NCBI GenBank assembly: GCA_964501185.1
Contig: CAZCRT010000003.1
Location: 24,752-88,751 of the forward strand
Length of the DNA stretch: 64,000 nt
Direction of reading: 5' to 3'
Source of the DNA: an uncultured Bacteroidia bacterium
GTDB taxonomy: Bacteria > CAIWAD01 > BS150m-G50
Shown here: piece by piece, positions 1-64,000 of the stretch
Layout of the letters: the number at the start of each line of letters is the position of its first letter
Numbering within the stretch: the first letter of the stretch is position 1
Translations under genes and position numbers: made by a program
Notes under the pieces: generated by a model
The model's database searches: none
What the model was told of the DNA's origin: nothing
What the model saw: only the letters and a program-made list of their open reading frames with translations

Positions 1-339
1 CGCTGTTTTCGCGGTTTAGAAATATTAGATGTCCAATATGGATGGACAGTGGTGATGAGTGACACGAAATGGTGTCAAATTCATCTTGAGGGGGATAATG
101 ATATAGGATTGGAATGGCGGGCGCAAGAGAAAAGGAGGGGGGGCAACTCGAAATAGTTGCGATTCAAACAACCCTCATATATATAATGATGCTTCATTTC
201 GATGCCCTCTCGAAGCCTCGGCTTCACTTCAGACTGGCATCGTTTTTGCTTATTAATAATGAGAACGAATTTGCTGAAGCGATACCTGCGGTATCGATGC
301 AGTGGAAAAGTGATGATTTTGCCGGACTGATCCGGGCCT

Positions 340-421
340 GCGAGAGTGGCGGAATTGGCAGACGCGCCAGATTTAGGATCTGGTGTCTTCGGACATGGGG
401 GTTCAAATCCCCCCTTTCGCA
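340..421 (+). tRNA. tRNA-Leu, anticodon UAG (class II, long variable arm)
   Basis: Cloverleaf read directly. Acceptor stem GCGAGAG/CTTTCGC (one G-U pair). D-arm GCGGAATTGGCAGACGC. Anticodon stem CCAGA/TCTGG with loop TTTAGGA, giving anticodon TAG. Long variable arm TGTCTTCGGACAT. T-arm GGGGGTTCAAATCCCCC. Discriminator A, no encoded CCA. Near-identical architecture to E. coli tRNA-Leu. Confidence 0.9.
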
Positions 422-422
422 T

Positions 423-556
423 TATTGGTGATGCCCGGAAAAAGGCTATCACCTGATATTCTATCTGTATCACTGGTGACGCTCAGAAAGAATGGCTTAT
501 GCTTTCTATTCCTCAGGCATCATTGGTGACGCTCAGAAGGAATAGCTTATACTTGA
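423..556. repeat. three degenerate direct repeats (~47-50 bp period) immediately 3' of tRNA-Leu
   Basis: Copies at ~423-445 (tattggtgatgcccggaaaaaggct), 470-504 (tcactggtgacgctcagaaagaatggcttatgctt) and 520-554 (tcattggtgacgctcagaaggaatagcttatactt). Copies B and C are ~31/35 identical. Confidence 0.5.
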
Positions 557-718
557 AACAGTACAAGCATCATCTTGGCACGAGGCTTTATAATCGCTGT
601 TTTGAACCTGAAGGTCCAGTGCACAAGCCTCGCTTCAGGGTATTTCTGGACCATTTTAATTTGAGATGGATGTTCATCTGGAAATACTTCACATACGCAC
701 TAACAACAGGAGAGAACT

Positions 719-2023
719 TTGGAAGTAAAAATCGATCGCAAAGAGAATTCCCGGATCGAGATAGAGGTCACCATTCCGGCGGCCGACATCAAGAAAAAGG
801 TTGACGATAAACTGCAGGAATACCGCAAGAAAGTTGACATCAAGGGCTTCCGCAAGGGTAAAGCCCCGCTGGCTCAGGTGCGTAACGTCGTAGGCAAGGC
901 TGTTGAACAGGAAGTACTGGATACGCTGGTCAGTGAAAGCTATGTCAGTGCCATCACCGAGAACAACCTGACACCGATCGACCAGGGCGAAATCCAGAAA
1001 CTGGAGTTCGAACCGGGTCAGGATCTGGTGTTCGTTGCACTGATTCCGGTGGAACCGGAAATTGAGATCAGCCAGTATAAAGGTATAGAGGTCGAGGAAC
1101 CGGAAGCTGAGCTGGACGAATCCCGCATTGATGAAACACTTGAACGGATCAGGCGCGATTTCAGCAGTTGGACTCCCGTTGAAGAGGCGGCAGTTGAAGG
1201 TAATCAGCTGGTGGTCGACCTGCAGGAAAACGATTCTCTGGGGCTGCCGATAAAGGACTCCCGCTACACAAATCTTCAGATAGTCCTGGGTGAGAAAACC
1301 TACGGTGAAGATTTCGACAATCAGATGATCGGTGTCAAAGCGGAAGAGAACCGCAATGTCACAATATCTGATCCCAACGAACAGAACGAAGAGGGTAGTC
1401 CCAAAACCGAGTATTTCACAGTGGAAGTGAAAGAGGTCAAACAGCTTGACCTGCTCCCGCTTGATGACGAGCTGGCAAAAGAGGTGCCACCGGGTTACGA
1501 AACACTGGACGAACTTAAAGAGAAAATCCGTCACGATCTGGGTGACATGCTGGAGCAGGACAGGGCCCGGCAGCTCAACGACCGCCTGATCGAAAAGGTT
1601 ACTGAGCTGAACGCGGTGGAAGTACCACAGCAGATGATCGACCTGCAGCTGGAAAATCTGGTCGAACGAACCCGTCAAGGTTCCGAAAACCCTGTCGATG
1701 AGAATGTTATCAAGGAGCAATATGCCGACCAGATGAAGAGCAGTGCTCACTGGTACCTGCTCAAGAAGGCAATCATACGCGCCGAAGAGCTTTCTGTATC
1801 GGATGAAGATCTGGAAATGGAGTTGGGACGCCTGGCGGAGCAACGGGGCACAACCACGGAAGTCCTGCGACCACAACTGATGTCCGATGAGAACAGGGAT
1901 GAGTTCCGGGGACAGGCGCTCGATAATAAGGTTATGACATTACTGCGCGAGAATGCCGTTATGGTCAAACCGGGTAAAGGTAAGAAAAAGACTGCCGGTA
2001 AAAGCGGCACAAAGGAGGACTAA
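719..2023 (+). CDS. tig: trigger factor (ribosome-associated chaperone, PPIase)
   Basis: 434-aa ORF with trigger-factor architecture. Immediately precedes clpP-clpX, the conserved tig-clpP-clpX arrangement. TTG start at 719 preceded by AGGAGA at -8. Confidence 0.9.
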   Translation: MEVKIDRKENSRIEIEVTIPAADIKKKVDDKLQEYRKKVDIKGFRKGKAPLAQVRNVVGKAVEQEVLDTLVSESYVSAITENNLTPIDQGEIQKLEFEPGQDLVFVALIPVEPEIEISQYKGIEVEEPEAELDESRIDETLERIRRDFSSWTPVEEAAVEGNQLVVDLQENDSLGLPIKDSRYTNLQIVLGEKTYGEDFDNQMIGVKAEENRNVTISDPNEQNEEGSPKTEYFTVEVKEVKQLDLLPLDDELAKEVPPGYETLDELKEKIRHDLGDMLEQDRARQLNDRLIEKVTELNAVEVPQQMIDLQLENLVERTRQGSENPVDENVIKEQYADQMKSSAHWYLLKKAIIRAEELSVSDEDLEMELGRLAEQRGTTTEVLRPQLMSDENRDEFRGQALDNKVMTLLRENAVMVKPGKGKKKTAGKSGTKED

Positions 2024-2620
2024 ATGGGACTGATTCCGGTAGTAGTCGAACAGACGGGGCGCGGTGAGCGCGCATACGATATCTATTCCCGCCTGCTGAA
2101 GGAGAGAATCATCTTCCTCGGTACCGGCATCAATGATCAGATCGCCAATGTAATCATTGCGCAGCTACTCTTTCTGGAAGCTGAAGATCCTGACAAGGAT
2201 ATCTTCCTCTATATCAACAGCCCGGGTGGCGCCGTCACTGCCGGTCTGGCAATTTATGACACCATGCAGTACATCAAGCCGGATGTGGCAACTATCTGCA
2301 CCGGCCTGGCTGCCAGTTTTGGTGCGCTGCTGCTGACTGCAGGCGCCAAGGGTAAACGCAGTACCCTGCCCAACTCCCGTATTCTGATCCATCAGCCGAT
2401 GGGTGGCGTCCAGGGGCAGGCTTCTGATATCGAGATTCACGCCAACGAGATAATCCTTCTGAAAACACGACTGGCGGAGATACTGGCCTATCACACGGGA
2501 CAGCCGCTGAAACAGATTCAGAAAGATACTGATCGCGATTACTTCATGTCGGCCGAGGAAGCTCAGAAGTACGGTTTGATTGACGAAGTAATTGTATCAC
2601 ATGAGATCGAGAAGAAGTAA
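2024..2620 (+). CDS. clpP: ATP-dependent Clp protease proteolytic subunit
   Basis: 198 aa; ...[59 protein letters not shown]... (ClpP catalytic core). ATG directly abuts the tig stop (TAAATG). RBS AAGGAGGA. Confidence 0.95.
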
Positions 2621-2678
2621 ACTCCTGCCGAGGAGTTAAACATCTCTCTCTTCGGAGAGACAGCCTGCGAGGGAATTT

Positions 2679-3977
2679 ATGACAGCCCGGAGCAAAGACA
2701 ACATGGGTGTGAAAACGCCGCGCTGCTCCTTTTGTGGACGCACATCCGACCAGGTCCAGATCATGATCACCGGTCCTGAAGTCAACATCTGTGACGAGTG
2801 TGTTGAAGCTTCAGGACGGATTATCCAGCGCAACCTTTCGCAACGTAAGAGCTTTAACCTGGATCAATTCCCCAACCCGCGCGAGATAAAAGAGCGGCTG
2901 GATGAATATGTGATCGGTCAGGATGAAGCCAAACGGGCAATCTCTGTAGCAGTTTACAACCACTACAAACGGATAACCCAGGAAAGCGCCGGCACCGATG
3001 TTGAGATAGAGAAGAGTAACATCCTGCTGGTCGGGCCCACCGGTACCGGTAAAACATTGCTGGCTCAGACGCTGGCCCGTTTCCTGAAGGTGCCCTTTAC
3101 CATCGCTGATGCTACAGTTCTGACTGAAGCCGGTTATGTTGGTGAGGATGTGGAGAACATCCTGGTCCGCCTGCTGCGTGCCGCCAATTATGATGTACCG
3201 GCTGCCGAGATGGGGATTATCTATATAGACGAGATCGACAAGATTTCCCGTCGTGATTCCAACACCTCGATCACCCGTGATGTTTCAGGTGAGGGTGTGC
3301 AGCAGGCTATGTTGAAGCTGCTGGAGGGAACAGTCGCTGCGGTACCACCGGAAGGTGGCCGCAAGCATCCGGAACAGAAACTGATCAACATCAATACCCG
3401 CAACATCCTCTTCATCGTTGGTGGTGCTTTCGACGGCCTGGAAAAGATCATCGAACACCGAATGGCAAGTTCTGTTATGGGGTTTGGTGCCACTGTAGAA
3501 AAGAAAGAGAAGTCCCGTTTCGAACTGCTGCAGAATATCGAATACTATGATTTGATCCACTACGGCCTCATACCTGAGCTGATCGGCCGTCTGCCGGTGA
3601 TCACAGCACTGGATGAGTTGTCTGAGAAAGCACTGATGGATATTCTGCGGAACCCCCGCAACGCTCTTACCCGGCAGTTCATTGAGTTGCTCAAGCTGGA
3701 CAATATCGAGCTGCACTTCACCGACAATGCCCTGAAGGCGATCGTCAAGCAGGCGAAAATGCGTAAAACAGGTGCACGTGCCCTCCGCTCCATCATGGAG
3801 AAGACTCTGCGTGATACGATGTTTGAGCTGCCCGGTGACAAAACTGTGAAGCGGGTAACAATCGATCAGAAGGTGGTGGATGGCAAAGGTAAACCGCGTA
3901 TCGAGCGAAAGCAGAAACGCCAGAGCAAGACTCAGCCGTTGAAGCGTCAGACAGGTTCAAGTAAGAAAACCGGTTAG
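2679..3977 (+). CDS. clpX: ATP-dependent Clp protease ATP-binding subunit ClpX
   Basis: N-terminal C4 zinc ribbon (CSFCGR...CDECVE), Walker A LVGPTGTGKT, AAA+ motifs. Confidence 0.95.
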   Translation: MTARSKDNMGVKTPRCSFCGRTSDQVQIMITGPEVNICDECVEASGRIIQRNLSQRKSFNLDQFPNPREIKERLDEYVIGQDEAKRAISVAVYNHYKRITQESAGTDVEIEKSNILLVGPTGTGKTLLAQTLARFLKVPFTIADATVLTEAGYVGEDVENILVRLLRAANYDVPAAEMGIIYIDEIDKISRRDSNTSITRDVSGEGVQQAMLKLLEGTVAAVPPEGGRKHPEQKLININTRNILFIVGGAFDGLEKIIEHRMASSVMGFGATVEKKEKSRFELLQNIEYYDLIHYGLIPELIGRLPVITALDELSEKALMDILRNPRNALTRQFIELLKLDNIELHFTDNALKAIVKQAKMRKTGARALRSIMEKTLRDTMFELPGDKTVKRVTIDQKVVDGKGKPRIERKQKRQSKTQPLKRQTGSSKKTG

Positions 3978-3999
3978 TACAGCTTCTGCGATAAGCTTT

Positions 4000-4506
4000 T
4001 CAAGGTGTGTCTTTTTCTTCCAGTATGGCAAACCCCGCCCGTTTGAAGAGCCGCTCTGAAGGTTCGTTGCCGTCAGTAATTACAGCCCGTACTTCCCGGT
4101 AACCACTCCTCTGCAGGCTGGCCAGGGTTGACTGCAGGACTACGGCTGCCAGCCCCTTTCCTTTCCACTCACTTCCGGTCATAACGAAGGTGATGAAAGC
4201 GCACTTTTCCCCCTGCCAGAGGATTGACAGACAGGCGGCTGCGAGTTCAGCGGCGGAACAGAGCAACCAGCTGCAATCTTCAAGTGATTCCCCATACTTG
4301 CCATCCAGGCTTTCGGTCATCTCTTCGCGGCATTGTTCCAGTGTCTCATCCTCGTAGTCGATAGTCCCACGGTAGGAATCCAACATCAGCGTTCCGAGAT
4401 TATCCAGGTCGTTTTGCGTCGGGTGCCGCAGTTTAAAGCCATCATCCGGAATCGGAAACTGATGGTTGCCGGCAAACTTCAGGAAGTACTCATGGCGTTT
4501 TTTCAT
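4000..4506 (-). CDS. GNAT family N-acetyltransferase
   Basis: 168 aa; C-terminal acetyl-CoA-binding-like segment ...KGKGLAAVVLQSTLASLQRSGYREVRAVITDGNEPSERLFKRAGF. Confidence 0.7.
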   Translation of the reverse strand: MKKRHEYFLKFAGNHQFPIPDDGFKLRHPTQNDLDNLGTLMLDSYRGTIDYEDETLEQCREEMTESLDGKYGESLEDCSWLLCSAAELAAACLSILWQGEKCAFITFVMTGSEWKGKGLAAVVLQSTLASLQRSGYREVRAVITDGNEPSERLFKRAGFAILEEKDTP

Positions 4507-4517
4507 GGCTTCCTCAC

Positions 4518-4931
4518 TTATTGTTTACCATTCTGCCGGTCGAAATTTCTGACCATCATTCCAGTGGAGGCCTGCATACCGCAACGGGAGTAAAACGGCT
4601 GAAGCGGTGGATCGCAACAGAGGTCTATCGAATACAGGTCGCCCAGTCCGGTCAACAAGCGCTCCACCAGCTCCCGTCCGATGCCCTGACCCTGATATTC
4701 GGGAAGAACCTCCAGTAGCGGGATAAATGCGCTGAGTACCCCATCCGAAATCGCATTTATGAAACCGACAATCCGGTTGGTAGTGACATCTACAGCAAGT
4801 TGGATGTGATTGCTGTTCTTAAGAATCTGCAGGTGAGTCTCTGGTGAGGGGGGATCAGGCCAGCCGACGAAAAAGCCGTGTAATTGATCCGGGGTGATAG
4901 TTTCGATTGAGTTTGTGTAGCGAATATTCAT
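4518..4931 (-). CDS. GNAT family N-acetyltransferase
   Basis: Motif A ...EYQGQGIGRELVERLL... Start chosen at MNIRYTNS (ATG at 4931, GGAAG RBS upstream). The longer ORF extends to 5033 but lacks GNAT-like sequence. Confidence 0.65.
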   Translation of the reverse strand: MNIRYTNSIETITPDQLHGFFVGWPDPPSPETHLQILKNSNHIQLAVDVTTNRIVGFINAISDGVLSAFIPLLEVLPEYQGQGIGRELVERLLTGLGDLYSIDLCCDPPLQPFYSRCGMQASTGMMVRNFDRQNGKQ

Positions 4932-5179
4932 AATTTTTCCGCTTCCGGGGTCGGACCAAGTTATGTTCTTGATATTCTGATGTTTAACACTTGGATTCCT
5001 GTGAAATACAGGCGATGTCAGGCGGTTTTTCACTCTATTTGGGGTCGGACCTCAGTATGTTTATAAAAAACATTCCATTAGGGTCGTTTTTCACCCATTT
5101 ATTGCCCTTAGAGCAGGTTTTTCGGCCCAAAAACTGTCGCAAAGAAACCACGAGGTTCTTTCAAACAGGTAGTGTCGGT

Positions 5180-6199
5180 TCAACCCAGGAGCCCCTTCAC
5201 CCGCTGCAGCTCCAACTCTGTACCTTCAACCAGCTCGTCAATAATCTCCTGTACCGGCATCACCCGATCTACCAGACCAACCGACTGACCGGCCATCAGC
5301 GAGCCGAATTGAACATCACCATCCTGGACAGCATCCCGCAGCCGCCCCATCCAGAATTCTTCCACCCCCTGCTGCGCTTCCTGCCGGGTTATCGCGCCAC
5401 GATCCAGTTTTTCCATCAGCTGTAACTGTAGGCGACCGAAGTCATCAGTGCCATTATTGCGTAATGCCCGCACTGCAACCACAGGCAGGCGGCTGTCGAA
5501 CTGTGGTGTTGAAACCGCGTCCCGGGCGTTGGCTTTGGTGAAGGCTTCCTTGAACAATGGGTGAGCACAGCTTTCCTCAGCCATGGCAAAGCGGGTTCCC
5601 AGCTGCACACCGGCTGCGCCCATATTGAACAGGTGTGCGCACATCCTGCCGGTAGCGACACCACCACCGACAAAAACCGGTACTTCGGGATCTGTGAACA
5701 GTACCTGCTGCAGCAATACCGACAGCGTTACCAGACCCACATGACCGCCCGCCTCCATCCCTTCCAGGATTAATGCATCAGCACCATAGTCCTGCATCAA
5801 CCTGGCTACGGATCGTGTAGGTGCAAAGCAGATGACTTTTGCGCCTCCCTCTCTGGCTGCCTGTACTTCACGACGACGAGGCAATCCACCGGCCAGGATC
5901 ACGTGACTTACGCCCATTTCTCGCACCAGTGCCAGATGGTCCTGGTAAGCGGGTGCCAGTGTTATCACATTTACACCGAAAGGCTTATCGGTCAGACGAC
6001 GAGTTTCCAGTATCTCTTCCCGCAGGATCTCTGGTGGCGCGTTGCCACCTGCCAGGCTTGCGAAACCACCGGCATTACTGACCGCCGCTACCAGCTCCGG
6101 GTTACTGACCCAGGTCATGGCGCCACAGATATAGGGATACCTGACACCGAGGAAATCGGCACCACGTGTGACCAGTCGATCCAGAAGATCTGTCCTCAT
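5180..6199 (-). CDS. nitronate monooxygenase (NMO / 2-nitropropane dioxygenase, FabK-like) family FMN oxidoreductase
   Basis: 339 aa; YPYICGAMTWVSNPELVAAVSNAGGFASLAGG N-terminus and ...ILEGMEAGGHVG... typical of the NMO TIM-barrel family. Confidence 0.8.
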   Translation of the reverse strand: MRTDLLDRLVTRGADFLGVRYPYICGAMTWVSNPELVAAVSNAGGFASLAGGNAPPEILREEILETRRLTDKPFGVNVITLAPAYQDHLALVREMGVSHVILAGGLPRRREVQAAREGGAKVICFAPTRSVARLMQDYGADALILEGMEAGGHVGLVTLSVLLQQVLFTDPEVPVFVGGGVATGRMCAHLFNMGAAGVQLGTRFAMAEESCAHPLFKEAFTKANARDAVSTPQFDSRLPVVAVRALRNNGTDDFGRLQLQLMEKLDRGAITRQEAQQGVEEFWMGRLRDAVQDGDVQFGSLMAGQSVGLVDRVMPVQEIIDELVEGTELELQRVKGLLG

Positions 6200-6377
6200 G
6201 ATCTATCCTTCCAGGTTGATTCACTTTCAGACCACCCTCTGCTGGTGGTTGACAATGCGTTTGTGATACAACCAATATCCAGCACTTAACCTGATAACTC
6301 AAGCACAACATGAGATCCGCTGTCCTTGAGTTTTATGTGTGATTTCAGAAACAGTTTCAGCCTCGACCCTGTCCGCG

Positions 6378-7010
6378 TCAGGTTTTACGCATCAGTATCA
6401 CATCGTTGCCGTGAAATTCCAGTCCGGCCTGCCAGTGATCCGCCAGCCATTTGAAAGACTGTCGGGAGAAGAAACAGACATGAGTGGGATCGTTTTTGTA
6501 GTGCCAGCCGGCAAAAGTATCACGTCCGGTGGAGAGTTTCGTCATCATACCGAGATAACCCTCAGGCCGCAGCAATGACCAGAGCAGATTCAGTTCTGCA
6601 AACGGTACATGCAGGTGTTCTACTACCTCGGTGGCGGTGATGAAGTCGTATTGCCCCTTGAGTAGACCCCGGTTGTCAGCATAAAATGGATCGTATACCT
6701 CCACCTTATGTCCGGCCTCCTCGAGCATAACCGAGAGGGTCGGTCCCGGTCCGCAACCAAAGTCAAGTCCCTGGCTGCCATCTGTCAGCCGCCCCACCAG
6801 CGGTTGCAGCAACCTTCCCAGAAAGTGGCGATAAGCAGGGTCATCCGGATTGTTGCGGTGCAGATCATAGCGGGATTTTTCTTCAGCAGGGGTGAGGTGC
6901 TGTCCGGACGGTACGAATATCAAATGGCAGACAGGGCAGAGATAGTACTCTCGATCGTCCTGGAAGATCTGGTCTTCTGTATTTGTATCACAGAGAGGAC
7001 AACTTAACAT
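6378..7010 (-). CDS. class I SAM-dependent methyltransferase with N-terminal Cys4 zinc ribbon
   Basis: CPLCDT...CPVCHLIF zinc ribbon followed by GLDFGCGPGPTLSVMLEEAGHKVEVYD (motif I). Confidence 0.7.
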   Translation of the reverse strand: MLSCPLCDTNTEDQIFQDDREYYLCPVCHLIFVPSGQHLTPAEEKSRYDLHRNNPDDPAYRHFLGRLLQPLVGRLTDGSQGLDFGCGPGPTLSVMLEEAGHKVEVYDPFYADNRGLLKGQYDFITATEVVEHLHVPFAELNLLWSLLRPEGYLGMMTKLSTGRDTFAGWHYKNDPTHVCFFSRQSFKWLADHWQAGLEFHGNDVILMRKT

Positions 7011-7048
7011 CGGTTTCCTGGTTTCTCTAAAAGTAACGGGAGTAAGTT

Positions 7049-7711
7049 CTAGACTGCGAGAGGTATCACATAAAACAGTACAGCAAAGAAGTGGAGGATA
7101 CTGCCTGCCAGTACAAAGAGGTGCCAGATCGCATGTCCAAAGTGGAGTCTGCGCCAGGCGTAGAAACCGCTTCCGGCTGTGTAAGCCAGCCCTCCCGCGC
7201 CCAGCAGGATCAATCCACCCGGTGCAACATTGGCCAGCATCGGTTTGATGGCAATAATCACCGCCCAGCTCATCCCGAGATAGATGACGACTGAAAGCAA
7301 CCTGTGCTTACGCAGCAGGGTGGCCTGGAATACGACGCCAAGAATCGCCAGGCCCCAGATGACACCAAAGAGAGACCAGCCCCAGGGGCCACGCAGGCTG
7401 ACCAGCATGAATGGAGTATAGGTGCCGGCTATAAGGATGAAGATTGCCGAGTGATCCAGCAGACGGAAGATTTCTTTAGCGCGGGGGTGCTGCACGCCGT
7501 GATACAAAGTAGAAGCCATGTAGAGAAACACCAGCGTTCCACCGAAAACGCTACAGCTGGTAATGTGCCAGGGATCTCCCAGCAACACTGCAAACGCTGT
7601 GAGAATTGCCAGTCCGGCAATCGCCAGGGCAACACCAACACCATGTGTGACGCTGTTGGCAATTTCTTCACCGATAGTGTAGCTGCGTGGGGTATTTTTC
7701 GATGAGGGCAT
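7049..7711 (-). CDS. hemolysin III / PAQR family membrane protein
   Basis: About 7 TM helices; ...EEIANSVTHGVGVALAIAGLAIL... and a His-rich C-terminus. Start chosen at MPSSKN (ATG 7711) with AGGAAAATACT RBS. The longer ORF runs to 7768. Confidence 0.7.
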   Translation of the reverse strand: MPSSKNTPRSYTIGEEIANSVTHGVGVALAIAGLAILTAFAVLLGDPWHITSCSVFGGTLVFLYMASTLYHGVQHPRAKEIFRLLDHSAIFILIAGTYTPFMLVSLRGPWGWSLFGVIWGLAILGVVFQATLLRKHRLLSVVIYLGMSWAVIIAIKPMLANVAPGGLILLGAGGLAYTAGSGFYAWRRLHFGHAIWHLFVLAGSILHFFAVLFYVIPLAV

Positions 7712-7724
7712 AGTATTTTCCTGA

Positions 7725-8846
7725 TTAACCTGATTCAGACAGGGTGGAGTTCGGCCCGGCGGCAGCATACTCCTCCTGCAAACTTGTCATAAGTTCCTGT
7801 ACGGATACGATTTTGTTCACCCGCCAGGCGTTAGCGCCCATGAAAGCAAAACCATCATCGAGCCTGCCATGCTGTGCGTTATTCAACGCCAGGGCAATAC
7901 AATAAGGGGCTTTCCGAAAATCGCAAGTATGCAGGCATTTCCAGGGACACTTGAACGGCTTTTTAATCCCCGCTTCAACATCTTCCAGAAACTGGTTGCG
8001 CAACGCACGCCCGGGCATCCCAACCGGGCTGTCGATGATGGCAATATCTTCCTGCCGACAATCCAGAAAAGCCTGCTTGAACCTGTCGGAAGCATCGCAT
8101 TCATCGGTGGCTACAAAACGGGTAGCCATCTGCACACCCTGCGCTCCCATTTTCAAAGCCCTGTTTATATCGGCACCATCGTAGATCCCACCGGCAGCGA
8201 TAACCGGTATCTGCTTGTTAAAACGTTCCTCAAAGGGCTTGATTACAGGAATAATGTCCAGCACCAGGCGGTCGAGAGAAAACCCGGGGTCCTCGATCTG
8301 CTCTCGTTTGAATCCCAGATGACCGCCGGCTTTCGGTCCTTCCACAACAACTGCATCTGGAACAAGATCGAACTTGTTGGCCCAATGACGGAAGATCAGC
8401 CTGGTGGCGCGGGCGGAAGAGACGATTGGAATTACAGAAGTTTTGTATCGGCGAAATCTGTCAATTGTAACATCCGTGGGTTTGAGCAGTGGCAATCCAG
8501 CACCGAGAAACACCATATCTACCTCTTCCTGCATGGCGACCAGCAACAGATCATCATAATCTGACAACGCCAGCATGATATTGACACCGATGACACCATC
8601 GGTCATCTCCCGGGCACGCTGGATTTCTTTACGGAGCGCCCGTTTGTTTGCTTCGCGGAAATTGGTTTTATAATCCGGTTCCATCATACCTATACCGGCA
8701 GCACCAATAACACCGACACCCCCTGCATTGGCTACGGCAGCAGCCAGTCCCGCCAGCGAAATCATAACACTCATCCCACCCTGTATGATTGGCAGTTTGA
8801 TGTTATGGCTACCGATTTTAAGCCCAGGCATTTTTTTTAAATTCAT
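7725..8846 (-). CDS. nitronate monooxygenase family protein (second paralog, with Cys-rich C-terminal extension)
   Basis: 373 aa; IQGGMSVMISLAGLAAAVANAGGVGVIGAAG and ...VVEGPKAGGHLG..., plus a C-terminal ...KCPWKCLHTCDFRKAPYCIA... Cys cluster. Confidence 0.8.
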   Translation of the reverse strand: MNLKKMPGLKIGSHNIKLPIIQGGMSVMISLAGLAAAVANAGGVGVIGAAGIGMMEPDYKTNFREANKRALRKEIQRAREMTDGVIGVNIMLALSDYDDLLLVAMQEEVDMVFLGAGLPLLKPTDVTIDRFRRYKTSVIPIVSSARATRLIFRHWANKFDLVPDAVVVEGPKAGGHLGFKREQIEDPGFSLDRLVLDIIPVIKPFEERFNKQIPVIAAGGIYDGADINRALKMGAQGVQMATRFVATDECDASDRFKQAFLDCRQEDIAIIDSPVGMPGRALRNQFLEDVEAGIKKPFKCPWKCLHTCDFRKAPYCIALALNNAQHGRLDDGFAFMGANAWRVNKIVSVQELMTSLQEEYAAAGPNSTLSESG

Positions 8847-9122
8847 CCAGCTTTACCTTTACAGACTTTGTTCAAAGCTCCGGCAGAATCAGGATTCGTA
8901 CCGGTCAGCTGTCCGGTCAAAGACAGAACCGTACTTTCCGGATTACCATAGTATTGCATTCGGGGATAACAGCTTTCCTATAGGATTATTTTCATCGACG
9001 ATTCTAATCTTCGTCCCAAATCAGATTTGCAAATGCTCTATAGGCCATCCATTAAGGGTGGGGGTACCTGCGCAAACTACTCATGTCAGGTTAACAAACC
9101 TACATGAATAATTTCTCATAAA

Positions 9123-9944
9123 TCAAACTTCACTCTTCTCCAGCCTGAAAGCAACCGAATAGGGGCGGGTACGGCTGTTGCGCAACAATTTGGTGTTAGT
9201 GGCCAGATGATATCGTTCCGGTGTGATATGGGGTTCCTCAAGATCAGTTACCGTGAAACCGGTTTGCCGGAAAACCTTGAAGTAGTGTGACAGAGGACGA
9301 TGAAACCAGATGAAGTCAGACCTGAAGTGCCCCCAGGGAGGATCAACCCGACGGCTGTTTTCAAAGTAGTTGAAGTTCCACTGGTAGCTGATTCCCACGC
9401 TGTCGGTTTCGATAACATCGGCACCAGCCTGTGGAAAGCAGGGGTGTGAAAATACCACTACTGCAGATCCGCCCGGTTTGAGAACACGATAAAACGCCTC
9501 CACTGTCCTCTCAAGGTCGGCAACATCCATCAGCACATAGTTCGCAACCAGCAGGTCAAATGAAGCGTCCGCCAGCCCCTGAAGCTGCGAGCAGGATTCA
9601 ACCAGGAAATCGATATCCTCACTCCGGTTGCGCGCTATGCTGATCATCCGTTCGGAGAGATCAACCCCGGTAACAGATGCTCCCTTTCGCTGCAGCTGCC
9701 TGGATAGATATCCTGTACCACAACCTGCATCAAGTACCTGCAGGCCTTTAACGTCCCCCGCCAGTTGCCAGAGCACCGGATCAGAGTTGAGGCGGCGGTT
9801 GTTATCACCTTCATTGCCGACCTGCAGATCCCAGTCAACAGCCACGCTGTTCCAGAAATCGCGTATTTCGTCCCTTTTTTCTCGATTCATTCGGATCCAC
9901 CCGGCTGGTTCACTACTCTGCCAGAGCAATATCTTTTCATCCAT
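9123..9944 (-). CDS. class I SAM-dependent methyltransferase
   Basis: VLDAGCGTGYLSRQLQRKGASVTGVDLSERMISIAR (motif I and post-I). Confidence 0.75.
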   Translation of the reverse strand: MDEKILLWQSSEPAGWIRMNREKRDEIRDFWNSVAVDWDLQVGNEGDNNRRLNSDPVLWQLAGDVKGLQVLDAGCGTGYLSRQLQRKGASVTGVDLSERMISIARNRSEDIDFLVESCSQLQGLADASFDLLVANYVLMDVADLERTVEAFYRVLKPGGSAVVVFSHPCFPQAGADVIETDSVGISYQWNFNYFENSRRVDPPWGHFRSDFIWFHRPLSHYFKVFRQTGFTVTDLEEPHITPERYHLATNTKLLRNSRTRPYSVAFRLEKSEV

Positions 9945-11177
9945 CTACTCAAAACAATAGTCAGAGGGAATAACAACGATGCCATTTTCGGTGACCTTAA
10001 ACAGTTTCGAGTCCTTATCCAGATCGCACCCGATCTCTGTTCCCGCCGGTATCTGAACCCGCTTATCAATGATGGCGCGTTTGATATGACAGTTTCGCCC
10101 CACCTCTACATCATCCATCAGAATCGAATCACTTATCTCCGCTCCGCTGTGGATGCGTACTCCAGGGGAAATAATCGAGCGCAGAACTTTTCCTCCGCTT
10201 ATGATAACACCACCGGAAATGAGGGAGTCATTTGCCTGCCCGGCTCTATCTGTATCATTAAATACGAATTTTGCCGGTGGGTGGTTTCCATGAAAAGTGT
10301 AAATCGGCCAATGTGGAGAGTAGAGATTAAACTGGGGGTCCACATTCACCAGATCAATCGCAGTATCGTAATAAGCGTCCAGAGTTCCAATATCCCTCCA
10401 GTAGCGGGTCTTGCCGCTTCCGTCCGTAAAAGGATAAGCGAATACCCGCTGCTTCTCAATCATCTGCGGAATAATATCGGTACCAAAATCGTGATGTGAG
10501 CTCTTCTTGGCATCACGGATCAGCTGACGCACCAGCTCTCTGGTGGAAAATATATATACCCCCATGCTGCAGAGAGACAGATCATCCCTGCCGGGAATTG
10601 TATCCGGGTTGTCAGGCTTCTCGTTGAATTGTATCACACGTTGCTGTTCGTCTACACTCATAACTCCGAATCGGGAAGCTTCTTCGCGGGGCAGGGGCAG
10701 GCAGGCTACTGTAAGGTCCGCCTTCTGCTCCAGGTGATATTCCAGCATCCTGCCATAGTCCATCTTATAGATATGATCTCCGGACAGAATCAGCACATGT
10801 TCCGGATCCTCATCCTTGATGACAAACAGGTTCTGGTAGATCGCGTCAGCTGTCCCCTTGTACCACGTTTCTGTATGGAACTGAGGTGGCAGAGCAGTTA
10901 TGTGCTCCCCCAGACGTGAACTGAAGACGCTCCAACCCAGCTTCAGATGACGATCCAGGGAATGTGACTTGTATTGCACTACAAGATTGATTCGCCGCAA
11001 ACCGGAATTAAGACAGTTGGATAGGGTGAAATCTATGATACGGTACTTGCCACCAAAACTCACCGCAGGTTTTGACCGTTCACGTGTCAACGGGAATAGT
11101 CGTTGCCCGACTCCACCGGCCAGCACAAACACCGAAGTTTTCTTGAGTTTCTGAATTGACCTTTCAACGGAATGCAT
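9945..11177 (-). CDS. glgC: glucose-1-phosphate adenylyltransferase
   Basis: VFVLAGGVGQRLFPLTRERSKPAVSFGGKYRIIDFTLSNCLNSG is a GlgC signature; C-terminal LbH region. Start set at MHSVER (ATG ending at 11177), which overlaps the glgA stop by 1 nt. Confidence 0.9.
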   Translation of the reverse strand: MHSVERSIQKLKKTSVFVLAGGVGQRLFPLTRERSKPAVSFGGKYRIIDFTLSNCLNSGLRRINLVVQYKSHSLDRHLKLGWSVFSSRLGEHITALPPQFHTETWYKGTADAIYQNLFVIKDEDPEHVLILSGDHIYKMDYGRMLEYHLEQKADLTVACLPLPREEASRFGVMSVDEQQRVIQFNEKPDNPDTIPGRDDLSLCSMGVYIFSTRELVRQLIRDAKKSSHHDFGTDIIPQMIEKQRVFAYPFTDGSGKTRYWRDIGTLDAYYDTAIDLVNVDPQFNLYSPHWPIYTFHGNHPPAKFVFNDTDRAGQANDSLISGGVIISGGKVLRSIISPGVRIHSGAEISDSILMDDVEVGRNCHIKRAIIDKRVQIPAGTEIGCDLDKDSKLFKVTENGIVVIPSDYCFE

Positions 11178-12652
11178 TACAACCCCTTGATAATTTTGTG
11201 ATACAAATCCCTGTATATTACGGCAGAGCTTTTCCAGGAGTGATCCTCCTGCATACCGTTCTGCATCAACTGCCCCCACTTACTCTTCTGCCTGTACAGC
11301 CTGACCGCACGTTCGACTGCCTCCAGCATAGCTTCCGCCGTGAAGTTATCGAAGAGAAAACCTGTACCTGTAGAAGATTCCGGTTCCCATTCTGTGACGG
11401 TATCATGCAATCCTCCGGTATCGAATACAACCGGAATTGTGCCATAACGCAGACTGTAGAGTTGGTTCAGCCCACATGGCTCATAACGTGATGGCATCAG
11501 GAACATATCCGCACCCGCCTCTATCCGATGTGCCAGTCCATTATTAAATCCTGATACAAATGCCAGTTGCCCTGAATGCCTTTTTGCTGCTGCTGTCAGC
11601 GCTTTCTCATATTGACGCTCACCAGTACCCAGGATTACCAGCTGCAAACCTGTAGCCAGCATTCTCTCCAGCCCGGCCAGCAGGAGATCAAATCCCTTCT
11701 GGTAAACCAGGCGTGAGACAATACCAGCGACCGGTGCCTGCCCATATTTCAGCCCGACCTCAAGGCAGAGCGCTTTCTTGGCAGCTTCTTTACCGGCCGG
11801 GTCATCTGCAGAATAATGTGAGTCGATGTGATCATCTGTTGCCGGATTCCACTGCTCTTCATCGATTCCATTCAGGATACCTGTCAGCTTTCCGCTGTGC
11901 TCCTGCAGGACCCCTTCCAGACCAAATCCCTGCTCACCGGTTTTTATCTCTTCAGCATAACGGGGACTGACAGTGTTAACATGGTCTGCAAAGCATATGC
12001 CCGCTTTCAACACATTCATTTTTCCATGATACTCAAGTGGCGACATCGGCGACATCCATCCATCATCAAGGCCAACCATACGAGTGGAGGAAGCAGGATA
12101 AAGGCCCTGGTAGCCGAGGTTGTGGATGGTCAGCAGGGTTTTTGTATCATGATCCAGATCATATTGTCCCGGTCGCTCGCGCAGCAGCAGTGGAATCAGA
12201 GCTGTGTGATAGTCGTTAACATGCAGCAGCTGTGGCTTCAGATCCAACGCTGCCAGAGCGGCCAGCGACGCTTCCTGAAAGAAGAAAAATCGCTCGTTAT
12301 CGTCAGGCCAGGATTTGCCACTGTTTGGATCAGTATATATTCCGGTACGCTCGAAGAAGCGCTCCTGCTCTATAAAGAATAGCTCCAGGCCTTCCACATC
12401 TGAATCAGATCTGTATAGATCCGCGGTAACTCCATAGCGGTTGTTTCCGATTACCAGATTCTGGCAGCTGTTTACCGGCTTAAGGTTGTACTGCTCCCGG
12501 TTTATCTCACCGTAGAGTGGCATCAGCAGTGTGACCCTGACCCCCAGACGTGCCAACTCTGCCGGAAGCGCTCCGGCAACATCAGCCAGCCCCCCCGCTT
12601 TTGCATACGGAGCCATTTCTGCAGTAATAAATGCAATCCTGATTTCTGTCAC
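11177..12652 (-). CDS. glgA: glycogen synthase (ADP-glucose type)
   Basis: MTEIRIAFITAEMAPYAKAGGLADVAGALP... is the GT5 glycogen synthase N-terminus. Stop TAA overlaps the glgC ATG (TAATG). Confidence 0.9.
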   Translation of the reverse strand: MTEIRIAFITAEMAPYAKAGGLADVAGALPAELARLGVRVTLLMPLYGEINREQYNLKPVNSCQNLVIGNNRYGVTADLYRSDSDVEGLELFFIEQERFFERTGIYTDPNSGKSWPDDNERFFFFQEASLAALAALDLKPQLLHVNDYHTALIPLLLRERPGQYDLDHDTKTLLTIHNLGYQGLYPASSTRMVGLDDGWMSPMSPLEYHGKMNVLKAGICFADHVNTVSPRYAEEIKTGEQGFGLEGVLQEHSGKLTGILNGIDEEQWNPATDDHIDSHYSADDPAGKEAAKKALCLEVGLKYGQAPVAGIVSRLVYQKGFDLLLAGLERMLATGLQLVILGTGERQYEKALTAAAKRHSGQLAFVSGFNNGLAHRIEAGADMFLMPSRYEPCGLNQLYSLRYGTIPVVFDTGGLHDTVTEWEPESSTGTGFLFDNFTAEAMLEAVERAVRLYRQKSKWGQLMQNGMQEDHSWKSSAVIYRDLYHKIIKGL

Positions 12653-12685
12653 CTTTGATCCAGCCCGGCTGTCATCGTTATCTCG

Positions 12686-13726
12686 TTAATCATCGTAGCC
12701 TATCTGGATACCACGCAGGAAATTTGCAGCGTCTTCCGGGGCGGTTGTATTTATGTAGTATCCACTTCCCCACTCAAAACCGGCTACCCTTGTCAAACGG
12801 GGGAAGAGTTCCAGATGCCAGTGGTAATCATATTCCAGGGTGTCCCAGTAGCCTGCCCGGCGCGGCTCATGGTGAATATTGGGCACACTGTGCAGTACAA
12901 AGTTAAAGGGAGGGTTGTCCAGGCCTGTTCGCATCCGGCCGAGTGTTTCCTTGATGGTTACCGCGAGTGATTGTATCACGTTTTCTGGTGCGGTGGCAAA
13001 ATCGTGATGGTGCTGTTTCGGATAGATGGCCAGTTCAAAGGGAAAGCGTGACGCATAGGGGGCAAAGGTAACAAACTCATCTCCCAGGGATACTATCCGT
13101 GAACCATCCTGTAATTCCTGTTGAATGATGTCACAGAAGATACAGCGTTCCTTGAGTTGATGATGCTGTCGTGCCACTTCCAGTTCAATAGCGATCGTTC
13201 GGGGCGTGACCGGTGTCGCTACAATCTGCATGTGTGAATGTACCAGTGAAGCACCCGCGGACAGTCCGTGATTTTTGAATAGCAGTATATACTTAAAGCG
13301 GCCGTCCCGTGAGAGATCCAGGATTCGTTGTTGACACACTTTGAAAATATCAGTCAGATGTGCTATGCTCATATCAGCCATATGCTGATTATGGTCCGGT
13401 GACTCAATCAGAACTTCGTGCGCTCCCACTCCATTCATCTGATCATAAATGCCCACCCCCTGGCGATTGAGATCACCTTCAATTCGCAGAGCCGGGAATT
13501 TGTTTGGAACAACCCGCATACTCCAACCGGAACCGTTTGCTGCTGAGCCTGCGGGACGTGTGGCATACAACTCGTCGGGAGTAGCGTGTTCATTTCCTTC
13601 GCAGAAAGGACAGAATTCGTGCTCCGGAAACTCCTCCAGTTTCTTCATGTCCATCGGGCGCTGGCCCCGCTCCGTTGAGATTATCACCCAGAGTTTCTGC
13701 AGGGGGTCGTGTCGCAGTTCAGGCAT
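12686..13726 (-). CDS. galT: galactose-1-phosphate uridylyltransferase-like (HIT superfamily; possibly ADP-glucose phosphorylase in this context)
   Basis: CPFCEGNE zinc site, FKNHG...SLVHSHMQI (H-x-H-x-Q nucleotidyl-transfer motif). Sits within the glycogen module. Confidence 0.7.
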   Translation of the reverse strand: MPELRHDPLQKLWVIISTERGQRPMDMKKLEEFPEHEFCPFCEGNEHATPDELYATRPAGSAANGSGWSMRVVPNKFPALRIEGDLNRQGVGIYDQMNGVGAHEVLIESPDHNQHMADMSIAHLTDIFKVCQQRILDLSRDGRFKYILLFKNHGLSAGASLVHSHMQIVATPVTPRTIAIELEVARQHHQLKERCIFCDIIQQELQDGSRIVSLGDEFVTFAPYASRFPFELAIYPKQHHHDFATAPENVIQSLAVTIKETLGRMRTGLDNPPFNFVLHSVPNIHHEPRRAGYWDTLEYDYHWHLELFPRLTRVAGFEWGSGYYINTTAPEDAANFLRGIQIGYDD

Positions 13727-13896
13727 TACTACTCCATGTTATGTGCGATTCTCACAATTTCTTTTCTTTGAATACAATCTGCCGTGAATCGCATTATAGT
13801 ATTCCCCGGATATGACTATCTACATCAGGTGCTGGTTTACAAATATTCAAATCTTTTCCCGTTCTCCCGGCATTAGTACGGAGAACACTATTCTTG

Positions 13897-16020
13897 TTAC
13901 ACAAACCAGTTTTCACTTTTAACTCTTTTTGCATCCAGATCAACTTCGGCACTGCCAAAACTCGGCATCACTTCCAGCGTTTCGGTATCTCTGTTTATCC
14001 TAACTCTGAAAGACACAATGTCGCGAGGCACCTGTATTCTGTCCAGATTTACACTGGCCTCCAATACCACCTGCTGCCTGCATTCACCGATTTTCTCCGT
14101 CTTGAAAAAAGCGCCCTGTCGTTCCGGGTCCAGGAGTACTTCTTCTTCGAGATCATCAAATTCCAGAGCCACCTGCAGCTTATCTGGTAATGGTGTTTTC
14201 AGATCACTGTTGAAATCTACTCTCAGGTAAAAGTGCTCGCTGTCAACGCCGAAGCGAACAGCACTCACCAGCGCTTGATCGCGATGGATAGCTGAATAGC
14301 GTTGGACAATCTTGCCTGCTGCCAGCCACTCGAAATAATTTTTACTGCAACCGTCGATGTCAGGATGTATTACCTGAACCGGTGGTTCAACCGCTCGTGC
14401 AGAACGACGACGCAATACAGGTTCTTTCAGAAAAGCTGGAATTTCTTCACCTGCCAATCTGTATACCTGCTGCTGATTATGGCGAAACAACCGGTCAAAC
14501 TCCTCCGGATGATCGGTGTGATGATCTTCCCCATACCACCAGAACCAATCTGATCCCTCCGCCGCCAGCATGGCCTGTTGCATCTGAAGCAGCGTCTCAG
14601 GTTTGTGTTTACCGTTCCTGCGAGTCTGCTCATAGAAATGCCGGGTCCGTGACAGATAGCTCCAGCCCCGGTTTTTCTCCTCCTGCCCGATCCAGGTAGA
14701 AAGTGTGCCATAGATCCAGGAGCCCGCTCGCACCTGCTGCAATGGCAGTTGCGGTGTGCCGGCAGCCAGTACGTTTTCAAACGTGCTCATCTGAAAACGC
14801 TCATCTTTATCCAGAGCGTGATACAAACCGGTCAGAAAATCCCTGCCGTTGTTTTCGTAGTGTTCCCAGGCGTTTTCACCATCCAGAATAATCGGTACAA
14901 CAAACTGGGCTTTATCACCAGGCAGGCTGTCATAAACAACTCCCAACTGCCTCATAAACCGGTCAACTGCTTTTTTGTGTGATACAGTTGCCAATTCAAA
15001 ACCAATGAGATCGGAAAGCGCATGATCCCGGAAAAATAATGATACACGCCCCTTCCTGCCTGTAAACTGATGCGCCCGATAGAGCTGACGGGGCTCCAAC
15101 CTGTCCAGTCCAAGCGAGTTTCTTAACACCTCTTCATCACTGGCAAGCCAGGGGATTTCCGCAGTACAGGCCAATTCACAGGTATCCTGGCTGAGTGCCC
15201 CCTCCGATGGCCACATACCACATCCCTGTAGATTCAATTCTGAATGCAGGTACTCCTGTGCAAGTTGCACCTGCAGCGCAGCATCTTCGGGGTAGGAAAA
15301 TTTCTTCTCGGGAAATGGTGCGTTAGGAAGCTGCTCCCGTCCGCTCTCGGTGTTGATCAGCAGTGGCAGGATTGGATGGAAGTAAGGTGTGGTAGACAGC
15401 TCAATAACCCCGGCCGACTGCAGGCGCCGGTGAATATCCAGTACACGAGGTAAGAACTCCATCTGTATTTTGAGCAGCTCATCCTTGTCCTGCTCGCTGA
15501 AATCACCACCCCGGGAAATCAACCGCTTCACGAGTGGGTCTTCTTTTAAGGTTTCACCACACCAGGCCAGGTGAAAAAGAACTACTACATCCCTCAATTT
15601 CTGCTCATCGAAGTGACGGAGCATACGCTCCGGGCGCTCCGGCTCGGGATGAATGGAGCACAGCTTCTGTAATTGCCGGTAACGGGGGATGTGTGACACG
15701 AGTGATTCTGCATGTAGTCCGAGAAAATTACGCAACAGGAAAAGCTGCTCTGTTTGCGTCAGCTTTGCTGCAGGACGTCTGGAAATATCCAGCCAGAAAT
15801 CTGATGCACCGTCGACATAGGCCTGCAGCTGCTCCAGTAATGATGGTACCAGGTTAATCACCGCACGTGCACCCGGGATCTGTTCGATGTACGCAGCCAT
15901 GTCATAGTAATCCTTAAGTGCGTGCAATCTCACCCAGGGCATAGTTATCTCTTCTGAGATAGGATCGTAATAGTTAGGTTGATGCTGGTGCCAGAGAAAA
16001 ACTACAGGAAGTGGATTCAT
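13897..16020 (-). CDS. glycoside hydrolase family 57 alpha-glucan enzyme (branching enzyme / 4-alpha-glucanotransferase-like)
   Basis: N-terminus ...VVFLWHQHQPNYYDP...WVRLHALKDYYDMAA... is the GH57 signature. Start ambiguous: MYMNP at 16026 or MNP at 16020. Confidence 0.8.
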   Translation of the reverse strand: MNPLPVVFLWHQHQPNYYDPISEEITMPWVRLHALKDYYDMAAYIEQIPGARAVINLVPSLLEQLQAYVDGASDFWLDISRRPAAKLTQTEQLFLLRNFLGLHAESLVSHIPRYRQLQKLCSIHPEPERPERMLRHFDEQKLRDVVVLFHLAWCGETLKEDPLVKRLISRGGDFSEQDKDELLKIQMEFLPRVLDIHRRLQSAGVIELSTTPYFHPILPLLINTESGREQLPNAPFPEKKFSYPEDAALQVQLAQEYLHSELNLQGCGMWPSEGALSQDTCELACTAEIPWLASDEEVLRNSLGLDRLEPRQLYRAHQFTGRKGRVSLFFRDHALSDLIGFELATVSHKKAVDRFMRQLGVVYDSLPGDKAQFVVPIILDGENAWEHYENNGRDFLTGLYHALDKDERFQMSTFENVLAAGTPQLPLQQVRAGSWIYGTLSTWIGQEEKNRGWSYLSRTRHFYEQTRRNGKHKPETLLQMQQAMLAAEGSDWFWWYGEDHHTDHPEEFDRLFRHNQQQVYRLAGEEIPAFLKEPVLRRRSARAVEPPVQVIHPDIDGCSKNYFEWLAAGKIVQRYSAIHRDQALVSAVRFGVDSEHFYLRVDFNSDLKTPLPDKLQVALEFDDLEEEVLLDPERQGAFFKTEKIGECRQQVVLEASVNLDRIQVPRDIVSFRVRINRDTETLEVMPSFGSAEVDLDAKRVKSENWFV

Positions 16021-16098
16021 ATACATTCCATCCAGGGTCAATATTCCGGGGACTCATCTTAAGACGCGCCGACGCCCACCTGTCCCGGGATTGCTCGC

Positions 16099-16127
16099 TT
16101 GCGATAATCAGCTCTTGAATGTATTAT
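16099..16127 (+). promoter_or_regulatory. putative sigma70-type promoter for the surA-like gene
   Basis: TTGCGA-N17-TATTAT in the divergent intergenic region, ~90 nt upstream of the start codon. Confidence 0.3.
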
Positions 16128-16215
16128 GAGAACCGTCTAAAAACCAGACCTTTCCCGCAGGACACTTCCTGACTGCAAACCTCATCCTGCGTTTGGTCAC
16201 ATTGTGGAGATTTTT

Positions 16216-17505
16216 ATGCGTTGGACATTACTGGTAATATTGATGCTGGTCAGCTACCTGTCGCTACCTGCGGGTGAAACGATAGATCGTGTACTGGTTG
16301 TTGTTGACGAGGAGATTATCCTGGAGTCAGATGTTCTGGAGATGCTGCAGCAGTATGCCGCTTCACTCAATCTCGATCTGGTCAATGACGCCGGGCAACT
16401 GGAGTCATACCGCCTGGAGATTATCAACAGCCTGATTCAGGAAAAAGTGCTGCTGGCTCAGGCCCGTATCGATTCTGTCGTAGTTGATCCCGGCAGGATA
16501 GACCGGGAAGTCAATTCCATGTTGATGGAATACATCCGTAAAGCCGGCACGGAAAAAAATCTCGAGCAGATATTCAATCTCACAATCACGCAGATCCGCA
16601 GGAAATTACGTGAAAACACACGTAACCGCATGCTGACCAGCCGGGTCACGCAGAGTTATCTTGCTGAGATCACAGTCAACCGGATAGATGTTGAAAACTT
16701 CTATGCTGCTTACCGCGACTCACTGCCGGAAGTTCCCGCCATGCTGCATTGCGGGCAGATATTTCTGGCTATCGATGTTTCTGCTGAGGGACGGGAGAGA
16801 ACACGACAGCTTGCTTTTTCCATAAGTGACAGCCTGATCAGGGGACAGAAAGATTTTGCTACCACAGCGCAGAAGTATTCAGATGACAGCGGCACCAGAG
16901 GCCGGGCCGGTCTGGTGGGAGAAACATCCCGTGGCACAATGCTGAAGGAGTACGAATACGCTGCTTACAATCTGGCACCGGGTGAGATTTCCAGGCCGGT
17001 ACTGACAGATCTTGGTTATCACATTATCCGGTTAGAGGCGCGTGCAGGTGAGAAAATCACAACCAGCCACATCCTCTTTCGCCTCACACCCACAATGGCT
17101 GACGAGGAACTCTACAACGACCGTGCCGATTCACTTGTGATCGCATTACGGGAAGGTGCTGACCTTAAGGAAATCTCTCATCGCCTCTCCAGTAATCCGG
17201 TCATCAGGCAGAATAGTGGTGATCTGGGAGTATTGGAGCTTTCTCAGTTCACAGAACAGTTGCAGTCGGTACTGGCTAACATGCAGCCCGGTGCTGTCAG
17301 CGACCCCATCCGTATGATAGTCGATGGTGAGGATGGTTTTGCGATACTGCAACTCTGGGAGCGCATTCCACCACATATGATCAATCTGGAACAGGATTGG
17401 GATAAGCTTGAAGAGTTCGCGCTGCAATTCAAAAAGCAGCAGGAATTACAGAAATGGGTCGAGCAACTCAAGAACGAGATTTACATAGACATTCGTCCCC
17501 TGTAA
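16216..17505 (+). CDS. SurA-like periplasmic peptidyl-prolyl cis-trans isomerase (parvulin type)
   Basis: Signal peptide MRWTLLVILMLVSYLSLPAG, SurA-N-like region, parvulin domain (...DLGYHIIRLEARAG...). Start at 16216 with GGAG RBS; the longer ORF begins at 16204. Confidence 0.75.
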   Translation: MRWTLLVILMLVSYLSLPAGETIDRVLVVVDEEIILESDVLEMLQQYAASLNLDLVNDAGQLESYRLEIINSLIQEKVLLAQARIDSVVVDPGRIDREVNSMLMEYIRKAGTEKNLEQIFNLTITQIRRKLRENTRNRMLTSRVTQSYLAEITVNRIDVENFYAAYRDSLPEVPAMLHCGQIFLAIDVSAEGRERTRQLAFSISDSLIRGQKDFATTAQKYSDDSGTRGRAGLVGETSRGTMLKEYEYAAYNLAPGEISRPVLTDLGYHIIRLEARAGEKITTSHILFRLTPTMADEELYNDRADSLVIALREGADLKEISHRLSSNPVIRQNSGDLGVLELSQFTEQLQSVLANMQPGAVSDPIRMIVDGEDGFAILQLWERIPPHMINLEQDWDKLEEFALQFKKQQELQKWVEQLKNEIYIDIRPL

Positions 17506-17550
17506 TCACATTTCTGCTCCTGCAGCCTCCCTGTTTATAGAGGGGGGTTT

Positions 17551-19050
17551 ATGCTCATGTTTTTGAGTACATCTATGAAACAGTTGTATCACATCACACT
17601 GGTTTTTGCTTCTTTGCTGATGGCATTCTCCGGTGGCCTGGCCAGTGATATTCACCTCCTGCATTACAATGATTTCCACGCAAACAACACACCCCGATAC
17701 AGTGTGGATGAAGCCGGTAACGAAAACTATCACGGTGGTGCCGCCTGGTTGAAAGGAATGGTGGACAGCCTGCGCCTGATTTACGAGTATGATCTTCTCC
17801 TCCATGCCGGTGACGATTTCCAGGGCAGCCCCGTATCTGGAATAACATCAGGCGGCTCGCAGGTCACTGTTATGAATGCTATGGGGCTTGATCTTTTCTG
17901 CCCCGGGAATCACGAGTTCGACTATGGTGATCTCAATTTGAGAAGACAACTCGATGCAGCTGAATTTGAAGTCACCTGCTGTAATCTTGCTGACAGCACA
18001 GGTAACCTGGTCTGGCCGGGATACCTGGTGTTTGAACTTGCGGGATTGCGTCTGGGGTTCATCGGTGTGATTACCGCTGCGCTTCCGGAGTTGATTGTGA
18101 AAGAGAACCTGACTCATTCCCGTGTACTTGACCCGATTGAGGGAATACGGTTACAGATGCAACAACTCGAGGAGATTTCAGATCTGCAGTTCTTAATCAG
18201 CCACTCCGGCCTGTACGCTGATTCACTTTATGCTGCCAGCGTTCCCGGGATTGATGCAATTATAGGTGGGCACAGCCACTCAGTGCTGCCGGAGGGGGTA
18301 CAGATAGGCGAGACCCTGATAGTACAGGCGGGCTGTTGCGGAAACTGGTTAGGTGATCTGCATATTTATATTGACGACGCCACTGGTGTTATCAGTATGA
18401 GTAGCCATCTGCATGAAATTTCGAAGCAACATGTATCCCCTTCCTCATCAATGCTCAACACTGTAGAGCTACTGGATGAACTGCTGCCGCCGGAACTCAA
18501 CGAGGTAATAGGTCAGCTGGATCAGCCCTGGATACGAAGACACGGGGAATCCAATCTGGGTGACTGGACTGCCGATGTCATGTGCGATTTTGCTGCCACT
18601 GAACTCGCGTTCATGAACCTTGGTGGCCTCAGGCGTGATCTGCCGACGGGGGAGATTACCCGTCTCAATATCTGGGAGATTAATCCGTTCGGAAATCACT
18701 ATGTTACTTTCGAAATCAGTGGACTTGAATTGTTCCTCTTTCTGCAACGGGTAGCCAGGGGCGAGGTGAGTGAATCTTTTGCCTACAGCGGTGTGCGGTT
18801 CTCCATTCATAGAGAACTGAACACTGTCAGCAGCATTATGGTAAACAGTGAAAGTCTGGTGATGAACCGTATATACAGTGCGGTTACCAACAATTTTGTT
18901 TTCAGTCACCTGGAGGAGTTGTTCGGACTGAATCCAGAGGAAGTTAACGCCATTCACCTGAAACAGCTGGACCGTGAAGTAATAATCCAGGCAATTCTGG
19001 AGCAACAAACCGTTAAGGCTCATAATCATCAACGTATCACATTTTACTAA
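17551..19050 (+). CDS. bifunctional metallophosphatase / 5'-nucleotidase family protein (secreted)
   Basis: Signal peptide, then calcineurin-like motifs (HYNDFH, GDDF, GNHEFDYG), then a 5'-nucleotidase C-terminal-like region. Alternative start at M9 (17575). Confidence 0.8.
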   Translation: MLMFLSTSMKQLYHITLVFASLLMAFSGGLASDIHLLHYNDFHANNTPRYSVDEAGNENYHGGAAWLKGMVDSLRLIYEYDLLLHAGDDFQGSPVSGITSGGSQVTVMNAMGLDLFCPGNHEFDYGDLNLRRQLDAAEFEVTCCNLADSTGNLVWPGYLVFELAGLRLGFIGVITAALPELIVKENLTHSRVLDPIEGIRLQMQQLEEISDLQFLISHSGLYADSLYAASVPGIDAIIGGHSHSVLPEGVQIGETLIVQAGCCGNWLGDLHIYIDDATGVISMSSHLHEISKQHVSPSSSMLNTVELLDELLPPELNEVIGQLDQPWIRRHGESNLGDWTADVMCDFAATELAFMNLGGLRRDLPTGEITRLNIWEINPFGNHYVTFEISGLELFLFLQRVARGEVSESFAYSGVRFSIHRELNTVSSIMVNSESLVMNRIYSAVTNNFVFSHLEELFGLNPEEVNAIHLKQLDREVIIQAILEQQTVKAHNHQRITFY

Positions 19051-19123
19051 CCACTCCCGGCGCTTCTGCCTTCTGCTGCTGCTTCTACTGACAGTCACGG
19101 CGAGCAGTGCTGATCCAGGCGGG

Positions 19124-19714
19124 TTGTTCACAATTGCCAGGGTTAAGTACCATGGTGGCGGTGACTGGTACAGTGATCCCACTTCGCTTCCAAACCTTCT
19201 GCGGTTCATCCGGGATAACACGCCTCTGGCCACTGCTACAGAGGAAGCGGTTGTAGAGCTGACTGACAGCGAACTCTTCAGTTACCCCTATCTCTATCTG
19301 ACCGGTCATGGACGTATCACATTTTCCAGTGAGGAAGTTCTACGTCTGCGCGAATACCTGAGTGCTGGTGGGTTCCTGCATGCTGATGATAACTATGGCC
19401 TCGATAAGTACTTCCGCGATGAGATGAGTCGAGTTTTTCCGGAGCAGGAGTTTCAGGAGCTTCCTTTCGATCATCCGCTTTTTCACTCTCTTTACAGTTT
19501 CCCCGGCGGCTGCCCGAAAGTGCACGAGCATGATGGTAAGCCACCACAGGTACTGGGGCTTTTTCATGAGGGTCGACTCTGCGTTGTGTATACCTATGAA
19601 GCGGATCTCGGTGACGGGTGGGAAGATCCTGAAACGCATAATGATCCAGCCTCCATTCGCCAGCAGGCGTTACGCATGGGCACTAACATTGTCTACTGGA
19701 GATTAAGCAATTGA
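19124..19714 (+). CDS. DUF4159 domain-containing protein
   Basis: ...VKYHGGGDWYSDPTSLPNLLRFI... matches my recollection of DUF4159 proteins, which sit in BatA/MoxR-type loci of FCB bacteria. The ORF-track start is TTG at 19124. The upstream in-frame sequence encodes a hydrophobic, signal-like stretch with no canonical start codon, so the true start is uncertain. Confidence 0.65.
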   Translation: MFTIARVKYHGGGDWYSDPTSLPNLLRFIRDNTPLATATEEAVVELTDSELFSYPYLYLTGHGRITFSSEEVLRLREYLSAGGFLHADDNYGLDKYFRDEMSRVFPEQEFQELPFDHPLFHSLYSFPGGCPKVHEHDGKPPQVLGLFHEGRLCVVYTYEADLGDGWEDPETHNDPASIRQQALRMGTNIVYWRLSN

Positions 19715-22700
19715 AGGTTGACCACCAGTACCGTGATGCAATCGCCCTGTTAGCTGGCTTCCGCAGGCAGCGTCATGTTGCGGGCCTGCAGGTCTGGCTT
19801 CTGGTTACTCTGACCTTTCTGCTTTTTCTGACAACCAGCCTGGTTTTACTGGAACGGATATCTCCCGGTACAATGGCTTCTCGTCATCTGTTCCTGCTTC
19901 TGATCAGCTACAGCTGGCTGGGAGGGGCGGCTCTACTGATTGGACGGGTGCTGTTTCTATTTACAATCCGGCGTCACAACCCTTCAGATCTGAAACTGGC
20001 TCAAGAACTGGGCATACGGGATAAGAACGTTCGCGACAGGTTGCTCAACGCTCTACAGCTGCACTCTTCCGCCGAATCTCACCAACTCTACTCCGCTGAT
20101 CTGATTGATCAGGCTTTAATCAGAATAGTCCCGGAGCTTCCACGTGATACAAAGAAACTGATTTCCCGTCGCAGGCATAAACAGGGTGGCAGACTGTTGT
20201 TGCTTGTAGTAGCGCTGCAACTGCTACTGGTGCTGCTGCAGGGGACACCAATACTGAGCGCATTCGATCGACTGGTTCATTACAGAACCGTTTTCGTTGA
20301 CCCCGATCTGATAACTATTACTCTCGCCCCTGGTGATACAACCCTCATCCGCGGAGATAACCTGCTGATTGAGGCTTTCCCGGCAGGAACAGTTATACCG
20401 GAGGAGCTGGAGTTGACCCTGACCAGAGACGGGCAGCAGTTTCTCTATCCGCTTCGCAAAGGAGGCCAGGGCTTCTCGCTGCTGCTGGAACGAATAAACG
20501 CTCCGTTTATGTATCATGTCAGTGGAGAGCGCCTGCTATCTGACAGCGGTCATGTCAAACTGCTGGATCTCCCGGTAATCACCGATTTTCAGGCCAATCT
20601 TACTTATCCCGCCTACACCGGTTTGCTGCCGCTTCAGCTGGAACACAATATTGGCAGTTTCAGTGCTGTTTTCAGCACCTCCGTGGCTTTCACGCTGAAG
20701 ACCTCACAAGAGGCTGATGTGCAACTGGTGCTGGATAATGGTGAAGCCATTGAAATGACACCTGGTGACAGCTGTTATCAGGCACAACTTGTTGTACGGG
20801 AAGACCGGAGCTACCATTTCCATCTTGTTGATCAGAACGGTCTTTCCAATAGCGATCCTATCGTGTGGCACATCACTGCGGTTGAAGACAGTCATCCATT
20901 ATTGAACCTGTCTTTTCCCCGCGATGGCGATCAGGTGACAAAAGATGTTCAGTTTCTTGGCAGTGGCGTTGATGATTATGGTATCACACGTTTCCAGCTG
21001 CGTTACAGACTTGTCCCACCGTTTCTGCAGGCAGAATACGCTGACTTCAACCTGACGGATGCTACTGCTGAAGAGCTGGCACAATGGGATCGTCTGGAGT
21101 TGCCTTTTGAAAAACTGGATGTCGGGGAGGCGCTGCTGGATTACACCTGGAACCTGGGGAAGACCAACGCGCTGCCTGAAGATGAAATCCTGCTTTTTGT
21201 GATACTATGGGACAATGATACAGTTTCCGGCCCCAAGTGGACACGCTCACCACTTCTGCGCCTTAACCTGCCCGGAACTGCCGCGCTGTACGACGCTGTA
21301 CAATCCAGTGAGGAAGCGGAACTGGAGCGGACCAGGGATATTATTGAACGTTCTCGTGAGAACCTGGAGCAGCTGGAACAGATGGTAACCGAGTTGCAGG
21401 TTGATCCGGAGCAGATGAACTGGGAAATGCAGCGACAGATTGAGAGCATCGCCCGGGAACAACTCGAGATGGCAGAAAGCGCTGCTGCCATGCAGGAGAA
21501 CCTGGAACAGCTGCAGCAATCGCTTGAGGAAAACCAGCTCTTCAGTGACGAGGTGATTGAGAAAATGCAGCAGCTCAGCGAACTGTTGCAGGAGCTGATG
21601 ACCGAAGAGATGAAGTCTCTGCTGGAGCAGTTGCAGGAGGGTAATGAACCAACCCCGGAGGAGTTACAGGCCGCCATGGAGCAGGCCAAACAGGAGCTGG
21701 ATGCCTTCCTGGAACAGATGGAGAGATTGCTCTCCATACTGGAACAGCTACAGATGGAGCAGAAGCTGGAGGAGTTGGCCCGCCTGGCCGAGGAGCTGCG
21801 ACAACAGCAGGAAGAACTCAACGAACAGGCTGCCTCCGACTCACCTCCTGACGACCTGTCAGAGCAGCAGGAGAAACTGGCTGCTGCGACAGAGGAGTTG
21901 AATAAGGAGATACAACAGGCAAAGGAGGAGTTTGGAGAAAACCCGCACTTCCCCGCCGAGCAGATGGATGCTGCCTCCGATTTCATGGAAGAGCAGGCTC
22001 TCGCTGAGCAGATGATGGCCAACGCCGGGCAACTGGAGATCGATCCATCACAATCACAACCTGCCGGGGAGAATATTGCCGGTGATCTGGGGCAGCTGCA
22101 GCAAATGCTTCAGGACGCAAGTGATATGGCCGGTCAGAACGCAATGGCAGAGCTGAATGATGCAATTGATCGTGTAATACACCGACTGCTGATCATCTCG
22201 GAACTGTTTGAAGTACAGAGGGATGATGTGACAGGACTGCGGCCGGAAAATGCAAGTTTTGGCCGTTGTGCCTTTCAGCAACTCTCACTGACTCGCGCCT
22301 TACTGATATCGATAGAAGATGTTTCTGATCTGATGATGGAGAGTTTTTTCATCTCCCGTTCTGTGCTGACATACCTCCAGAAAGCTGCTGCAAAATCTGA
22401 ATTGAGTATTCAGGATTTCGAGGAAAGACGTATGCACTCCCTTGCGGGAAACGAGGAACAGATCATGGGGTTTGTTAACCGGGCAATTTACTTACTCATG
22501 CAGGACCAGGAGAGTATGAACGCCTCTTCCTCATCAACAGGTTTTGAGGAAATGATGGAGCAGCTGATGCAGTGCTCTTCCGATCAACAGAGCCTCAACT
22601 CACAATGTAATAAGCTCTTATCAGCTCAGCAGGGAACCTGCCAGAAACCGATGGGTGTTACCCTCTCCGATATGGCGAGCGAACAGGCGAGATTACGGCA

Positions 22701-23127
22701 GCAGATGGAACAGCTGGCTCAACAGGTAAGCGAAATGCCCGGTGGCCGAAAACCCATGGGCGATCTGGGCGAGATTGCCCGGCAGATGCAGGAGGTTGAA
22801 GAGCAGCTGCAGGATAGTCAACTCACGGAACGCACTCTGAAGCTGCAGGAACGGATACTGAATCAGCTGCTTGATTCGCAGCGTTCCATAAGGGAAAGAG
22901 AACGAAGCCAGGAGCGGGAATCGAGAACCGCTACACTGATCGAGCGCAGCTCCCCGGAAGAACTGATGCTTGAGATGTCAGCGGATGCGCTGCGCCAGGA
23001 AATGATTCGCGCCCTGCGCGAGGGTTATTCCCGCGAGTATCTGGAGTTGATACGTGACTATTATCAGCACCTTATGATGCTGGAAGAGAACACCAGAGAA
23101 ACCCGGAGCATAGAAGAAACCCCTTAA
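19711..23127 (+). CDS. large double-TM-anchored coiled-coil protein (DUF4175-like)
   Basis: 1138 aa. Two N-terminal TM helices, a ~450-aa beta-rich region, then a ~450-aa E/Q/L/M-rich low-complexity coiled coil (EQLEQMVTELQ..., LEQLQQSLEENQL...). TTG start overlaps the DUF4159 stop (TTGA), suggesting translational coupling. DUF4175 assignment is from memory of the DUF4159-DUF4175 gene pairing. Confidence 0.6.
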   Translation: MKVDHQYRDAIALLAGFRRQRHVAGLQVWLLVTLTFLLFLTTSLVLLERISPGTMASRHLFLLLISYSWLGGAALLIGRVLFLFTIRRHNPSDLKLAQELGIRDKNVRDRLLNALQLHSSAESHQLYSADLIDQALIRIVPELPRDTKKLISRRRHKQGGRLLLLVVALQLLLVLLQGTPILSAFDRLVHYRTVFVDPDLITITLAPGDTTLIRGDNLLIEAFPAGTVIPEELELTLTRDGQQFLYPLRKGGQGFSLLLERINAPFMYHVSGERLLSDSGHVKLLDLPVITDFQANLTYPAYTGLLPLQLEHNIGSFSAVFSTSVAFTLKTSQEADVQLVLDNGEAIEMTPGDSCYQAQLVVREDRSYHFHLVDQNGLSNSDPIVWHITAVEDSHPLLNLSFPRDGDQVTKDVQFLGSGVDDYGITRFQLRYRLVPPFLQAEYADFNLTDATAEELAQWDRLELPFEKLDVGEALLDYTWNLGKTNALPEDEILLFVILWDNDTVSGPKWTRSPLLRLNLPGTAALYDAVQSSEEAELERTRDIIERSRENLEQLEQMVTELQVDPEQMNWEMQRQIESIAREQLEMAESAAAMQENLEQLQQSLEENQLFSDEVIEKMQQLSELLQELMTEEMKSLLEQLQEGNEPTPEELQAAMEQAKQELDAFLEQMERLLSILEQLQMEQKLEELARLAEELRQQQEELNEQAASDSPPDDLSEQQEKLAAATEELNKEIQQAKEEFGENPHFPAEQMDAASDFMEEQALAEQMMANAGQLEIDPSQSQPAGENIAGDLGQLQQMLQDASDMAGQNAMAELNDAIDRVIHRLLIISELFEVQRDDVTGLRPENASFGRCAFQQLSLTRALLISIEDVSDLMMESFFISRSVLTYLQKAAAKSELSIQDFEERRMHSLAGNEEQIMGFVNRAIYLLMQDQESMNASSSSTGFEEMMEQLMQCSSDQQSLNSQCNKLLSAQQGTCQKPMGVTLSDMASEQARLRQQMEQLAQQVSEMPGGRKPMGDLGEIARQMQEVEEQLQDSQLTERTLKLQERILNQLLDSQRSIRERERSQERESRTATLIERSSPEELMLEMSADALRQEMIRALREGYSREYLELIRDYYQHLMMLEENTRETRSIEETP

Positions 23128-23176
23128 TCTGAGATCACATCATCCAGATACCGCAACATATGAGAAACCATCACCC

Positions 23177-24925
23177 TTACTTAACCAGTAACATTTTGCG
23201 ACAGTCAGAAATCTGGCCTGCATGTATTACAACCAGGTAAAGCCCACCGGGAAGATCACCGCCGTCAAACTGTACTGACCGCCCGCCTGCAGCCTGCCAT
23301 CCGTCAACGAGTGTGACAATCCTTTCCCCGACGAGGTTATAAACCTCCAGCCGGACAGTTGCGGGTATCGTCAGTGAATAACTGATGGTGGTCACCGGAT
23401 TAAAAGGATTAGGGTAGTTCTGATTGAGTGTGAATTCCTGTGGCTGGCTGGGGGTATTTCCGGCTGATTCCGGCGCCAGGGAACCGTCCCAGTACACGCG
23501 TTGGGCGTAGATATCACGGTTGGTCTGGTCCCAGTTACGTTCATCAACCCAGGTTATAATAGCACCTCCATCCCCATCCGTTACCAGTTCGGGAACATCG
23601 GAATCGGAGAGCTGGTTGCTGATGGCAATAGCAGCACCCTGCTCCTCCCACATCAGTACAACAATTTCTCCAGTGCGGCAGACACGCTGCGCATAGATAT
23701 CTTTCTGGCCGGAGCGTTCATCATACCAGGTGATCACTGCACCACATACACCATCGCTGCAGATAGCGGGGTGTTTCTGTTCATGTTCCTCTGTGCAGAC
23801 GGCCAGTTCGTCAGCTCCCCAGAGAGGGATGCCATCAGGATTCAGATGCTGAGCATAAATATCCCAGTCAGTAGTTTCGTAGTTACGGGCATCATACCAG
23901 GTGACCATAACACCACCACTTTCGTCAGCAGCAACCTCGTAGTAAGTTTGTGAGTTAATCGCATCGGTGACGGCAATACCGTCTACTGCCCAGAGCGGAA
24001 CACCTGTTGCGTCCAGACGCTGCGCGTAAATATCAAACCAGGTCTCGTCGATATTGCGTGGATCCTGCCAGACAATAATTGCACCTCCCGCCCCATCGGT
24101 AACGATCAGTGGTTGATTCTGCGCTTCGTCAGCACTACACACTGCAACTCCATCCGCTGTCCAGAGCGGGACACCATCAGCTGAAAGTCGTTGTGCGTAA
24201 ATATCTGTATCAGTGCCATATCTTTCGTCGGACCATGTGACAATTACGCCACCTGCGCCGTCACTGACAGCCTGGGCAAATCTCTGTGTATGTGATTCGG
24301 TACAGACACTCACGCCGTTGGAAGTCCATTGTGGCACACCGGAAGCATTCACATGCTGAGCGAAGAGATCGCGCTGGTAGCCATCCAGACGCCAGTCCTC
24401 CCATATGAAAAAGGCGCCACCGGCCCCGTCTGCGGAGATACAAACCATCTCCTGCTCGGCTGCTGCCGTACAGATAACCAGTCCGTCATCCCCCCAGAGT
24501 GCGTTACCGTCATCACTTTGTGAGCGCTGGGCATAAACGTCCCAATGAGTATCTTCGAAGTTGCGACGATCCCCCCAGGCTGTGATAACTCCGCCCGCGC
24601 CATCCGCGATTGCAACCGGATAGATCTGATCATGCCCCCCGGGTGCCAGCTCCACACCTCCTTCGAGCCACTGCAGGGATCCCTCAGCGGTAACCAGCTG
24701 GCCATAGGTACTATTGTAGCTGACGGCGCGTGCATCAGACCAGATGATGATCGCCCCCCCGTTGCCGGTGCTGACGATTCTCTGATCCAGTTGTCCCTGT
24801 TCTTCGGTACAGACGGGCAGGTTCACTGTTGGATCGTCAGGCCATTGCGCCAGAGCAATGTTTATGCTCCCTGAAAGCGCTGTCAGTATTATCAGGCCTG
24901 TAGAAATAGTCCCTTTCTGTCGCAT
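23177..24925 (-). CDS. secreted tandem-repeat (beta-propeller-like) protein with T9SS C-terminal sorting domain
   Basis: Signal peptide MRQKGTISTGLIILTALSGSINIALAQ. About nine ~52-aa repeats with consensus DGAGGAIIVWxDxR...DIYAQRL..xGxPLW..xGVAVC. C-terminus ...NYPNPFNPVTTISYSL...VRLEVYNLVGERIVTLVD...GGLYLVVIHAGQ...KMLLVK is a canonical Por/T9SS CTD. Confidence 0.8.
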   Translation of the reverse strand: MRQKGTISTGLIILTALSGSINIALAQWPDDPTVNLPVCTEEQGQLDQRIVSTGNGGAIIIWSDARAVSYNSTYGQLVTAEGSLQWLEGGVELAPGGHDQIYPVAIADGAGGVITAWGDRRNFEDTHWDVYAQRSQSDDGNALWGDDGLVICTAAAEQEMVCISADGAGGAFFIWEDWRLDGYQRDLFAQHVNASGVPQWTSNGVSVCTESHTQRFAQAVSDGAGGVIVTWSDERYGTDTDIYAQRLSADGVPLWTADGVAVCSADEAQNQPLIVTDGAGGAIIVWQDPRNIDETWFDIYAQRLDATGVPLWAVDGIAVTDAINSQTYYEVAADESGGVMVTWYDARNYETTDWDIYAQHLNPDGIPLWGADELAVCTEEHEQKHPAICSDGVCGAVITWYDERSGQKDIYAQRVCRTGEIVVLMWEEQGAAIAISNQLSDSDVPELVTDGDGGAIITWVDERNWDQTNRDIYAQRVYWDGSLAPESAGNTPSQPQEFTLNQNYPNPFNPVTTISYSLTIPATVRLEVYNLVGERIVTLVDGWQAAGGRSVQFDGGDLPGGLYLVVIHAGQISDCRKMLLVK

Positions 24926-24946
24926 GATTCCCCCGTAGTTGAAAGT

Positions 24947-24976
24947 TTGACATACCATAAGATATTCTGGTAAAAT
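24947..24976 (+). promoter_or_regulatory. sigma70-type promoter (TTGACA-N18-TAAAAT) for the DegT/lipoprotein transcription unit
   Basis: Near-consensus -35 TTGACA at 24947-24952 and -10 TAAAAT at 24971-24976. Leaves a ~235-nt leader before the DegT ATG. Confidence 0.5.
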
Positions 24977-24998
24977 CATCAATACTCAGAGATGATAC

Positions 24999-25025
24999 AG
25001 ATCACATAACAGGTGATCTCTTTTT
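24999..25025 (+). terminator. intrinsic-terminator-like hairpin with U-tract inside the 5' leader (candidate attenuator)
   Basis: AGATCAC-ATAACAG-GTGATCT (perfect 7-bp stem) followed by CTTTTT, ~20 nt downstream of the predicted -10. Confidence 0.4.
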
Positions 25026-25044
25026 ACCGGAAGGGGGAGAGTTA

Positions 25045-25086
25045 ATGATCGTTTTACTCTCAAAATGCTGCATAATTACGCCGTAA
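25045..25086 (+). promoter_or_regulatory. 13-codon leader ORF (MIVLLSKCCIITP) with very strong SD
   Basis: AAGGGGGAG at 25031-25039, spacing ~5 nt to ATG 25045; stop TAA 25084-25086. Sits between the attenuator-like hairpin and DegT. Confidence 0.35.
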
Positions 25087-25216
25087 GCACCCGCTGACAG
25101 ACCTCTCGTGAATTCCCCCTTGCATTTCAAAAAGCCTGCAATGATATTTCATGCACTCATATTCAGGGGTGGCCCATACAGCGGTCACCAGACAGTCAAC
25201 AAACTCGGAGTACGCA

Positions 25217-26329
25217 ATGCAGGTTCCATTTATAGACTTAAAAGCACCCTATAACGCTCAGAAAAATGAGATCGATGCAGCCTTACAGGACATCCTCACT
25301 AATACCGCATTTATCGGTGGCCCCAGAATTGAGGCTTTTGAGAAGAATTTTGCCGATTTCATCGGCACCAGCAGTTGTGTAGCTGTGTCAAACGGCACGG
25401 AAGCGCTCTTTGCCACCCTCAAAGTCCTCGGGATTGGCGCCGGTGATGAAGTTATAATTCCGGCCAACACTTTCATTGCAACAGCTGAAGCGGTCAGTCA
25501 TTGCGGCGCCATCCCGGTTTTCGTGGATGCGTCAGAAGCGGATTATCAGATCGATGTATCACAAATCGAAAGCAGAATAACCAATAAAACCCGCGCGCTG
25601 CTGCCGGTGCATCTCTTCGGTCATCCTGCAAATATGCCGGCTATTCTGGAAACTGCCAGGGACAAGAATCTCTTTGTTGTTGAGGACGCAGCTCAGGCAC
25701 ATGGTGCTCTTATTGGAGATCGCACTGTTGGCACCTTCGGTCTGGCAGCCTGCTACAGCTTCTATCCAGCCAAGAACCTCGGAGCCTTTGGTGACGCTGG
25801 TGCCGTGGTTACCAATCACCGCGATCTTGAAGAGCAACTGCGTGTATTCATCAACCATGGTCGTCACCCTGAAATGGGACACGCTATGATCGGGACCAAC
25901 GCACGCATGGTTGCAATGCAGGCCATGGTACTGGATCTGAAACTGAAACGCCTGCAGGAAGCAAATGATAAGCGCCGGGCAAACGCTGCTGTATACAACG
26001 AGCTGTTCGCTGCTTCCTCTGTTGCCGATCGCATTGTGACACCACCTGAACGGGATGAAGTCACTGCGGTATACCATCTATATGTGATACAAACCGAGAA
26101 GCGTGATGAACTGAGGGCGTTCCTCGGTGAAAACGGCATCGGTGCCGGTATCCATTATGACCAGGCTGTTCCTTTCACTCGCGCTTACGAGCATCTTGGT
26201 TATACAGCTGAAGACTGCCCGGTAGCACACCGTCTGCAGGATCGTATTCTCAGCCTGCCGATGTTCCCTGAACTGAAACAGGAGCAGATGGAATATGTTG
26301 TTGCAACTATTGAGAAGTTCTTCGCGTAA
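25217..26329 (+). CDS. DegT/DnrJ/EryC1/StrS family PLP-dependent sugar aminotransferase (WbpE-like)
   Basis: MQVPFIDLKAPYNAQKNEIDAAL...IGGPRIEAFEKNFADF...AVSNGTEALFATL..., PLP-lysine region ...SFYPAKNLGAFGDAGAV. Start at 25217 with GGAG RBS; the ORF-track start 25151 is less likely. Confidence 0.85.
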   Translation: MQVPFIDLKAPYNAQKNEIDAALQDILTNTAFIGGPRIEAFEKNFADFIGTSSCVAVSNGTEALFATLKVLGIGAGDEVIIPANTFIATAEAVSHCGAIPVFVDASEADYQIDVSQIESRITNKTRALLPVHLFGHPANMPAILETARDKNLFVVEDAAQAHGALIGDRTVGTFGLAACYSFYPAKNLGAFGDAGAVVTNHRDLEEQLRVFINHGRHPEMGHAMIGTNARMVAMQAMVLDLKLKRLQEANDKRRANAAVYNELFAASSVADRIVTPPERDEVTAVYHLYVIQTEKRDELRAFLGENGIGAGIHYDQAVPFTRAYEHLGYTAEDCPVAHRLQDRILSLPMFPELKQEQMEYVVATIEKFFA

Positions 26330-26377
26330 CAGCTGTGAGGTGTGGTGGTACTGTGAAGTAACCTCCAGGTAATTCTT

Positions 26378-27721
26378 ATGGATTATCTCTATCGCATTAT
26401 GCTTGTGCAGCTGCTTTTTCTGGCTGCATGCGTTCCTGCCGAGGAAGACAGGCAGCAGATCATTGAAGGCACTCTGGCCTTCAATCAGGGGGACAGCGCC
26501 AACGGGATAACTGTAGCGCTTTTCCCCGATCCCTCTTTTACCGCCCTGGGAATCGATTCAGTCCAGATTCCCTTCACACTTTCAACTGCCACACAGATAA
26601 CTCTCGCCAGTGTCATGGATGTTCCTCTGGTAGAAACCACCACCACTGCGGACGGCGGTTTTCAGCTGGAGCTTCCCGGGGATATGGAGGGGTCACTCTG
26701 TATCTATGACGCGGATTACATTTATACAATTCTCGACGCGGCTGATCTGCCCGACCTCGATCCATTGCTGCTGAATGCCGGACAAACACTGTCCGGGACC
26801 TACGACACTGCTGTAGTAGTACAGGTTGATATCCCGACATGTCTTTCCGGTGATGTGGTGTTCAGTGCAGCCTCATCGTTGACACTGGAACCAGGGGCTC
26901 GCCTCACTTTCTCCGGGAATTCAGATCTCCGAGTAGAGTGTGAGTTGATCGCAGACGGCTCGGAAACAGCTCCCATATGCCTGCAGGCTCATCCTCTGGC
27001 AACAGACCCCGCCCTGACCTTTACCCTTTTTTCCGAATCATCCGTCAACATGAGTAATCTTGTCGCTGCCGGACCGGTTCACCTTTCCTCACAGCTGCAC
27101 CCGTTGCACCTGAATTCAGCACTCTTCTTTGATACGGATGGTATTGCTGTCAACCAGTCACTACTGACTGATACGCTTTTCATTGAAAACTGTATCTTCC
27201 TCGACTGTGGTACCGGAATTAAACTGTCAGATTCGGGTCTCGCCATGATACAGAACAGCGCCTTTCTGCATTGTGAAAGAGCTGTTCACTGGAATTCCAG
27301 CCAGGGAGCGGTCAGGGAAAGTCATTTTTTCCGGGACTCGCTGGGGATACTGTTTGAGGGCTCTGCTACCGGCACTATTGAACAGAATCACTTCCAGTTC
27401 TGCCGGGAGGATATATCCCTTTACTGTACTCTCTTCCCTGAAATCAGCTACAATGAAAGCCGCAACTCCCGTGATACGTTTCTGTTCATCCGTGGTGGGG
27501 CCCGGCCCACAGTTCGTTTCAACAACATCTTAGCCCCGGAAGATTATCTGGTATACATTTACACCGCTTCTTCAGTAGAAGGCAGGGTTCAGGCACAGGA
27601 AAACTTCTGGGAATACTCTGATTCGCTGCTCATCGAGGAGCACATTCGTGATTCTCTCGATCAGCAGGATTTACTGCGTGTTGATGTTTCTGGATTTCTC
27701 TACTCGCCGGTGGGGATGTAG
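26378..27721 (+). CDS. lipoprotein of unknown function (possible parallel beta-helix fold)
   Basis: Lipobox LAAC at residues 15-18. No recognisable catalytic motifs. Confidence 0.5.
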   Translation: MDYLYRIMLVQLLFLAACVPAEEDRQQIIEGTLAFNQGDSANGITVALFPDPSFTALGIDSVQIPFTLSTATQITLASVMDVPLVETTTTADGGFQLELPGDMEGSLCIYDADYIYTILDAADLPDLDPLLLNAGQTLSGTYDTAVVVQVDIPTCLSGDVVFSAASSLTLEPGARLTFSGNSDLRVECELIADGSETAPICLQAHPLATDPALTFTLFSESSVNMSNLVAAGPVHLSSQLHPLHLNSALFFDTDGIAVNQSLLTDTLFIENCIFLDCGTGIKLSDSGLAMIQNSAFLHCERAVHWNSSQGAVRESHFFRDSLGILFEGSATGTIEQNHFQFCREDISLYCTLFPEISYNESRNSRDTFLFIRGGARPTVRFNNILAPEDYLVYIYTASSVEGRVQAQENFWEYSDSLLIEEHIRDSLDQQDLLRVDVSGFLYSPVGM

Positions 27722-27757
27722 TTTACAGCAGAGTAACCGGTTGACCGCACTTACACA

Positions 27758-28930
27758 TCATTTTAGAAAAGTAGCCAGCTCTGTGAGAGGTGTGGCACAG
27801 CATTTCTCGTATGAGTAGCTTTCCCTGTATACCCTGCGTGCTCTTGCCTTCATTTCCTGAAAGGCTTTCGGGTCCATACTGAGAAGCCTTAACAATGCCT
27901 CCGCCAGTGCGTTGACACTGTCATCCGCAGCACAGGCGCCTATTTCGTTCTGACCGATAACTTCCTGCAGCGAAGCATTTGCTGATCCCAGCAGAGCTAA
28001 TCCATAAGCCATGAATTCATAGAGTTTTGTCGGAGCACAGTACTTCTGGTTCAGTGTCGGTTCCACACTGAATGCGTAATCGATCACTCCGATGTCCGCT
28101 TCCGCAATTGCCGGCATGAGTTCCTGACGTGATACAGCGGTACGAATACAGAAAGAGCCTGCTTTCAGGTTAGCAGCGGCATACTGAGCCAGACGAACAA
28201 CATCCGCCTCCCGTGCATTGCAGAACGCCAGCAGGAACAGCTCTTCACCTGACTGTGCTACAGCGTCTATAATTCTTTCCAGAGGTTTTTCCTTACCAAT
28301 TCCACCGGCGTGGAGCAGAACAGGAACACCTCCTGGAAGAGTTGTTTCCGCCAGTTTTGCAAGTGTACCTTTCGGAGCAGCCTTCACAACGCTGGTTTCT
28401 GGTATCGTATTCAGAAGCACCAGTGGCTCGTGTGACAAACCCGCTTTTTCTTGACGAACAGCTGCACGCCCCGGCTCAACATCTATCACCAGGTCTGGAA
28501 TCCTGGCGTAACGATTGTAAATGTGAGCATAATTATTGTCAGGATAATCCTCGAGCAGCTGAAGCTCCTGGCAAAACTGGATGAGGTTCAGCCCCGGTTT
28601 CAGCTTCTTCACCCGGGCTGCAACACTCAGGAAAGTTGACTCCGTAACCAGCAGATTAGATGACAGGAGTGCGCGAAATCCTACCTGAAGCTTGAAGTTC
28701 AGCCCTGTAATCTTGCGCCAGAGAGTATTACCGGATTTGCTGTAGGGAAAAACCCTGATCCTCCAGGGAAGGCTGCGGTAGCGGGCGGCTTCCTGTATCT
28801 CACATCGCACCATCAGTTCCACACTTACGCCCCGTTCGACCAGACCCTCTATCAGGTAACGGGTTCCTGCATACGCGCGCAGAAATGAAGTTCCCGGCAC
28901 GATCAGACAGTGCTTGCTGTTTTCTTTCAT
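27758..28930 (-). CDS. glycosyltransferase family 4 (GT-B)
   Basis: C-terminal ...AEADIGVIDYAFSVEPTLNQKYCAPTKLYEFMAYGLALLGS... (the EX7E-like region of GT4 enzymes). Confidence 0.75.
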   Translation of the reverse strand: MKENSKHCLIVPGTSFLRAYAGTRYLIEGLVERGVSVELMVRCEIQEAARYRSLPWRIRVFPYSKSGNTLWRKITGLNFKLQVGFRALLSSNLLVTESTFLSVAARVKKLKPGLNLIQFCQELQLLEDYPDNNYAHIYNRYARIPDLVIDVEPGRAAVRQEKAGLSHEPLVLLNTIPETSVVKAAPKGTLAKLAETTLPGGVPVLLHAGGIGKEKPLERIIDAVAQSGEELFLLAFCNAREADVVRLAQYAAANLKAGSFCIRTAVSRQELMPAIAEADIGVIDYAFSVEPTLNQKYCAPTKLYEFMAYGLALLGSANASLQEVIGQNEIGACAADDSVNALAEALLRLLSMDPKAFQEMKARARRVYRESYSYEKCCATPLTELATFLK

Positions 28931-30492
28931 AACGGCAGTTGCTGTTTTTTGAAAGGAGATCGTTTGAGCAGTTCCTTCAGTCGCTCACCCAGAAGTATCC
29001 GCTCACTACCGGCAAGTCCCAGCCCCCAGCTATAAAGCACCCAGGCGGCTGCCATGGTCAAGCCATACAGCATTATCTGCCACAAACTGTCCAGTGGCAT
29101 AAGCCCTTTGAGTAGCACTCCGGTCAACACCAGGCTCGATAACACCAGTAACGGCCGCAGGTATGCCTGACGAGTATAATTCCGGAAAGTCAACTGGCAG
29201 ACGCGAGCCGTATAAAGCGCCATCAGGGGGCGGTGCAGAGCGGTAATGGTAATGGTTGCCAGCAGGACTCCCGGGATCCCCAGAGAAGTATACCCGACGA
29301 AATAGATGGAAAGCAGGAGGTTGATAACGGCTGCCGCAATCAGCGAGAACACCATGACTTTCAGTTTCTTCATGCCCAGCAGCACCCCCCACTGCACGCC
29401 ACCCAGGTACAACAGGAAATCTATCATTGCCCAGCCCTTCATGATCAAAGCTGCTATCTTGTAGTCCTCTCCAAGGCCGGCGGCAAGCCAGACACGGCAG
29501 AAATCATCCGCTATCAGAAAAGTGGTCGTACTCACCAGTGCACCTGTCAGCAGTGTGAAGCGAGTGCCATGAATAAGCAGTTGCTGCATCTTCTGCATAT
29601 TGTTTTCAACATGCTGCCTGGTCGTAAGTGGGTGCAGTTGATTAGAGAGCATTGTCACCAGCGGACGGGTCATCTGCGATATACGTAATCCAGGGTTGTA
29701 GGCTGCTACCCCGAGTGGCCCGAAGAATCTTGATATCACCAGAGGGTCTGAACGGTCCGCCAGCGCATTCGCCAGCTGCACCATGTACATGTATCCACCC
29801 AGTTTGAACAGAGCGCGGGACCTGCTCCTGCTGGCAAGACTCCATTTTATCTGCAGGTTTGGACGCTCGCGCCAGGCAGCTCTGATCAGCAGAATCAACT
29901 GCGCGATGTAGAACCCTATCATCACAATCACCCAGCCCCCCAGCTGTGCATCGGAGAAGCTCAAGACCAGCAGAAGCCCCGCACTACTGAGTAGACTGGC
30001 GATGATGGTGATAGTGTTATAAGTGTCGTAGCGATGACAACCGGTCAGGATGGAACTGAACACAGGAACCATGAATCCCAGAATTGCAGCTGTACAGCCG
30101 TAAAATCTGAACAGCAGGATGGTTTCTGCCTGCAGATAGTGCGGTACTTTCATGAACAGGACCAGTGGCTCAGCGCTGATAAAACAGAGGACACTGACCA
30201 TGCTCCCTATCAACAGATACAGAAAGAAGGCGGTAGAGGCCAGTTCGCTGAAACCCTGCTCATCGTCACGGGCAACCATTTCCGCCAGTTCACGACTCAG
30301 CGCCTGCCGCAGCCCCAGGTCAGCCAGCTGCGTCAGACTCATCAGGACACCGAACAGCGCGATGATACCATAACCATCACGGCCCAGCTGAGCCAGCAGA
30401 AAGGGAACCATGATCAGTGCGACCACAGCCCTCAGTACAACTGCCACCCAGCCGGTGAAAACATTGCTTATTATCCTACGGGTATCGCTCAT
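28927..30492 (-). CDS. oligosaccharide flippase (Wzx; MOP superfamily polysaccharide biosynthesis protein)
   Basis: 521 aa, ~12-14 TM helices, typical Wzx length and topology. 4-nt overlap with the downstream GT4 gene. Confidence 0.75.
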   Translation of the reverse strand: MSDTRRIISNVFTGWVAVVLRAVVALIMVPFLLAQLGRDGYGIIALFGVLMSLTQLADLGLRQALSRELAEMVARDDEQGFSELASTAFFLYLLIGSMVSVLCFISAEPLVLFMKVPHYLQAETILLFRFYGCTAAILGFMVPVFSSILTGCHRYDTYNTITIIASLLSSAGLLLVLSFSDAQLGGWVIVMIGFYIAQLILLIRAAWRERPNLQIKWSLASRSRSRALFKLGGYMYMVQLANALADRSDPLVISRFFGPLGVAAYNPGLRISQMTRPLVTMLSNQLHPLTTRQHVENNMQKMQQLLIHGTRFTLLTGALVSTTTFLIADDFCRVWLAAGLGEDYKIAALIMKGWAMIDFLLYLGGVQWGVLLGMKKLKVMVFSLIAAAVINLLLSIYFVGYTSLGIPGVLLATITITALHRPLMALYTARVCQLTFRNYTRQAYLRPLLVLSSLVLTGVLLKGLMPLDSLWQIMLYGLTMAAAWVLYSWGLGLAGSERILLGERLKELLKRSPFKKQQLPL

Positions 30493-30522
30493 CTCCGCCC
30501 GCTGTTGAGTTCCTTCTTCAGA

Positions 30523-31767
30523 CTAACCTGACAACATGCTTCTAAAATCTTCCGCCATTCTGGCTCGCTGGATTTCCGCATGATGCATCTCGGTTTTACC
30601 GGTTTCATCCAGGTTGCTCTCAATTCTGTCAAAAAGGCTGCATAGCAGATCAGCGCTCAGTTCCGGTTCATTCACGCAGTGATCTGAAAGCTGATACTGC
30701 GCCATGAAGTCGTTGGTTTTCTGATGGTACGAGATTGCCAGTACCGGTGTACCGGTCACCAGAGAGAATATTATTGAGTGCGTTTTATGCCCGATGAACA
30801 ACCGGCATCCCCGCACTTGCTGCAGATGATCTCTTGTGGGAATATCAGCTTCGAGCATCTCAACCTGCCCGGCCTGCCTGCTCATGGCAATGATACGCTG
30901 TATCACACCGCGATCATCCCCCTTCTGCCCTTTCAACTGCATAGGCAGGAACAGTACCCGATACCCCCTGGCTGTAACATGATCCAGCAGGCCACTCATG
31001 GCTGCAGTGTATGTTTCATGAGCTTCAGCATCGCGGAGAGATCCTGTATAGACAGAGATACCTACAACCGGCTGCCGCTGCGAAGGTGGGGTCCAGCTGC
31101 CCGCATCAGCTCCGAACACTGTTTCCTCGGTTTCATGGATACGTGACATTTCCACTCCAGCCTGTTCCAGTTCCGCAACTGATCCCTCGTCCCGTATGTA
31201 GATACTGTCAGCTTTCTGCATCAACCGGTTGATAAAGCGGGCATTTGCAGGATTCGAAAACTGCAGCTCTCCAATAGTCTGCGACCACAGTACGATCCTC
31301 TTCCCGAAGATTTCAGCTATGGCAAGATCGAAAAACAGCGGTGACACCCCCTCCCGGCTGAACCAGTTGGTAAAGTGATGCCCGCCGGTACTGATCACGA
31401 GATCGGAGGCTTTGACTGCTTTGAGATAACTGCTATTGCAGAAGCAGCTGAGAATCTTACTGACCAGGCTTCCGGAGTTTGTCTTGTTTAACGAGTAACG
31501 TGCAAGCGGGTAGGCTATCGAACGCATCAACCGTTGTTTAACATGCTGTAACAGCTGATTTCCTTCATATCTGTTCCAGCCCCATGGTACCAGCCTGACG
31601 TCCAGGTCGAAGTGTTCGAAATCACTCGCTGACCAGGCGGCGACACGTGAAGTAGCGATGGTTACCTGCTTTATGGCAGCGTTCTCTGTCAGCTGCTCCA
31701 GTATCACAGCCAGAACCGCGCGATCCCCTTTATTGTCTGCGAACTGGTTAATGATCAGGATGTTCAT
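30523..31767 (-). CDS. polysaccharide pyruvyl transferase family protein
   Basis: N-terminus MNILIINQFADNKGDRAVLAVI resembles the conserved PS_pyruv_trans start (I..G.....GN.GD.A.L). Confidence 0.6.
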   Translation of the reverse strand: MNILIINQFADNKGDRAVLAVILEQLTENAAIKQVTIATSRVAAWSASDFEHFDLDVRLVPWGWNRYEGNQLLQHVKQRLMRSIAYPLARYSLNKTNSGSLVSKILSCFCNSSYLKAVKASDLVISTGGHHFTNWFSREGVSPLFFDLAIAEIFGKRIVLWSQTIGELQFSNPANARFINRLMQKADSIYIRDEGSVAELEQAGVEMSRIHETEETVFGADAGSWTPPSQRQPVVGISVYTGSLRDAEAHETYTAAMSGLLDHVTARGYRVLFLPMQLKGQKGDDRGVIQRIIAMSRQAGQVEMLEADIPTRDHLQQVRGCRLFIGHKTHSIIFSLVTGTPVLAISYHQKTNDFMAQYQLSDHCVNEPELSADLLCSLFDRIESNLDETGKTEMHHAEIQRARMAEDFRSMLSG

Positions 31768-32713
31768 CCGGTAGCATCCTTATAGTCGTGGTGATACTTT
31801 TACGGGCTGGAGCTTCAACTGAGACAGCGGGATATCCACAGAGCGCACCGGCAACTATCTCATGGTAATCTGGAATATCAAACAACTCGCGTAATGCGGT
31901 ATCCTCCCCGGCAGTGTGTTGTGCCCAGCTCAGAAATGTCATACTCAGACCGTGAGCATGTGCAACCAGAGCCGCGCTTTGCATTCCCAGTGAAACATCG
32001 ACCACCGGCAGCATGCGTTCAGCGGGGTAGCTGTATCCACGCATATCAGCACAGAATACCATGAAGCCGGGAACATACTCGCTGATACCTGTGGCACCTT
32101 TGAACTGCTTCATACATTCTCGGGCGCCGGCTACAGTTTGTGCCACGTAAACAATTGCCGGTTGCCGATTGCAACTGGTTGGACTCCAGTTCATGGCTTC
32201 TACTATCTTTTCCAGAACATCTACAGGTACCGGTTGCTGTATGAAACTTCGTACCGAACGTCTTGTTCTGATGAACTGCTCCACCTGGTCCGCAGTCAGC
32301 TTCATCGACTCCTCTTCCGGACGGAATTGCTCAACCGCACCCTGCTCCTGTGCCTGCTCGTATTCCTCTTTCAGGGCAACAGCCCATTTATAAGTGGGGT
32401 CCTGAAGCGGTGCACTGCTGTAGTTCTCCATTTCGTCCAGTACGAGGCACAGTTCGCTGTAGTTAGCCCTGCCATGTTCCGGCTCCCAGTCCGGATGCAG
32501 CAATCCCTTTTCAAGAATATGTGCCACGCGTCTCAAGTCAAACAAACGTGCTTCCATGTCGCTGACAAATCCACCCTGTGATTTCTCCAGCTCTACCCGG
32601 TTGGCTCTGTTGATCATCTCCCGGTAACCGGCGGGTGCTGCAAAATGCCTGCGCAGGCGATGTTGCCACCTGACCGGCAGTCGTTTGCGAATCAGCCGGA
32701 GTATTCTTTTCAT
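31748..32713 (-). CDS. nitroreductase-family protein with ~150-aa N-terminal extension
   Basis: The C-terminal half ...RRSVRSFIQQPVPVDVLEKIVEAMNWSPTSCNRQP... is a nitroreductase/FMN motif. 20-nt overlap with the pyruvyl transferase start. Confidence 0.65.
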   Translation of the reverse strand: MKRILRLIRKRLPVRWQHRLRRHFAAPAGYREMINRANRVELEKSQGGFVSDMEARLFDLRRVAHILEKGLLHPDWEPEHGRANYSELCLVLDEMENYSSAPLQDPTYKWAVALKEEYEQAQEQGAVEQFRPEEESMKLTADQVEQFIRTRRSVRSFIQQPVPVDVLEKIVEAMNWSPTSCNRQPAIVYVAQTVAGARECMKQFKGATGISEYVPGFMVFCADMRGYSYPAERMLPVVDVSLGMQSAALVAHAHGLSMTFLSWAQHTAGEDTALRELFDIPDYHEIVAGALCGYPAVSVEAPARKSITTTIRMLPDEHPDH

Positions 32714-32746
32714 TTCAGTTACAGACCTCTATAAAGTAGCTGTTTT

Positions 32747-33883
32747 TTACCATGTCATGTTGGCGATGCAGTCAACGATGCGATTCGCAGCCTGACCATC
32801 ACCATAAGGATTGCGCACCTGCGACATGGTTCTGTAAACCTGTTCATCGGTCAGCAATTCGTTGACACCATCGATAATGCGTTGTGGATCTGTGCCCACC
32901 AGCCTGACAGAACCTGCCTCTACCGCTTCGGGACGCTCGGTTGTATCACGCATTACCAATACGGGCTTGCCAAGGCTGGGCGCCTCTTCCTGTACACCAC
33001 CGGAATCGGTCAGGACCAGGTATGATCTTTGCATCATGGCAACGAATGGGAGATAATCGAGCGGTTCGATCAGGTGTACATTATCATTTCCGCGGGCTCC
33101 CAGAATCCTGTGCACCGGTTCCCGCACTGTTGGATTCAGATGTACCGGATAAAGGAAATGAATATCGCGATGCTGCTCTGCAAGACTGGCGATCGCCTGA
33201 CAGATATTACTGAATCCCTGTCCGAAGCTCTCGCGACGGTGGCCTGTAATCAATACAACACGCTGATTGGATTCAATCACAGGGCGAAGAGATTCCGGTA
33301 GTTCATTTATCCAGTGTGCCTGCTCTTTCACCTTTTCGAGAGTTAACAGCAACGCGTCGATTACGGTGTTTCCAGTCACGACAATATTCTTATCGTCAAC
33401 ACTCTCATTCAGCAGGTTCTGACGATTAAGTCCGGTCGGGGCAAAATGGAGTGTTGTCAATTTCGAGGCAATCTGCCGGTTTCCTTCCTCCGGCCAGGGA
33501 GAGTAGAGGTTGCCTGTGCGCAGCCCTGCTTCGACATGCCCCACCGGAATTTTCTGATAAAAAGCTGCCAGGGCGCCGCAGAGAACCGTTGTTGTATCAC
33601 CCTGTACCAGTACCATATCAGGCTGGTAATCTTTCAGGTAACTGCTCAGCCCCTCCAGGGCACGCGCGGTCAAACCGGACAGATTCTGTCCCGGTTGCAT
33701 CAGATCGAGATCAATATCCGGTGTAATATCAAACACCTTCAGCATCTGGTCCAGCATCTCTCTATGCTGTGCTGTGATACAGACGTGACATTCAAAATCC
33801 GGATGGCTCCGAAGAGCATATATTACAGGCGCCAGTTTTATCGCTTCCGGTCTGGTGCCAAATATCACTGATATTTTCTTCAT
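32747..33883 (-). CDS. wecB: UDP-N-acetylglucosamine 2-epimerase (non-hydrolysing)
   Basis: [24 protein letters not shown]...[10 protein letters not shown]...[27 protein letters not shown] are WecB/MnaA signatures. Start at 33883; the ORF track extends to 33925. Confidence 0.9.
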
Positions 33884-34099
33884 TGAATTCCAAAGGAGAA
33901 AGGGTGACCCGGGTTTCAGATACATCTATGGAGTCAGTGAAATCAGTTCAGCAGTCCACTGTTATTTGCTTCGAGTATAATAGTGACAGTGGCTGGAAAA
34001 GCAAAATAGAAAGCTGTTCGGTCATAATGGTCCAGCCTGTCGGGAAGTTATTGAAACGGCTTCTTCGATCCATGCAGCTGAATCCTGCTTCACAATTTC

Positions 34100-34140
34100 G
34101 CAAAATGCTGTCGTCTGGTGCGATTCAGTTGTATAATTGA
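34100..34140 (+). promoter_or_regulatory. putative promoter (-10 TATAAT at 34132-34137) for the wzy-like transcription unit
   Basis: Perfect TATAAT ~58 nt upstream of the ATG at 34195; the -35 is weak. Confidence 0.25.
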
Positions 34141-34194
34141 TATTCGCAAAATGGTTCCATTCAGACAACCAACCTAATTTCGGGCAAACGATTC

Positions 34195-35427
34195 ATGTGG
34201 ACTAAGTGGGCACAACGCATCACTCTGATTTATCTCTATACTCTGGTACTTCTGTTTACGCCGGTGAAGGAATGGATATACTCTACCTTCTCCTTTCGTT
34301 TGATGGGTGCTCATCTATACCCGCTTGATCTGTTTGTCTTCATCTTCGGTTTTCTTACGATTATCAAACTTCCAAAGATCCTGCGTACAGCTAACCCCCC
34401 CAGCAGATTGCTGCTGCAGCTGATTCTGCTGTACCTGGCTTTCAATCTCTTCGTTCTGGTCCCCTGGTCAATTATCGATGGTATCCGCCTGCCTACAGTA
34501 TTTCGCATTCTGTCACCCCGTCTGGCACTGGTCCAGATTCCATTTTTCTTCCTGTTGCTTCAGGAGGAGGCCTGGCGGGAGAAGCTTTTCGGACACATCA
34601 ATTTTCTTATCCTGGCTCTTTTTCTGCTCGCCCTGTTTCGACTGGCTACCGGGCAGATCGGACATACTTCTACGGGAGAGTTACGCCTTTTCTGGGGCGG
34701 TGTAGCGTTGGTATTCGGTTTTGGAGCCTCGCTGAATTTCTTCCGCAAACTCAATTATCCCAGTCGTCTGTTTGCAGCTGTTGCCAGCGTTTTCGGTATA
34801 ATTACCATCAATCATCGCTCCGGATACCTTGCTCTGTTTGTCGCCGTTATCTTCGGTCTGCTGTTCATCCGTAAGCGATTGAACTATCTGTTCATTTTTC
34901 TGTACTCCTCGGTAGCTCTCCTGATTATCCTCTACTTCACTGCTCCGGTTGTGTTTTTCGATATGCTTACTCGTCTGAGTCTGATCTCCGACCTTACAGA
35001 AGGCAACGCAGTCGATCGATTGCAACGGTGGCAATTGGCCTGGATGTACTTCAAGACCAACTGGCTGCTGGGATCAAAACTCTCGGGGCAGATGTACCTG
35101 ATGGCGCTGGAGCGCAGTTCACCACCGCATAATTTTCTACTGGAAGTCCTGACCCTGGAAGGGATTGTAGGTCTGTTCTTTTATCTGTTTATCCTTTTCA
35201 AAGGAATCACTCTCGGCTTCCGTAACAGTCTTTACAACAACACTTCTCTGTCGCTTTCAATTTCCTTGATATTCTATCTGACCTTCTGCCTGTTCAATAC
35301 GAATTTCCTGCATCCCAACAATGTGCTTTTCATGACACTACCGTTAGCAGCGATCATGACTATCAGCAATGTGCTGACAACGCAAGCAGCTGCTCAACCA
35401 GTAGATAACGATAATCTGAGTCAATGA
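34195..35427 (+). CDS. O-antigen polymerase/ligase family protein (Wzy-like)
   Basis: 410 aa, multi-TM, with a large periplasmic loop; ...PPHNFLLEVLTLEGIVGLFFYLF... is a Wzy_C-type motif. Confidence 0.7.
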   Translation: MWTKWAQRITLIYLYTLVLLFTPVKEWIYSTFSFRLMGAHLYPLDLFVFIFGFLTIIKLPKILRTANPPSRLLLQLILLYLAFNLFVLVPWSIIDGIRLPTVFRILSPRLALVQIPFFFLLLQEEAWREKLFGHINFLILALFLLALFRLATGQIGHTSTGELRLFWGGVALVFGFGASLNFFRKLNYPSRLFAAVASVFGIITINHRSGYLALFVAVIFGLLFIRKRLNYLFIFLYSSVALLIILYFTAPVVFFDMLTRLSLISDLTEGNAVDRLQRWQLAWMYFKTNWLLGSKLSGQMYLMALERSSPPHNFLLEVLTLEGIVGLFFYLFILFKGITLGFRNSLYNNTSLSLSISLIFYLTFCLFNTNFLHPNNVLFMTLPLAAIMTISNVLTTQAAAQPVDNDNLSQ

Positions 35428-36617
35428 TCAAAGTAGCCATAGTGGCACCCTATCCGGCTGCAGCAGTTTTACCTGAAGAGCGTATCAAGCGGCGTGTTCG
35501 TCACCTGTCCGGTAAGCAGCACCCTGCTCCCTGGGTGAATGCACTCTGCCGGGAACTTGGTATAAGGAAAGACGTTGAGCTGCGGGTGTTCGCACACAGC
35601 CGGGTAATCTCTCGCGTTCAGCATGCTGAGAAGGATGGCGTTTCATTTACTTTTATACCGAAATATGAACCTGGAAGAAGCGACCCTTACCACCTGCATC
35701 TGCCTGCGGTACTGCAGATACTACCGTTGATAAGACGCTTCAATCCTGATGTTGTGCATGGTTTTGGCACTGAAAGTGCTTACGGTTTACTGGCGGTCGC
35801 TCAGAAAAAACCTGCGGTTGTCTTTATCCAGGGGATCCAGGAGAAGCTCGCACCCTATTATGATATGCCCCGTATCAAAGTGGTTATACGGAAGATGATG
35901 GAACGATATGTTGTACGTAGAGTTGACAGCATAATTGCGGAGACCGGTTTTGCCAGGGAGTGGGCAGAAAGCGTTTCTCCCGAAGTGAACATCAGGGTTA
36001 TTCCCCACGCCTATACTGAGGCGTTTTTCTCCGCCCGTCCGGAATACTCACGTAAGCGTGTAATCTGTATCGGCGCTCTAAGCAGGGTCAAGGGCTGTGA
36101 CACAGTCCTGAAGGCTTTTGCACAATGTGCCAGGCAGGATCCGGAGTTCTTCAGTGACGCGGAACTTGTTTTTATTGGTGGTGGCCCACAGGAAGAGGCT
36201 CTGAGATCGCTGGCGAGGCGGGAGGGCCTAAATGAGCGGGTACTCTTCATGGGACGCACCCCCCACGCGCAGATGGTTCATGAACTGGAAAACGCCCGGT
36301 TGATGCTTATCGGTTCACGAATGGACACATCACCCAATGTAATCACAGAAGCTCACGCTGCTGCAGTTCCTGTAGTTGGCTCGAGAGCCGGGGGTATTCC
36401 CGATATGATAGACGATGGCTCTGACGGATTTCTATTCAATGTCGATGACCATAAGACTGCGGCTGACCGTTTGAGCAGTCTGCTGCGGGATCCTTCACTT
36501 TGCAAACAGCTGGGTATGGCCGGTCGTGAAAAAGTAAGGGTACTGAATAATCCGGAACGGATTGCGGGTGAGCATGTAAAATTGTATCACGAAATTCTCA
36601 GCAGCAAGCGAGGATAA
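35424..36617 (+). CDS. glycosyltransferase family 4
   Basis: ...LVFIGGGPQEEALRSLARREGLNERVLFMGRTPHAQMVHELENARLMLIGSRMDTSPNVITEAHAAAVPVVGSRAGGIPDMIDDGSDGFLF. 4-nt overlap with the wzy-like stop. Confidence 0.8.
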   Translation: MIKVAIVAPYPAAAVLPEERIKRRVRHLSGKQHPAPWVNALCRELGIRKDVELRVFAHSRVISRVQHAEKDGVSFTFIPKYEPGRSDPYHLHLPAVLQILPLIRRFNPDVVHGFGTESAYGLLAVAQKKPAVVFIQGIQEKLAPYYDMPRIKVVIRKMMERYVVRRVDSIIAETGFAREWAESVSPEVNIRVIPHAYTEAFFSARPEYSRKRVICIGALSRVKGCDTVLKAFAQCARQDPEFFSDAELVFIGGGPQEEALRSLARREGLNERVLFMGRTPHAQMVHELENARLMLIGSRMDTSPNVITEAHAAAVPVVGSRAGGIPDMIDDGSDGFLFNVDDHKTAADRLSSLLRDPSLCKQLGMAGREKVRVLNNPERIAGEHVKLYHEILSSKRG

Positions 36618-36790
36618 TTGAGTTCATCGCCAGGAAAAGAACTTCGGTAATCTGATGTGATTCACCTCTCTCTTTCGCTTCTTGTATATCGCCGGATGAA
36701 TTCAAACAGACTCTAACCAGGGGGGTTATCATCAAGCAGGTCGTTTTTAAATCAGGCAAAGCTCTGTGTATTGAAACTGAGGCTCCTCAG

Positions 36791-38872
36791 TTGCCACCGG
36801 GGCATCTTCTGGTTGAGGTCCGGGAAAGTTGTATCAGCCCGGGAACAGAGATGACCAGCCTGACCTCCTCGGGTAAGAGCCTTCTGGAAAAGGCAAAAGC
36901 GCATCCCGACAAACTGAAGGCAGCTCTCGGTAGAATGAAAACTGATGGTGTACTTTCTGTCATTCAGAAAGCGCGCGACAATCAAAGCAGGGAGGCGGCC
37001 AGTGGCTACTCTGCAGCGGGTATAGTCCTGGATGTAGCAGAAGATGTACAGGGATTTCAGAAGGGTGCCCGGGTTGCGGTTGCCGGAGCTGGTTTTGCCA
37101 ATCACGCGGAACTCGTTGCGGTTCCCGTTAACCTTACAATGGCAATTCCTGACGATGTCAGCTTTCGAGACGCCTCTTCCTGCGCTCTGGGGGGGATTGC
37201 ACTGCAGGGTGTCCGTCGCGCTGAAACCACACTCGGCGAAACGGTCGCTGTTATTGGTTGTGGTGCTATCGGCCTGTTGACTGTTCAACTGCTCAAGGCT
37301 GCGGGATGTACGGTTGTGGCAGTTGATCTGGAACCTCGCCGCCTGCAGCTGGCTGAGCAGCTGGGTGCTCACGCCACCTTCAACGCCAACGATAAGCAGC
37401 TTACGGATCTGATCATCCACTACGCTGACGGGCACGGTGTGGATAGAGCTATCATCACCGCTGCGACACAATCAAACATTGTTCTGGCGCAGGCCTTTAA
37501 CATCTGTCGCCGCAAGGGACGGGTGGTTCTGGTGGGCGTTGTCGGGCCTGAATTTAATCGAGCGGATATGTATCCCAAGGAGCTCGATTTTGTCATCTCC
37601 ACCTCCTACGGGCCGGGGCGCTATGACGAAAAGTATGAGCGGTTGGGGCATGATTATCCTTACGCTTATGTACGCTGGACGGAAAAGCGCAACATGGAGG
37701 CCTATCTGAAACTGATCGGCTCCGGTGCAATTCAATTGGACAACATCATTGAGGATTCCTTTACCTTCGAAGACGCACCTCAGGCGTACGCCAGACTTAC
37801 AGGTGAACAGTTGCTGCTGGTTACGCTTTCCTGTTCCGGTAATCCGGATACTCTGAATACCGGTGACAAAGCAGTTGAATCAACAGGCGAGAAACGGATT
37901 GACTGGAGGGCTCCGCAGGGTGTAATCCGACTGGGTTTGACAGGCGCGGGCAGCTTTATGCAAAGCATGCATATTCCCAATCTGAAGCGTCTGGAGGAGT
38001 TGTATCAGGTAACCGCAGTCTGTGATCAGAATGGTCTTGCAGCTCGCCAGGGTGCTCAGCATTTCCAGGAGTGTGACGCGACAACTGATTACGACGGACT
38101 GCTGCAATCGGACATCGATATGGTGCTGATCGGCACCCGGCACAACTCGCACGCTGAACTTGCAATCCGAGCTCTGGAGGCGGGTAAAGCTGTTTTCGTC
38201 GAGAAACCGATGTGTATTACTCTGGATGAGTATGAGAAGTTAACCAGCAGTGTGGCACAGACCAGCGCGCCCTTCATGGTCGGGTACAACAGACGCTTTT
38301 CACCATTCGCTGTCAGAATCAAAGAGCAGATCTCCAGCAGAGTGAATCCTCTTATAATGCAGTACACCATGAACGCCGGATATATCCCATACTCTACCTG
38401 GGTTCATTCTGATGAAGGTGGCGGACGGATTGTCGGTGAAGGTTGTCATCTGATTGATCTCTTTCGTTTCCTGACTGACAGCCCGGTGGTTTCTCTGTCT
38501 GTTGATGCGATCAAACCACGGACAGCCAGTGTTCGCCCCGACGATAATGTTGTGATTACCCTCCGCTATAAAGATGGCTCGATCGGTACCCTGCTCTACA
38601 CCGCACTGGGCTCCACCAGCTCGGAGAAGGAAACCCTGAAGGTCTTCTGTGACGAGCAGCTGTTCGAGCTACATGATTACAGAAGTCTTAAAACATATGG
38701 CGCAACCTCTGATTTCGTACTGAAAAAACAGGATAAGGGCCATCAGGCTGAGCTGCAGGTCTTCGCGGACAAAATCAGGAACGGGGAGCGATTCCCTATT
38801 CCCTGGCCTGAGCTTGTAGAAACCTGGGAAATCACCAGACAGGTTGCAGACATCCTGCGCAAAGGGGATTAG
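36791..38872 (+). CDS. bi-domain oxidoreductase (N-terminal zinc/MDR alcohol dehydrogenase-like plus C-terminal Gfo/Idh/MocA domain), paralog 1
   Basis: N-half: ...AVAGAGFANHAELVAVP..., Rossmann VAVIGCGAIGLLTVQL. C-half: Gfo/Idh/MocA (IRLGLTGAGSFMQSMHIPNL...EKPMCITLDEY). The first canonical start is TTG at 36791. In-frame upstream codons (from ~36728, IIKQVVFKSGKALCIETEAP) align with the N-terminus of paralog 2, so the true start is probably upstream, or non-canonical, or hidden by a sequence error. Confidence 0.75.
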   Translation: MPPGHLLVEVRESCISPGTEMTSLTSSGKSLLEKAKAHPDKLKAALGRMKTDGVLSVIQKARDNQSREAASGYSAAGIVLDVAEDVQGFQKGARVAVAGAGFANHAELVAVPVNLTMAIPDDVSFRDASSCALGGIALQGVRRAETTLGETVAVIGCGAIGLLTVQLLKAAGCTVVAVDLEPRRLQLAEQLGAHATFNANDKQLTDLIIHYADGHGVDRAIITAATQSNIVLAQAFNICRRKGRVVLVGVVGPEFNRADMYPKELDFVISTSYGPGRYDEKYERLGHDYPYAYVRWTEKRNMEAYLKLIGSGAIQLDNIIEDSFTFEDAPQAYARLTGEQLLLVTLSCSGNPDTLNTGDKAVESTGEKRIDWRAPQGVIRLGLTGAGSFMQSMHIPNLKRLEELYQVTAVCDQNGLAARQGAQHFQECDATTDYDGLLQSDIDMVLIGTRHNSHAELAIRALEAGKAVFVEKPMCITLDEYEKLTSSVAQTSAPFMVGYNRRFSPFAVRIKEQISSRVNPLIMQYTMNAGYIPYSTWVHSDEGGGRIVGEGCHLIDLFRFLTDSPVVSLSVDAIKPRTASVRPDDNVVITLRYKDGSIGTLLYTALGSTSSEKETLKVFCDEQLFELHDYRSLKTYGATSDFVLKKQDKGHQAELQVFADKIRNGERFPIPWPELVETWEITRQVADILRKGD

Positions 38873-38902
38873 CTATCAAAAACAAGATGCTGTGGCCATG
38901 CC

Positions 38903-40840
38903 ATGAACTCAGATAACCACCCGATTTCCATCTTACACAGACTGCGGCGACGGGTACGACAGAAGCAGGAAATTGGTCACCCGAACCGGTTTACGCACAA
39001 TATGTCGACCGGGCTGAGTTCAGAGAATCTGTCGGATAACTCCATTGAGCAGCGTCTTCAAAGCTATGTGGCACAGATTCCTTTCGCGGATTCGAACTTC
39101 AGGGAACTGATAACTCAACCTGACCGGGAAGGAATTCTGCGCTCAGCTGATACCGCTCGCGATCATCACTTTGAACTTCTGGGGAGTGGGCCGGTTAAAT
39201 TCGGGCACAACATCGACTGGCACAGAGAGTCTGTAACAGGTTTCCGGTGGAACCCGAATGTTCTGTACAGCCGGGTAAACGCACTTACACCACCCGGTTC
39301 TGATATCAAACACCCCTGGGAGCTGAGTCGTTGCCAGCATTTCTCTGCTCTGGGGCTTGCCTGGCAGCTTACCGACGATGAGGGCTATCTCCGTGAATAT
39401 GTGAATGAAACTGTTGACTGGATCTCAAGCAACCGGGTGGGGTACGGGGTTAACTGGGTTTGTGCAATGGAGGTGGCTATCCGTGCAGTCAACTGGCTGG
39501 CCGGATACTCACTCCTGCAGGAGGCTCTGCAAAAAAGTGAGCATACCCGGTTTCGCAGGGAGTTGACGCTAAGTCTCTGGGAACATGCCCGGTTCATCAG
39601 CACCCATCTCGAGTGGAACGGCCCTTATGCCACAAAACGTGCCAATCACTTCCTGGCCGATCTGACAGGGCTCTTCACCCTGGCTGTTTTGTTTTCCGAC
39701 ACTGCACAGGGTGGTCGCTGGTTGAAGTTTGCCCGGCGTTATCTGGAAGTGGAGATGGCACGGCAGGTACTGGACGATGGTGTTCATTTTGAACGTGCCA
39801 CAAGTTATCATCGTCTCTGTCTGGAGATGTTCCTCTGGTGCTGGAGTCTCGGTAAAGGCGCGGGAGTTCATTTCAGTGATGCTTACCAGCAGCGCTTGTG
39901 GAAAATGCAGGAGTTTGTCCGGGCTTATATTCGCCCCGATGGATCGGCCCCTGTCTGTGGAGATAATGATGACGGCCGCCTGCTCTACTCCGGCGCCAGT
40001 GAAATCAAAGATCATCGTTATCTGAGCTCCCTGACGACAACCGATGTGCCCAATGTGGACCGGATACTGCTGGCTGGAAGCACAACGCCACAGCCCGAAC
40101 AGCAGAACACCGGTTCGATATCTTCAGCTTTCAGGACAGCGGGATACTATTTCCTTAATGGCTCCGGTTACTCCCTGATGATCCGGGCGGGCGCACTGGC
40201 ACATAACGGAACACATGCTCACTGTGACCAGTTGTCCTTCGAGTTAACCCTGGGAACGGAGTCTGTCTTTGTCGATCGTGGCAGTTATGTCTATACATCG
40301 GATGTTGAGATGCGTAACCGTTATCGTGGCACAACTGCCCACAATGTACTTTCCCTGAATGGCGCCGGACAAAACCGACAACTCGGGAATGTGTTCGGTC
40401 TATATGATGATACACAGACTCAGGTGCTGAACATCTCCGGGCACACTCTTCAGGCCCGTCACACCGGTTTCAAGTCGCTCGCCCGTCCAGATGTGGCACA
40501 TACACGCACTTTTCTGATGGACCTGCCGGGGAACGGAATTGAGATCACTGATGAAATCGAGAGTGTACAGGATGGAGATATTGTCGAATGGTATTTCCAT
40601 CTGGCGCCAGGCCTGACCTCTGAGCTGCTGGGTAACAGGATGACTGTGCGCAGGGGTGATAAAGCGATCTGCATTCTGGAATGCCCCGGTCAAACGAGCT
40701 TGAGAATCGAACGGTTTGATCACAGTCCTTCTTACGGCTACCTGCAGGAGGCCGCAACACTCTTTGTTACCAGGCGGATAGAGGATGGTGACACCCCGTA
40801 CAGGGGCCGGTTTCTCATCTCCTTTGGAGAAAACATATGA
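38903..40840 (+). CDS. heparinase II/III-like family protein
   Basis: ...WELSRCQHFSALGLAWQLTDDEGY...NWVCAMEVAIRAVNW... (alpha/alpha toroid N-domain) and ...AHNGTHAHCDQLSFEL... (the H-x-H-x-D-x-LSFEL region of the Hepar_II_III C-domain). Confidence 0.7.
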   Translation: MNSDNHPISILHRLRRRVRQKQEIGHPNRFTHNMSTGLSSENLSDNSIEQRLQSYVAQIPFADSNFRELITQPDREGILRSADTARDHHFELLGSGPVKFGHNIDWHRESVTGFRWNPNVLYSRVNALTPPGSDIKHPWELSRCQHFSALGLAWQLTDDEGYLREYVNETVDWISSNRVGYGVNWVCAMEVAIRAVNWLAGYSLLQEALQKSEHTRFRRELTLSLWEHARFISTHLEWNGPYATKRANHFLADLTGLFTLAVLFSDTAQGGRWLKFARRYLEVEMARQVLDDGVHFERATSYHRLCLEMFLWCWSLGKGAGVHFSDAYQQRLWKMQEFVRAYIRPDGSAPVCGDNDDGRLLYSGASEIKDHRYLSSLTTTDVPNVDRILLAGSTTPQPEQQNTGSISSAFRTAGYYFLNGSGYSLMIRAGALAHNGTHAHCDQLSFELTLGTESVFVDRGSYVYTSDVEMRNRYRGTTAHNVLSLNGAGQNRQLGNVFGLYDDTQTQVLNISGHTLQARHTGFKSLARPDVAHTRTFLMDLPGNGIEITDEIESVQDGDIVEWYFHLAPGLTSELLGNRMTVRRGDKAICILECPGQTSLRIERFDHSPSYGYLQEAATLFVTRRIEDGDTPYRGRFLISFGENI

Positions 40841-41937
40841 ATGTATGCTTCACTTACCTGGGACCTCTGAAATACAGGGGAAGACTGTTCAAGCAGATCA
40901 GAACACTGCAACAGGCGGGACATGAATGTATGCTGATTCATGGGCGCACTGAGCCGGCAACGCCTGATTATTCAATATACAATTTTCCGGTGTCATCCAT
41001 CCGGGTAATCCAGGAACGCGCCAAATTGCTGACGCTGGCAAGCCAGTTGAATTTCTGTCGTAAGGCTGCAAGATTGATTGAGCAGAGTGATGCGGAGGCT
41101 GTTGTCTGTGTGGCGCTCACCAGTGCGTTATCAGGCGCTCTGGCAAAGAAACGCAATCCCCGACTGCGCTATATCTTCGACAGCAATGAACTGGAACTGG
41201 AAAGCTACAGTTCCAGAGTGAAGCAAATTGTGTGGGGGAAAATACAGAATCATATTCTGGGTTTTCCTGATATAGTGATGCACGCTGAGCAACACCGGTT
41301 GAATTACTTCCACGAAACTTACCGGACACAGGCTCGTCCTTTTCTGCTGGAGAACCTGCCATTTTTCCGTGAGACAATTCCGCAGCATGACCGGTCGAAA
41401 GCAATCCGCTGTGTGTACGTAGGCGGATTCATGCCACAGCGTCATTGTGAGGAGATGCTGGAGGCTTTTTCGGAGCCGACAATGCTGGAGGGTGTAACTT
41501 TCGACATGGTCGGTTTCTACGGGCGCCAGAGCTATGAAAAGACAATCACACAGTTGCTGAACAGGATCAACAGTGATCGGATTCGCATTCTACCGCCTGT
41601 ATCACATACTGACATGTATGAACTACTGTCCCGTTATGACATCGGACTGGCATTCTACCAGAACACTGACCTGAATAACTACTACTGCGCTCCCAACAAA
41701 GTGTATGATTACCTCCAGATGGGTATACCGGTTATTACCAATAATTACCCGGGATTGCTCGATATAGTTGGCAGGAACAGGACAGGTGTCTGCCTGCCCC
41801 GGGTGGACGCAGAGCATATTCAAACCGCTGTCAGAACTATCGAAGCGGATGATTTGTATCACAATATTACTGAGGACATCCGTAACCGGTACAGCTGGGA
41901 ACACCAGGAGAAAGCGTATCTGGAGCTGTTCAGTTGA
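40837..41937 (+). CDS. glycosyltransferase (GT-B fold, GT4-like)
   Basis: 366 aa; the ATG overlaps the heparinase-like stop (ATGA) with GGAGAAAACAT RBS. C-terminal ...NKVYDYLQMGIPVI... resembles the GT-B sugar-donor region. Confidence 0.55.
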   Translation: MNVCFTYLGPLKYRGRLFKQIRTLQQAGHECMLIHGRTEPATPDYSIYNFPVSSIRVIQERAKLLTLASQLNFCRKAARLIEQSDAEAVVCVALTSALSGALAKKRNPRLRYIFDSNELELESYSSRVKQIVWGKIQNHILGFPDIVMHAEQHRLNYFHETYRTQARPFLLENLPFFRETIPQHDRSKAIRCVYVGGFMPQRHCEEMLEAFSEPTMLEGVTFDMVGFYGRQSYEKTITQLLNRINSDRIRILPPVSHTDMYELLSRYDIGLAFYQNTDLNNYYCAPNKVYDYLQMGIPVITNNYPGLLDIVGRNRTGVCLPRVDAEHIQTAVRTIEADDLYHNITEDIRNRYSWEHQEKAYLELFS

Positions 41938-42006
41938 GCTCTCCTGACCGGAGTGAGTCGAAATGCTGAAAGTACAGACAGGAAATTCGAGAATGAGGCT
42001 CGTGCC

Positions 42007-43908
42007 ATGTGTGGGATAAGTATCATCCTGAATCGCGCCGGAAAGGAAGTTGATTATACGCTTCCGATGAAGAAAATGCTGACGAGCATGGCACACAGGG
42101 GGCCGGATGACGAAGGAGTACTGTTTGTTAACAATCATTCAGTCGTGTCACAGGGCAATACCGATTCCGATACAGACAGCAGGGCCTTTCTGGCGCTGGG
42201 GCACAGACGGCTGTCCATTATCGATACCTCGGAAAAGGGACATCAGCCGATGTGTTTTGACGATCGCTACTGGATTGTCTTTAACGGAGAGATTTATAAC
42301 TACATAGAGTTGCGGGAAATCCTCGAGCAGGCCGGATACCATTTCCAGACCAGGACTGACACTGAAGTTATACTGGCCGCGTACAGCTACTGGCGGGAGG
42401 ACTGCTTCGAGCGCTTCAATGGTATGTGGGCGCTGGCCATCTACGACTCAGAAGATCAGAAGCTGGTGATTTCCCGGGACAGGGTTGGAATCAAACCACT
42501 GGTTTACTACCAGGATGGTGATACAATTATCCTGGCTTCTGAAATCAAGGCGATCATCTCCACAGGCCTCATTTCCACAACACCCAATCTCAGATACCTG
42601 AAACGCTTCCTCAACGAGGGATCACTTGAATACCTGCGGGAAACTGCTTTCCAGAATATCTACCGGGTACCTGCCGGTACTTATGGTGTAATTGATCTCA
42701 CCCGGGAAACTGTTGAGATCCCGGAAATGACTGTCTTCTGGGATCCCGCCGCAATAGAGGCGGAAGAGGATTCCGTCAGTTATAACGAGCTGGAAAACCG
42801 TTACCGCAACATTCTCCTTGAGAGTGTCAGGTTGAGATTGCGTTCTGATGTGCCGGTGGGTTCTGCGTTTTCAGGCGGTCTCGACAGCTCCTCAATTGTA
42901 CTGATGGTTAACCGGCTGCTTCTGGATGAAGGAAAAACAGAACGGCAACAGACCTTTTCCACGGTTTATCGACAGGAGGGGACACAACACTGCGATGAGA
43001 GCGACTTCATCGATGCAATGACTGCCAGACTGAACCTGAGTTCACACAAAGTTGAACCGGTGGCAGCAGATGTTGCAAAACGGTACATGGAAACAGTTTA
43101 CATGATGGATAGCCCGCAGAAGAACTCCCTCATGTCATACATCTTTACCTATGACCTGATAAAGAAGCATGGTGTTACTGTCTCCATTGACGGGCAGGGT
43201 GCTGATGAAATACAGGGTGGCTACATTTTCTATCTCGTAAATCACCTGGCCAACCTGAGGTTGCGTGAGCTGTTGAGAACAGCCGGGGATTTCCTGCGGC
43301 TCGGGGATTCCAGAAAATACATCGTTTATGGTGTGGCGGTAAATCTGATGCGCCGGGTGGGACTCAAACAGGCCTGGCTGCGAATATTGAAACTAATCGG
43401 ACGCAGTAAGAATCCATTTCTTACATTGAATCAGCGTCTGGTGGAGGATATAAAGGGGAATCTGGTAAACCTGCTCCATTATGGCGATCGGGGAGCGATG
43501 GCATTTTCCGTGGAATCACGATTCCCGTTTCTGGATTATAGAATGATCGAATTCTGGCTCTCGCTGCCGGAAGAGTACAAGCTGAAAGATGGCTGGACAA
43601 AATTTCTGGCGCGTAAATCGTTGGCAGGTGAGCTACCGGATAATATTACCTGGAGAAAACTCAAGCTGGGATGGGCGATGCCGGAAGAGGTCTGGTTCAA
43701 GGGTGAGCTGAAGGATTGGGTGGTGAGTGTACTTGATAATTCGGAATTCATCAAACAGTTCAAACCACTTAATTACAGACGGATTTTGAGCAAGAGGAAG
43801 TCAGGCAGCAAAGAGATACAGAGCGTCATCAGGTATCTGAACACAGCGCTCTGGCATAATATCTTTTTCGGAGAAGATGGACTTCCCTCTGGAGGTGATT
43901 GGAAATGA
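42007..43908 (+). CDS. asparagine synthase (glutamine-hydrolysing)-like amidotransferase (WbpS-type)
   Basis: MCGISII N-terminal nucleophile Cys of the class II glutamine amidotransferase domain; ...SGGLDSSSIV... PP-loop. Confidence 0.85.
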   Translation: MCGISIILNRAGKEVDYTLPMKKMLTSMAHRGPDDEGVLFVNNHSVVSQGNTDSDTDSRAFLALGHRRLSIIDTSEKGHQPMCFDDRYWIVFNGEIYNYIELREILEQAGYHFQTRTDTEVILAAYSYWREDCFERFNGMWALAIYDSEDQKLVISRDRVGIKPLVYYQDGDTIILASEIKAIISTGLISTTPNLRYLKRFLNEGSLEYLRETAFQNIYRVPAGTYGVIDLTRETVEIPEMTVFWDPAAIEAEEDSVSYNELENRYRNILLESVRLRLRSDVPVGSAFSGGLDSSSIVLMVNRLLLDEGKTERQQTFSTVYRQEGTQHCDESDFIDAMTARLNLSSHKVEPVAADVAKRYMETVYMMDSPQKNSLMSYIFTYDLIKKHGVTVSIDGQGADEIQGGYIFYLVNHLANLRLRELLRTAGDFLRLGDSRKYIVYGVAVNLMRRVGLKQAWLRILKLIGRSKNPFLTLNQRLVEDIKGNLVNLLHYGDRGAMAFSVESRFPFLDYRMIEFWLSLPEEYKLKDGWTKFLARKSLAGELPDNITWRKLKLGWAMPEEVWFKGELKDWVVSVLDNSEFIKQFKPLNYRRILSKRKSGSKEIQSVIRYLNTALWHNIFFGEDGLPSGGDWK

Positions 43909-44480
43909 GGATGCTCAGAGAACGGCTGAAGAGCCTTAAGTCGCGTATCCGGTATCCCATGGCCTTTGTGAAGTTCAAGGCATGTGGAAGTAACCTCTGG
44001 CTGGGGCGGCGAGGTGTTTTCGGGCGCCCCGGGGAAATCAGCTTTGGCAACAATGTGTTCATTAACGCCGGTTTTCATATCTCTGCGCGCAATCTCGTTT
44101 TCGGGAACAACATCATGATCGGACCCAATCTTGTTATCGAATGTGATGACCACATCTTTGACCGCGTCGGGGTTACGATATTTGAAAACCGCGATAGCCG
44201 TGAAATCGGTTCTGTAACTATCGAGAATGATGTGTGGCTGGGAGCTGGTGTCACGGTTCTCAAGGGAGTTAAGATTGGGGAAGGGGTTGTAGTTGGTGCT
44301 CACAGTGTAGTGTCAAAAAGTATCCCTCCATATACAATCGCGGTTGGAACTCCCTGTAAGCCGATAAGAACTCGATTCTCTGCGGACCGGTTACGAGAAC
44401 ACCTGCAGTTGATCGATTCTCAATATTCTGCGGAAGCGGTTGAAGCAGCCTGGCTGGAGATGGGGCTGGATAACAGATGA
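43899..44480 (+). CDS. hexapeptide-repeat (LbH) sugar O/N-acetyltransferase (WbpD-like)
   Basis: ...VFINAGFHISARNLVFGNNIMIGPNLVI...VWLGAGVTVLKGVKIGEGVVVGAHSVV... are left-handed beta-helix repeats. Confidence 0.8.
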   Translation: MEMRMLRERLKSLKSRIRYPMAFVKFKACGSNLWLGRRGVFGRPGEISFGNNVFINAGFHISARNLVFGNNIMIGPNLVIECDDHIFDRVGVTIFENRDSREIGSVTIENDVWLGAGVTVLKGVKIGEGVVVGAHSVVSKSIPPYTIAVGTPCKPIRTRFSADRLREHLQLIDSQYSAEAVEAAWLEMGLDNR

Positions 44481-45676
44481 AATCTCGCAATGTCAAAGTG
44501 CTGATCGTTGAACACTCCCTCCCATACTACCATGTCCCGGTCTGGGCTGAAGTCGCCCGGCATCCGGCTATTAATCTGACCGTCGCATTTGGAAGGGGTT
44601 TTTTCACCGGTGCCGGTGGCGTTCCGGAGGGAGTTGTTACTGAAGAGATGGAGTTCAGGACGGTAGTCGAACCCTCAATAGTCAGGAAGATCGCCGGGAA
44701 AACCCTGCTGTGGCACAAAGCGGCTCTGGATGAACTTAAGCGAACCGATTACGATGTGGTGATACATCAATTTGAAACCAAAATTCTCTCCCTCTGGCCT
44801 GTAAAACGTATTCAGAAAAAAAGAGCCGGGCGTTTCATTTTGTGGGGTATCGGTGAATCTTTGAAACCGACTCCTCTTCTTGATCTCCTGCGCAAACGGC
44901 TGGCTGTTTCGACGGACGCAATGGTCTTCTATGCTGACAGTAACCGTGAGCGCTATCTGTCAATGGGATTGGATAAACGGAAGCTTTTTGTTGCCAGAAA
45001 TCTGATCGATATAAAACCGCTGCGTGAATCCTGTCAATCCTGGAACGAGGAACGGCTGCAGCAGTTCAGAGTAGATCAGGATCTCGGGAAGGGCCCGGTA
45101 CTGTTGAGTGTTGGCCGGTTGACAGAACGGAAACGATTGGATCTACTCCTGGAAGCGGCAGTGAAACTCCGCCCTCATCTCCCTGATCTCAGAGTAGTCA
45201 TTATTGGAGATGGCCCGGTGATAGAGCCGCTACAGAGGCAGGTTCAGGAAGCGGATCTTGAAGACACTGTGTTGTTTACCGGCATGATCAGTGATGAAAA
45301 AAAGATAACACCATGGTTTCTGGCGGCTGATCTTGTTGTGGCGCCGGCACAAATCGGCCATCTGGCTACCCATGCTCACGGGTACGGTGTCCCGCTTGTG
45401 ACAGGTGATGATCGCAGCCTGCAGGGACCTGAAATCGAAATTATGATTCCACAGGTAACCGGAATGACTTATGCTCAAAACCAGGTTGATTCTCTGGTCA
45501 GTGTCATCCGCGAACTACTGGCTGATGAAAAAAGGTTGAATGAAATGTCGATTCAAGCTACTCGACGTACGGATGATTTCTGCGGTGTTGAAAAAACGGC
45601 ACAGGGATTTATTGAAGCAGTTCTGCACGTGACAAACCTGGAAGGTGAATGTGAAGCAGATAACCCAGAATCTTAA
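44477..45676 (+). CDS. glycosyltransferase family 4
   Basis: 399 aa; ...LSVGRLTERKRLDLLLEAAVKLRPHLPDLRVVIIGDGP... ATG overlaps the upstream stop (ATGA). Confidence 0.75.
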   Translation: MKSRNVKVLIVEHSLPYYHVPVWAEVARHPAINLTVAFGRGFFTGAGGVPEGVVTEEMEFRTVVEPSIVRKIAGKTLLWHKAALDELKRTDYDVVIHQFETKILSLWPVKRIQKKRAGRFILWGIGESLKPTPLLDLLRKRLAVSTDAMVFYADSNRERYLSMGLDKRKLFVARNLIDIKPLRESCQSWNEERLQQFRVDQDLGKGPVLLSVGRLTERKRLDLLLEAAVKLRPHLPDLRVVIIGDGPVIEPLQRQVQEADLEDTVLFTGMISDEKKITPWFLAADLVVAPAQIGHLATHAHGYGVPLVTGDDRSLQGPEIEIMIPQVTGMTYAQNQVDSLVSVIRELLADEKRLNEMSIQATRRTDDFCGVEKTAQGFIEAVLHVTNLEGECEADNPES

Positions 45677-47816
45677 GAACGGAAAAATGACCATCCTCGA
45701 AGTCCCCGCTCCGGCACCTGGCAAAGGTATGGTGATGGTGCGTAATCACTTCTCACTTATCAGCGCAGGTACGGAAGGGAGCAAGGTGATTACAGCCCGT
45801 AAGAACCTGCTCAGCAAAGCCAGGGAAAAACCGGACCAGGTCAGGCAGGTTCTGGATTCAGTAAAAACTGAAGGCCTCGCATCCACCTACAGAAAGGTCA
45901 TGAACAAACTTGATGCGCCTTCACCCCTCGGGTACAGTTGTGCGGGTGAAGTTATCGCTGTCGGGAGTGATATCGGCGATCTTGAAGTTGGTGACTATGT
46001 TGCCTGTGGCGGTGCCAGCGCTGTCCATGCTGAAATTGTCAGTGTGCCACGTAATCTCTGTGTACCGGTTCCTGACGGTGTCAGCCTGGAACAGGCGGCA
46101 TATACCACTGTTGCAGCTATCGCACTGCAGGGGGTACGTCAGGCTGATTTGCGAACAGGAGAGAACTGTGTCGTTATCGGGCTCGGTTTAATCGGCCAGC
46201 TGACAGTACAGATGCTCAAGGCATCCAATATCAAGGTGATGGGTGTGGATATCAGCAGCGTGGCCGTTGAGTTGGCGATCTCTTCCGGTGCGGATTCAGC
46301 CCGGGTGCGTGACAGCGTAGGGCTTGAAGAAGCTGCGCTTCAACTGAGTGATGGTTTTGGTGTCGATGCGGTAGTTATCACCGCCGGCAGCTCCAGCCTG
46401 GACCCGGTGGAGCTGGCGGGACAGCTATGCCGGAAAAAAGGGAAGGTGGTAATCGTGGGTGCGGTACCTACCGGTTTCTCCCGCAAGCACTACTATGAGA
46501 AGGAGCTCGACCTGCGTATGTCCTGTTCCTACGGGCCGGGACGCTACGACGCCGACTACGAAGAGAAAGGGGTTGACTATCCAATCGGGTTCTGCCGTTG
46601 GACGGAAAACCGCAACATGCAGGCATATCTTGAGATGTGTGACAGGTTGGACATCAGCCTGCTGACAACACACACCTATGCCCTTGATGACGCCATTAAC
46701 GCTTTCGATATGATCGTTGATAAAAGTGAACCGTTCGCAGGCATCCTGATCAGATATAACATCGAGACGGAACCGGAGACGAAAATTCTACTCCAGGAAC
46801 CTCCTGCTGCCGCCGGGCAACCACGAGTCGGGTTTCTGGGAGCGGGGTCCTTCGCGCAGAAGTTCCTGCTGCCAGACATCGGGAAACAGGCCGAGCTGAT
46901 CGGTGTGGCAACAGCCAGTGGCAATAACGCCCGTAATGTTGCAGACAAGTATGGTTTCACCTACGCAACCGGTAACAGTAATGATATTCTGGACGACGAT
47001 GACATAAATACCATCTTCATCGCCACCCGCCATAACCTCCACGCCGAGCAGGTGCTGGCAGCCCTGCAGAAGGGTAAAAATGTCTTCGTGGAAAAACCGC
47101 TCTGTCTGACTACCGATGAGCTTGAACGAATTGCCGGGGCTTATCGTCAGGGAACGGCCCGGTTGATGGTGGGGTTCAACAGGCGTTTTGCACCGCTGCT
47201 GCAGAAGATAAAAAAAGCGCTGCCTGATGGCATACCGGTAGCGATGAACTACCGTATCAATGCAGGGGCGATTCCTGCCGACAGCTGGATTCAGGACCCC
47301 GATATCGGCGGTGGCCGCATTGCTGGTGAGGTGTGTCACTTTATCGACCTGGTACTCTTCCTTGCAGGCAGCCCGTTTGCACGGGTGGATAGCCACATAA
47401 TGAAAACCGCTTCCGGGTTGAATGATACTCTGGTAATAGCTCTGGCTTTTGCAGATGGCAGCGTGGCCAATATCAGTTATTTTGCTAACGGCGCGAAATC
47501 CCTGCCGAAGGAACAACTGGAAGTTCATTGTGGCGGGCAGAGCTGGGTACTGGACGATTTCAAGCGACTGAACATTTATAACGGTTCCAGGAAGAAATCA
47601 TCGACCGGCGGGCAGGATAAGGGGCACGCCCGGGAGGTGGAACTCTTTCTGCAGGCTGTCAGCGACGGCTCTCCTGCTCCAATATCATTTGAGGATATCT
47701 ATCAGGTGACCGCTGCTACCCTCAGTATTACCAGCAGGGCTAAGGAGGAGAGCGCTGATACCCCTGTGGATGGTAGCCTGCAACAGGACCAGGCAGTTTC
47801 AACATCAGGAGAATGA
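45645..47816 (+). CDS. bi-domain oxidoreductase (MDR/ADH-like plus Gfo/Idh/MocA), paralog 2
   Basis: Same architecture as 36791-38872; Rossmann VVIGLGLIGQLTVQM and Gfo/Idh/MocA C-half. GTG start at 45645; alternative ATG at 45687. Confidence 0.75.
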   Translation: MNVKQITQNLKNGKMTILEVPAPAPGKGMVMVRNHFSLISAGTEGSKVITARKNLLSKAREKPDQVRQVLDSVKTEGLASTYRKVMNKLDAPSPLGYSCAGEVIAVGSDIGDLEVGDYVACGGASAVHAEIVSVPRNLCVPVPDGVSLEQAAYTTVAAIALQGVRQADLRTGENCVVIGLGLIGQLTVQMLKASNIKVMGVDISSVAVELAISSGADSARVRDSVGLEEAALQLSDGFGVDAVVITAGSSSLDPVELAGQLCRKKGKVVIVGAVPTGFSRKHYYEKELDLRMSCSYGPGRYDADYEEKGVDYPIGFCRWTENRNMQAYLEMCDRLDISLLTTHTYALDDAINAFDMIVDKSEPFAGILIRYNIETEPETKILLQEPPAAAGQPRVGFLGAGSFAQKFLLPDIGKQAELIGVATASGNNARNVADKYGFTYATGNSNDILDDDDINTIFIATRHNLHAEQVLAALQKGKNVFVEKPLCLTTDELERIAGAYRQGTARLMVGFNRRFAPLLQKIKKALPDGIPVAMNYRINAGAIPADSWIQDPDIGGGRIAGEVCHFIDLVLFLAGSPFARVDSHIMKTASGLNDTLVIALAFADGSVANISYFANGAKSLPKEQLEVHCGGQSWVLDDFKRLNIYNGSRKKSSTGGQDKGHAREVELFLQAVSDGSPAPISFEDIYQVTAATLSITSRAKEESADTPVDGSLQQDQAVSTSGE

Positions 47817-47840
47817 GTCACGCATACTTCCACGAGCAAT

Positions 47841-48974
47841 ATGATCACCAATCTTGAAAACTGGCTCGTCCGGCATGAATGGCGGGGCTGGGACCCTTTT
47901 GACGCGCTGAACTCCCCCTTCCTGAAAACACTCACCCTGGGCGGGCGCTATCCAGGTATCGCCCTGCTGCAACTGTTGAAGCGGCTACCTCTGAATCTGC
48001 GCCCACTGTTGCGCGTACCACAGGTACACAATGCCAAGGCGATGGGGTTATTCCTTAACGCACATGCAATAAGACTTGAACGGGATCGCAATGAAAACGA
48101 TTTGCAGCGTATCACTTTCTTCGCTGACTGGCTCGCGCAAAATGCCAATCGGGAGTATGGTGGCGCTGGCTGGGGTTACCCGTTTGACTGGCCAAATCGA
48201 ACTTTCAACTGCCCTGCCGGGACACCAACTGTTGTCAACACTGCTTTCATTGGATTTGGACTGCTGAAGGCGTATCAGGTGACACAACGCCCGGCACTAC
48301 TCGATCTGGCACTATCTGCGGCAGAGTTCATTGCTGAAGGGTTGAACCTGCACAGTGATGACAGCGGGGAGTGTGCCAGCTACACGCCGCTTGATAATGC
48401 ACAGATTCATAATGCCAACCTGCTGGGTGCAGCACTGCTTCTGGAAGTCGGTTCCCTTCAGCAGAACGGGGAGTTGATCGACGGCGGTAGACGCCGTCTG
48501 AACTGGTCTCTGGCCGGTCAGGCTGATGATGGTTCCTGGCCGTATGGGACGACTGAACGCCAGAGTTGGATTGACAGCTTTCACACCGGTTATAACCTTG
48601 AAGCACTTGACCGGGCTGTCTCGGTAACACATGATCCAAAGGTTGAGGCTGCCCTGGATCGGGGATACCGCTTCTACATTGATAATTTCTTCCTGCATGA
48701 CGGAACCGTGAAGTACTACCATAACAACGCATACCCGCTTGATGCCCATGCCTTCGCGCACGCTGTTATTACCCTGACCCGGCTGCAACGGCTGGATTCG
48801 CGCAGTCTGCCCTTGCGAGAGCGTGTATTGGAGCAGATGATGCGGCGTTTCTGGAACAAGCGTGGATTTTTCTACTACCAGCAGAAGAAGCGTTGTACCA
48901 ACCGTATCGCCTATACTCGCTGGGTACAGGCCTGGAGCTACCTGGCGCTTATAACCTGTAATGATGGGAATTGA
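47841..48974 (+). CDS. hypothetical protein (possibly alpha/alpha-toroid sugar-modifying enzyme, e.g. C5-epimerase-like)
   Basis: 377 aa, Trp/aromatic-rich (...GGAGWGYPFDWPNRTF..., ...WIDSFHTGYNLEAL...). Functional guess comes only from fold-like composition and neighbourhood. Confidence 0.4.
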   Translation: MITNLENWLVRHEWRGWDPFDALNSPFLKTLTLGGRYPGIALLQLLKRLPLNLRPLLRVPQVHNAKAMGLFLNAHAIRLERDRNENDLQRITFFADWLAQNANREYGGAGWGYPFDWPNRTFNCPAGTPTVVNTAFIGFGLLKAYQVTQRPALLDLALSAAEFIAEGLNLHSDDSGECASYTPLDNAQIHNANLLGAALLLEVGSLQQNGELIDGGRRRLNWSLAGQADDGSWPYGTTERQSWIDSFHTGYNLEALDRAVSVTHDPKVEAALDRGYRFYIDNFFLHDGTVKYYHNNAYPLDAHAFAHAVITLTRLQRLDSRSLPLRERVLEQMMRRFWNKRGFFYYQQKKRCTNRIAYTRWVQAWSYLALITCNDGN

Positions 48975-48975
48975 G

Positions 48976-49986
48976 ATGTCACTGATCTGGATAGATATTG
49001 ACAACCTGCCGCACATTCCGATTTTCCAGCCTTTGATTAGGGAGTTCGAAGAGGCGGGACATAAGGTTCTGCTTACCGTCAGAGACTTTGCTTACTCTGT
49101 TGAAAAGCTGGAAGACAGCGGACTGAGTTTTCACGTGATCGGCAGGCACTACGGCAAAGCGACTGTGAGCAAAGTAGCCGGAACTCTTCTGCGGGCCGGA
49201 CAGCTGCGCCGGTTCCTGAGTGATTACACTGTTGACCTGGCGGTATCACATTCTTCCCGTTCTGCAATCCTGGCCAGCCGGTCATTACGCATACCAACTG
49301 TTGCCATGTTTGATTACGAGCATGTTTCCACAACCCTGCAGGAAAAATTCGCCACTGATATCCTGGTACCGGAGCTTCTGTTAGGGGATGGTTCGAACTT
49401 AAGTTCCAGCAAATATCACGGCTACCCCGGGTACAAAGAGGAGATCTACCTGGCTGATTTTGTTCCCGTTGCTGATTTCCGCCAGGAGTTACAGGTACCA
49501 CCTGATTCGATTCTGGCAGTACTGCGCCCACCTGCGACAGAAGCGCATTACCATAATCCTGAGGCGGAAGCCATCTTTCAGGGGATACTGGAAAGGCTTT
49601 CCGCAAACGGTCTGTTCACGCTGATCACACCCCGCTCAACCGCTCAGGCAGCTCAATTCAACAATCTTCCCGGGGAACGATTTCGTGTGCTGACCCGACC
49701 GGTTGATGGTTTGAATTTGATATCAGCTGCAGATTTCGTAATATCGGGTGGCGGAACGATGAATCGAGAAGCGGCACTACTGGGAACACCTGTTTACTCC
49801 TTCTTCAGAGGTAAATCTGGCAGCCTGGATCGAAACCTGGCAGCATCGGGAAAGCTGGTATTTATAACCAGCATAGAGGAAGTATTACAAATCCCCTGCC
49901 AGCGTAAGAAACTCACTCAACATCACGCTGTCGGGCAAGAGGTTAAGAAGTTTGTGTCACGTTTCCTGATTGAGCAGCTACAGTAA
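48976..49986 (+). CDS. DUF354 domain-containing protein (GT-B-like, polysaccharide-cluster associated)
   Basis: N-terminus ...IWIDIDNLPHIPIFQPLIREFEEAGHKVLLTVRDFAYSVEKLE... matches the DUF354 start pattern as I remember it (IWIDI.N.PHV..F.PII.EL...GHEV.ITARD). Start at 48976 with GGGAATTGAG RBS, just past the upstream stop. Confidence 0.55.
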   Translation: MSLIWIDIDNLPHIPIFQPLIREFEEAGHKVLLTVRDFAYSVEKLEDSGLSFHVIGRHYGKATVSKVAGTLLRAGQLRRFLSDYTVDLAVSHSSRSAILASRSLRIPTVAMFDYEHVSTTLQEKFATDILVPELLLGDGSNLSSSKYHGYPGYKEEIYLADFVPVADFRQELQVPPDSILAVLRPPATEAHYHNPEAEAIFQGILERLSANGLFTLITPRSTAQAAQFNNLPGERFRVLTRPVDGLNLISAADFVISGGGTMNREAALLGTPVYSFFRGKSGSLDRNLAASGKLVFITSIEEVLQIPCQRKKLTQHHAVGQEVKKFVSRFLIEQLQ

Positions 49987-50042
49987 TGTGATGCGAATTT
50001 ACGATGGTAGTTACCTATGAGTACTAACCCGGATGTCTTTTC

Positions 50043-50063
50043 ACCTTACACTGCAGGTGTAAG
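50043..50063 (+). promoter_or_regulatory. SD-occluding hairpin upstream of the phosphoglycosyl transferase gene
   Basis: CCTTACAC-TGCAG-GTGTAAGG (perfect 8-bp stem). The 3' arm overlaps the SD AAGGAG (50060-50065), 10 nt before ATG 50076. Confidence 0.4.
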
Positions 50064-50075
50064 GAGTGTGGTATC

Positions 50076-51524
50076 ATGATCCTTGGAAAGCGACCGGCTT
50101 ACAAATATTTCCTGGCGTTGATGGATTACATCATCGTCAACTTCTCTTTTGCCCTGGCAATGCGCCTGCGCTTTCGTCCCCGGATTGATATCATAAACCT
50201 GAATACGCTTGAAGTCATTCCGGAGATTATCGTCTTTGCGCTGCTTTCGATTCTCTGGATCTGGATCCTCCAGTACCACAATCTCTACAAGTTCAAAGTG
50301 TTCCTCAGTGTTGCCCGTCAACAGGTGCTGTTGCTGCGTTCGCTTGCCTACTCGACCCTGGTGATGGTGCTGCTGCAGTACTTTATAAAACCGTCCGGAA
50401 AAGTGGAAAGCCGCCTGGTTATACTACTGACCTTCCTGTTCAGCCTGGTACTGCTTTCAATCTGGCGACTCCTCATCTACCGCAGGCTGTATCGATTGTT
50501 TGCACGTAATAAGATGTTACGACGCAGTTCAGTAATCGTCGGCTTTGGCGAACAGGCTAAGAAGATAGCCGCCAGTATTCTGGCTGATAAGGAGATCGGT
50601 AAGCAGCTGATCGGATTTGTCGATAACGACATTCCGGTAGGTACCCCTGTTTTCAGTAAATTCTTCAATATTGGCACTACCTCGGAACTCGCTGAAATTG
50701 CCAGAGACTATCAGATAGACGAGGTGATCATAGCTTCCGAGCATCTCTCTCACGAGGATATGCTCGACCTGATTGATTTATGTCACACCATCAAAATGCC
50801 GGTACAGGTATCAGCACCACTCTACCGGGTCATTTCCGACCGCACACAGGTAGAAGTGTATAATGATATTCCGGCTGTTCAGTTCTCCAATCCGCAGATT
50901 GCGCCCTGGTACAGAGTCTACAAAAGAGCTTTTGATCTCGTCGGCGCCCTGTCAGGGATTCTGCTTTTTGCTCCTTTCTGGCTGCTGATAATTTTTCTGA
51001 TCAGGTTGGATTCACGGGGTTCGGTGCTCTTCAAACAGCAACGTATCGGCCTGGGTGGAAAACCATTCAGCTTTTATAAATTCCGTTCCATGCGCACTGA
51101 TGCTTCTGACGCTGATCATCGCAGGTTTGTTCAGGAGTTCATGGCCAGTAGCGAGACAGATGACAACAAAACACAGAAGATTCAGAACGACCCCCGTGTC
51201 ACAAGAATTGGCTCCTTCCTGCGCAGGTACAGTCTTGATGAACTGCCACAATTTCTGAGCGTTGTGCGGGGAGACATGAGCCTGGTCGGGCCCCGCCCCT
51301 GCCTGCCCTGGGAATGGGAGGAGTACGAGGACTGGCAGAAACGACGTCTCAGTGTAAAACCGGGTTGCACCGGTCTCTGGCAGGTGAGTGGTCGCAGTGA
51401 AGTCGGGTTTAAGGATATGGTAGTGCTCGACCTGTATTACGCTGACAATGCATCCCCCTGGTTTGATCTGCAGTTGATATTGAAAACTATTCCGGTAATG
51501 TTTTTTGGCAGGGGAGGACACTGA
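50076..51524 (+). CDS. initiating polyprenyl-phosphate hexose-1-phosphate transferase (bacterial sugar transferase, WbaP/WcaJ-like)
   Basis: Four or five N-terminal TM helices and a central CoA-binding-like domain. C-terminal ...[54 protein letters not shown]...[21 protein letters not shown] is the Bac_transf signature. Confidence 0.85.
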
Positions 51525-51525
51525 T

Positions 51526-52995
51526 ATGAAATGTATCACAATCTTCCTGCTGTTAATTTCTGCTGCTCTTTCTTATGGCCAGACCGAGCACCCCGCATTT
51601 CGCCAAAGGCTGGATTACTCCACCTGTTGTGACAGCCTGACAGAGGATCTCAATCGTACTTTCCCCTTCAGTGCCGGTCAACCTGAAGGTGTCAGGAACT
51701 GCGGCCATCACAATTTTCTTGATCATGATCTCAATCATAAGCTCGAGTTACGCCAGCAACCCGGTATCACTGCAGGTGTCTGGTTGTTGAGCAGCATGCG
51801 TGATACGTCCGCCTGGAAACCGTTGCACCGTTTACAATCGCGGCTGCAGGTTAAACCGCTCACCTGGCTTACACTCCAGCACAGCTTTGAAGTTTACTCA
51901 CATGACGTTCCTTCCAATCCCTGGTCGGCTGATTGGGGTGGTCTCTACGCCGGTTGCCGGGAGGCTTTTCTGTATTTACAGAGGGGCAGTTTCCGATTAC
52001 TTGCCGGACGCTTTGCGCCTGTCACCGGCCCACATGGTTCTAACAGCCTGCTCTACTCTTCTCGTCATACACTCGATGGTTATGATCTGGAATTCAGCCT
52101 GCCTGTTGGCCGGGGGGTACTCTGGTTTACAGCAAACCACTGGCAGCTTGACGATCAACAATTCGAATCCGGTATCGCCCGGCGCTATCTTGCCGGACAC
52201 AGATTGGGATATACCCGGACAGGCAGCTATTCGGTAGCTCTGGCGGAGCTGTTTCTCTATGGTGGTATCAATGCAGTTCCGACTGCTTCCACCCTTAACC
52301 CCTTCCTGCTGTATCACGCCCTGCAGATGAATGACTTTGAAGGAAACACACTGTATCACCTTTCCGGATGGTGGCGTCCCCGGCGTGGACTGCTTTTAAC
52401 AACAGAGCTTCTGCTGGATGATTTTCAGCTCGACAACAGCCAGCCATCAGACCGTGAGCCTGCCGAGTGGGCTCTGGCGTTGGGGGTACGTGCAGCACCT
52501 CAAACACTACCTGTTGTGGTCGCACTTGAATACACCCGTGCTGCCCCACGGACTTATAATGCTCAGCTTTCCTACCAGCGTTGGCAGCAACATGGTCAAC
52601 CCCTGGCTCATCCCCGGGGGAGTGATTTTGACAGAGTCTCTTTGCAATGCAGCTATAACGGCTGGCTTTTCCTGCAGCCTGCGTTGATTACGGCCTACAG
52701 TCGAACTGGTGAACACGGCCTGTTTGCAGATTGGGACACTCCCTGGCTGGACCCTGCCGCAGGTGATGATTACAGCGAGCCTTTCCCGACAGGTGTAGTC
52801 GAAAAGGAATGGGCGACAACATTGCAGCTGACCGGGCTTTGGCATCAATATGAGTTTATTCTCCGGGGCACTTCACTGCGATGGACCAATTACCGGCATT
52901 TATCCGGCAGTCAGGACGATTTGCAGATTGAACTTGAAATCAATCTGTTTCTGGAGCAGTTATTTAATCGGGGATTTGCTCCCCGTGACCTATAA
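51526..52995 (+). CDS. secreted hypothetical protein, putative outer-membrane beta-barrel (Wzi-like?)
   Basis: Signal peptide MKCITIFLLLISAALSYGQ with GGAGGA RBS. Aromatic/Gly-rich alternating segments consistent with a beta-barrel. No homology call possible. Confidence 0.4.
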   Translation: MKCITIFLLLISAALSYGQTEHPAFRQRLDYSTCCDSLTEDLNRTFPFSAGQPEGVRNCGHHNFLDHDLNHKLELRQQPGITAGVWLLSSMRDTSAWKPLHRLQSRLQVKPLTWLTLQHSFEVYSHDVPSNPWSADWGGLYAGCREAFLYLQRGSFRLLAGRFAPVTGPHGSNSLLYSSRHTLDGYDLEFSLPVGRGVLWFTANHWQLDDQQFESGIARRYLAGHRLGYTRTGSYSVALAELFLYGGINAVPTASTLNPFLLYHALQMNDFEGNTLYHLSGWWRPRRGLLLTTELLLDDFQLDNSQPSDREPAEWALALGVRAAPQTLPVVVALEYTRAAPRTYNAQLSYQRWQQHGQPLAHPRGSDFDRVSLQCSYNGWLFLQPALITAYSRTGEHGLFADWDTPWLDPAAGDDYSEPFPTGVVEKEWATTLQLTGLWHQYEFILRGTSLRWTNYRHLSGSQDDLQIELEINLFLEQLFNRGFAPRDL

Positions 52996-53013
52996 ACACA
53001 AAGGAGTAAGATC

Positions 53014-54018
53014 ATGAATATTGGTATTATCGGACTCGGCTACTGGGGACCAAACATTGTCCGCAACTTTGCTACCAACCCTCGTGTTGAAAAAATCGTC
53101 TGTGCAGACCTGCGTGAAGAGGCGCTGCAGAGGGTTAAGGGAATGTTCCCGGCCGTGGAGGTAACAACCGATGTTGACTCAGTACTCACTGACAGTAACC
53201 TGGATGTGATTGCAGTAGTGACACCTGTTGACACACATTATGACCTCGCCAGAAAGGCATTGGAGAATGGCAAGCATGTCCTGATAGAAAAACCGATGAC
53301 CACTACTTCACAGCAGGCTGAGGAGCTGGTCGAAATGGCTGCTGCAAGGAATCTCGTGTTGCATGTCGACCACACTTTCATCTACACAAGTGCGGTTCGC
53401 AAGATGAAGGAACTGGTTCAGAGCGGGGAGCTGGGTGAAATCCGCTATTATGATTCTGTCCGGGTCAACCTCGGATTATTCCAGCATGACATCAATGTTA
53501 TCTGGGATCTGGCACCTCACGATATCTCTATCATGTCCTATCTACTGGACGAGAAACCAACCAGCGTTCAGGCTATCGGCACCCGTACCAGCGAAAGTGA
53601 CGTTGAGTATATCGGTTATCTGACCCTGAATTTCGACAGTGGCATGATTGCTCACTTCCATGCTAACTGGTTATCTCCTGTCAAGATTCGCCAGACGCTT
53701 ATCGGTGGCACCAGTAAGATGGTAGTTTATGATGACAACGAACCCTCTGAGAAGATCAAGGTCTATGATAAAGGCATCGAAGTGACATCACGTGAAGGTG
53801 CTTACAAGCAGATGATTCAGTACCGTTCCGGTGATATGTGGGCACCGAGGCTGGATAATCTGGAAGCGCTCAAGTTTGAGATGAATCACTTCCTGGATTG
53901 CATTGAAAAGGGAGTAGCATCCGACACCGACGGTCAGGCCGGACTTGATGTTGTTCGTGTCCTTGAAGCCTCAAGCCGCTCAATTGAACAGAGTGGGAAG
54001 CAGATACCAATAGGCTGA
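53014..54018 (+). CDS. Gfo/Idh/MocA family NAD-dependent sugar dehydrogenase (WbpB-like)
   Basis: MNIGIIGLGYWGPNIVRNF...HVLIEKPM... is the Rossmann plus EKP motif of this family. Confidence 0.8.
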   Translation: MNIGIIGLGYWGPNIVRNFATNPRVEKIVCADLREEALQRVKGMFPAVEVTTDVDSVLTDSNLDVIAVVTPVDTHYDLARKALENGKHVLIEKPMTTTSQQAEELVEMAAARNLVLHVDHTFIYTSAVRKMKELVQSGELGEIRYYDSVRVNLGLFQHDINVIWDLAPHDISIMSYLLDEKPTSVQAIGTRTSESDVEYIGYLTLNFDSGMIAHFHANWLSPVKIRQTLIGGTSKMVVYDDNEPSEKIKVYDKGIEVTSREGAYKQMIQYRSGDMWAPRLDNLEALKFEMNHFLDCIEKGVASDTDGQAGLDVVRVLEASSRSIEQSGKQIPIG

Positions 54019-54127
54019 TTCCTTTTTGCATGAAGATTCCGGTTTTTCTTACCCGCCGGTCTGCTTATCCTTTTGTTAAGCAGATCGGCTTATTGTATCA
54101 CATGAGTAGTTTCAGGAAGCAGAACAG

Positions 54128-54865
54128 ATGAACCGTCTTTACATGCTGGGCCCATGCAGCATAGATTCAGAGGATCGACTTATAGCCACCGCCAGTCTGT
54201 TAAAGGAACTGGGGGTGCAGATTCTCCGTGGTGGTACATACAAGATGCGTACCAGCCCTGCTTCATGGCAGGGGCTGGGCGAAGATGGATTACGTCTGCT
54301 GACAGGTGTGGCTCGTGAACACAATCTCCAGTCATTGACAGAGATAACTGATCTCCGGCATCTCGATCTTTATCTGAAGCATGGTGTGGAGATGCTTCAG
54401 ATTGGTTCCCGCAACATGTTCAATTACCCGCTGTTAAAGGAGCTGGCCGGTTGTGGTTTGCCTCTACTGTTGAAGCGTCACTTCGCAGCCAGCCTGGATG
54501 AGTTCATGCAGGCATCAGCCTACCTTGACGGGGCGCCACAGGTGTATCTATGTGAAAGGGGCATCCGTTCACATGACACCCATTTCCGCTTCACATTTGA
54601 CATTAACGCCATCGCCTGGCTGAAGCAATATTCAGGACGGCCGGTAATAGCTGATCCAAGTCATGGAACAGGTGAACGTGAGTATGTGATACAAATTGCA
54701 GGGGCAGCTATTGCGGCAGGCGCCGATGGGGTACAGGTTGAAGTACATCCTGATCCGGAACATGCAAGATCAGATGCGCGCCAGTCACTTGATCTCACGG
54801 AAGCAAAACAAATGATTATTCACTGTGAGACACTGGCGTCTGCGCTGGATGACATGAAATCCTGA
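54128..54865 (+). CDS. DAHP synthase / KDO8P synthase family (type I-beta-like) aldolase
   Basis: GPCSIDSED, LRGGTYKMRTSPASWQGLGEDGL, IGSRNMFNYPLLKEL, VIADPSHGTG. Short (245 aa), no regulatory domain; N-terminus may extend upstream. Confidence 0.65.
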   Translation: MNRLYMLGPCSIDSEDRLIATASLLKELGVQILRGGTYKMRTSPASWQGLGEDGLRLLTGVAREHNLQSLTEITDLRHLDLYLKHGVEMLQIGSRNMFNYPLLKELAGCGLPLLLKRHFAASLDEFMQASAYLDGAPQVYLCERGIRSHDTHFRFTFDINAIAWLKQYSGRPVIADPSHGTGEREYVIQIAGAAIAAGADGVQVEVHPDPEHARSDARQSLDLTEAKQMIIHCETLASALDDMKS

Positions 54866-54883
54866 GTCCTGGGGCAACCTGTA

Positions 54884-56458
54884 CTACTGAAGCGATGCCC
54901 TTGAAATCAGACTACTGGCGGTCATTTCTTCCGGCACATCCAATCCCAGAAGCTCCAGCACAGTGGGGGCTATGTCTGCCAGTTTTCCCCGCCCGGCAAG
55001 CTCCAGGCCGTCATCCTTCATGGAAATGTATATCAAATCTACCGGGTTGACTGTATGACTCGTTCTGGGTGCGTTGCGTTCCCGGTCTATCATCTCCTCT
55101 GCATTGCCGTGATCCGCGGTGACCAGAATATGAGCCCCTCGCTTCAGAAAGCTGTCTACCAGCCGCCCCACATTTTCATCCACCACTTCAATAGCTCGAA
55201 CTGCTGCTTCGTAATCACCGGTATGGCCAACCATATCGCAATTGGCATAATTCACTACGATGAAATCGAAATCCGTCTGTTCGCTGAGCTCCAGCAACTT
55301 ATCTGTTACAATATAAGCTTCCATTTCCGGATGACTGGCAAAGGCTGCCGGGTCAAAACGTCCGGGAATCTCCACCTGCGTCTCACCGGGAAATGGCCTG
55401 GTAGACTTCCCGTTAAAGAAACTGGTCACATGACGAAATTTCTGGGTCTCCGCAATCCGCAGCTGTTTCATGCCGGCCTGTGATACAACCTCCCCGAGGA
55501 GTTTTGTTAATCCTCCGCCTGCGTCTATCGGCTCCATCAGGTAATTTTCAAACTCATCATAATATCGAGTCAGCCCCTGGTAGATCAACTGCGGCCGCCT
55601 GGTTCGTACACCCGGATAAGTTTCCTCAATAAAAGCCTTCGAAAGCTGTATGGCTCTGTCCTGGCGATAGTTTGTATGGAGTATAGAATCACCATTCCGT
55701 ACTCCGGAGTATTCCCCGATTACATGTGGTGGAATGTATTCGTCTACCATTTCTACATCATCAGGCGTCCGATCATCCCGATAAGAAGTCGCAATTGCTG
55801 TATGTACCGCAGGAACCCTGCGACCGATGGCATTTGTAATACAATCATATGCGAAATCTGTCAACTCCCAGTTTTCAGAGCGATCCATAGCGTAGTAGCG
55901 TCCCATCAATGTACCTATCCGGCAGTTGCCGACTTCATCCATCACAGTTGTAAGCTGGTCTATAAAATCACCTGCGCTGCGTGGCGGTGTATCACGGCCG
56001 TCCAGAAAGGCATGAATAATTATCTCGCCTTTCCCGTAGGCGGCACGCGCCTCCCGGATAAACTGATAGAGGTGCTCCTGATGTGCATGCACACCTTCGT
56101 CCTGTATAAGCCCCATGAGATGCAGGCGTGATTTCTGCTCACGCCAGTTGCGAATCAACTGTTGCCAGTTATCTCCATCGAAGAAGTCTCCCGACTGCAG
56201 CGAGTCATCAATCCGCTTCAATTCCTGTATCACAACCCTGCCCGCGCCAATATTCAGATGGCCCACTTCACTTGAACCCTGATAGCCCTCCGGCAAACCT
56301 ACCGCTTCACCGGAACACTCCAACAGGGAACGTGGATATTGTGATTCGTATTTATCGTGATTCGGAGTACCGGCCGACTTAATCGCGTTGCCGTGAGTTT
56401 CATCGCTGATCCCCCAGCCATCTCTTATGATCAGGACCACCTGCTTTTTCATATTCAT
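54884..56458 (-). CDS. gpmI: 2,3-bisphosphoglycerate-independent phosphoglycerate mutase
   Basis: MNMKKQVVLIIRDGWGISDETHGNAIKSAGTPNHDKY... is the iPGM N-terminus and metal site. Start at 56458 with GGGAGAGG RBS; the ORF track extends to 56524. Confidence 0.9.
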   Translation of the reverse strand: MNMKKQVVLIIRDGWGISDETHGNAIKSAGTPNHDKYESQYPRSLLECSGEAVGLPEGYQGSSEVGHLNIGAGRVVIQELKRIDDSLQSGDFFDGDNWQQLIRNWREQKSRLHLMGLIQDEGVHAHQEHLYQFIREARAAYGKGEIIIHAFLDGRDTPPRSAGDFIDQLTTVMDEVGNCRIGTLMGRYYAMDRSENWELTDFAYDCITNAIGRRVPAVHTAIATSYRDDRTPDDVEMVDEYIPPHVIGEYSGVRNGDSILHTNYRQDRAIQLSKAFIEETYPGVRTRRPQLIYQGLTRYYDEFENYLMEPIDAGGGLTKLLGEVVSQAGMKQLRIAETQKFRHVTSFFNGKSTRPFPGETQVEIPGRFDPAAFASHPEMEAYIVTDKLLELSEQTDFDFIVVNYANCDMVGHTGDYEAAVRAIEVVDENVGRLVDSFLKRGAHILVTADHGNAEEMIDRERNAPRTSHTVNPVDLIYISMKDDGLELAGRGKLADIAPTVLELLGLDVPEEMTASSLISRASLQ

Positions 56459-56650
56459 GGACCTCTCCCGTTCCTGCACCTGCTTCGTTGCTTCCATCTG
56501 ACCTCTTCCGGTTTGAAGCATCACCTCAGCTTATGTGAGCAATTTACCACAGGATAATTGTCGCTCCAATCATCACATTTGTTTTCCATGCACTGGAGCC
56601 GGGCGAAATATATATTGAGAGTTACAAAATCACAATCCAGCAGGTGTGTC

Positions 56651-59329
56651 ATGCGATCGTTCTTCTCTCTGTTACTATCGGTGATCCTGTCATTATCGGC
56701 AGCAGGCGGACAGTTGTTACCTGATTCTCTTATCTGCTTCATTGATTCAGCCTGTGCTGAAGCGGGTCTTACTATCCGGGAACTCGGGTTTGAAAAGAAA
56801 TGGGTGGAAGATGACACTTTCCGTCTGGCTCTTATCGATCAGATTCTGGATGAACCGTTGTCGCTGGCTTCTACCGGTGATCAGTTCAACCGTGTGTTTT
56901 CAGACAGCCTCACTCCGGGTCAGTATCTGCCCACACTAACCGACATGCTCGGTTTACCAGTTAACCAGCTCACCTCGCCCCCTGTACCGGTCAGCCTTAA
57001 TACGTTCTCAAAACAACCATCTCTTCCATCCGGAGTGCCCCGGGAAAACAACTGCCCGCAATCTGAATTACCACCAGGTATGAATCTGTTTCTCAGCCAT
57101 GTTGCTCACGCCGACAGCCTGTTGGCGCTTTTCTACAATCAGCTTTCAGTAGAGGACCGCCGTCACATACTATACCAGTCTGTCGCCACCTGGAGTGAAG
57201 AAAACGGTGAGAATTACGAGGGTTTACTCTATTCACCTCCTCCAGAAAGGGACTCGCTTTATGCTGATGTCGGATATGACCGGCTCTATGATATTGCAGC
57301 ACGCACTGACCTGACTCCACTGTTTCAGGCATTTCAGCACTGTGTCAGCGGTGTGGAAGCTATCAGTCGTGATCCGGGTGATTATGAAACACCCTGTCGC
57401 TACAGTACGCCCTGGGGCAGTATCCGGGTAGGTTCTTTTACTGACGATCGCCACACAGAACAGGACTACCTGCTGTTGATAGATCCCGGTGGCAATGATT
57501 GCTATTCTGATGGAATGCCACGCGCAGTAGGTGATGAGACACATCCGGCCATGCAATTCTGTATTGATCTCTCCGGCGATGACCTGTATCACGCTGCCGG
57601 TACAGCTGTCAGCCAGGGTTCGGCAGTTCTTGGAATTGCCATTCTCAGTGATCTCGATGGACGTGACACATACCTGGCTGACATGCACACACAGGGAAGC
57701 GGGCTCTTCGGCGGTGGACTGTTGTTCGATGGTGGTGGTGACGATAGCTACCGGGCTGATTACTTCGCACAGGGCGCCGCACACTTCGGAATCGGGTTGC
57801 TTTTCGATGATGAGGGTGACGATTTGTATCACGCTGCAGCCTGGTGCCAGGGTATGGGGGGCACCTTTGGCAGTGGTACGCTGGTAGACCGCCGGGGTGA
57901 TGATCGTTACAGCGCGGGTGGCGCCTACCTGCACAAGCCTCTGAGGCCACAGGACTATCGCTCCTTCGCTCAGGGTTTCGCCATGGGTTATCGTGATCGT
58001 GCCGGTGGTGGAATCGGTCTTTTGATCGACGGCGATGGTAATGACTTCTACAACGCGGAAATTTATGCACAGGGGTGCAGCTACTGGTACTCGCTGGGCA
58101 TACTGATCGATCAACATGGCAATGATCACTATCAGGCCACCCAGTACGCACAGGGAGCAGGTATACACCTCTCCTGTGGCCTGCTGGCAGATTGCGCCGG
58201 CGATGACCATTATTATTCACGCTTCGGGCCATCACAGGGAACGGGCCACGACTACAGTGTCGGTATGCTGCTGGACAGGCAGGGTGATGACAACTACCAG
58301 GTTTCAGGTGGTATCGGAGTTTCTCTGACAAATTCTTTTGGTATGCTGCTGGATGGTAGCGGCAATGATATGTACAGTTTCAGTGAGGTCTGGGGGCTGG
58401 GTGGCGTGCGTCACGGCCGCGGGTATGCAGGTGCCGCCCTGTTTCTCGATCTGGGCGGGGTGGATGTTTATCCGGCCGCATCTCCCGCAGGTAATGACAC
58501 ACTATGGCATCAACACGATTATGGTATAGGCTGGGACCGGCAGGAAAGCGGTACCCCGGGCGCTACATCCAGCCAACCTGCGGCCGACTCGCTGCAGAAC
58601 GGAAAGACTATGCCTCTCGATTCCCTCTGGAACATAGCGGCGGAATGGGGTGTAGGAGAAAACCGGGTTCGTGTACCACAGGCGCGTAGAGCGCTGGCGG
58701 CCCGGGTTGATTCAGTAGTACCTTTTCTGCGGGAGGAGCGAAAACTGGACAGCACCTCCGGGCTGGTGCGCCGTGCTCTGAAGGTGATCGTAGATGCTGA
58801 ACCGGATGCCATGGCTCCGCTTCTGCTTGAGACACTGACAGACAGCTCCCGGGATGCTCGTATTCAGGCGTTGGGATTACTGGCTGATACCTTGTTTGTG
58901 ACACATGCCACCAGAGTTGCGACCAGAATAGACTCACTAAGCGGTCGGGAACTTCGAACTTCACTACTCACCCTGGGGACCATGCGCAGTCTGAAACACC
59001 TCCCTCTGATCGCAGGCTATCTGGATTCTGAACAGGAACGTTTACGACTTACAGCTGTACGCGCTCTTGCCGCAACAGGTAGCGAAGAAGCTTTGCCGTA
59101 TTTGATAATGGGACTTTATGACCCCATGTTTACTGTTCGCTCAGGTGTGATCGATCGATTGGGGCGTTTTCCACTCAGGAACATCCTGGGGGAGCTTCCA
59201 CCGGATGTGCCACAATATGAGCAACGGCTTGTGCTGGAGAAATGCCTGTTGCGTGCAGAAGATGAAGGTGGGTGGTGGATGAGATGGCGGATCAGAAAAC
59301 GGCTGCGGGCACTGGGTGGAGGGGCATAG
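56651..59329 (+). CDS. secreted repeat protein: ~11 Gly/Asp-rich 28-aa repeats plus C-terminal HEAT/PBS-lyase-like repeats
   Basis: Signal peptide MRSFFSLLLSVILSLSAAGG. Repeats with consensus GDDxYxAxxxAQGxGxxxGxGLLxDxxG (e.g. GNDFYNAEIYAQGCSYWYSLGILIDQHGNDHYQATQYAQGAG...). C-terminus ...ARIQALGLLAD...LTAVRALAATGSEEALPYLIMGLYDPMFTVRSGVIDRLG is HEAT-like. The ORF-track start at 56558 is TTG and less likely. Confidence 0.6.
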   Translation: MRSFFSLLLSVILSLSAAGGQLLPDSLICFIDSACAEAGLTIRELGFEKKWVEDDTFRLALIDQILDEPLSLASTGDQFNRVFSDSLTPGQYLPTLTDMLGLPVNQLTSPPVPVSLNTFSKQPSLPSGVPRENNCPQSELPPGMNLFLSHVAHADSLLALFYNQLSVEDRRHILYQSVATWSEENGENYEGLLYSPPPERDSLYADVGYDRLYDIAARTDLTPLFQAFQHCVSGVEAISRDPGDYETPCRYSTPWGSIRVGSFTDDRHTEQDYLLLIDPGGNDCYSDGMPRAVGDETHPAMQFCIDLSGDDLYHAAGTAVSQGSAVLGIAILSDLDGRDTYLADMHTQGSGLFGGGLLFDGGGDDSYRADYFAQGAAHFGIGLLFDDEGDDLYHAAAWCQGMGGTFGSGTLVDRRGDDRYSAGGAYLHKPLRPQDYRSFAQGFAMGYRDRAGGGIGLLIDGDGNDFYNAEIYAQGCSYWYSLGILIDQHGNDHYQATQYAQGAGIHLSCGLLADCAGDDHYYSRFGPSQGTGHDYSVGMLLDRQGDDNYQVSGGIGVSLTNSFGMLLDGSGNDMYSFSEVWGLGGVRHGRGYAGAALFLDLGGVDVYPAASPAGNDTLWHQHDYGIGWDRQESGTPGATSSQPAADSLQNGKTMPLDSLWNIAAEWGVGENRVRVPQARRALAARVDSVVPFLREERKLDSTSGLVRRALKVIVDAEPDAMAPLLLETLTDSSRDARIQALGLLADTLFVTHATRVATRIDSLSGRELRTSLLTLGTMRSLKHLPLIAGYLDSEQERLRLTAVRALAATGSEEALPYLIMGLYDPMFTVRSGVIDRLGRFPLRNILGELPPDVPQYEQRLVLEKCLLRAEDEGGWWMRWRIRKRLRALGGGA

Positions 59330-60323
59330 TTTACTAACGATTAAGAAACAGGATTCGGCTCAATGAGTCAAAGTACATAGTACTCTTAGATTCGTGAACA
59401 AATTTATTGATTAACAACTACACGGATTGGATTGGCAGTTGAATCTTCAACATCCCGGCCTACAGCATCTTGGAAGTCGCTTTCAGACCAGAACGCTTCT
59501 CTTGTACTCTCCTGCACAAACTCTATGTCGGCGCGCTGAGTGCAATACTCGATAACCTGCTCCGGATACTGGTGCTCAAATATCCTGAATGCTTTCGGCG
59601 TTCCAAGCCCTAACCTGTCCTTTAGATACCTTCTCCCAATTTTGTATTCTAGCCTTGTGTAGTTGTATGATGCAAAACGATGGTCATCAAGATGGTTTGG
59701 AGCATATCTCTTGTCGTAGACAGACAACCGGAGACCAGATTTACCGCGCTTGCCGATGACATATCCCGTCATATTTAAAAGCTTAGGTTCTCCAATATAC
59801 CAAACAGTCTCCTCAAGTAAGTCGCTAGATTTATGCATGCTAAACTCATGGGTGTTCAGGAAAAGTGGAATGTTGCATGCTAGGTCAATTCTAGATACTG
59901 TCATTTTTGTGAAATCAAAATCGTCTTTGTATGACCCATAGATAGCATTCAGCACATGGTATATCTGTGTTAGATTTTCTGTGAATTCATCAGAATCGAA
60001 ATAAAGCCCCTTAATATGCAGGATCAAGCCCCCATGATGGAAGTGCAAATGAAAGAACGATTCTAGGCTTAAATGGGGCTTGTTTATCATCCGCATCCTA
60101 ATGGTATCGTTGAAGAGCTTATCAATGATGTACTTCTTGACCCTTGATTTAGCCTCCGGATCTTTCATTTCCGCTTTGGCAAATGGAAGCCACAATTGAA
60201 AGTAATCTATGAAGTATTTTCTCATGTCAGTGGTATCTGGTTGTTAACTAACCATTTCTCCGGGGTTCTACCTAACAACGCTTTGATTTTTACAACTGAG
60301 TCCTCGTGGCATCACCTGCTTTT
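59330..60323. mobile_element. ~1 kb low-GC islet carrying an orphan Rep_trans-like gene (possible remnant of an integrated rolling-circle element)
   Basis: Visibly AT-richer than both flanks. A single gene lies between the end of the HEAT-repeat gene (59329) and the dnaG stop (60324). A 13-bp palindrome AGTACATAGTACT lies in the left flank (~59371-59383). Confidence 0.35.
59404..60225 (-). CDS. Rep_trans-family (pT181 RepC / CTXphi RstA-like) rolling-circle replication initiator, orphan
   Basis: ...SRIDLACNIP... resembles the RepC TRLDLAFDF motif. ...YVIGKRGKSGLRLSVYDKRYA... resembles RepC YFGVRDSNRFIRIYNKKQE. ...YNYTRLEYKIGRRYLKD resembles RepC HLWRVEIELKRD. RepC sequence recalled from memory, not searched. 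Confidence 0.55.
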   Translation of the reverse strand: MRKYFIDYFQLWLPFAKAEMKDPEAKSRVKKYIIDKLFNDTIRMRMINKPHLSLESFFHLHFHHGGLILHIKGLYFDSDEFTENLTQIYHVLNAIYGSYKDDFDFTKMTVSRIDLACNIPLFLNTHEFSMHKSSDLLEETVWYIGEPKLLNMTGYVIGKRGKSGLRLSVYDKRYAPNHLDDHRFASYNYTRLEYKIGRRYLKDRLGLGTPKAFRIFEHQYPEQVIEYCTQRADIEFVQESTREAFWSESDFQDAVGRDVEDSTANPIRVVVNQ

Positions 60324-62168
60324 CTAAGTGGCTTTCTTCTTCCCTGTCAACAGCTCTCTGCGCTGTTTATCAAGTTTCTGAATCTGCAGCAGTAGTTCAT
60401 CCCTTTCCTTAGAATTCATTGTTTTATCTTCACGCTTTCTTTCTATCTCCTTTATCTCTTCTCCAATGAAGTGGCCCCTCAGTACTAGCAGCTGATCTCC
60501 GAGTTCATGATGATCGTTTGCTTGCGGTGGTTGATAAAGGATATCCAATAAATACTTCTGGGTTCTTGTTTTCGAGAATTCAGTGTGAATCGTTTCCTCA
60601 TTGATACCATGGTTTTGATTCAACTCCATGAGTTTTATCAACGCATCACGCATCCTTTCATGAAGAAACCATCGTTGTGGCTCTGCCTGCTCTATATCAG
60701 ATCGCAACTCTGGGTTACTCATGTATATCTCAAGAATTCGCGTGGCGGGGATATGCTTCCTGCCTGAAGGAGATACATTATCATCGGAGGATCCGACTTC
60801 TCCTTCTACTGTAGTGGTTTTGGTTCGAACCATTTTTCGTAGATGTTCTGTCAGCTCATCCAGCGGCAAACCTGAAATCCGTTTTAACTGCTGCACGCTC
60901 TGCTGCTGTTCAAACACATCATCAATCTTAATGATGGTTGTTAATAGTGACTTCACAAAATCACTGAACTGCCTCTTGGATGCATCTGGATTTTCTCTAC
61001 GAAAACGATTTATACGCCAATCGAATATGTCCTGCCCGCTTTGCAGCAGATTTTCAAAATCATCTTCACCACGACTCCGAATAAACGAATCCGGGTCCTC
61101 ACCTGATGGCAATTGTACAACGGTTACTTCCAGCCCGGCTGTCAGCATTAAATCAGCCCCCCGGGAAGCAGCGTCACTACCGGCAACATCAGCGTCATAA
61201 AGCAGTGTCACCCTGTCGGTGTAGCGCTTGAGTAGAAAGGCCTGCTCGCGAGTCAGCGCAGTTCCCATGGAAGCGACCGCATTGCGCACATCAAACTGGT
61301 AGAGGGCAATCACATCCATGTACCCTTCCACCATCAGTGCGAAACCAGCTTTGCGAATTCCTCCCCGGTTCTGGTACAACCCGTAAAGTTCCCGGCTTTT
61401 GTGATACAGAGGATGTTCGGCTGAGTTTATGTACTTCGGCGCATTGTCATCAGCACCGGGCAACACCCTCCCCCCGAAAGCAATTACTTTTCCTGACAGG
61501 TTCACCAGTGGAAACATCAGCCGGTCACGAAAAACATCATAAAGCGTATCACGCTTGCTGCGCGCGAACAGCATTGATTTAAGCAGCAGCTGTTCACCGA
61601 ACTTATCCTGACGAACTCGCTTGAGGAGGCCGTCCCACCCGGCGGGTGCCAGCCCGATCTGAAAATCCGCCAGTGTGGCGTCATCTATACCACGTCCACG
61701 GACATAATCAGCAGTGTTGTTTTCTGATTTGCCGCTTTCATCGCTGTCACCTGTATCATCTGCACTCATCACCCCCTGCAATTGCTCGCTGTAGAACCGT
61801 CCCGCCAGGGCGTAGAGATTTCGCAGCAGTTCCTTTTCTCCGCGTTGCTCCGGTGATGGCCCCTGTCCACGCTGATAGCGAACCGTTACACCAGCCTGCC
61901 CGGCAAGAAACTCTATTGCCTCAGGATAACTCATCCCTTCGTATTGCATCACAAAACTGAAAACGTCGCCGGAAGCGCCACAGCCGAAGCACTTGAATAT
62001 CCGCTTGTCCGGGGACACCATGAATGAGGGGGTTTTTTCCTCGTGGAAGGGGCAGCGCCCCTTGAGGTTGGAGCCGGAGCGCTTTAACTCGAGATAGCGC
62101 GATATCAACTGACCGATGTCCAGCTGCTCTCTTATCTGATCGATGACTTCCGATTCTATGTACGGCAT
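60324..62168 (-). CDS. dnaG: DNA primase
   Basis: N-terminal zinc ribbon (CPFHEEKTPSF...CFGCGASGD), TOPRIM region (...LMVEGYMDVIAL...), 614 aa. Confidence 0.95.
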   Translation of the reverse strand: MPYIESEVIDQIREQLDIGQLISRYLELKRSGSNLKGRCPFHEEKTPSFMVSPDKRIFKCFGCGASGDVFSFVMQYEGMSYPEAIEFLAGQAGVTVRYQRGQGPSPEQRGEKELLRNLYALAGRFYSEQLQGVMSADDTGDSDESGKSENNTADYVRGRGIDDATLADFQIGLAPAGWDGLLKRVRQDKFGEQLLLKSMLFARSKRDTLYDVFRDRLMFPLVNLSGKVIAFGGRVLPGADDNAPKYINSAEHPLYHKSRELYGLYQNRGGIRKAGFALMVEGYMDVIALYQFDVRNAVASMGTALTREQAFLLKRYTDRVTLLYDADVAGSDAASRGADLMLTAGLEVTVVQLPSGEDPDSFIRSRGEDDFENLLQSGQDIFDWRINRFRRENPDASKRQFSDFVKSLLTTIIKIDDVFEQQQSVQQLKRISGLPLDELTEHLRKMVRTKTTTVEGEVGSSDDNVSPSGRKHIPATRILEIYMSNPELRSDIEQAEPQRWFLHERMRDALIKLMELNQNHGINEETIHTEFSKTRTQKYLLDILYQPPQANDHHELGDQLLVLRGHFIGEEIKEIERKREDKTMNSKERDELLLQIQKLDKQRRELLTGKKKAT

Positions 62169-62197
62169 TTATTTTTCATCTCTCATATACTATTTCA

Positions 62198-64000
62198 TTA
62201 CTCATCGATGCGAAGTGAAACCACCGTGATGCCATCGCCACCCTCCGGCAATGTACCTCGCCGATACTGTTTCACCTGGCGCATATGTTTCAAGTACTTG
62301 TGGATGTTTTCCCGCAATACACCGGTACCCTTTCCATGCAACAGTGTCACTTCCTGCAAGTCGTTTAGAACGCAGTTGTCCAGGTAGGCGTCAATCTGCT
62401 CCAGGGCTTCTTCTACAGTCATTCCCCGCAGGTCCAGAGTCGGCAGACTGCGTGTTGAATAGCTTCCACCAGCTCCACGACTGCGTTTCCTCTGATCCGG
62501 GGGAGCAGCTTCACCGGTGACATCACTCAGGGCGAAAGTCATTTTAAACGGTCCGGATTTACCAACCAGTGTGCCGGCATCACCGTCAAGTGATATGATC
62601 TGAACCGGTTCGGTAATATCAGAGATACGCACCCAATCACCTTTATCAAAACCGGGCTCATTTTTCGCTCGCTCACGACGACGGAGCTTCGATAGTCTCT
62701 GTTCGGTCTGTTTTCGTCGGGTGGTCAGCTGCTCCCGTGCCGCCCTGACCACTTCCGTATCTGCGTCTTTTGCACGTATCTCGCGAATTGTGTTTTCCAC
62801 TTCCCGGTTGGACTCCTCCAGAATTCGCTTCGACTCTTCAAGCGCCTGGCGCTTGATGTCACGTGTCTCACGCCGCACACCTTTCAACTTCTTCCTGTAT
62901 TCTTCGACCTGTGCTTCCAGTTCTATTTCACGCGCTTTTACACGGGTGTTCTTGGTTTGATAAATCTGCATACGGCGACGCAGAGAGGTGATTAATTTTT
63001 CCAGAGACTTCTGTTCGGTACCCATGAAAAAGCGAGAACGATCAACGATAAATTTGGGTGCACCCATCCGTTCAGCTATCTCCAGCGCGTAACTCGATCC
63101 GGGCACTTCCGGTATAAACCTGAAAGTCGGCTCAATCCTCTCCTCGGCGAACGACATTGACCCGTTGCTGATGTGGGGCTCCTCGTGGGCGTAGGCCTTC
63201 AAACCACCCAGATGTGTGGTGATAATTGTGAGACCCGGACTCTGCAGTAACCGCTCCATAATAGCCTTCGCAAGGGCTGTGCCAGCTTCCGGATCAGTTC
63301 CCGAACCCATTTCATCTATCAGAAACAGGGCGTTGTCACGGGAGTGCCTCACCATTCGCATGATGCGCTGCATGTGCGAGGAGAAGGTGGAGAGATCATT
63401 ATCGATCGATTGCTCATCACCAATGTCAGTGTAGACCGCTACGAAAAATGGGATACGGCTTTCTGAAGACGCTGGTATCGGCAATCCGCAGCGGGCCATA
63501 AGCGCCAGCAAACCTATCGTTTTCAGGGCAACTGTCTTTCCACCAGCATTTGGACCACTGATCAACAGCATACGTGTGCGTCCGCCAATCTCCAGATCGA
63601 GCGGCACCACTTTCTGCTTTTCGAGCAACAGCGGATGCCTGGCCTGTTTGAGTACAAGTTCCATCTTCTCTGTTACAACCGGAGCACATCCTTTGAGATG
63701 CCTTCCGTAGCGAGCCTTCGCGCTTAAGAAATCAAGCCTGTGGAGATGCGCTACCGCGACTTCGATCATCGGCAGGTGCTCTCTCAGCTTCTCTGTAAAC
63801 TCCCTCAGCAGGCGTGCTATTTCCTGCTGCTCCTGCCCCAACATCCGCTGCAGCTGGTTCCCGGCTTCTACAGCCACTTTCGGTTCCACGAAAACAGTTG
63901 CACCGCTGTCAGACTGATCAATAATGATTCCCTGCACCCTGCTCTGCATATTCTCCCGCACCGGGATTGTCAGGTGACCATTGCGATACGTGACCAGGTT
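62198..64000 (-). CDS. mutS2: endonuclease MutS2 (partial; N-terminus lies beyond the window end)
   Basis: Walker A ISGPNAGGKTVALKTIG. C-terminal Smr domain (...LDLRGMTVEEALEQIDAYLD...LLHGKGTGVLRENIHKYL...). The frame stays open past 63961 to the window edge. Confidence 0.9.
   Translation of the reverse strand, partial: NLVTYRNGHLTIPVRENMQSRVQGIIIDQSDSGATVFVEPKVAVEAGNQLQRMLGQEQQEIARLLREFTEKLREHLPMIEVAVAHLHRLDFLSAKARYGRHLKGCAPVVTEKMELVLKQARHPLLLEKQKVVPLDLEIGGRTRMLLISGPNAGGKTVALKTIGLLALMARCGLPIPASSESRIPFFVAVYTDIGDEQSIDNDLSTFSSHMQRIMRMVRHSRDNALFLIDEMGSGTDPEAGTALAKAIMERLLQSPGLTIITTHLGGLKAYAHEEPHISNGSMSFAEERIEPTFRFIPEVPGSSYALEIAERMGAPKFIVDRSRFFMGTEQKSLEKLITSLRRRMQIYQTKNTRVKAREIELEAQVEEYRKKLKGVRRETRDIKRQALEESKRILEESNREVENTIREIRAKDADTEVVRAAREQLTTRRKQTEQRLSKLRRRERAKNEPGFDKGDWVRISDITEPVQIISLDGDAGTLVGKSGPFKMTFALSDVTGEAAPPDQRKRSRGAGGSYSTRSLPTLDLRGMTVEEALEQIDAYLDNCVLNDLQEVTLLHGKGTGVLRENIHKYLKHMRQVKQYRRGTLPEGGDGITVVSLRIDE

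Follow-up and report, generated by a model that had tools for sequence, protein, structure and literature searches.

Organization of the locus

Why does a Wzx/Wzy polysaccharide operon encode two fused oxidoreductases, each with a different partner protein, and no UDP-GlcNAc 6-dehydrogenase? A preliminary description of the window (the whole 64 kb stretch of DNA analysed here) had proposed that the fused enzymes replace the dehydrogenase. In our analysis, the sub-cluster is best explained as a widespread "redox + acid/base" sugar-tailoring module that occurs twice, in two distinct versions. [quoted passage not shown] Module 2 comprises BiOx2 and P8, a VpsJ/Agl32-like (α/α)6 protein, plus DUF354 replacing a WecG-type transferase. 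The widespread enzyme pair most likely makes a rare L-form sugar acid from an N-acetylmannosamine-derived sugar acid, and is probably not a 6-dehydrogenase substitute.

The nine ORFs of the run (36791-49986) are all on the + strand, overlap or are spaced by at most 32 bp, and carry the domains attributed to them earlier (ORF check and Pfam). Genes around the run encode Wzx, Wzy, the expected pyruvyl transferase (30523-31767), WecB, a DegT aminotransferase, and a lone Gfo/Idh/MocA protein. A relative keeps the entire block in synteny at ~70% identity. The start of BiOx1 is most likely the ATC at 36731, replacing the TTG at 36791 of the mechanical ORF.

Besides the two fused enzymes and their partners, the run encodes a GT-B glycosyltransferase (40837..41937, + strand; Pfam Glycos_transf_1), an AsnB-like glutamine-dependent amidotransferase (42007..43908, + strand; GATase_7 and Asn_synthase), an LbH O-acetyltransferase of the LacA/Maa/WbbJ type (43899..44480, + strand; Pfam Hexapep), and a GT4-type glycosyltransferase (44477..45676, + strand; Pfam Glycos_transf_1, 85 bits). 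The AsnB-like protein exceeds the cutoff of TIGR01536 (400 bits), and the profile begins at Cys20 of the ORF 41953-43908. Because this Cys must be the N-terminal nucleophile, the true start is the ATG at 42007. Downstream of the run lies a gene for an initiating polyprenyl-phosphate sugar-phosphate transferase of the WbaP/WcaJ type (50076..51524, + strand; Bac_transf and CoA_binding_3; TIGR03025, 401 bits, over cutoff).

The fused oxidoreductases

BiOx1 (36731..38872, + strand; Pfam ADH_zinc_N and GFO_IDH_MocA) and BiOx2 (45645..47816, + strand; Pfam ADH_N/ADH_zinc_N and GFO_IDH_MocA) each fuse a Zn-less, ADH-like MDR half to a Gfo/Idh/MocA half. At NCBI, their family is named "bi-domain-containing oxidoreductase" and has more than 7,350 homologues. 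The two proteins (each ~700 aa) align over their full lengths with 38% identity and fall in separate deep clades of an NJ tree, in which the clades track the type of partner. BiOx2 clusters with bi-domain genes that precede a VpsJ-like gene (loci L035, L061, L045, and L046). Therefore, the earlier term "duplicated" is misleading, and the two genes are not a recent duplication. Both fused enzymes recur with their respective partners across phyla.

The AF2 model of BiOx1 (pLDDT 90, pTM 0.85) resembles MDR ADHs in its N-terminal half and the sugar C3-dehydrogenases DgpA, levoglucosan DH, and KanD2 in its C-terminal half. The MDR half is similar to secondary-alcohol and ketone reductases; it has no GHE Zn-ligand motif, and Tyr takes the His position in all 86 sequences compared. 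The Gfo half also resembles the UDP-GlcNAc 3-DH family NF040723, and its active-site strand carries an E-x-C-H motif that is invariant in the same set (86/86).

The heparinase-like partner of BiOx1

[quoted passage not shown] In the PDB it matches heparinase III best (4mmh, E 8e-19), and the N-H, Y-H, and H..D positions align with that structure and are conserved. A search of the protein for a signal peptide or TM segment found none, and the protein is cytoplasmic. Of the 82 bi-domain loci scored for presence, 40 contain a heparinase-like gene, always on the shared strand, and in 20 of the 74 scored for position it is the direct downstream neighbor; the order bi-domain, heparinase-like, GT4 also occurs in Kiritimatiella glycovorans (L001). 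Lyase-fold proteins are able to act as uronic-acid C5-epimerases via the same proton abstraction, examples in animals being DS-epimerase and the heparan sulfate enzyme Glce. We regard the heparinase-like protein as a candidate C5 (or 3,5) epimerase and the partner of BiOx1.

Its role, described earlier as unknown, finds a counterpart in Acinetobacter, where it corresponds to WeeF/GnlB. The pair known as WeeE/WeeF in the "emulsan" cluster of Acinetobacter venetianus RAG-1 and as GnlA/GnlB in A. baumannii K loci has long been postulated to supply UDP-L-GalNAcA (PMC9676051), an assignment that for RAG-1 goes back to old work cited indirectly, and GnlB is known as heparinase-like (bioRxiv 10.64898/2026.07.20.739706). 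In a wee-type locus of A. junii (L071), bi-domain and heparinase-like genes follow WecB and UGDH genes, and the name weeF is attached to homologues of the heparinase-like protein encoded there. The match to weeF is thus one of name, and WeeE would be the bi-domain protein by gene order rather than by the RAG-1 sequence. Drawn as Fischer projections, D-ManNAcA and L-GalNAcA are related as 3,5-epimers.

The VpsJ/Agl32-like partner of BiOx2 and DUF354

P8 (47841..48974, + strand) had been listed as an "aromatic-rich hypothetical" and has no match in Pfam and NCBIfam searches. The epimerase folds closest to its model are the cellobiose 2-epimerases 3WKF and 5ZIG, which are also the folds reported for VpsJ and Agl32 (PMC13463779, PMC12624080). 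VpsJ of Vibrio cholerae is proposed, from its deletion phenotype only, to be a new-class C5 epimerase that converts lipid-linked D-ManNAcA to L-GulNAcA; ΔvpsJ halts assembly of the VPS repeat unit at the disaccharide stage (PMC13463779). Agl32 (VNG1058H) of Halobacterium salinarum is a reported uronic-acid C5-epimerase that converts GlcA to IdoA (PMC12624080). Its modelled fold and gene order place P8 in this VpsJ/Agl32-type class, as a candidate C5 epimerase and partner of BiOx2.

In the genome set, six loci contain a VpsJ-like gene, and in each of them it adjoins a bi-domain gene; of 44 metagenome loci, 25 have a bi-domain gene upstream of the VpsJ-like gene. The P8 family is usually encoded directly upstream of a WecG-family transferase. 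Where there is no bi-domain gene, it lies downstream of CapK-like and GT genes, and the resulting order CapK-like, GT, P8, WecG is what we take to mirror vpsH-I-J-K of V. cholerae.

In the window, P8 is followed by DUF354 (48961..49986, + strand; Pfam DUF354, 123 bits, and a weak Glyco_trans_4_4 match), a GT-B-fold protein with no match in a PDB sequence search. Among 50 VpsJ-like loci, DUF354 is found downstream in 4 and WecG in 31, and the two are mutually exclusive (both, 0/50); in L087 the order is P8, WecB, then DUF354. DUF354 holds the slot that a WecG/TagA-family ManNAc(A) transferase has in most related cassettes, and is probably a glycosyltransferase.

A proposed tailoring pathway

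Amide ligases (AsnB-like or CapK-like) are the commonest neighbors of bi-domain genes after the heparinase-like protein. Of 74 loci, 12 have AsnB immediately after the bi-domain gene, and in the VpsJ-like cassettes L087 and L099 it stands immediately before it. We propose that AsnB amidates the C6 carboxyl. A uronic-acid/amide theme, which was part of the earlier prediction, is plausible for the locus.

In the proposed pathway, UDP-ManNAc would come from WecB (32747..33925, − strand; Pfam Epimerase_2, 412 bits), a non-hydrolysing UDP-GlcNAc 2-epimerase that is likely the source for both modules and whose gene accompanies a bi-domain gene in 22 of the 55 well-flanked loci. The 6-carboxyl would be provided by a UGDH/WecC-type enzyme from another part of the genome. 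A ring hydroxyl, at C3 or C4, would become a ketone in the Gfo/Idh/MocA half. The heparinase-like or VpsJ-like partner would then abstract and return the proton at C5, and perhaps also the one at C3, before the Zn-less MDR half reduced the ketone. Overall, a D-ManNAcA-type residue would end up as a hexosaminuronic acid of L configuration, with L-GalNAcA (3,5-epimer) or L-GulNAcA (5-epimer) as candidate products, and the carboxyl would then be amidated by AsnB and the sugar O-acetylated by the LbH enzyme. We infer the substrate, the ring positions, and this order of steps, and the modules may act at the nucleotide-sugar or the lipid-linked stage. A point against the proposal is that redox-neutral epimerizations are usually the work of a single SDR active site rather than of a fused pair of dehydrogenases. 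We favor this keto-mediated C3 (or C4) epimerization with C5 epimerization tentatively, at slightly below an even chance.

Alternative explanations

The alternative that survives best is that BiOx is a new 6-dehydrogenase replacing WbpA/WecC and acting on UDP-ManNAc or lipid-linked ManNAc. Oxidation would proceed from the C6 alcohol to an aldehyde in the MDR half and on to the acid in the Gfo half, after which the heparinase-like or VpsJ-like partner would epimerize C5 and AsnB would amidate. In line with the preliminary description, tblastn finds no UDPG_MGDP_dh-type (WbpA/WecC/UGDH) gene in the 64 kb window, nor in ~7 kb of the source contig past either end (adjoining ~15 kb; ~79 kb overall). 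The lack of a UGDH within this span also counts against the tailoring proposal, whose uronic-acid premise is tentative for this organism. Among well-flanked bi-domain loci, UGDH is nearby in just 18 of 55 and, of the 26 that also encode an amide ligase, in 8; the typical cassette, AsnB, bi-domain, P8, WecG, WecB, has no WecC. This cassette parallels VpsH, VpsB, VpsJ, VpsK, and VpsA of V. cholerae, with the bi-domain gene in the VpsB slot (PMC13463779), and the Acinetobacter naming implicitly ties gnlA to the "A" of GalNAcA (PMC9676051). In addition, two dehydrogenase domains fit two successive 2-electron oxidations, and the Gfo active-site strand is changed to the invariant E-x-C-H.

However, a canonical UGDH shares one tight operon with a bi-domain gene in L117 (bi-domain, UGDH, VpsJ-like, WecG) and L152 (bi-domain, VpsJ-like, WecB, UGDH). 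Therefore, the fused enzyme is not doing the 6-oxidation there. UGDH and WecB also accompany it in Acinetobacter (L071), and among VpsJ-like loci the presence of UGDH is not complementary to that of the bi-domain gene. Flanks of 6-10 kb would presumably miss vpsB of V. cholerae as well, and the absence of a nearby UGDH is therefore weak evidence. KanD2, an ordinary 3''-dehydrogenase, likewise has C-H at the E-x-C-H position, and the closest characterized relatives of the Gfo half oxidize secondary hydroxyls, not aldehydes. Replacement of WbpA by the fused oxidoreductases is thus disfavored, and a 6-dehydrogenase of this kind is unlikely.

A Wbp-type pathway is still less probable. WbpB-, WbpE-, WbpD-, and WbpI-like enzymes would make an amidated, ManNAc3NAcA-like 2,3-diacetamido-2,3-dideoxy uronic acid, and the sub-cluster would be accessory tailoring. 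The lone Gfo/Idh/MocA gene (53014-54018), taken earlier for WbpB-like, matches UDP-GlcNAc 3-dehydrogenase (NF040723) and looks like one by sequence, but its 160 bits are under the model cutoff of 450, its best PDB matches are 7bvj/3c1a, and WlbA (3q2i, 3q2k) is not among its matches at E ≤1e-10. It adjoins kdsA, which suggests a role in lipid A GlcN3N. The DegT protein does match C3-aminotransferases, including WbpE (E 6e-62), but lies 27 kb from the Gfo gene, at the opposite edge of the locus. The locus also has a 2-epimerase and an AsnB-like gene, but the 2-epimerase, listed earlier as WbpI/WecB-like, passes the model for a plain WecB (TIGR00236 wecB equivalog, 524 bits, cutoff 210), which counts against this reading. 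No WbpD/WlbB-type N-acetyltransferase gene occurs in the locus: the sole LbH gene is of the O-acetyltransferase type and not WbpD-like, with WbbJ, Vat, and LacA as top NCBIfam matches and galactoside and maltose O-acetyltransferases as top PDB matches (E ~1e-19), as against just 7e-8 for WlbB (3mqg). With WbpA and a WbpD-type enzyme both missing, the analogy to Pseudomonas WbpA/B/E/D/I is not supported and the 2,3-diacetamido reading is weak.

Least probable of all is a degradative or editing system that would recycle material or trim chains instead of tailoring monomers. The heparinase-like protein would then cleave as a genuine lyase, the (α/α)6 protein would act like the GH88/GH105 unsaturated-uronyl hydrolases, and BiOx would reduce the resulting keto/ene sugar acid. 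PL12-type domains with an apparently intact catalytic set and a Zn-less MDR half, as in the ene-reductases Zta1, AibC, and PIG3, would suit it, but all these proteins are cytoplasmic and lack signal peptides, their genes lie among GTs, Wzy, and the initiating transferase in biosynthetic operons across phyla, the heparinase-like VV0358 is needed for capsule production in V. vulnificus (PMC6037467), and the ΔvpsJ arrest concerns repeat-unit assembly (PMC13463779).

Comparison with known systems

Within the tailoring modules that we favor, the heparinase-like protein shares with heparinase III (PL12) the Hepar_II_III N- and C-terminal domains and the Asn/Tyr/His positions of 4mmh, but it is cytoplasmic, without a signal peptide, and encoded inside a biosynthetic operon. 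It scores far under the cutoff of the HepC equivalog (101 vs 700 bits). Module 1 resembles WeeE/WeeF in that a heparinase-like gene comes right after the bi-domain gene in a Wzx/Wzy capsule locus with a UDP-GlcNAc 2-epimerase (L071). However, the heparinase-like protein is just 22% identical to WeeF, BiOx1 is a member of the family's other deep clade, and the window has no adjacent mnaB/UGDH. The fused enzymes are distinct from the WbpA/WecC/UGDH family, whose UDPG_MGDP_dh domain is absent from the window and whose true members stand beside fused enzymes in L117, L152, and L071.

P8, like VpsJ and Agl32, is a soluble (α/α)6 protein of ~375 aa, but here it is paired with a fused oxidoreductase and followed by DUF354 rather than WecG. 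The amide ligase of the V. cholerae module is CapK-type, whereas that of the window is AsnB-type. To our knowledge, V. cholerae has no fused bi-domain oxidoreductase.

The proposed logic, to oxidize, epimerize adjacent carbons, and reduce, going from D-manno to L-galacto, would be shared, purely by analogy, with GDP-mannose 3,5-epimerase and the RmlC/RmlD-type routes to L-sugars. Those enzymes are SDRs or cupins with one active site, whereas the window would divide this chemistry over two proteins, one MDR + Gfo and the other of the lyase-fold or (α/α)6 kind.

Organization of the polysaccharide locus

The nine co-directional open reading frames that the preliminary description placed at 36791-49986 are all found there on the + strand, and Pfam and NCBIfam annotation confirms the gene content it named. 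Since neighbours overlap or lie at most 32 bp apart, the run looks like an operon; the co-directional run is also wider than first described, reaching from Wzy (34195) to kdsA (54865). The nine genes encode two fused oxidoreductases, BiOx1 (36731-38872) and BiOx2 (45645-47816), each with ADH_zinc_N and GFO_IDH_MocA domains (Pfam), a heparinase-like protein (38903-40840; Hepar_II_III_N and Hepar_II_III_C, Pfam), two glycosyltransferases (Glycos_transf_1), an AsnB-type amidotransferase (TIGR01536, 400 bits, above the cutoff of 267), a hexapeptide (LbH) acetyltransferase (Pfam/NCBIfam), a 377-residue protein without a family match (P8; 47841-48974), and a DUF354 protein (PF04007, 123.5 bits against a gathering threshold of 22, with a weak Glyco_trans_4_4 match). 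On the upstream side lie genes for DegT, a β-helix protein with a signal peptide, a glycosyltransferase, Wzx, a pyruvyl transferase, a nitroreductase-family protein, WecB, Wzy, and a GT4 enzyme. On the downstream side lie genes for a WbaP/WcaJ-type initiating transferase, an outer-membrane protein, a lone Gfo/Idh/MocA protein, and KdsA. The polysaccharide locus is bordered by housekeeping genes. A Por_Secre_tail protein suggests an organism of the FCB group, and close homologues carry the name Candidatus Delongbacteria. The block from BiOx1 to kdsA is syntenic as a whole in a relative, at ~70% identity.

AsnB combines a class-II glutamine amidotransferase domain (GATase_7, 156 bits) with an Asn_synthase domain (202 bits) and has the N-terminal Cys nucleophile. 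The mechanically called frame begins at GTG 41953, and the TIGR01536 profile begins at Cys20, after Met19 (41953-42010). Because a class-II amidotransferase needs the Cys right after Met, the real start is ATG 42007.

Three further features are seen in and around the locus. The β-helix gene (26378-27721) encodes 447 residues with a signal-peptide-like N-terminus and Beta_helix/NosD matches; its product might be exported and act on the polymer, as a lyase/depolymerase or as an AlgG-type epimerase. The nitroreductase-family gene (31748-32713, - strand) shares 20 bp with the beginning of the pyruvyl transferase gene (region 30523-32713), a hint of coupled modification in which, for instance, an enolpyruvyl ether would be reduced to a lactyl ether. 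Just outside the locus (19124-24982) come, in order, a DUF4159 protein, a 1138-residue frame without a Pfam match, and an opposite-strand 601-residue protein with a sub-threshold match to the T9SS sorting domain Por_Secre_tail (25.9 bits against 27).

Architecture of the fused oxidoreductases

Both fused proteins have the architecture of their family, with ~700 residues, an N-terminal ADH-like (MDR/ADH_zinc_N) half, and a C-terminal Gfo/Idh/MocA half (Pfam). BiOx1 has >7,350 homologues, nearly all of ~710 residues and of the same architecture, which NCBI names 'bi-domain-containing oxidoreductase'. These homologues are spread over Kiritimatiella, Pontiella, Verrucomicrobia, Clostridium botulinum, and C. 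sporogenes, and extend to an archaeal MAG. A PDB search returns no solved structure for the family, and a literature search returns its name only in an irrelevant context. The AF2 model of BiOx1 (pLDDT 90, pTM 0.85) consists of two complete folds, MDR and Gfo, in one chain. Among known structures, the MDR half comes closest to TADH, butanediol DH, AibC, and Zta1, and the Gfo half to the sugar C3-dehydrogenases DgpA1, levoglucosan DH, and KanD2.

Motifs were counted in 86 bi-domain sequences from many phyla, together with alignments A1 and A3. In the MDR half, G-Y-S replaces the 'GHE' zinc motif, with Tyr in 86/86, and the first zinc-ligand Cys is not conserved across the 86 sequences. The catalytic strand of the Gfo half reads G-E-x-C-H-x-x-D, with E, C, and H each in 86/86, unlike the lone Gfo protein of the window and DgpA, which have the canonical D-x-x-x-H. 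The invariant Cys was considered as a sign of thiohemiacetal (6-oxidation) chemistry; however, KanD2, a plain 3''-dehydrogenase, has D-L-G-C-H there, so the Cys cannot be taken as a marker of aldehyde chemistry.

The MDR half of BiOx1 carries two family inserts (residues ~290-321 and 39-85, numbered from 36731), neither of which is present in ordinary MDR dehydrogenases. One is Arg/Tyr-rich and nearly invariant (S.SYGPGRYD..YE..G.DYP....RWTE.RN) and has low model confidence (pLDDT 55-71); the second consists of four helices directly after an S-x-I-S-x-G-T-E motif. Both are candidate binding sites for the nucleotide or lipid-diphosphate moiety of the substrate. The Arg/Tyr-rich insert, G-Y-S, and G-E-x-C-H-x-x-D are present in BiOx1 and BiOx2 alike. 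The two genes had been described as duplicated, but they are only 38% identical and fall into different deep clades of a neighbor-joining tree; they represent ancient paralogues or independent acquisitions rather than a recent duplication.

No ATG, GTG, or TTG is found in the BiOx1 start region (36716-36800) where the Met-Lys-Gln N-terminus of the family aligns. The in-frame sequence is ATC-ATC-AAG-CAG, preceded by a purine-rich SD-like run, and is identical in a relative (L168, 1380-1500; ~71% identity). Judged by this conservation, translation probably begins at a non-canonical ATC kept in both, and a sequencing error is less likely. In BiOx1 and its counterpart in L168, gene callers cut the protein to 672-673 residues.

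Partners of the fused oxidoreductases

We compared 82 bi-domain loci: 80 came from scanning representative genomes, and the other two are those of Kiritimatiella glycovorans (L001) and C. sporogenes (L002). Of the 82, 40 carry a heparinase-like gene, on the same strand every time. Among the 74 loci with room, the immediate downstream neighbour of the bi-domain gene is heparinase-like in 20, and an immediate neighbour is AsnB in 12 and a CapK-like adenylate-forming ligase in five. A P8-type gene is present in 6/82 loci; it adjoins the bi-domain gene in all six, none of which has a heparinase-like gene. The window order of bi-domain, P8, and DUF354 genes recurs in locus L061. In the neighbor-joining tree, BiOx2 groups with P8-associated bi-domain genes, and BiOx1 groups with that of Kiritimatiella, where the order is bi-domain, heparinase-like, GT4. 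The BiOx1 group is rich in arrangements in which the bi-domain gene is followed by AsnB or CapK and then by a heparinase-like gene.

Among 80 metagenome loci with P8 homologues, 44 have room upstream; a same-strand bi-domain gene lies upstream of P8 in 25 of these and is directly adjacent in 17. P8 loci without a bi-domain gene typically have the order CapK/AMP-binding-like, GT1, P8, WecG, which matches vpsH-vpsI-vpsJ-vpsK of V. cholerae. Upstream candidates for split stand-alone MDR or Gfo genes in these loci proved to be GT1 and CapK/AMP-binding-like genes. On one metagenome contig (L103, SDBT01061420.1), bi-domain, VpsJ-like, and apparently heparinase-like genes stand in a row, the last a 104-bit match 298 bp downstream, indicating that the two partner types are not strictly exclusive.

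P8 and DUF354

The AF2 model of P8 (pLDDT 94.8) is an (α/α)6 barrel, and its best Foldseek matches are the cellobiose 2-epimerases 5zhb, 3vw5, 3wkf, and 5zig. Two of these, 3WKF and 5ZIG, are the solved structures reported as nearest to VpsJ (PMC13463779) and Agl32 (PMC12624080), respectively. VpsJ was proposed, only in 2026, to turn lipid-linked D-ManNAcA into L-GulNAcA (PMC13463779), and Agl32, identified in 2025, was reported to convert GlcA to IdoA (PMC12624080). The gene context of P8 supports the link to VpsJ. The sole tie at the sequence level is one P8 homologue, P0221, which NCBI names VpsJ; no NCBIfam model matches P8 or P0221.

In 50 P8-bearing loci with downstream room, from both locus sets combined, P8 is followed by a WecG/TagA-family transferase in 31 and by DUF354 in four, never by both. 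The window has DUF354 where the family mostly has a WecG/VpsK-type ManNAcA transferase, and the mutual exclusion indicates that DUF354 fills the ManNAc(A)-transferase slot. Together with the co-occurrence of DUF354 and WecB in locus L087, this slot points to a glycosyltransferase. The N-terminal half of the protein is GT-B-like. PDB sequence searches return no match for P8 or DUF354, and a literature search on DUF354, swamped by DUF354x names, gave nothing usable.

Possible roles of the module

From the comparison of loci, we tentatively propose that the module is a redox-epimerase making an L-hexosaminuronic acid from a sugar of the D-ManNAcA type, a reading to which we give nearly an even chance. 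One dehydrogenase domain of the fused enzyme would oxidise the sugar to a keto form, the separate acid/base protein (heparinase-like or P8) would epimerise it, and the other dehydrogenase domain would reduce it; amidation by AsnB and then O-acetylation by LbH would follow. Such an 'oxidise, epimerise, reduce' route fits a module of one oxidising domain, one reducing domain, and a separate acid/base protein. In Fischer projection, inverting D-ManNAcA at C5 gives L-GulNAcA, and inverting it at both C3 and C5 gives L-GalNAcA.

The preliminary description had raised the hypothesis that the fused enzymes replace a missing WbpA-type sugar 6-dehydrogenase (WbpA/WecC/UGDH family, here UGDH). The absence itself holds: a true UGDH from C. 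sporogenes finds nothing in the window (tblastn), and none is found in the source contig ~7 kb beyond either window end. Furthermore, UGDH is present in only 18/55 well-flanked bi-domain loci and in only 8/26 of those with an amide ligase, and a cassette of AsnB, bi-domain, P8, WecG, and WecB genes resembles the VPS module, the bi-domain gene taking the position of VpsB. However, UGDH shares an operon with the bi-domain gene in L117 (bi-domain, UGDH with all three UDPG_MGDP_dh domains, P8, WecG) and L152 (bi-domain, P8, WecB, UGDH), which speaks against replacement, and an mnaA/mnaB-type pair lies upstream of the bi-domain and heparinase-like genes in Acinetobacter junii (L071). UGDH and bi-domain genes are not complementary among the P8 loci, where ±6 kb flanks are too short to inform; flanks of 6-10 kb would presumably miss vpsB even in V. 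cholerae, given the vps gene order. In the search for UDPG_MGDP_dh domains, the fused proteins give only a sub-threshold Rossmann match (17-18 bits against 27), and the Gfo half has characterised relatives that oxidise secondary hydroxyls. In our view the points against outweigh those for, and replacement is unlikely.

The analogy with WbpA-B-E-D-I, on which a diacetamido sugar had been predicted, is weak, since the five-enzyme set lacks WbpA and a WbpD-type LbH N-acetyltransferase. The LbH protein is of the O-acetyltransferase type, matching galactoside, maltose, and streptogramin enzymes at E ~1e-19 (LacA 1e-19) and WlbB at only 7e-8; the locus has no second LbH gene. For the lone Gfo protein, the best NCBIfam match is UDP-GlcNAc 3-dehydrogenase (160 bits, cutoff 450) and the best PDB matches are 3c1a and 7bvj, the latter being the lipid A enzyme GnnA; WlbA (3q2i, 3q2k) is absent from its PDB matches at E ≤1e-10. 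Its gene lies directly upstream of kdsA (53014-54865), a pairing conserved in a relative (L167). DegT, at the opposite edge of the locus (25151-26329), is of the C3-aminotransferase type (QdtB, DesV, WbpE at 6e-62), and the 2-epimerase passes the plain wecB equivalog (524 bits against 210). Therefore, the two edge genes are no less likely to have a GnnA/GnnB-like lipid A role than a WbpB/WbpE one, and they could be a pair for GlcN3N-containing lipid A, not O-antigen genes. A Wbp-type reading of the locus as a whole is quite improbable.

The heparinase-like protein has Hepar_II_III domains of 101 and 121 bits, and its best solved relative is Pedobacter heparinase III. Alignment with 4mmh shows that Asn-His, Tyr-His, and His..Asp positions are kept; the Asn, Tyr, and His are presumably the catalytic N240, Y294, and H424 of heparinase III. 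No signal peptide or transmembrane segment is present in this protein, BiOx1, BiOx2, P8, or DUF354, indicating that the heparinase-like protein acts in the cytoplasm, unlike true heparinases. Although it shares domains and the Asn/Tyr/His set with heparinase III/PL12 enzymes, which are secreted or periplasmic, it falls far short of the HepC equivalog (NF045573, 101.6 bits, cutoff 700). A degradative role of the cluster enzymes is very unlikely.

Significance and comparison with known systems

Bacterial routes to L-configured N-acetylhexosaminuronic acids are largely unsolved. L-GalNAcA occurs in Pseudomonas aeruginosa O10/O19 (PMC11200240), and further cases are L-GalNAcA in Acinetobacter emulsan-type capsules (old reports) and L-GulNAcA in Vibrio cholerae VPS. 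The comparative pattern offers a concrete minimal gene set, in which a very large fused oxidoreductase family is tightly paired with a heparinase-like or VpsJ-like protein and frequently associated with amide ligases (AsnB-like or CapK-like). It also suggests a possible function for the thousands of capsule/O-antigen genes annotated as 'bi-domain-containing oxidoreductase', 'heparinase II/III family protein', or hypothetical, those in Acinetobacter K loci and in Clostridium botulinum among them. More speculatively, and with a low probability, the fused MDR and Gfo/Idh/MocA enzyme with an interchangeable lyase-fold or (α/α)6 partner could be a previously unrecognised, cross-phylum L-hexosaminuronic acid system; in the boldest form, at least one clade (BiOx2-type) would be a new class of 6-dehydrogenase acting on lipid-linked ManNAc and replacing the UGDH superfamily.

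The literature already names weeE/weeF (gnlA/gnlB) and VpsJ, with functions postulated or proposed. We found no description of the fused oxidoreductase pairing interchangeably with the two partner folds, of partner type tracking oxidoreductase phylogeny, or of both pair types within one operon, as in the window.

A heparinase II/III-like gene, VV0358, is needed for the capsule of V. vulnificus (PMC6037467), and recent work recognised GnlB of A. baumannii as a heparinase-like protein (bioRxiv 10.64898/2026.07.20.739706). The genes gnlA/gnlB are homologues of RAG-1 weeE/weeF, postulated makers of UDP-L-GalNAcA (PMC9676051, citing Nakar and Gutnick 2001). The window resembles this module in that BiOx1 (ending at 38872) is immediately followed by the heparinase-like gene (starting at 38903). 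The same succession is found in A. junii L071, where the order is WecB, UGDH, LbH, two further genes, bi-domain, heparinase-like, GT, PGT, LbH, DegT, as in the wee cluster; homologues of its heparinase-like protein carry the name weeF. However, the heparinase-like protein of the window shares only 22% identity with A. baumannii 'weeF' (P0243), against Kenyon's >85% for orthologous Acinetobacter proteins, and BiOx1 belongs to a different clade from the L071 bi-domain protein. For UDP-ManNAcA supply, the WeeE/WeeF module also has mnaA and mnaB; here WecB is present, and no UGDH/mnaB is seen in the ~79 kb covered. The A. baumannii 'weeF' contig (L166, LKJZ01000133.1) was considered as proof that WeeE is the bi-domain protein and set aside, as no bi-domain gene lies upstream of weeF. 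It shares the gene order of L071 around weeF except for the missing bi-domain gene and resembles the published gnlB-without-gnlA case, KL215; the two loci form a natural experiment on what the fused oxidoreductase adds.

As a redox-epimerase, the module would follow a logic like that of GDP-mannose 3,5-epimerase, here split over two proteins. The proposed AsnB and then LbH steps would parallel the order VpsJ, VpsH, VpsG in VPS (PMC13463779).

Follow-up and report, generated by a model that had tools for sequence, protein, structure and literature searches.

The gene described here, from a 64,000-nucleotide stretch of DNA of an uncultured Bacteroidia bacterium (the window), encodes what its sequence strongly supports as an envelope protein exported through Sec, one of a large and uncharacterised family, in which a helical N-terminal domain followed by a right-handed parallel beta-helix with a fixed number of 12 rungs makes up one conserved module. 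A HEAT-repeat domain, again with strong support from sequence comparison, appears to be a genuine and dedicated partner of this module, whether it is fused to the module at the C- or the N-terminus or is the product of the next gene downstream, and the partnership is very probably an obligate one. We place high confidence in the predicted fold and in the overall architecture, the features of which are listed in Table 1. The fold is a known one in a new sequence variant, and the family is named in no database.

Table 1. Features of the gene and its product, with positions in the window and residue numbers of the 892-aa protein
Feature	Positions	Strand	Basis
Complete CDS, 892 aa plus stop	56651..59329	+	ORF list, public gene calls
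Predicted Sec-type signal peptide, aa 1 to ~20, MRSFFSLLLSVILSLSAAGG	56651..56710	+	Basic n-region, hydrophobic core
All-helical N-domain, aa ~21-247	56711..57391	+	AF2 helices 25-245, invariant columns
Predicted 12-rung right-handed three-sided parallel beta-helix, aa 249-629	57395..58537	+	Motif G-h-L-h-D-x-x-G-[N/D]-D-x-Y ... Q-G
Rung-6 insertion loop of ~20-25 aa, aa ~423-447 (Y-L-H-K-P-L-R-P-Q-D-Y-R-S-F...)	57917..57991	+	Spacing, invariant columns
Rung-specific conserved stripe of polar and aromatic residues, immediately ahead of the first strand in rungs 7-12	57992..58420	+	Alignment columns
Disordered linker between solenoid and HEAT domain, aa 632-651	58544..58603	+	pLDDT < 50 for 632-651
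HEAT / PBS-lyase-type alpha-solenoid, aa 656-888, ~7 helix pairs	58616..59314	+	Pfam, AF2, structural matches

The open reading frame is real, and the observation made in an earlier note on this DNA is confirmed, with a correction to its length. The 923 aa given there apply only if the frame (56558..59329, + strand) is read from a TTG at 56558; public gene calls and public protein P0001 are identical to the product read from the ATG at 56651, and close homologues begin at the same Met, so that 892 aa is the correct length and the TTG, judged by the homologues, is probably not the start. Residues 300-640 of the earlier numbering thus become 269-609. A promoter and terminator scan gave signals at background level only.

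The N-terminal segment MRSFFSLLLSVILSLSAAGG fits what is expected of a Sec signal (basic n-region, h-region, small-residue cleavage site), with a maximum 12-residue hydropathy of 2.57, and an equivalent hydrophobic segment opens 43 of the 46 homologues, which bears out the signal peptide seen in the earlier note. That note called the protein secreted; the Sec-type export signal stands, and beyond it the protein showed no outer-membrane, T9SS or T1SS signal. Similarly, no beta-barrel translocator, TPS domain, T9SS C-terminal domain, LPXTG motif or lipobox was seen in the window protein or in Pfam searches that included the 46 homologues. Tat export was considered since one homologue lies beside tatC and overlaps it, and was rejected because the signal is of the ordinary Sec type, with no twin-arginine motif, in this homologue as in the window protein.

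Following the signal, the N-domain is predicted by AF2 as helices with pLDDT mostly of 80-96. Its invariant residues comprise the motif E-L-x-F-x-K-x-W-x-x-D-x-x-F-x-L...P-L together with W181. It always stands upstream of the solenoid in family proteins, and the motif is found in HEAT-less, PDZ-fused and HEAT-first forms as well. The domain has no sequence match in Pfam, NCBIfam or the PDB; its profile found only chance-level matches (E >= 0.2) among PDB sequences. For N-domain and solenoid together (aa 21-635), no family was found in Pfam-A (2025), NCBIfam 20.0 or PDB sequences, in a search that took in the window protein and its HEAT-less, PDZ-, C45- and M14-fused relatives.

The solenoid itself is marked by the motif D-x-x-G-x-D-x-[Y/F/C], which occurs 12 times (aa 278, 306, 334, 360, 386, 413, 460, 487, 514, 542, 568 and 600, at spacings of 28, 28, 26, 26, 27, 47, 27, 27, 28, 26 and 32), compared with a mean count of 0.08 and a maximum of 2 in 5000 shuffles. 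A regular repeat does lie where the earlier note had placed it; instead of about 11 copies there are 12 rungs of 26-28 aa, the sixth carrying a 20-aa insertion. Over 552 turns (46 homologues by 12 rungs) the successive turn residues are conserved as D in 95%, G in 99%, N/D in 78%, D in 99% and Y in 97%; turn position 3 is variable, as are those residues of each rung's first strand that face outward. The 47-aa spacing between motifs 6 and 7 is present in all full-length members, and rung spacing, that of rung 6 included, is constant across architectures. Within the rung-6 loop the HEAT-fused subfamily has H428, P430, L431 and P433 without exception, the loop sequence not being the same in other architectures; it is modelled with low confidence (pLDDT < 50 for 426-438 in the full model). 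No tandem repeat could be found in the gene at the DNA level, and the repeats are therefore old.

Modelled alone, the solenoid reaches a pLDDT of 91 and a pTM of 0.91 (full-length model, pLDDT 83), and the model predicts a right-handed parallel beta-helix of stacked rungs with three short strands each. The solenoid anticipated in the earlier note is thus regular in prediction, and neither outcome that would have spoken against it, a confident match of the repeat to a known family or a model with no regular solenoid, was obtained. That note was also right in recognising no named family here, since Pfam (E <= 10) and NCBIfam searches of the window protein returned HEAT-type families only, none of them over the repeat, with no RTX/HemolysinCabind, FG-GAP, Beta_helix or NosD. 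A phmmer search of the solenoid against PDB sequences gave one match, at chance level. With the full-length model as query, Foldseek found nothing in the PDB but HEAT, armadillo and alphaRep proteins, and for this reason the solenoid was modelled and searched by itself. Literature searches for the family turned up nothing relevant.

Of the structures compared with the solenoid model, the best match is region IV of MpAFP (PDB 3p4g), the ice-binding adhesin of Marinomonas primoryensis. This region is a Ca2+-bound right-handed beta-helix of 13 repeats of 19 aa with RTX-like GGxGxDxUx turns, and its ice-binding surface is a flat array of Thr and Asx that point outward from positions 3 and 5 of the turn (PMC3492233). 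By its turn sequences the window family, too, has RTX-like turns in a single ladder, one per rung. The two differ in rung size, 26-28 aa and three-sided in the present family against 19 aa in MpAFP, and in that more of the turn positions are G in MpAFP, which also carries the ice-binding Thr/Asx array; moreover, MpAFP belongs to a T1SS-secreted 1.5-MDa adhesin, whereas in the window protein a helical N-domain follows a Sec signal and the partner is HEAT. Sequence homology between the two is undetectable in the search against PDB sequences. The rung residues G (99%), N/D (78%), D (99%) and Y (97%) match G4, N/D5, D6 and U8 of the RTX nonapeptide, and RTX proteins and the window family are both acidic and exported, the latter as its signals predict. 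In RTX repeats Ca2+ is held between successive turns through backbone carbonyls and the Asp at position 6. In contrast to RTX proteins, however, with their tandem nonapeptides in an 18-aa beta-roll, the window family has a single such turn, a partial nonapeptide, per ~27 aa, with D-x in place of the first two Gly of GGxGxDxUx, and has an N-terminal Sec signal rather than an uncleaved C-terminal T1SS signal, its C-terminus being HEAT. The earlier note's view that the repeats are neither RTX nonapeptides nor FG-GAP agrees with these results: PF00353 (HemolysinCabind) gave no match at E <= 10 for the window protein or at E <= 1 for the 46 homologues, the same proteins had no FG-GAP/VCBS matches, and prediction gives them a beta-helix rather than a propeller fold. 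Pectin-lyase-like proteins (the AlgG/AlgE4 epimerases, PL6 lyases, NosD and phage depolymerases, along with autotransporter and TPS passengers such as Vag8 and EtpA) are only 4-10% identical; the Asp/Gly/Tyr turn ladder is a feature of the window family and not of theirs, the window protein and 46 homologues matched none of the PbH1, NosD and Beta_helix families (PF13229, PF05048 and relatives), Pectate_lyase or the CASH-type Pfam models, and no catalytic motif of any pectin-lyase-like family was identified.

The earlier note had also compared the turns to calcium-binding ones, and an RTX-like turn, D-x-x-G-[N/D]-D-x-Y, is indeed present in each rung; Ca2+ binding itself is something we infer. 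Each rung would contribute two or three side chains, acidic or amide, to a ladder, which would account for a net helix charge of about -30 (-33 for this solenoid; family median -30), and a row of Ca2+ along the turns would stabilise the helix once it is outside the cytoplasm. By analogy with RTX beta-rolls and MpAFP region IV, such a Ca2+ ladder seems rather probable. The Asp side chains could, however, cap the turns by hydrogen bonds, metal-free, and the turn is without the first two glycines of the RTX consensus, with no HemolysinCabind match in Pfam. Loops of the Asp-box, EF-hand or dockerin type, for which the spacings DxDxDG and SxDxGxTW served as comparison, were considered and set aside, the D-x-x-G-x-D-x-Y spacing being unlike them.

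HEAT or PBS-lyase-like repeats had been noted after the repeat block, and they are well supported: HEAT_2 is matched at aa 769-834 with 36.1 bits, above its cut-off of 27.7, HEAT families are matched by all 46 homologues, and the AF2 helices at 656-888 have pLDDT ~85-94. The domain agrees both with HEAT profiles and with a paired-helix alpha-solenoid, and its structural matches are alphaRep (up to E = 1e-11), CpcE/F and YibA. A basic C-terminal tail, also remarked on earlier, is present in the window protein; in the consensus it is not family-wide. Like the PBS-lyase-type HEAT proteins (CpcE/CpcF, YibA, NblB and alphaRep, the last a designed scaffold derived from such repeats), the C-terminal 230 aa match HEAT_2, HEAT and HEAT_PBS. 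Unlike those of the CpcE/CpcF type, the HEAT domain here is exported, to judge by the signal, and tied to a beta-helix module, and its NCBIfam scores fall far below the equivalog cut-offs. The linker marks the point at which other lineages have two genes, overlapping by 4 bp in all four loci where the junction was read (L087-L090). In five of six HEAT-less loci a HEAT gene lies immediately downstream, four of them with the 4-bp overlap; four of these five separately encoded partners have a signal peptide of their own, while the fifth begins with no more than a short hydrophobic stretch. The split HEAT proteins align collinearly with the C-terminal part of the fused forms (56% identity, E = 1e-109), and P0190 and P0255 are permuted, with HEAT first. 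This three-way evidence points to a two-protein complex that can be tested.

Of particular interest is the stripe of rung-specific polar and aromatic residues, which may line one edge of the helix. In the 46 HEAT-fused homologues R448, Y478-W479-Y480, Y499, H506, H533-D534, N561 and R590 are invariant, and R448, Y478, Y499, H506, D534 and R590 remain so in 11 aligned bacterial sequences of differing architecture. Over a wider set H506 is found in every bacterial module and the other five of these residues in most (Y499 is not retained in P0430 or P0190), while the archaeal and Omnitrophica variants lack them all. On this conservation R448, Y478, H506, D534 and R590 are a candidate functional site, either a ligand-binding or a catalytic edge. 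A Ser-His-Asp triad drawn from the S, H and D of the stripe was dropped because conservation of the Ser is restricted to the HEAT-fused subfamily.

Besides HEAT, the module is fused to or encoded beside mostly PDZ domains and peptidases. HtrA-type PDZ domains are fused to it in P0136, P0263, P0406, P0444 and P0458, a C45 hydrolase plus PDZ in P0173, and Peptidase_M14 in P0430; the M14 domain of one fusion has a weak likeness, below the cut-off (E = 8.5e-7), to the murein peptide amidase MpaA. Across 79 loci (ORF calling, all-against-all clustering, and Pfam on 78 operon-like neighbours) there is no universal neighbour, only clade-specific partners. An M6 peptidase gene lies directly upstream in five loci, an S41/tricorn-like protease gene downstream in eight and a Metallophos+CBM9 neighbour in six; a Trypsin_2 gene overlaps the M14-fused form, a SurA-like PPIase is among the clade-specific neighbours, and a molybdopterin oxidoreductase is found in Eisenbacteria-type loci (the one named record being from Eisenbacteria). 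As neighbours the peptidases are clade-specific and do not count as phylogenetically independent cases, and secreted peptidases are in general plentiful in these lineages. In the window the gene is set among housekeeping genes, with a polysaccharide biosynthesis cluster just upstream; Wzz/Wzy/flippase or GT39-type genes are close to some homologues. Metallophos+CBM9, the polysaccharide genes, the molybdopterin oxidoreductase and, at one locus, tatC suggest directions other than peptidases.

We propose that the rigid helix would serve as a platform whose conserved edge (R448, Y478, H506, D534, R590 and nearby aromatics) binds a polymeric envelope ligand, perhaps a glycan strand or peptide, while the HEAT arm, or PDZ domains in other members, would dock partner proteins, most plausibly extracytoplasmic peptidases. 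Periplasmic systems in which a helical-repeat adaptor works with a PDZ protease are known in NlpI-Prc of E. coli and LbcA-CtpA of Pseudomonas, the adaptors being TPR lipoproteins without a beta-helix. The present family resembles them in having a predicted exported alpha-solenoid partner linked to PDZ domains and to S41-type or other envelope peptidases; the association here, in comparison, consists of gene fusion and adjacency only and is clade-specific, and homology is not claimed. Taken as a whole (exported module, HEAT partner, Ca2+ ladder, platform and docking), this is our best explanation, for and against which the balance is about even. Within it, an adaptor or ligand-binding role with peptidases is put forward only tentatively.

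The same edge could instead be an active site, with Ca2+ as cofactor and HEAT as accessory subunit, in an enzyme whose beta-helix acts on an acidic envelope or extracellular polysaccharide (as a lyase, C5-epimerase or glycosidase) or on peptidoglycan glycan strands. The fixed rung number, the rung-specific Tyr, His, Asp and two Arg, invariant in the aligned bacterial architectures, and the aromatic cluster Y478-W479-Y480 would all suit such an enzyme, as would the polysaccharide genes upstream in the window and near some homologues and the weakly MpaA-like M14 domain. We nevertheless think it unlikely, given that neither the window protein nor the 46 homologues have a sequence match to CAZy-type or CASH/PbH1 Pfam families, that the outward first-strand residues are variable, that linkage to polysaccharide genes is not conserved over the 79 loci, and that glycan enzymes are typically without PDZ or peptidase fusions.

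A passive structural or adhesive surface protein, comparable to autotransporter passengers or two-partner-secretion adhesins and anchored by HEAT, is more improbable still: translocator, TPS, T9SS, LPXTG and lipobox signals were not seen and Pfam gives HEAT alone, a fixed rung number with rung-specific invariant polar residues is unlike the variable repeats of adhesins, and the gene lies in a housekeeping setting and is a single copy in each locus examined. The likeness to MpAFP region IV raises the thought of an ice-binding or antifreeze protein, which is scarcely credible in a family found across FCB-group candidate phyla, WOR-3, Cloacimonadota and Eisenbacteria among them, lineages that are for the most part anaerobic and not specific to the cold. 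The rungs, furthermore, are of 27 rather than 19 aa, and the MpAFP ice array needs turn positions 3 and 5 (PMC3492233), whereas position 3 is variable here. Just as hard to credit is the reading in which the repeat is a compositional artefact, the ORF no real gene, or the protein cytoplasmic with a hydrophobic N-terminus that is no signal; nothing favours it except general caution and the mechanical nature of ORF lists, and the conservation (over 1,300 homologues of full length, 34-81% identical, in several phyla) already refutes it, along with the count of 12 motifs against 0.08 expected, the confidently predicted fold and, as regards a cytoplasmic location, the signal peptides that both partners keep even when separately encoded.

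Clustered at 50% identity, the family gives at least 2,700 clusters, most of them from FCB-group candidate phyla (those named above, Latescibacterota, Calditrichota, Delongbacteria and others), with variants in Planctomycetota, Omnitrophota and Thermoplasmatota archaea. The architecture, described earlier as unusual, is shared by thousands of homologues and is not unusual in the lineage. This places the family among the larger exported ones outside curated databases, and thousands of proteins that at present carry the label 'HEAT repeat' or 'hypothetical' could be annotated better with a domain definition built on the 12 rungs and the N-domain before them, together with the D-x-x-G-[N/D]-D-x-Y turn and the R/Y/H/D/R edge. 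Should the Ca2+ ladder be real, RTX-type turns would have here a second architecture, one of three-sided rungs of 27 aa, which would be of interest for studies of how beta-helices fold and for their design. Its biological importance is so far potential. It is possible, if doubtful, that the module is an undescribed Ca2+-dependent extracytoplasmic one with its own binding or catalytic site and an obligate HEAT partner, part of a conserved envelope machine of the FCB group; if so, that machine might, for example, recognise a cell-wall or envelope polymer and hand it to, or regulate, periplasmic peptidases, and the family would represent a new class of envelope adaptor or enzyme and not another passive beta-helix.

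That this gene is real and conserved is strongly supported. The 923 aa attributed to its product in the earlier note are obtained only by counting from a TTG at 56558, which would sit just 33 nt from the divergent ORF listed upstream; the first ATG of the ORF, at 56651, lies 93 nt further 3' and yields 892 aa. Public proteins and gene calls match the ATG form and the nearest homologues share the same Met-Arg start, so we take the protein to be 892 aa long and number it from the ATG Met. Its sequence is identical to public protein P0001, found on at least 10 contigs, and is also called on three public metagenome contigs. The repeat block that the note placed at residues 300-640 is indeed present, with its numbering shifted to 269-609.

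The repeats carry the motif D-x-x-G-x-D-x-[Y/F/C], of which there are 12 copies between aa 278 and 600, spaced by 28, 28, 26, 26, 27, 47, 27, 27, 28, 26 and 32 residues; 5000 shuffles of the protein gave a mean of 0.08 motifs and a maximum of 2. The at least 11 copies of a 27-29-aa repeat claimed earlier thereby become 12 motifs on rungs of 26-28 aa, the regularity itself standing. Over the 12 rungs of 46 homologues the consensus turn is D (95%), x, x, G (99%), N/D (78%), D (99%), x, Y (97%); G-h-L-h stands before it, and Q-G comes some seven residues after it. The 12 units of the protein average 35% identity, and the DNA shows no recognizable tandem repeat, so the repetition is ancient. The net charge of the solenoid is -33 (family median -30, range -36 to -24).

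HEAT repeats, expected after the repeat block, are all that Pfam recognizes in the protein (HEAT_2, aa 769-834, 36.1 bits against a cut-off of 27.7). NCBIfam gives HEAT-type matches only, all sub-threshold, and the first 640 residues have no family match in any of the 46 homologues. RTX, FG-GAP, Beta_helix and NosD models are absent from the family matches of the protein and these homologues, in keeping with the view that the repeat is neither an RTX nonapeptide nor FG-GAP. An AlphaFold2 model built on the 46-sequence alignment (mean pLDDT 83, pTM 0.79) is divided as in the table; the solenoid modelled alone is regular, with 2-3 short strands per rung (pLDDT 91, pTM 0.91). A module consisting of a helical N-domain and a 12-rung right-handed beta-helix is strongly supported.

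Features around the gene (nt of the window) and predicted segments of its product (aa)
Feature	Position	Strand	Remarks
tRNA-Leu	nt 339-422	+	sole RNA gene in the window (ARAGORN, Rfam)
Sugar/polysaccharide biosynthesis cluster	nt 38903-54865	+	long, same-strand, beyond the phosphoglycerate mutase gene
Phosphoglycerate mutase gene	nt 54884-56524	-	divergent, upstream of the solenoid gene
Solenoid gene ORF	nt 56558-59329	+	923 aa counted from TTG (ORF list)
Orphan ORF, 273 aa	nt 59404-60225	-	convergent, between the solenoid gene and dnaG
Signal helix	aa 1 to ~20		AlphaFold2
All-helical N-domain	aa 25-245		AlphaFold2
Beta-solenoid	aa 249-629		AlphaFold2
Disordered linker	aa 632-651		AlphaFold2
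Alpha-solenoid	aa 656-888		AlphaFold2

The signal peptide noted ahead of the repeats (MRSFFSLLLSVILSLSAAGG) has a comparable basic-then-hydrophobic counterpart in 43 of the 46 homologues, and a predicted Sec-type signal is strongly supported, its cleavage not being proven by sequence. Independent support for export comes from the HEAT proteins of split genes, most of which carry signal peptides of their own. A few homologues (P0012, P0017 and P0098) have an R-R pair directly ahead of the hydrophobic core, as in MRRLIFL, so that some lineages may use a twin-arginine signal; the pair is missing from most family members, the window protein included.

Full-length matches to the protein number more than 1,366 (90% clusters) at about 35-40% identity, with candidate division WOR-3, Cloacimonadota, Latescibacterota, Delongbacteria, Calditrichota, Eisenbacteria, Stahlbacteria, Edwardsbacteria and Fermentibacteria among the named sources; the closest of these is Delongbacteria (70%). 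An exhaustive phmmer search for the rung family, with three generic rungs (aa 325-403) as query, returned, at 50% identity, 2,711 clusters with E <= 0.001, of which 1,897 reach E <= 1e-10, from proteins of 346 to 1,198 aa. The repeat spans several phyla and extends, in a looser form, to Thermoplasmatota archaea. Across these sequences the N-domain and solenoid appear as a recurring module, whose rung spacing, including the 47-aa rung 6, is kept across several architectures. The module is found alone (~650 aa; P0139 and more than 2,000 relatives), with C-terminal HEAT repeats as in the window protein, with N-terminal HEAT repeats (P0190, P0255), and behind an HtrA-type PDZ domain (P0136, P0263, P0406, P0444, P0458), a C45 autoproteolytic hydrolase plus PDZ (P0173; NCBIfam 211 bits, cut-off 85), an M14 carboxypeptidase (P0430, Planctomycetota) or LVIVD repeats (P0402).

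A dedicated HEAT partner, fused to the module in the window protein, is likewise strongly supported. In five of the six examined loci where the solenoid gene has no fused HEAT domain, a HEAT-repeat gene (280-370 aa) lies directly downstream, with a 4-bp overlap in four of them; the sixth (L094, homologue P0357) has no adjoining HEAT gene. In all four overlapping loci the HEAT protein has a clear signal peptide of its own, and in the fifth, L093, it has only a short hydrophobic N-terminus, possibly from a start called too late. The separately encoded HEAT proteins are collinear with the domain that fused relatives carry at the C-terminus (residues 668-979 of P0293 against 19-339 of the L088 HEAT protein: 56% identity, E = 1e-109), and the linker of the window protein coincides exactly with the gene split point of other lineages. 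Occurrence as an N-terminal fusion, a C-terminal fusion or an adjacent, sometimes overlapping, gene is the classic gene-fusion pattern that points to a physical or functional partnership, and the separate signal peptides on the solenoid and HEAT proteins show that each part acts outside the cytoplasm.

The majority of the conserved solenoid positions belong to a structural ladder (G, L, D, G, D, Y, Q-G). Another class is rung-specific (R448, Y478-W479-Y480, Y499, H506, H533-D534, N561 and R590) and lies entirely in the segment immediately ahead of the first strand, in rungs 7-12. R448, Y478, Y499, H506, D534 and R590 are invariant in 11 sequences covering the bacterial architectures; in a wider set H506 is kept in every bacterial module and the other five in most. 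The fixed rung number and these polar or aromatic residues look like a binding or catalytic site, which we regard as a candidate. Looser versions of the repeat, from which the rung-specific residues are wholly absent, occur in Omnitrophota and in Thermoplasmatota archaea, in the latter fused to an InhA-like MAM/'choice-of-anchor J' domain. Two such archaeal proteins (P0188 and P0396, Candidatus Thermoplasmatota, ~1,100 aa) have at least 15 looser G-x-D-x-Y ... Q-G rungs and carry that domain at the C-terminus, without the bacterial N-domain signature or the R/Y/H/D/R residues, so this type of repeat is shared between bacteria and archaea.

The window gene stands alone. The polysaccharide cluster, to which any link would be conjectural, encodes GFO_IDH_MocA oxidoreductases, an ADH_N/GFO fusion, DUF354, a Bac_transf sugar transferase and a NeuB-type synthase. 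The convergent orphan ORF, called publicly as 228 or 273 aa, has no Pfam or PHROG match and no family in public gene calls; dnaG and mutS2 follow it. Across 79 loci family genes have no universal neighbour. Clade-specific same-strand neighbours are a Metallophos+CBM9 protein (6 loci), an M6 (InhA-type) peptidase (5 loci, gaps of 1-15 bp) and a tricorn/S41-type protease (8 loci), and a SurA-like PPIase gene is divergent upstream in 7 loci. In the planctomycetal locus L092 (5222-8931) the homologue begins with an M14 carboxypeptidase domain that is weakly MpaA-like; its gene is overlapped at the start by one for a Trypsin_2 protease and has two M16 peptidase genes in its vicinity. Loci L088-L090, whose sole named record is Eisenbacteria, have an upstream gene (about 4660-7004) for a molybdopterin-binding aldehyde-oxidase/xanthine-dehydrogenase-type subunit of ~770 aa, overlapping the HEAT-less solenoid gene by 4 bp, as well as an upstream DsbH-like thioredoxin gene and, a few kb downstream, a gene for a 1,500-aa C25 peptidase/beta-helix/FlgD_ig protein; here an oxidoreductase is joined with the exported module in an operon. 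In L094 (4291-6899) the P0357 gene overlaps tatC by 4 bp, and its product has an apparently Sec-type signal peptide that lacks a twin arginine. Peptidases, counting neighbours and the PDZ, C45 and M14 fusions, are the most frequent theme; however, the loci are phylogenetically non-independent and the lineages generally peptidase-rich.

Structural comparison of the solenoid listed phage depolymerases, EtpA, UpaB, PL6 alginate lyases, AlgG, AlgE4 and NosD, and the best match to the full-length model was 3p4g, region IV of the Marinomonas primoryensis adhesin MpAFP. That region has been described as a right-handed, Ca2+-bound beta-helix with 13 repeats of 19 aa, each with an RTX-like GGxGxDxUx (PMC3492233), and as a single-ladder RTX-like helix it is the nearest analogue; of the RTX nonapeptide, the rung turn here shares positions G4, N/D5, D6 and U8 but not G1-G2. 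If RTX and MpAFP are a guide, the D-x-x-G-[N/D]-D-x-Y ladder probably binds a row of Ca2+ ions that would stabilize the very acidic helix once exported. MpAFP binds ice, and the same role for this family is very improbable, as is the reading of the protein as an artefact or a cytoplasmic one, given its conservation and predicted export.

More tentatively, the conserved edge of the helix (R448, Y478, H506, D534, R590) might take a polymeric envelope ligand while the HEAT arm, or PDZ in relatives, would dock partner proteins, most plausibly peptidases. It is rather less likely that the beta-helix is itself an enzyme active on polysaccharide or peptidoglycan. A passive adhesin is more doubtful still; a fixed number of rungs with rung-specific invariant residues would not be expected of a generic repeat scaffold.

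The right-handed parallel beta-helix fold and HEAT repeats are already known, and the family proteins are in public databases under uninformative names, always 'HEAT repeat domain-containing protein' or 'hypothetical protein'. As far as Pfam, NCBIfam and the literature searched show, this family of 26-28-aa rungs and its turn motif, the N-domain that goes with it, the conserved R/Y/H/D/R edge and the obligate HEAT partnership are undescribed. The finding is of moderate interest: a large, phylum-spanning, exported family with a testable two-component organization.

Follow-up and report, generated by a model that had tools for sequence, protein, structure and literature searches.

The islet between dnaG and a HEAT-repeat gene

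The stretch of DNA analysed here (64 kb, hereafter the window) carries at 59330..60323 a low-GC islet of 994 bp, which separates the stop codon of a HEAT-repeat gene from the stop codon of dnaG. Its left boundary is the HEAT-repeat gene (56558..59329, plus strand, 923 aa, Pfam HEAT_2) and its right boundary is dnaG (60324..62168, minus strand), for which Pfam Zn_ribbon_DnaG, DNAG_N and Toprim were found on the identical locus L001. Both genes serve as context and lie outside the element. A previous sequence-only reading had described the islet as AT-rich, with a single 273-aa gene located downstream of and co-oriented with mutS2-dnaG and accompanied by neither an integrase nor a second gene. 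These observations were all confirmed. The ORF occupies 59404..60225 on the minus strand, from ATG to TAA. It starts 98 nt downstream of dnaG, in the same orientation as dnaG and mutS2 (62198..63961), and ends 74 nt from the stop codon of the convergent HEAT-repeat gene. The public gene call, of 228 aa with M46 as start, leaves out the N' motif with the putative ligand D7 and is corrected here to 273 aa. Searches of the islet for a second gene, an integrase, tRNAs, Rfam families and tandem repeats were all negative.

The GC content of the islet is 0.413 compared to 0.511 for the whole window. This is the minimum among all 994-nt windows of the stretch (mean 0.511, sd 0.024), about 4 sd below the mean. 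The islet is also a tetranucleotide outlier, as judged by its distance to the window mean (0.0374 versus 0.0242 +/- 0.0033 for all windows). Its tetranucleotide profile correlates at 0.62-0.68 with low-GC contigs carrying homologs of the gene (28-35% GC) and at 0.18 with its own window. The flanks, previously estimated by eye at mid-50s% GC, are indeed richer than the islet but slightly below that estimate, with measured values of ~0.50-0.54. Low GC extends ~600 nt beyond the islet into the 3′ end of dnaG. A second compositional outlier, at 21-22.4 kb, was considered as foreign DNA and rejected, being explained by coiled-coil coding bias.

The dnaG junction was compared with that of the one genome of moderate relatedness, a MAG of Candidatus Delongbacteria (L010). 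There the site is empty and the stop codons of dnaG and of the HEAT-repeat gene (syntenic ortholog at 6631-9261) are 2 bp apart. The genes on both sides of the islet are housekeeping genes, syntenic and common to L010. Identity between the two dnaG products is 81% over the N-terminal 430 aa and 42% over the C-terminal 184 aa. The junction comparison suggested by the sequence-only reading thus found the islet absent from the nearest related genome. As judged by this alignment, the islet is an insertion relative to L010, the polarity of the indel being based on composition and on one comparison genome.

We further examined the two spacers bordering the ORF. Upstream of the ATG, the 98-nt spacer that follows the dnaG stop (60226..60323, minus strand) has no more than its last ~17 nt in common with a 70%-identical homolog (blastn boundary at -17). 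This spacer contains no promoter-like site above chance, and its hairpins are unremarkable (z -1.3 and +0.5). The 74-nt spacer 3′ of the gene (59330..59403, minus strand) showed no terminator and unremarkable folding (z -1.1 and 0.1). It includes the perfect 5-3-5 palindrome AGTACATAGTACT at 59372-59384, to which attention had been drawn previously. The palindrome is present as described, but such palindromes occur at 1.0 per kb window-wide and 1.1 are expected in islet shuffles, and it was therefore rejected as an origin or nick site. The same spacer contains the 10-mer AGAGTACTAT, also present in the downstream flank of the homolog locus L094; k-mers common to homolog flanks were at shuffle level only.

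An imperfect 14-nt direct repeat brackets the gene. The downstream copy AATCGTTAGTAAAC (59329..59342, minus strand) abuts the stop of the HEAT-repeat gene and is a possible element end, and the upstream copy AATGGTTAGTTAAC (60243..60256, minus strand) begins 31 nt before the ATG. The copies match at 12 of 14 positions, as do or better 4% of flank shuffles, and GTTAGTWAAC occurs in the 64 kb at these two sites only; both figures concern a pair picked after the fact. A RAYT/REP-like model would require the flank sequences to recur as dispersed copies, and none were found in the window. The islet displayed no nick site, no conserved terminal sequence, no target-site duplication and no origin-like hairpin more stable than those of shuffles, so that the search for the inverted repeat of a Rep_trans nick site, as suggested earlier, was negative. 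The proposed XerCD/dif-type integration fared no better: the best islet matches to the 28-mer dif sites of E. coli, B. subtilis and V. cholerae reached 16-17/28, which does not exceed the window-wide background maximum, and the ATAA-N6-TTAT core is absent throughout the window. This route was rejected on these grounds, with the proviso that the dif of the lineage itself may differ.

Family, fold and catalytic residues of the 273-aa protein

Rep_trans/Phage_CRI enzymes have a TBP fold and depend on a divalent metal. Their tyrosine nicks one DNA strand, remains linked to the 5′ phosphate and is able to reseal the strand. They act as replication initiators of plasmids and filamentous phages and as relaxases of conjugative elements. 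The sequence-only reading had placed the 273-aa protein in this superfamily. The direct check proposed for it failed, since the window protein has no Pfam match even at E <= 10, including PF02486 (Rep_trans) and PF05144 (Phage_CRI). Single-protein searches of NCBIfam, PHROGs and PDB sequences gave nothing usable, and a family profile did not match any PDB sequence. Among family members, the best match to PF02486 was that of P0026 (19.3 bits for a cut-off of 29.6) and the best match to PF05144 that of P0023 (E 0.11, 12.6 bits for a cut-off of 21.7); a weak match to Pfam Rep_trans was obtained for one distant member (E 9e-4). PADLOC defence models matched neither the window protein nor five of six relatives, the sixth (P0023) showing only a non-significant match to PD-Lambda-5_B (E 0.065).

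Comparison of profiles was more informative. Using hhalign, a profile of 24 family sequences was aligned with a profile of 10 diverse annotated Rep_trans proteins with a probability of 94.8% (E 5.3e-8) over 108 columns spanning motifs I-IV. Only 31% was obtained against a set of near-identical RepC proteins, a reference too shallow, instead of which the diverse set was used. An AF2 model was built from the 24-sequence alignment, an earlier model from five sequences being poor (pLDDT 46). The predicted structure shows the crescent-shaped, TBP-like catalytic fold of the Rep_trans superfamily, and Rep_trans structures ranked first in fold comparison by two independent methods, with TM-scores to RepDE of ~0.42. 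In a library of viral structures, the best matches were Inoviridae initiators, one labelled 'GST REP' and another A0A345MNV4, which carries PF02486 (PMC13107129). Taken together, profile-profile comparison, structure prediction with fold search, and mapping of catalytic residues support the earlier assignment: the window protein is a very divergent member of the Rep_trans/Phage_CRI superfamily. It defines, with its relatives, a new sequence family missed by current Pfam, NCBIfam and PHROG models.

The Rep_trans-like motifs are present as previously described. The most conserved blocks of the family are SRIDLACN (aa 111-118), TGYVIGKRG...VYDKR (aa 153-173) and RLEYKIGR (aa 191-198). We mapped them on RepDE, for which the catalytic residues have been defined, R189 being reported as critical for religation (PMC4797284). 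In motif I (SRIDLACN, 59872..59895, minus strand), R112, the metal ligand D114 and A116 correspond to RepDE R140, D142 and A144, with N118 in place of D146. R112, D114 and N118 are invariant in 23/23 sequences and A116 is conserved. In motif II (TGYVIGKRG, 59743..59769, minus strand), G158, invariant in the same 23 sequences, and R160 correspond to G180 and R182; the spacing from T to G exceeds that of the canonical T/SxY/ExG by one residue. Motif III (YDKRYA, 59701..59718, minus strand) carries the predicted catalytic nucleophile Y170 (RepDE Y191), within a predicted strand at 165-171, and K172 (K193), both invariant (23/23). The same holds for R191 and the metal ligand E193 of motif IV (YTRLE, 59647..59661, minus strand), equivalent to R212 and E214. 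In Rep_trans enzymes, R140, A144, D146 and R212 are strictly conserved.

Upstream of these motifs, the N' motif FIDY (60202..60213, minus strand) provides D7, a putative third metal ligand (D46 in RepDE, D9 in RepSTK1). It is conserved in 19 of the 20 family members possessing this region and, in a permissive hhalign run, was paired at low confidence with the N' aspartate that is invariant in the Rep_trans reference; D7 probably belongs to the metal-ligand set. The strong conservation of the first 45 nt of the ORF reflects the peptide MRxYFIDYxQ, because synonymous positions vary, and a cis-element in this region was rejected for the same reason. The predicted catalytic set, composed of the nucleophile Y170, K172, R112, R191, G158 and the ligands D114 and E193, is therefore conserved across the alignment. 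Three positions depart from the canonical enzymes: in addition to D146, replaced by N118, the equivalent of RepDE R189 is S168, a position at which distant family members have Arg or Lys, and the acidic residue of YxKxxE is replaced by Ala (A175), where relatives have Ser, Asp or Glu. Chemistry could thus differ from that of canonical Rep_trans enzymes.

Homologs and their genomic settings

In marine bacteria, the close homologs occur as lone genes, each at a chromosomal locus unrelated to the others. Neighbours differ among L094, L097, L098, L101 and L005: L098 has an HNH-HIT fusion and an XRE regulator, L097 a Schlafen/AlbA_2 protein, L094 a type I methylase, and L101 an ABC-F ATPase and an esterase. 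Besides the window, five or more further distinct loci showed this lone-gene arrangement, in which Rep_trans enzymes have not been described.

Homology among the close homologs stops ~3-40 nt from the ORF. L100 and L101, 94% identical, align only between -3 and +17 relative to the ORF and are unrelated beyond these limits, and L098 and L099 diverge ~39 nt past the stop codon. The dN/dS ratios were 0.32 for the pair L100/L101 and ~0.10 for L005/L097. The gene family is, as judged by substitution patterns, under purifying selection.

Flanking direct repeats are absent from most homolog loci. A perfect 20-nt direct repeat is present at L096, where its copies lie on either side of the gene at -27 and +23, offsets similar to those of the repeat in the window. 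The repeats flanking L099 and L098 were rejected as element ends, being Shine-Dalgarno-like AGGAT motifs, and so was an 18-mer of L100, located within neighbouring coding sequences and outside the shared block.

No relative of the window protein was obtained by a scan of IMG/VR or by tblastn of phage and plasmid collections. A distant branch of the family (P0028) is carried by a small, unidirectionally transcribed circular replicon of 5171 bp and so provides a link between the family and rolling-circle replicons. The genes of this circle matched no PHROG or Pfam family. One copy of the gene per genome was seen, and there is no extra copy in the 64-kb window.

Origin of the islet and possible mobility of the gene

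The account we lean towards, with somewhat more belief than doubt, is that of a horizontally acquired, functional and compact mobile gene for a predicted nickase. The islet would be DNA acquired horizontally from a low-GC marine donor, carrying one 273-aa Rep_trans/Phage_CRI gene. This gene would travel as a compact cassette barely exceeding its ORF, and its own nicking-joining activity, acting on short sites within or close to the ends of the ORF, would most likely contribute to movement. In the window, it would probably be transcribed by read-through from dnaG, since neither promoter nor terminator was found between dnaG and the gene. The empty site in L010 and the foreign composition speak for acquisition, while purifying selection, the differing neighbours of the homologs, their homology confined to the ORF and its immediate edges, and the repeat at L096 speak for a functional and mobile gene. 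Against this account, no cis site came to light, the flanking repeat in the window is marginal, and three positions depart from canonical Rep_trans. Since only one copy was seen per genome, a transposition-like activity can be put forward only as a possibility.

The sequence-only reading had seen in the locus a possible scar of an inovirus-like or plasmid-like element. A rolling-circle plasmid or filamentous phage would have integrated downstream of dnaG, possibly by XerCD/dif, and everything except rep would have been deleted, leaving functionless cargo in decay. The foreign composition of the islet agrees with this, as do the relation of the family to replicon initiators, the distant member on a 5.17-kb circle and the Inoviridae initiators as best viral structural neighbours. 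We nevertheless judge such a scar unlikely. The islet has no dif-like site above background and no origin-like hairpin, and its 172 nt of noncoding DNA harbor no other element genes or fragments. The ORF is full-length with, by our count, every catalytic residue intact, the relatives are under purifying selection, and none of them appears in IMG/VR or in the phage or plasmid collection. In addition, the close relatives are solitary too: with the same arrangement at five or more loci, independent decay always sparing only rep would be unlikely.

Purifying selection and single copy number are also compatible with a nuclease that serves the host, and we regard this as a less probable reading which nevertheless deserves more weight than a decayed replicon. 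The gene would have arrived as a passenger of ordinary recombination and been retained for a benefit to the cell, and the domesticated Rep proposed as an alternative by the sequence-only reading may be of this kind. Such a protein may nick the origins of incoming rolling-circle plasmids or ssDNA phages, or assist, in trans, a separate element located elsewhere in the genome, as its initiator or relaxase. The proximity of some homologs to defence-type genes (L098, L097, L094) and the known use of Rep_trans enzymes by ICEs and IMEs as MOBT relaxases (PMC5714925) point in this direction. Against it, PADLOC models gave no match, defence genes are not a constant feature of the surroundings (L101 has an ABC-F ATPase and an esterase, and the neighbour here is dnaG), the N-terminal HTH typical of MOBT relaxases seems to be lacking, and the 64-kb window contains no partner element or dispersed copies of the flank sequences. 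The gene could also be a passive passenger moved by recombination. That the protein is not a nuclease at all, but a TBP-fold protein with superficial resemblance to Rep_trans motifs and an unrelated role such as DNA binding, seems highly improbable. The failure of the single sequence in Pfam, NCBIfam and PHROG, the absence of a PDB sequence match for the family profile and the low TM-scores to RepDE would fit this view; yet the profile-profile alignment places the motifs in correct register, Rep_trans structures come first by both fold-comparison methods, and the residues invariant in the family are the catalytic Tyr and Lys, the two Arg and the Asp/Glu metal ligands of Rep_trans.

Returning to a mobile nickase gene, we compared it with known systems. 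The window protein resembles pT181 RepC/RepD and pSTK1 RepSTK1 (PF02486) in its co-linear motifs N', I, II, III and IV and in the catalytic Tyr, Lys, two Arg and acidic ligands, of which D7 in N' is putative, and it is close to RepSTK1 in size (273 versus 267 aa). Unlike these plasmid initiators, it falls below every curated sequence threshold and has an invariant Asn for D146, Ser for R189 and Ala for the Glu of YxKxxE. Its gene is chromosomal and solitary, with no origin hairpin or partner genes, in a Delongbacteria-like host, whereas these initiators have Bacillota hosts. As regards filamentous-phage initiators (CTXphi RstA, M13 gpII; PF05144 and Inoviridae Rep_trans members), its best viral structure matches are Inoviridae proteins, and the small circular replicon of the distant family member is a further point of resemblance. 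In contrast to filamentous phages, neither the window gene nor its close homologs have a phage gene as neighbour, such as one for a coat protein or a Zot-like ATPase, and the islet has no dif or att site. MOBT relaxases are located within large elements with integrase and coupling or transfer genes, and have an N-terminal HTH domain. Tn916 Orf20, ICEBs1 NicK and RelSt3 are, like the window gene product, chromosomally integrated Rep_trans-family enzymes and nick a transfer origin (PMC5714925, PMC6499999), but the inserted unit here is ~1 kb with one gene and includes no integrase or transfer/mobilisation genes.

The likeness to IS91/ISCR, Helitrons, IS200/IS605 and free-standing homing-endonuclease genes is a functional analogy only. 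In common are a lone nuclease gene in a compact islet between conserved genes, a patchy distribution, foreign composition, and the absence of inverted terminal repeats or obvious target duplications. Unlike these elements, the islet shows neither multiple copies nor defined ends, and its transposition or homing is hypothetical; the TBP-fold Rep_trans enzymes are also unrelated to HUH enzymes in fold and catalytic motif. It is conceivable, though we hold it doubtful, that the close subfamily constitutes a new class of minimal mobile elements of ~0.8-1 kb, in which a TBP-fold Rep_trans-type nickase moves its own gene in the manner of a transposase or homing enzyme, through cutting and religation at or within the ORF ends. 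Such a class would be a Rep_trans counterpart to the HUH-based IS200/IS605, IS91 and Helitron elements. One of the hosts belongs to a candidate phylum in which, to our knowledge, almost no mobile elements have been studied. We found no transposon built on a Rep_trans fold in the literature consulted, in which one review attributes rolling-circle transposition to HUH enzymes only (PMC5714925). The unannotated divergent branch described here would represent a lone, selected gene that relocates among unrelated places on chromosomes with little DNA beyond its ORF and, if its own nicking drives this movement, a second enzyme fold for rolling-circle or single-strand transposition.

Composition of the islet and its absence from a related genome

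The islet, the 994 bp between the stop codons of dnaG and the HEAT-repeat gene (59330-60323), carries a single Rep-like ORF of 273 aa on the minus strand (59404..60225), for which both the ATG and the TAA were confirmed. It is co-oriented with dnaG (60324..62168, minus strand), which lies 98 nt upstream, and with mutS2 (62198..63961, minus strand). The 923-aa HEAT-repeat gene (56558..59329) is convergent and its stop codon is located 74 nt past the end of the ORF. Domains of neighbouring genes were assigned from the identical public locus L001. GC content of the islet is 0.413 compared to 0.511 for the whole window, the lowest value among all 994-nt windows (mean 0.511, sd 0.024), and its tetranucleotide usage is also an outlier (0.0374 versus 0.0242 ± 0.0033 for all windows). 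The AT-rich, single-gene islet co-oriented with mutS2-dnaG described in the sequence-only reading was thus borne out, and the islet differs from the rest of the window on both measures. Its tetranucleotide correlation was 0.62–0.68 with homolog-bearing marine contigs of 28–35% GC and 0.18 with its own window; that of the whole window with its closest relative was 0.88. The palindrome AGTACATAGTACT noticed in the left flank is present at 59372-59384 but is uninformative, 5-3-5 palindromes occurring once per kb window-wide and as frequently in shuffles.

The second strongest tetranucleotide outlier (21000-22400) corresponds to the Glu/Gln/Leu-rich coiled-coil part of a 1138-aa protein (19711..23127). 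Foreign DNA was ruled out here, GC being normal and the signal reflecting the coding bias of the coiled coil.

A DnaG scan of 185,579 species genomes returned one moderately close relative, L010, a Candidatus Delongbacteria MAG, all other matches being at or below ~43%; comparative power for the lineage of the window's organism, which appears to fall in the candidate phylum Delongbacteria, is therefore very limited. The two DnaG proteins share 70% identity overall, and mutS2, dnaG, the HEAT gene, iPGM, DAHP synthase and GFO/IDH are kept in synteny. In L010, only 2 bp separate the stop codons of dnaG (6628) and the HEAT gene (6631), so that the islet is missing from the one moderately close genome at the dnaG 3' junction, the place where the sequence-only reading had suggested looking. 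Three contigs from the window's organism (L001-L003) each have it. With a single comparison genome, the polarity of this indel is judged from composition and from the scattered occurrence of homologs in low-GC DNA, both of which indicate that the insertion took place in the lineage of the window. That the islet is foreign and was inserted at the junction of dnaG with the HEAT gene is well supported.

The low-GC stretch continues past the islet into the dnaG 3' end (60324-60880), with GC of 0.39–0.45 compared to 0.51–0.56 in L010, and DnaG identity to L010 drops from 81% over the N-terminal 430 aa to 42% over the C-terminal 184 aa. This divergent 3' end could be a fast-evolving helicase-binding domain or could have been replaced together with the islet.

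A divergent family within the Rep_trans superfamily

As a single query, the window protein had no match in Pfam, NCBIfam, PHROGs or PDB sequences, and the proposed Pfam check (PF02486, PF05144) fails at face value. The protein is rare: a search of 5.8 billion clustered proteins gave 4 relatives, and an exhaustive HMMER scan covering 1.84 billion representatives gave 23. Of the distant members, P0026 has a sub-threshold match to Pfam Rep_trans (E 9e-4) and a second one a marginal match to Phage_CRI (E 0.11). The family HMM aligns with pT181 RepC, reconstructed from NC_001393 (SRlDlA/TRLDLA, YDKR/YNKK and RlEYe/RVEIE). With hhalign, the family fell into the same register against a RepC alignment of little depth, at a probability of 31% only. 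A second reference profile was built from ten diverse annotated Rep_trans initiators of Lactobacillus, Enterococcus, Staphylococcus, Priestia and Leuconostoc plasmids (~25–30% mutual identity), against which the family aligned with 94.8% probability (E 5.3e-8) over 108 columns across motifs I-IV.

In the RepDE reference, the metal ligands are D46, D142 and E214 (Carr et al., PMC4797284), the nucleophile Y191 has R189, K193 and G180 close by, and R140, D142, A144, D146, R212 and E214 are strictly conserved in Rep_trans (PMC4797284). By alignment, conserved equivalents are Y170 (Y191), K172 (K193), G158 (G180), R112 (R140), D114 (D142), A116 (A144), R191 (R212) and E193 (E214). R112, D114, N118, G158, Y170, K172, R191 and E193 are invariant in 23/23 aligned sequences and D7 is found in 19/20, a sharp signature of catalytic appearance. 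This D7, in the conserved N-terminal FIDY, is probably the counterpart of D46, with which permissive hhalign paired it at low confidence. In contrast to canonical Rep_trans, D146 is replaced by N118, invariant in the family, R189 by S168 (Arg or Lys in distant members) and the acidic residue of YxKxxE by A175. Since homology, fold and active site agree, the protein is a member of the Rep_trans superfamily, yet one below curated Pfam thresholds and off at three canonical positions, and we treat it as representing a new divergent family therein.

The public call of the same gene (P0001, 228 aa) begins at Met46 (affected region 60076-60225), with loss of the FIDY motif and its putative third metal ligand D7. 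Because homologs conserve this N-terminus, the 273-aa ORF is the correct one.

Solitary homologs and evidence for movement of the gene

The metagenome scan recovered 11 loci of the close subfamily (35–70% identity to the window protein). Wherever the flanks are long enough, the gene stands alone in surroundings that are chromosome-like and low in GC, and the neighbours differ: lipoproteins and a type I methylase in L094, an AlbA_2/Schlafen protein in L097, an HNH-HIT fusion and an XRE regulator in L098, an ABC-F ATPase and an esterase in L101, and a membrane protein in L005. IMG/VR and the annotated collections of phages and plasmids yielded no relatives.

Two of these neighbourhoods show additional features. 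In L094, a 413-aa ORF (8777-10018), type I restriction-modification methylase-like by eye, has 54–58% GC in a ~30% GC contig and is obviously a separate horizontal acquisition, ~1.8 kb from the Rep-like gene. In L098, the 323-aa fusion of HNH endonuclease and HIT domains (1195-2166) lies directly downstream of the homolog and is followed by a 782-aa protein without Pfam match, then by the XRE-type regulator, a layout resembling that of a defence island.

Pairs of loci delimit the shared unit. The homology of the L100 and L101 genes (94% nucleotide identity) begins 3 nt upstream of the start codon and ends 17 nt past the stop, with unrelated flanks. Homology between L101 and L102 breaks 6 nt upstream, L098 and L099 (99.4% identical) part ways ~39 nt past the stop, and the window and L094 share a stretch from -17 to the ORF end plus a downstream 10-mer. 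It is well supported that close homologs are lone genes which have changed place from one chromosomal site to another, unrelated one in units scarcely longer than the ORF. As judged by dN/dS values of 0.32 (L100/L101) and ~0.10 (L005/L097), the gene is kept by selection, and an intact, selected tyrosine nickase-ligase of the Rep_trans superfamily is likewise a well-supported reading of the islet gene. The nicking-joining chemistry of the enzyme itself would contribute to movement, and in the window's genome expression would occur by read-through from dnaG.

In L096 (a 1076-bp contig whose homolog protein is 56% identical), the gene lies between two copies of a perfect 20-nt direct repeat, AATGATTAACCGCATCATAT (158-177 and 1023-1042), at offsets of -27 and +23. 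This is far more than chance would give, as shuffles reached at most 9 nt, and the repeat may mark an att-like site or a duplicated target. In the window there is an imperfect pair of 14 nt (12/14 match, equalled by ~4% of shuffles), the first copy starting 31 nt upstream of the ATG and the second abutting the HEAT-gene stop. Most homolog loci have no flanking repeat of this kind, so these repeats are only a lead. L100 contains two perfect copies and one 14/15 copy of an 18-mer, TGGGTAAATGAAAAGAAT (315-332, 1297-1311 and 1514-1531), within two different neighbouring ORFs, in different reading frames and outside the L101-shared block.

Searches for cis-elements gave no dif-like site and no flank hairpin more stable than shuffles, and promoter and terminator candidates did not exceed chance. 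tRNAs, Rfam families and tandem repeats were absent, the flanks had no copy elsewhere in the 64-kb window, and k-mers common to homolog flanks stayed at shuffle level. Two candidates were rejected: the first 45 nt of the ORF are highly conserved but vary synonymously, reflecting conservation of the peptide MRxYFIDYxQ, and apparent repeats in L099 and L100 were Shine-Dalgarno-like motifs or lay within neighbouring coding sequences.

The sequence-only reading had put forward the scar of an integrated inovirus-like or plasmid-like element, perhaps via XerCD/dif. Its observation was confirmed and its interpretation is supported in part; the scar is the weaker reading, as the gene is intact and under purifying selection, the solitary state recurs among homologs and dif is absent. 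An exapted or trans-acting role, in defence or as initiator or relaxase for another element, is still conceivable; known defence models gave no match. The reviews consulted know Rep_trans enzymes from plasmids, from filamentous phages and as relaxases of ICEs and IMEs, and ascribe rolling-circle transposition to HUH enzymes alone (PMC5714925, PMC13595969). Compared with these, a Rep_trans gene that stands alone like a cassette is a new setting for a known kind of enzyme and no more than a candidate for a new class of element. The family is new and divergent with unusual genomic behaviour, for which a mechanism of movement is only proposed.

A small circular replicon in the distant branch

A small replicon carries the distant members P0023, P0027 and P0028. 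Its three independent assemblies (L090-L092) differ by rotation alone and have k-mer terminal overlaps, giving a 5171-bp circle of 33% GC. The ~14 small genes all lie on one strand and have no match in Pfam or PHROGs. The circle could be a small ssDNA phage or plasmid that has yet to be described. Besides P0028, it encodes a 272-aa protein and a 129-aa protein in which a hydrophobic helix comes after an N-terminus rich in Arg, Lys and Tyr.
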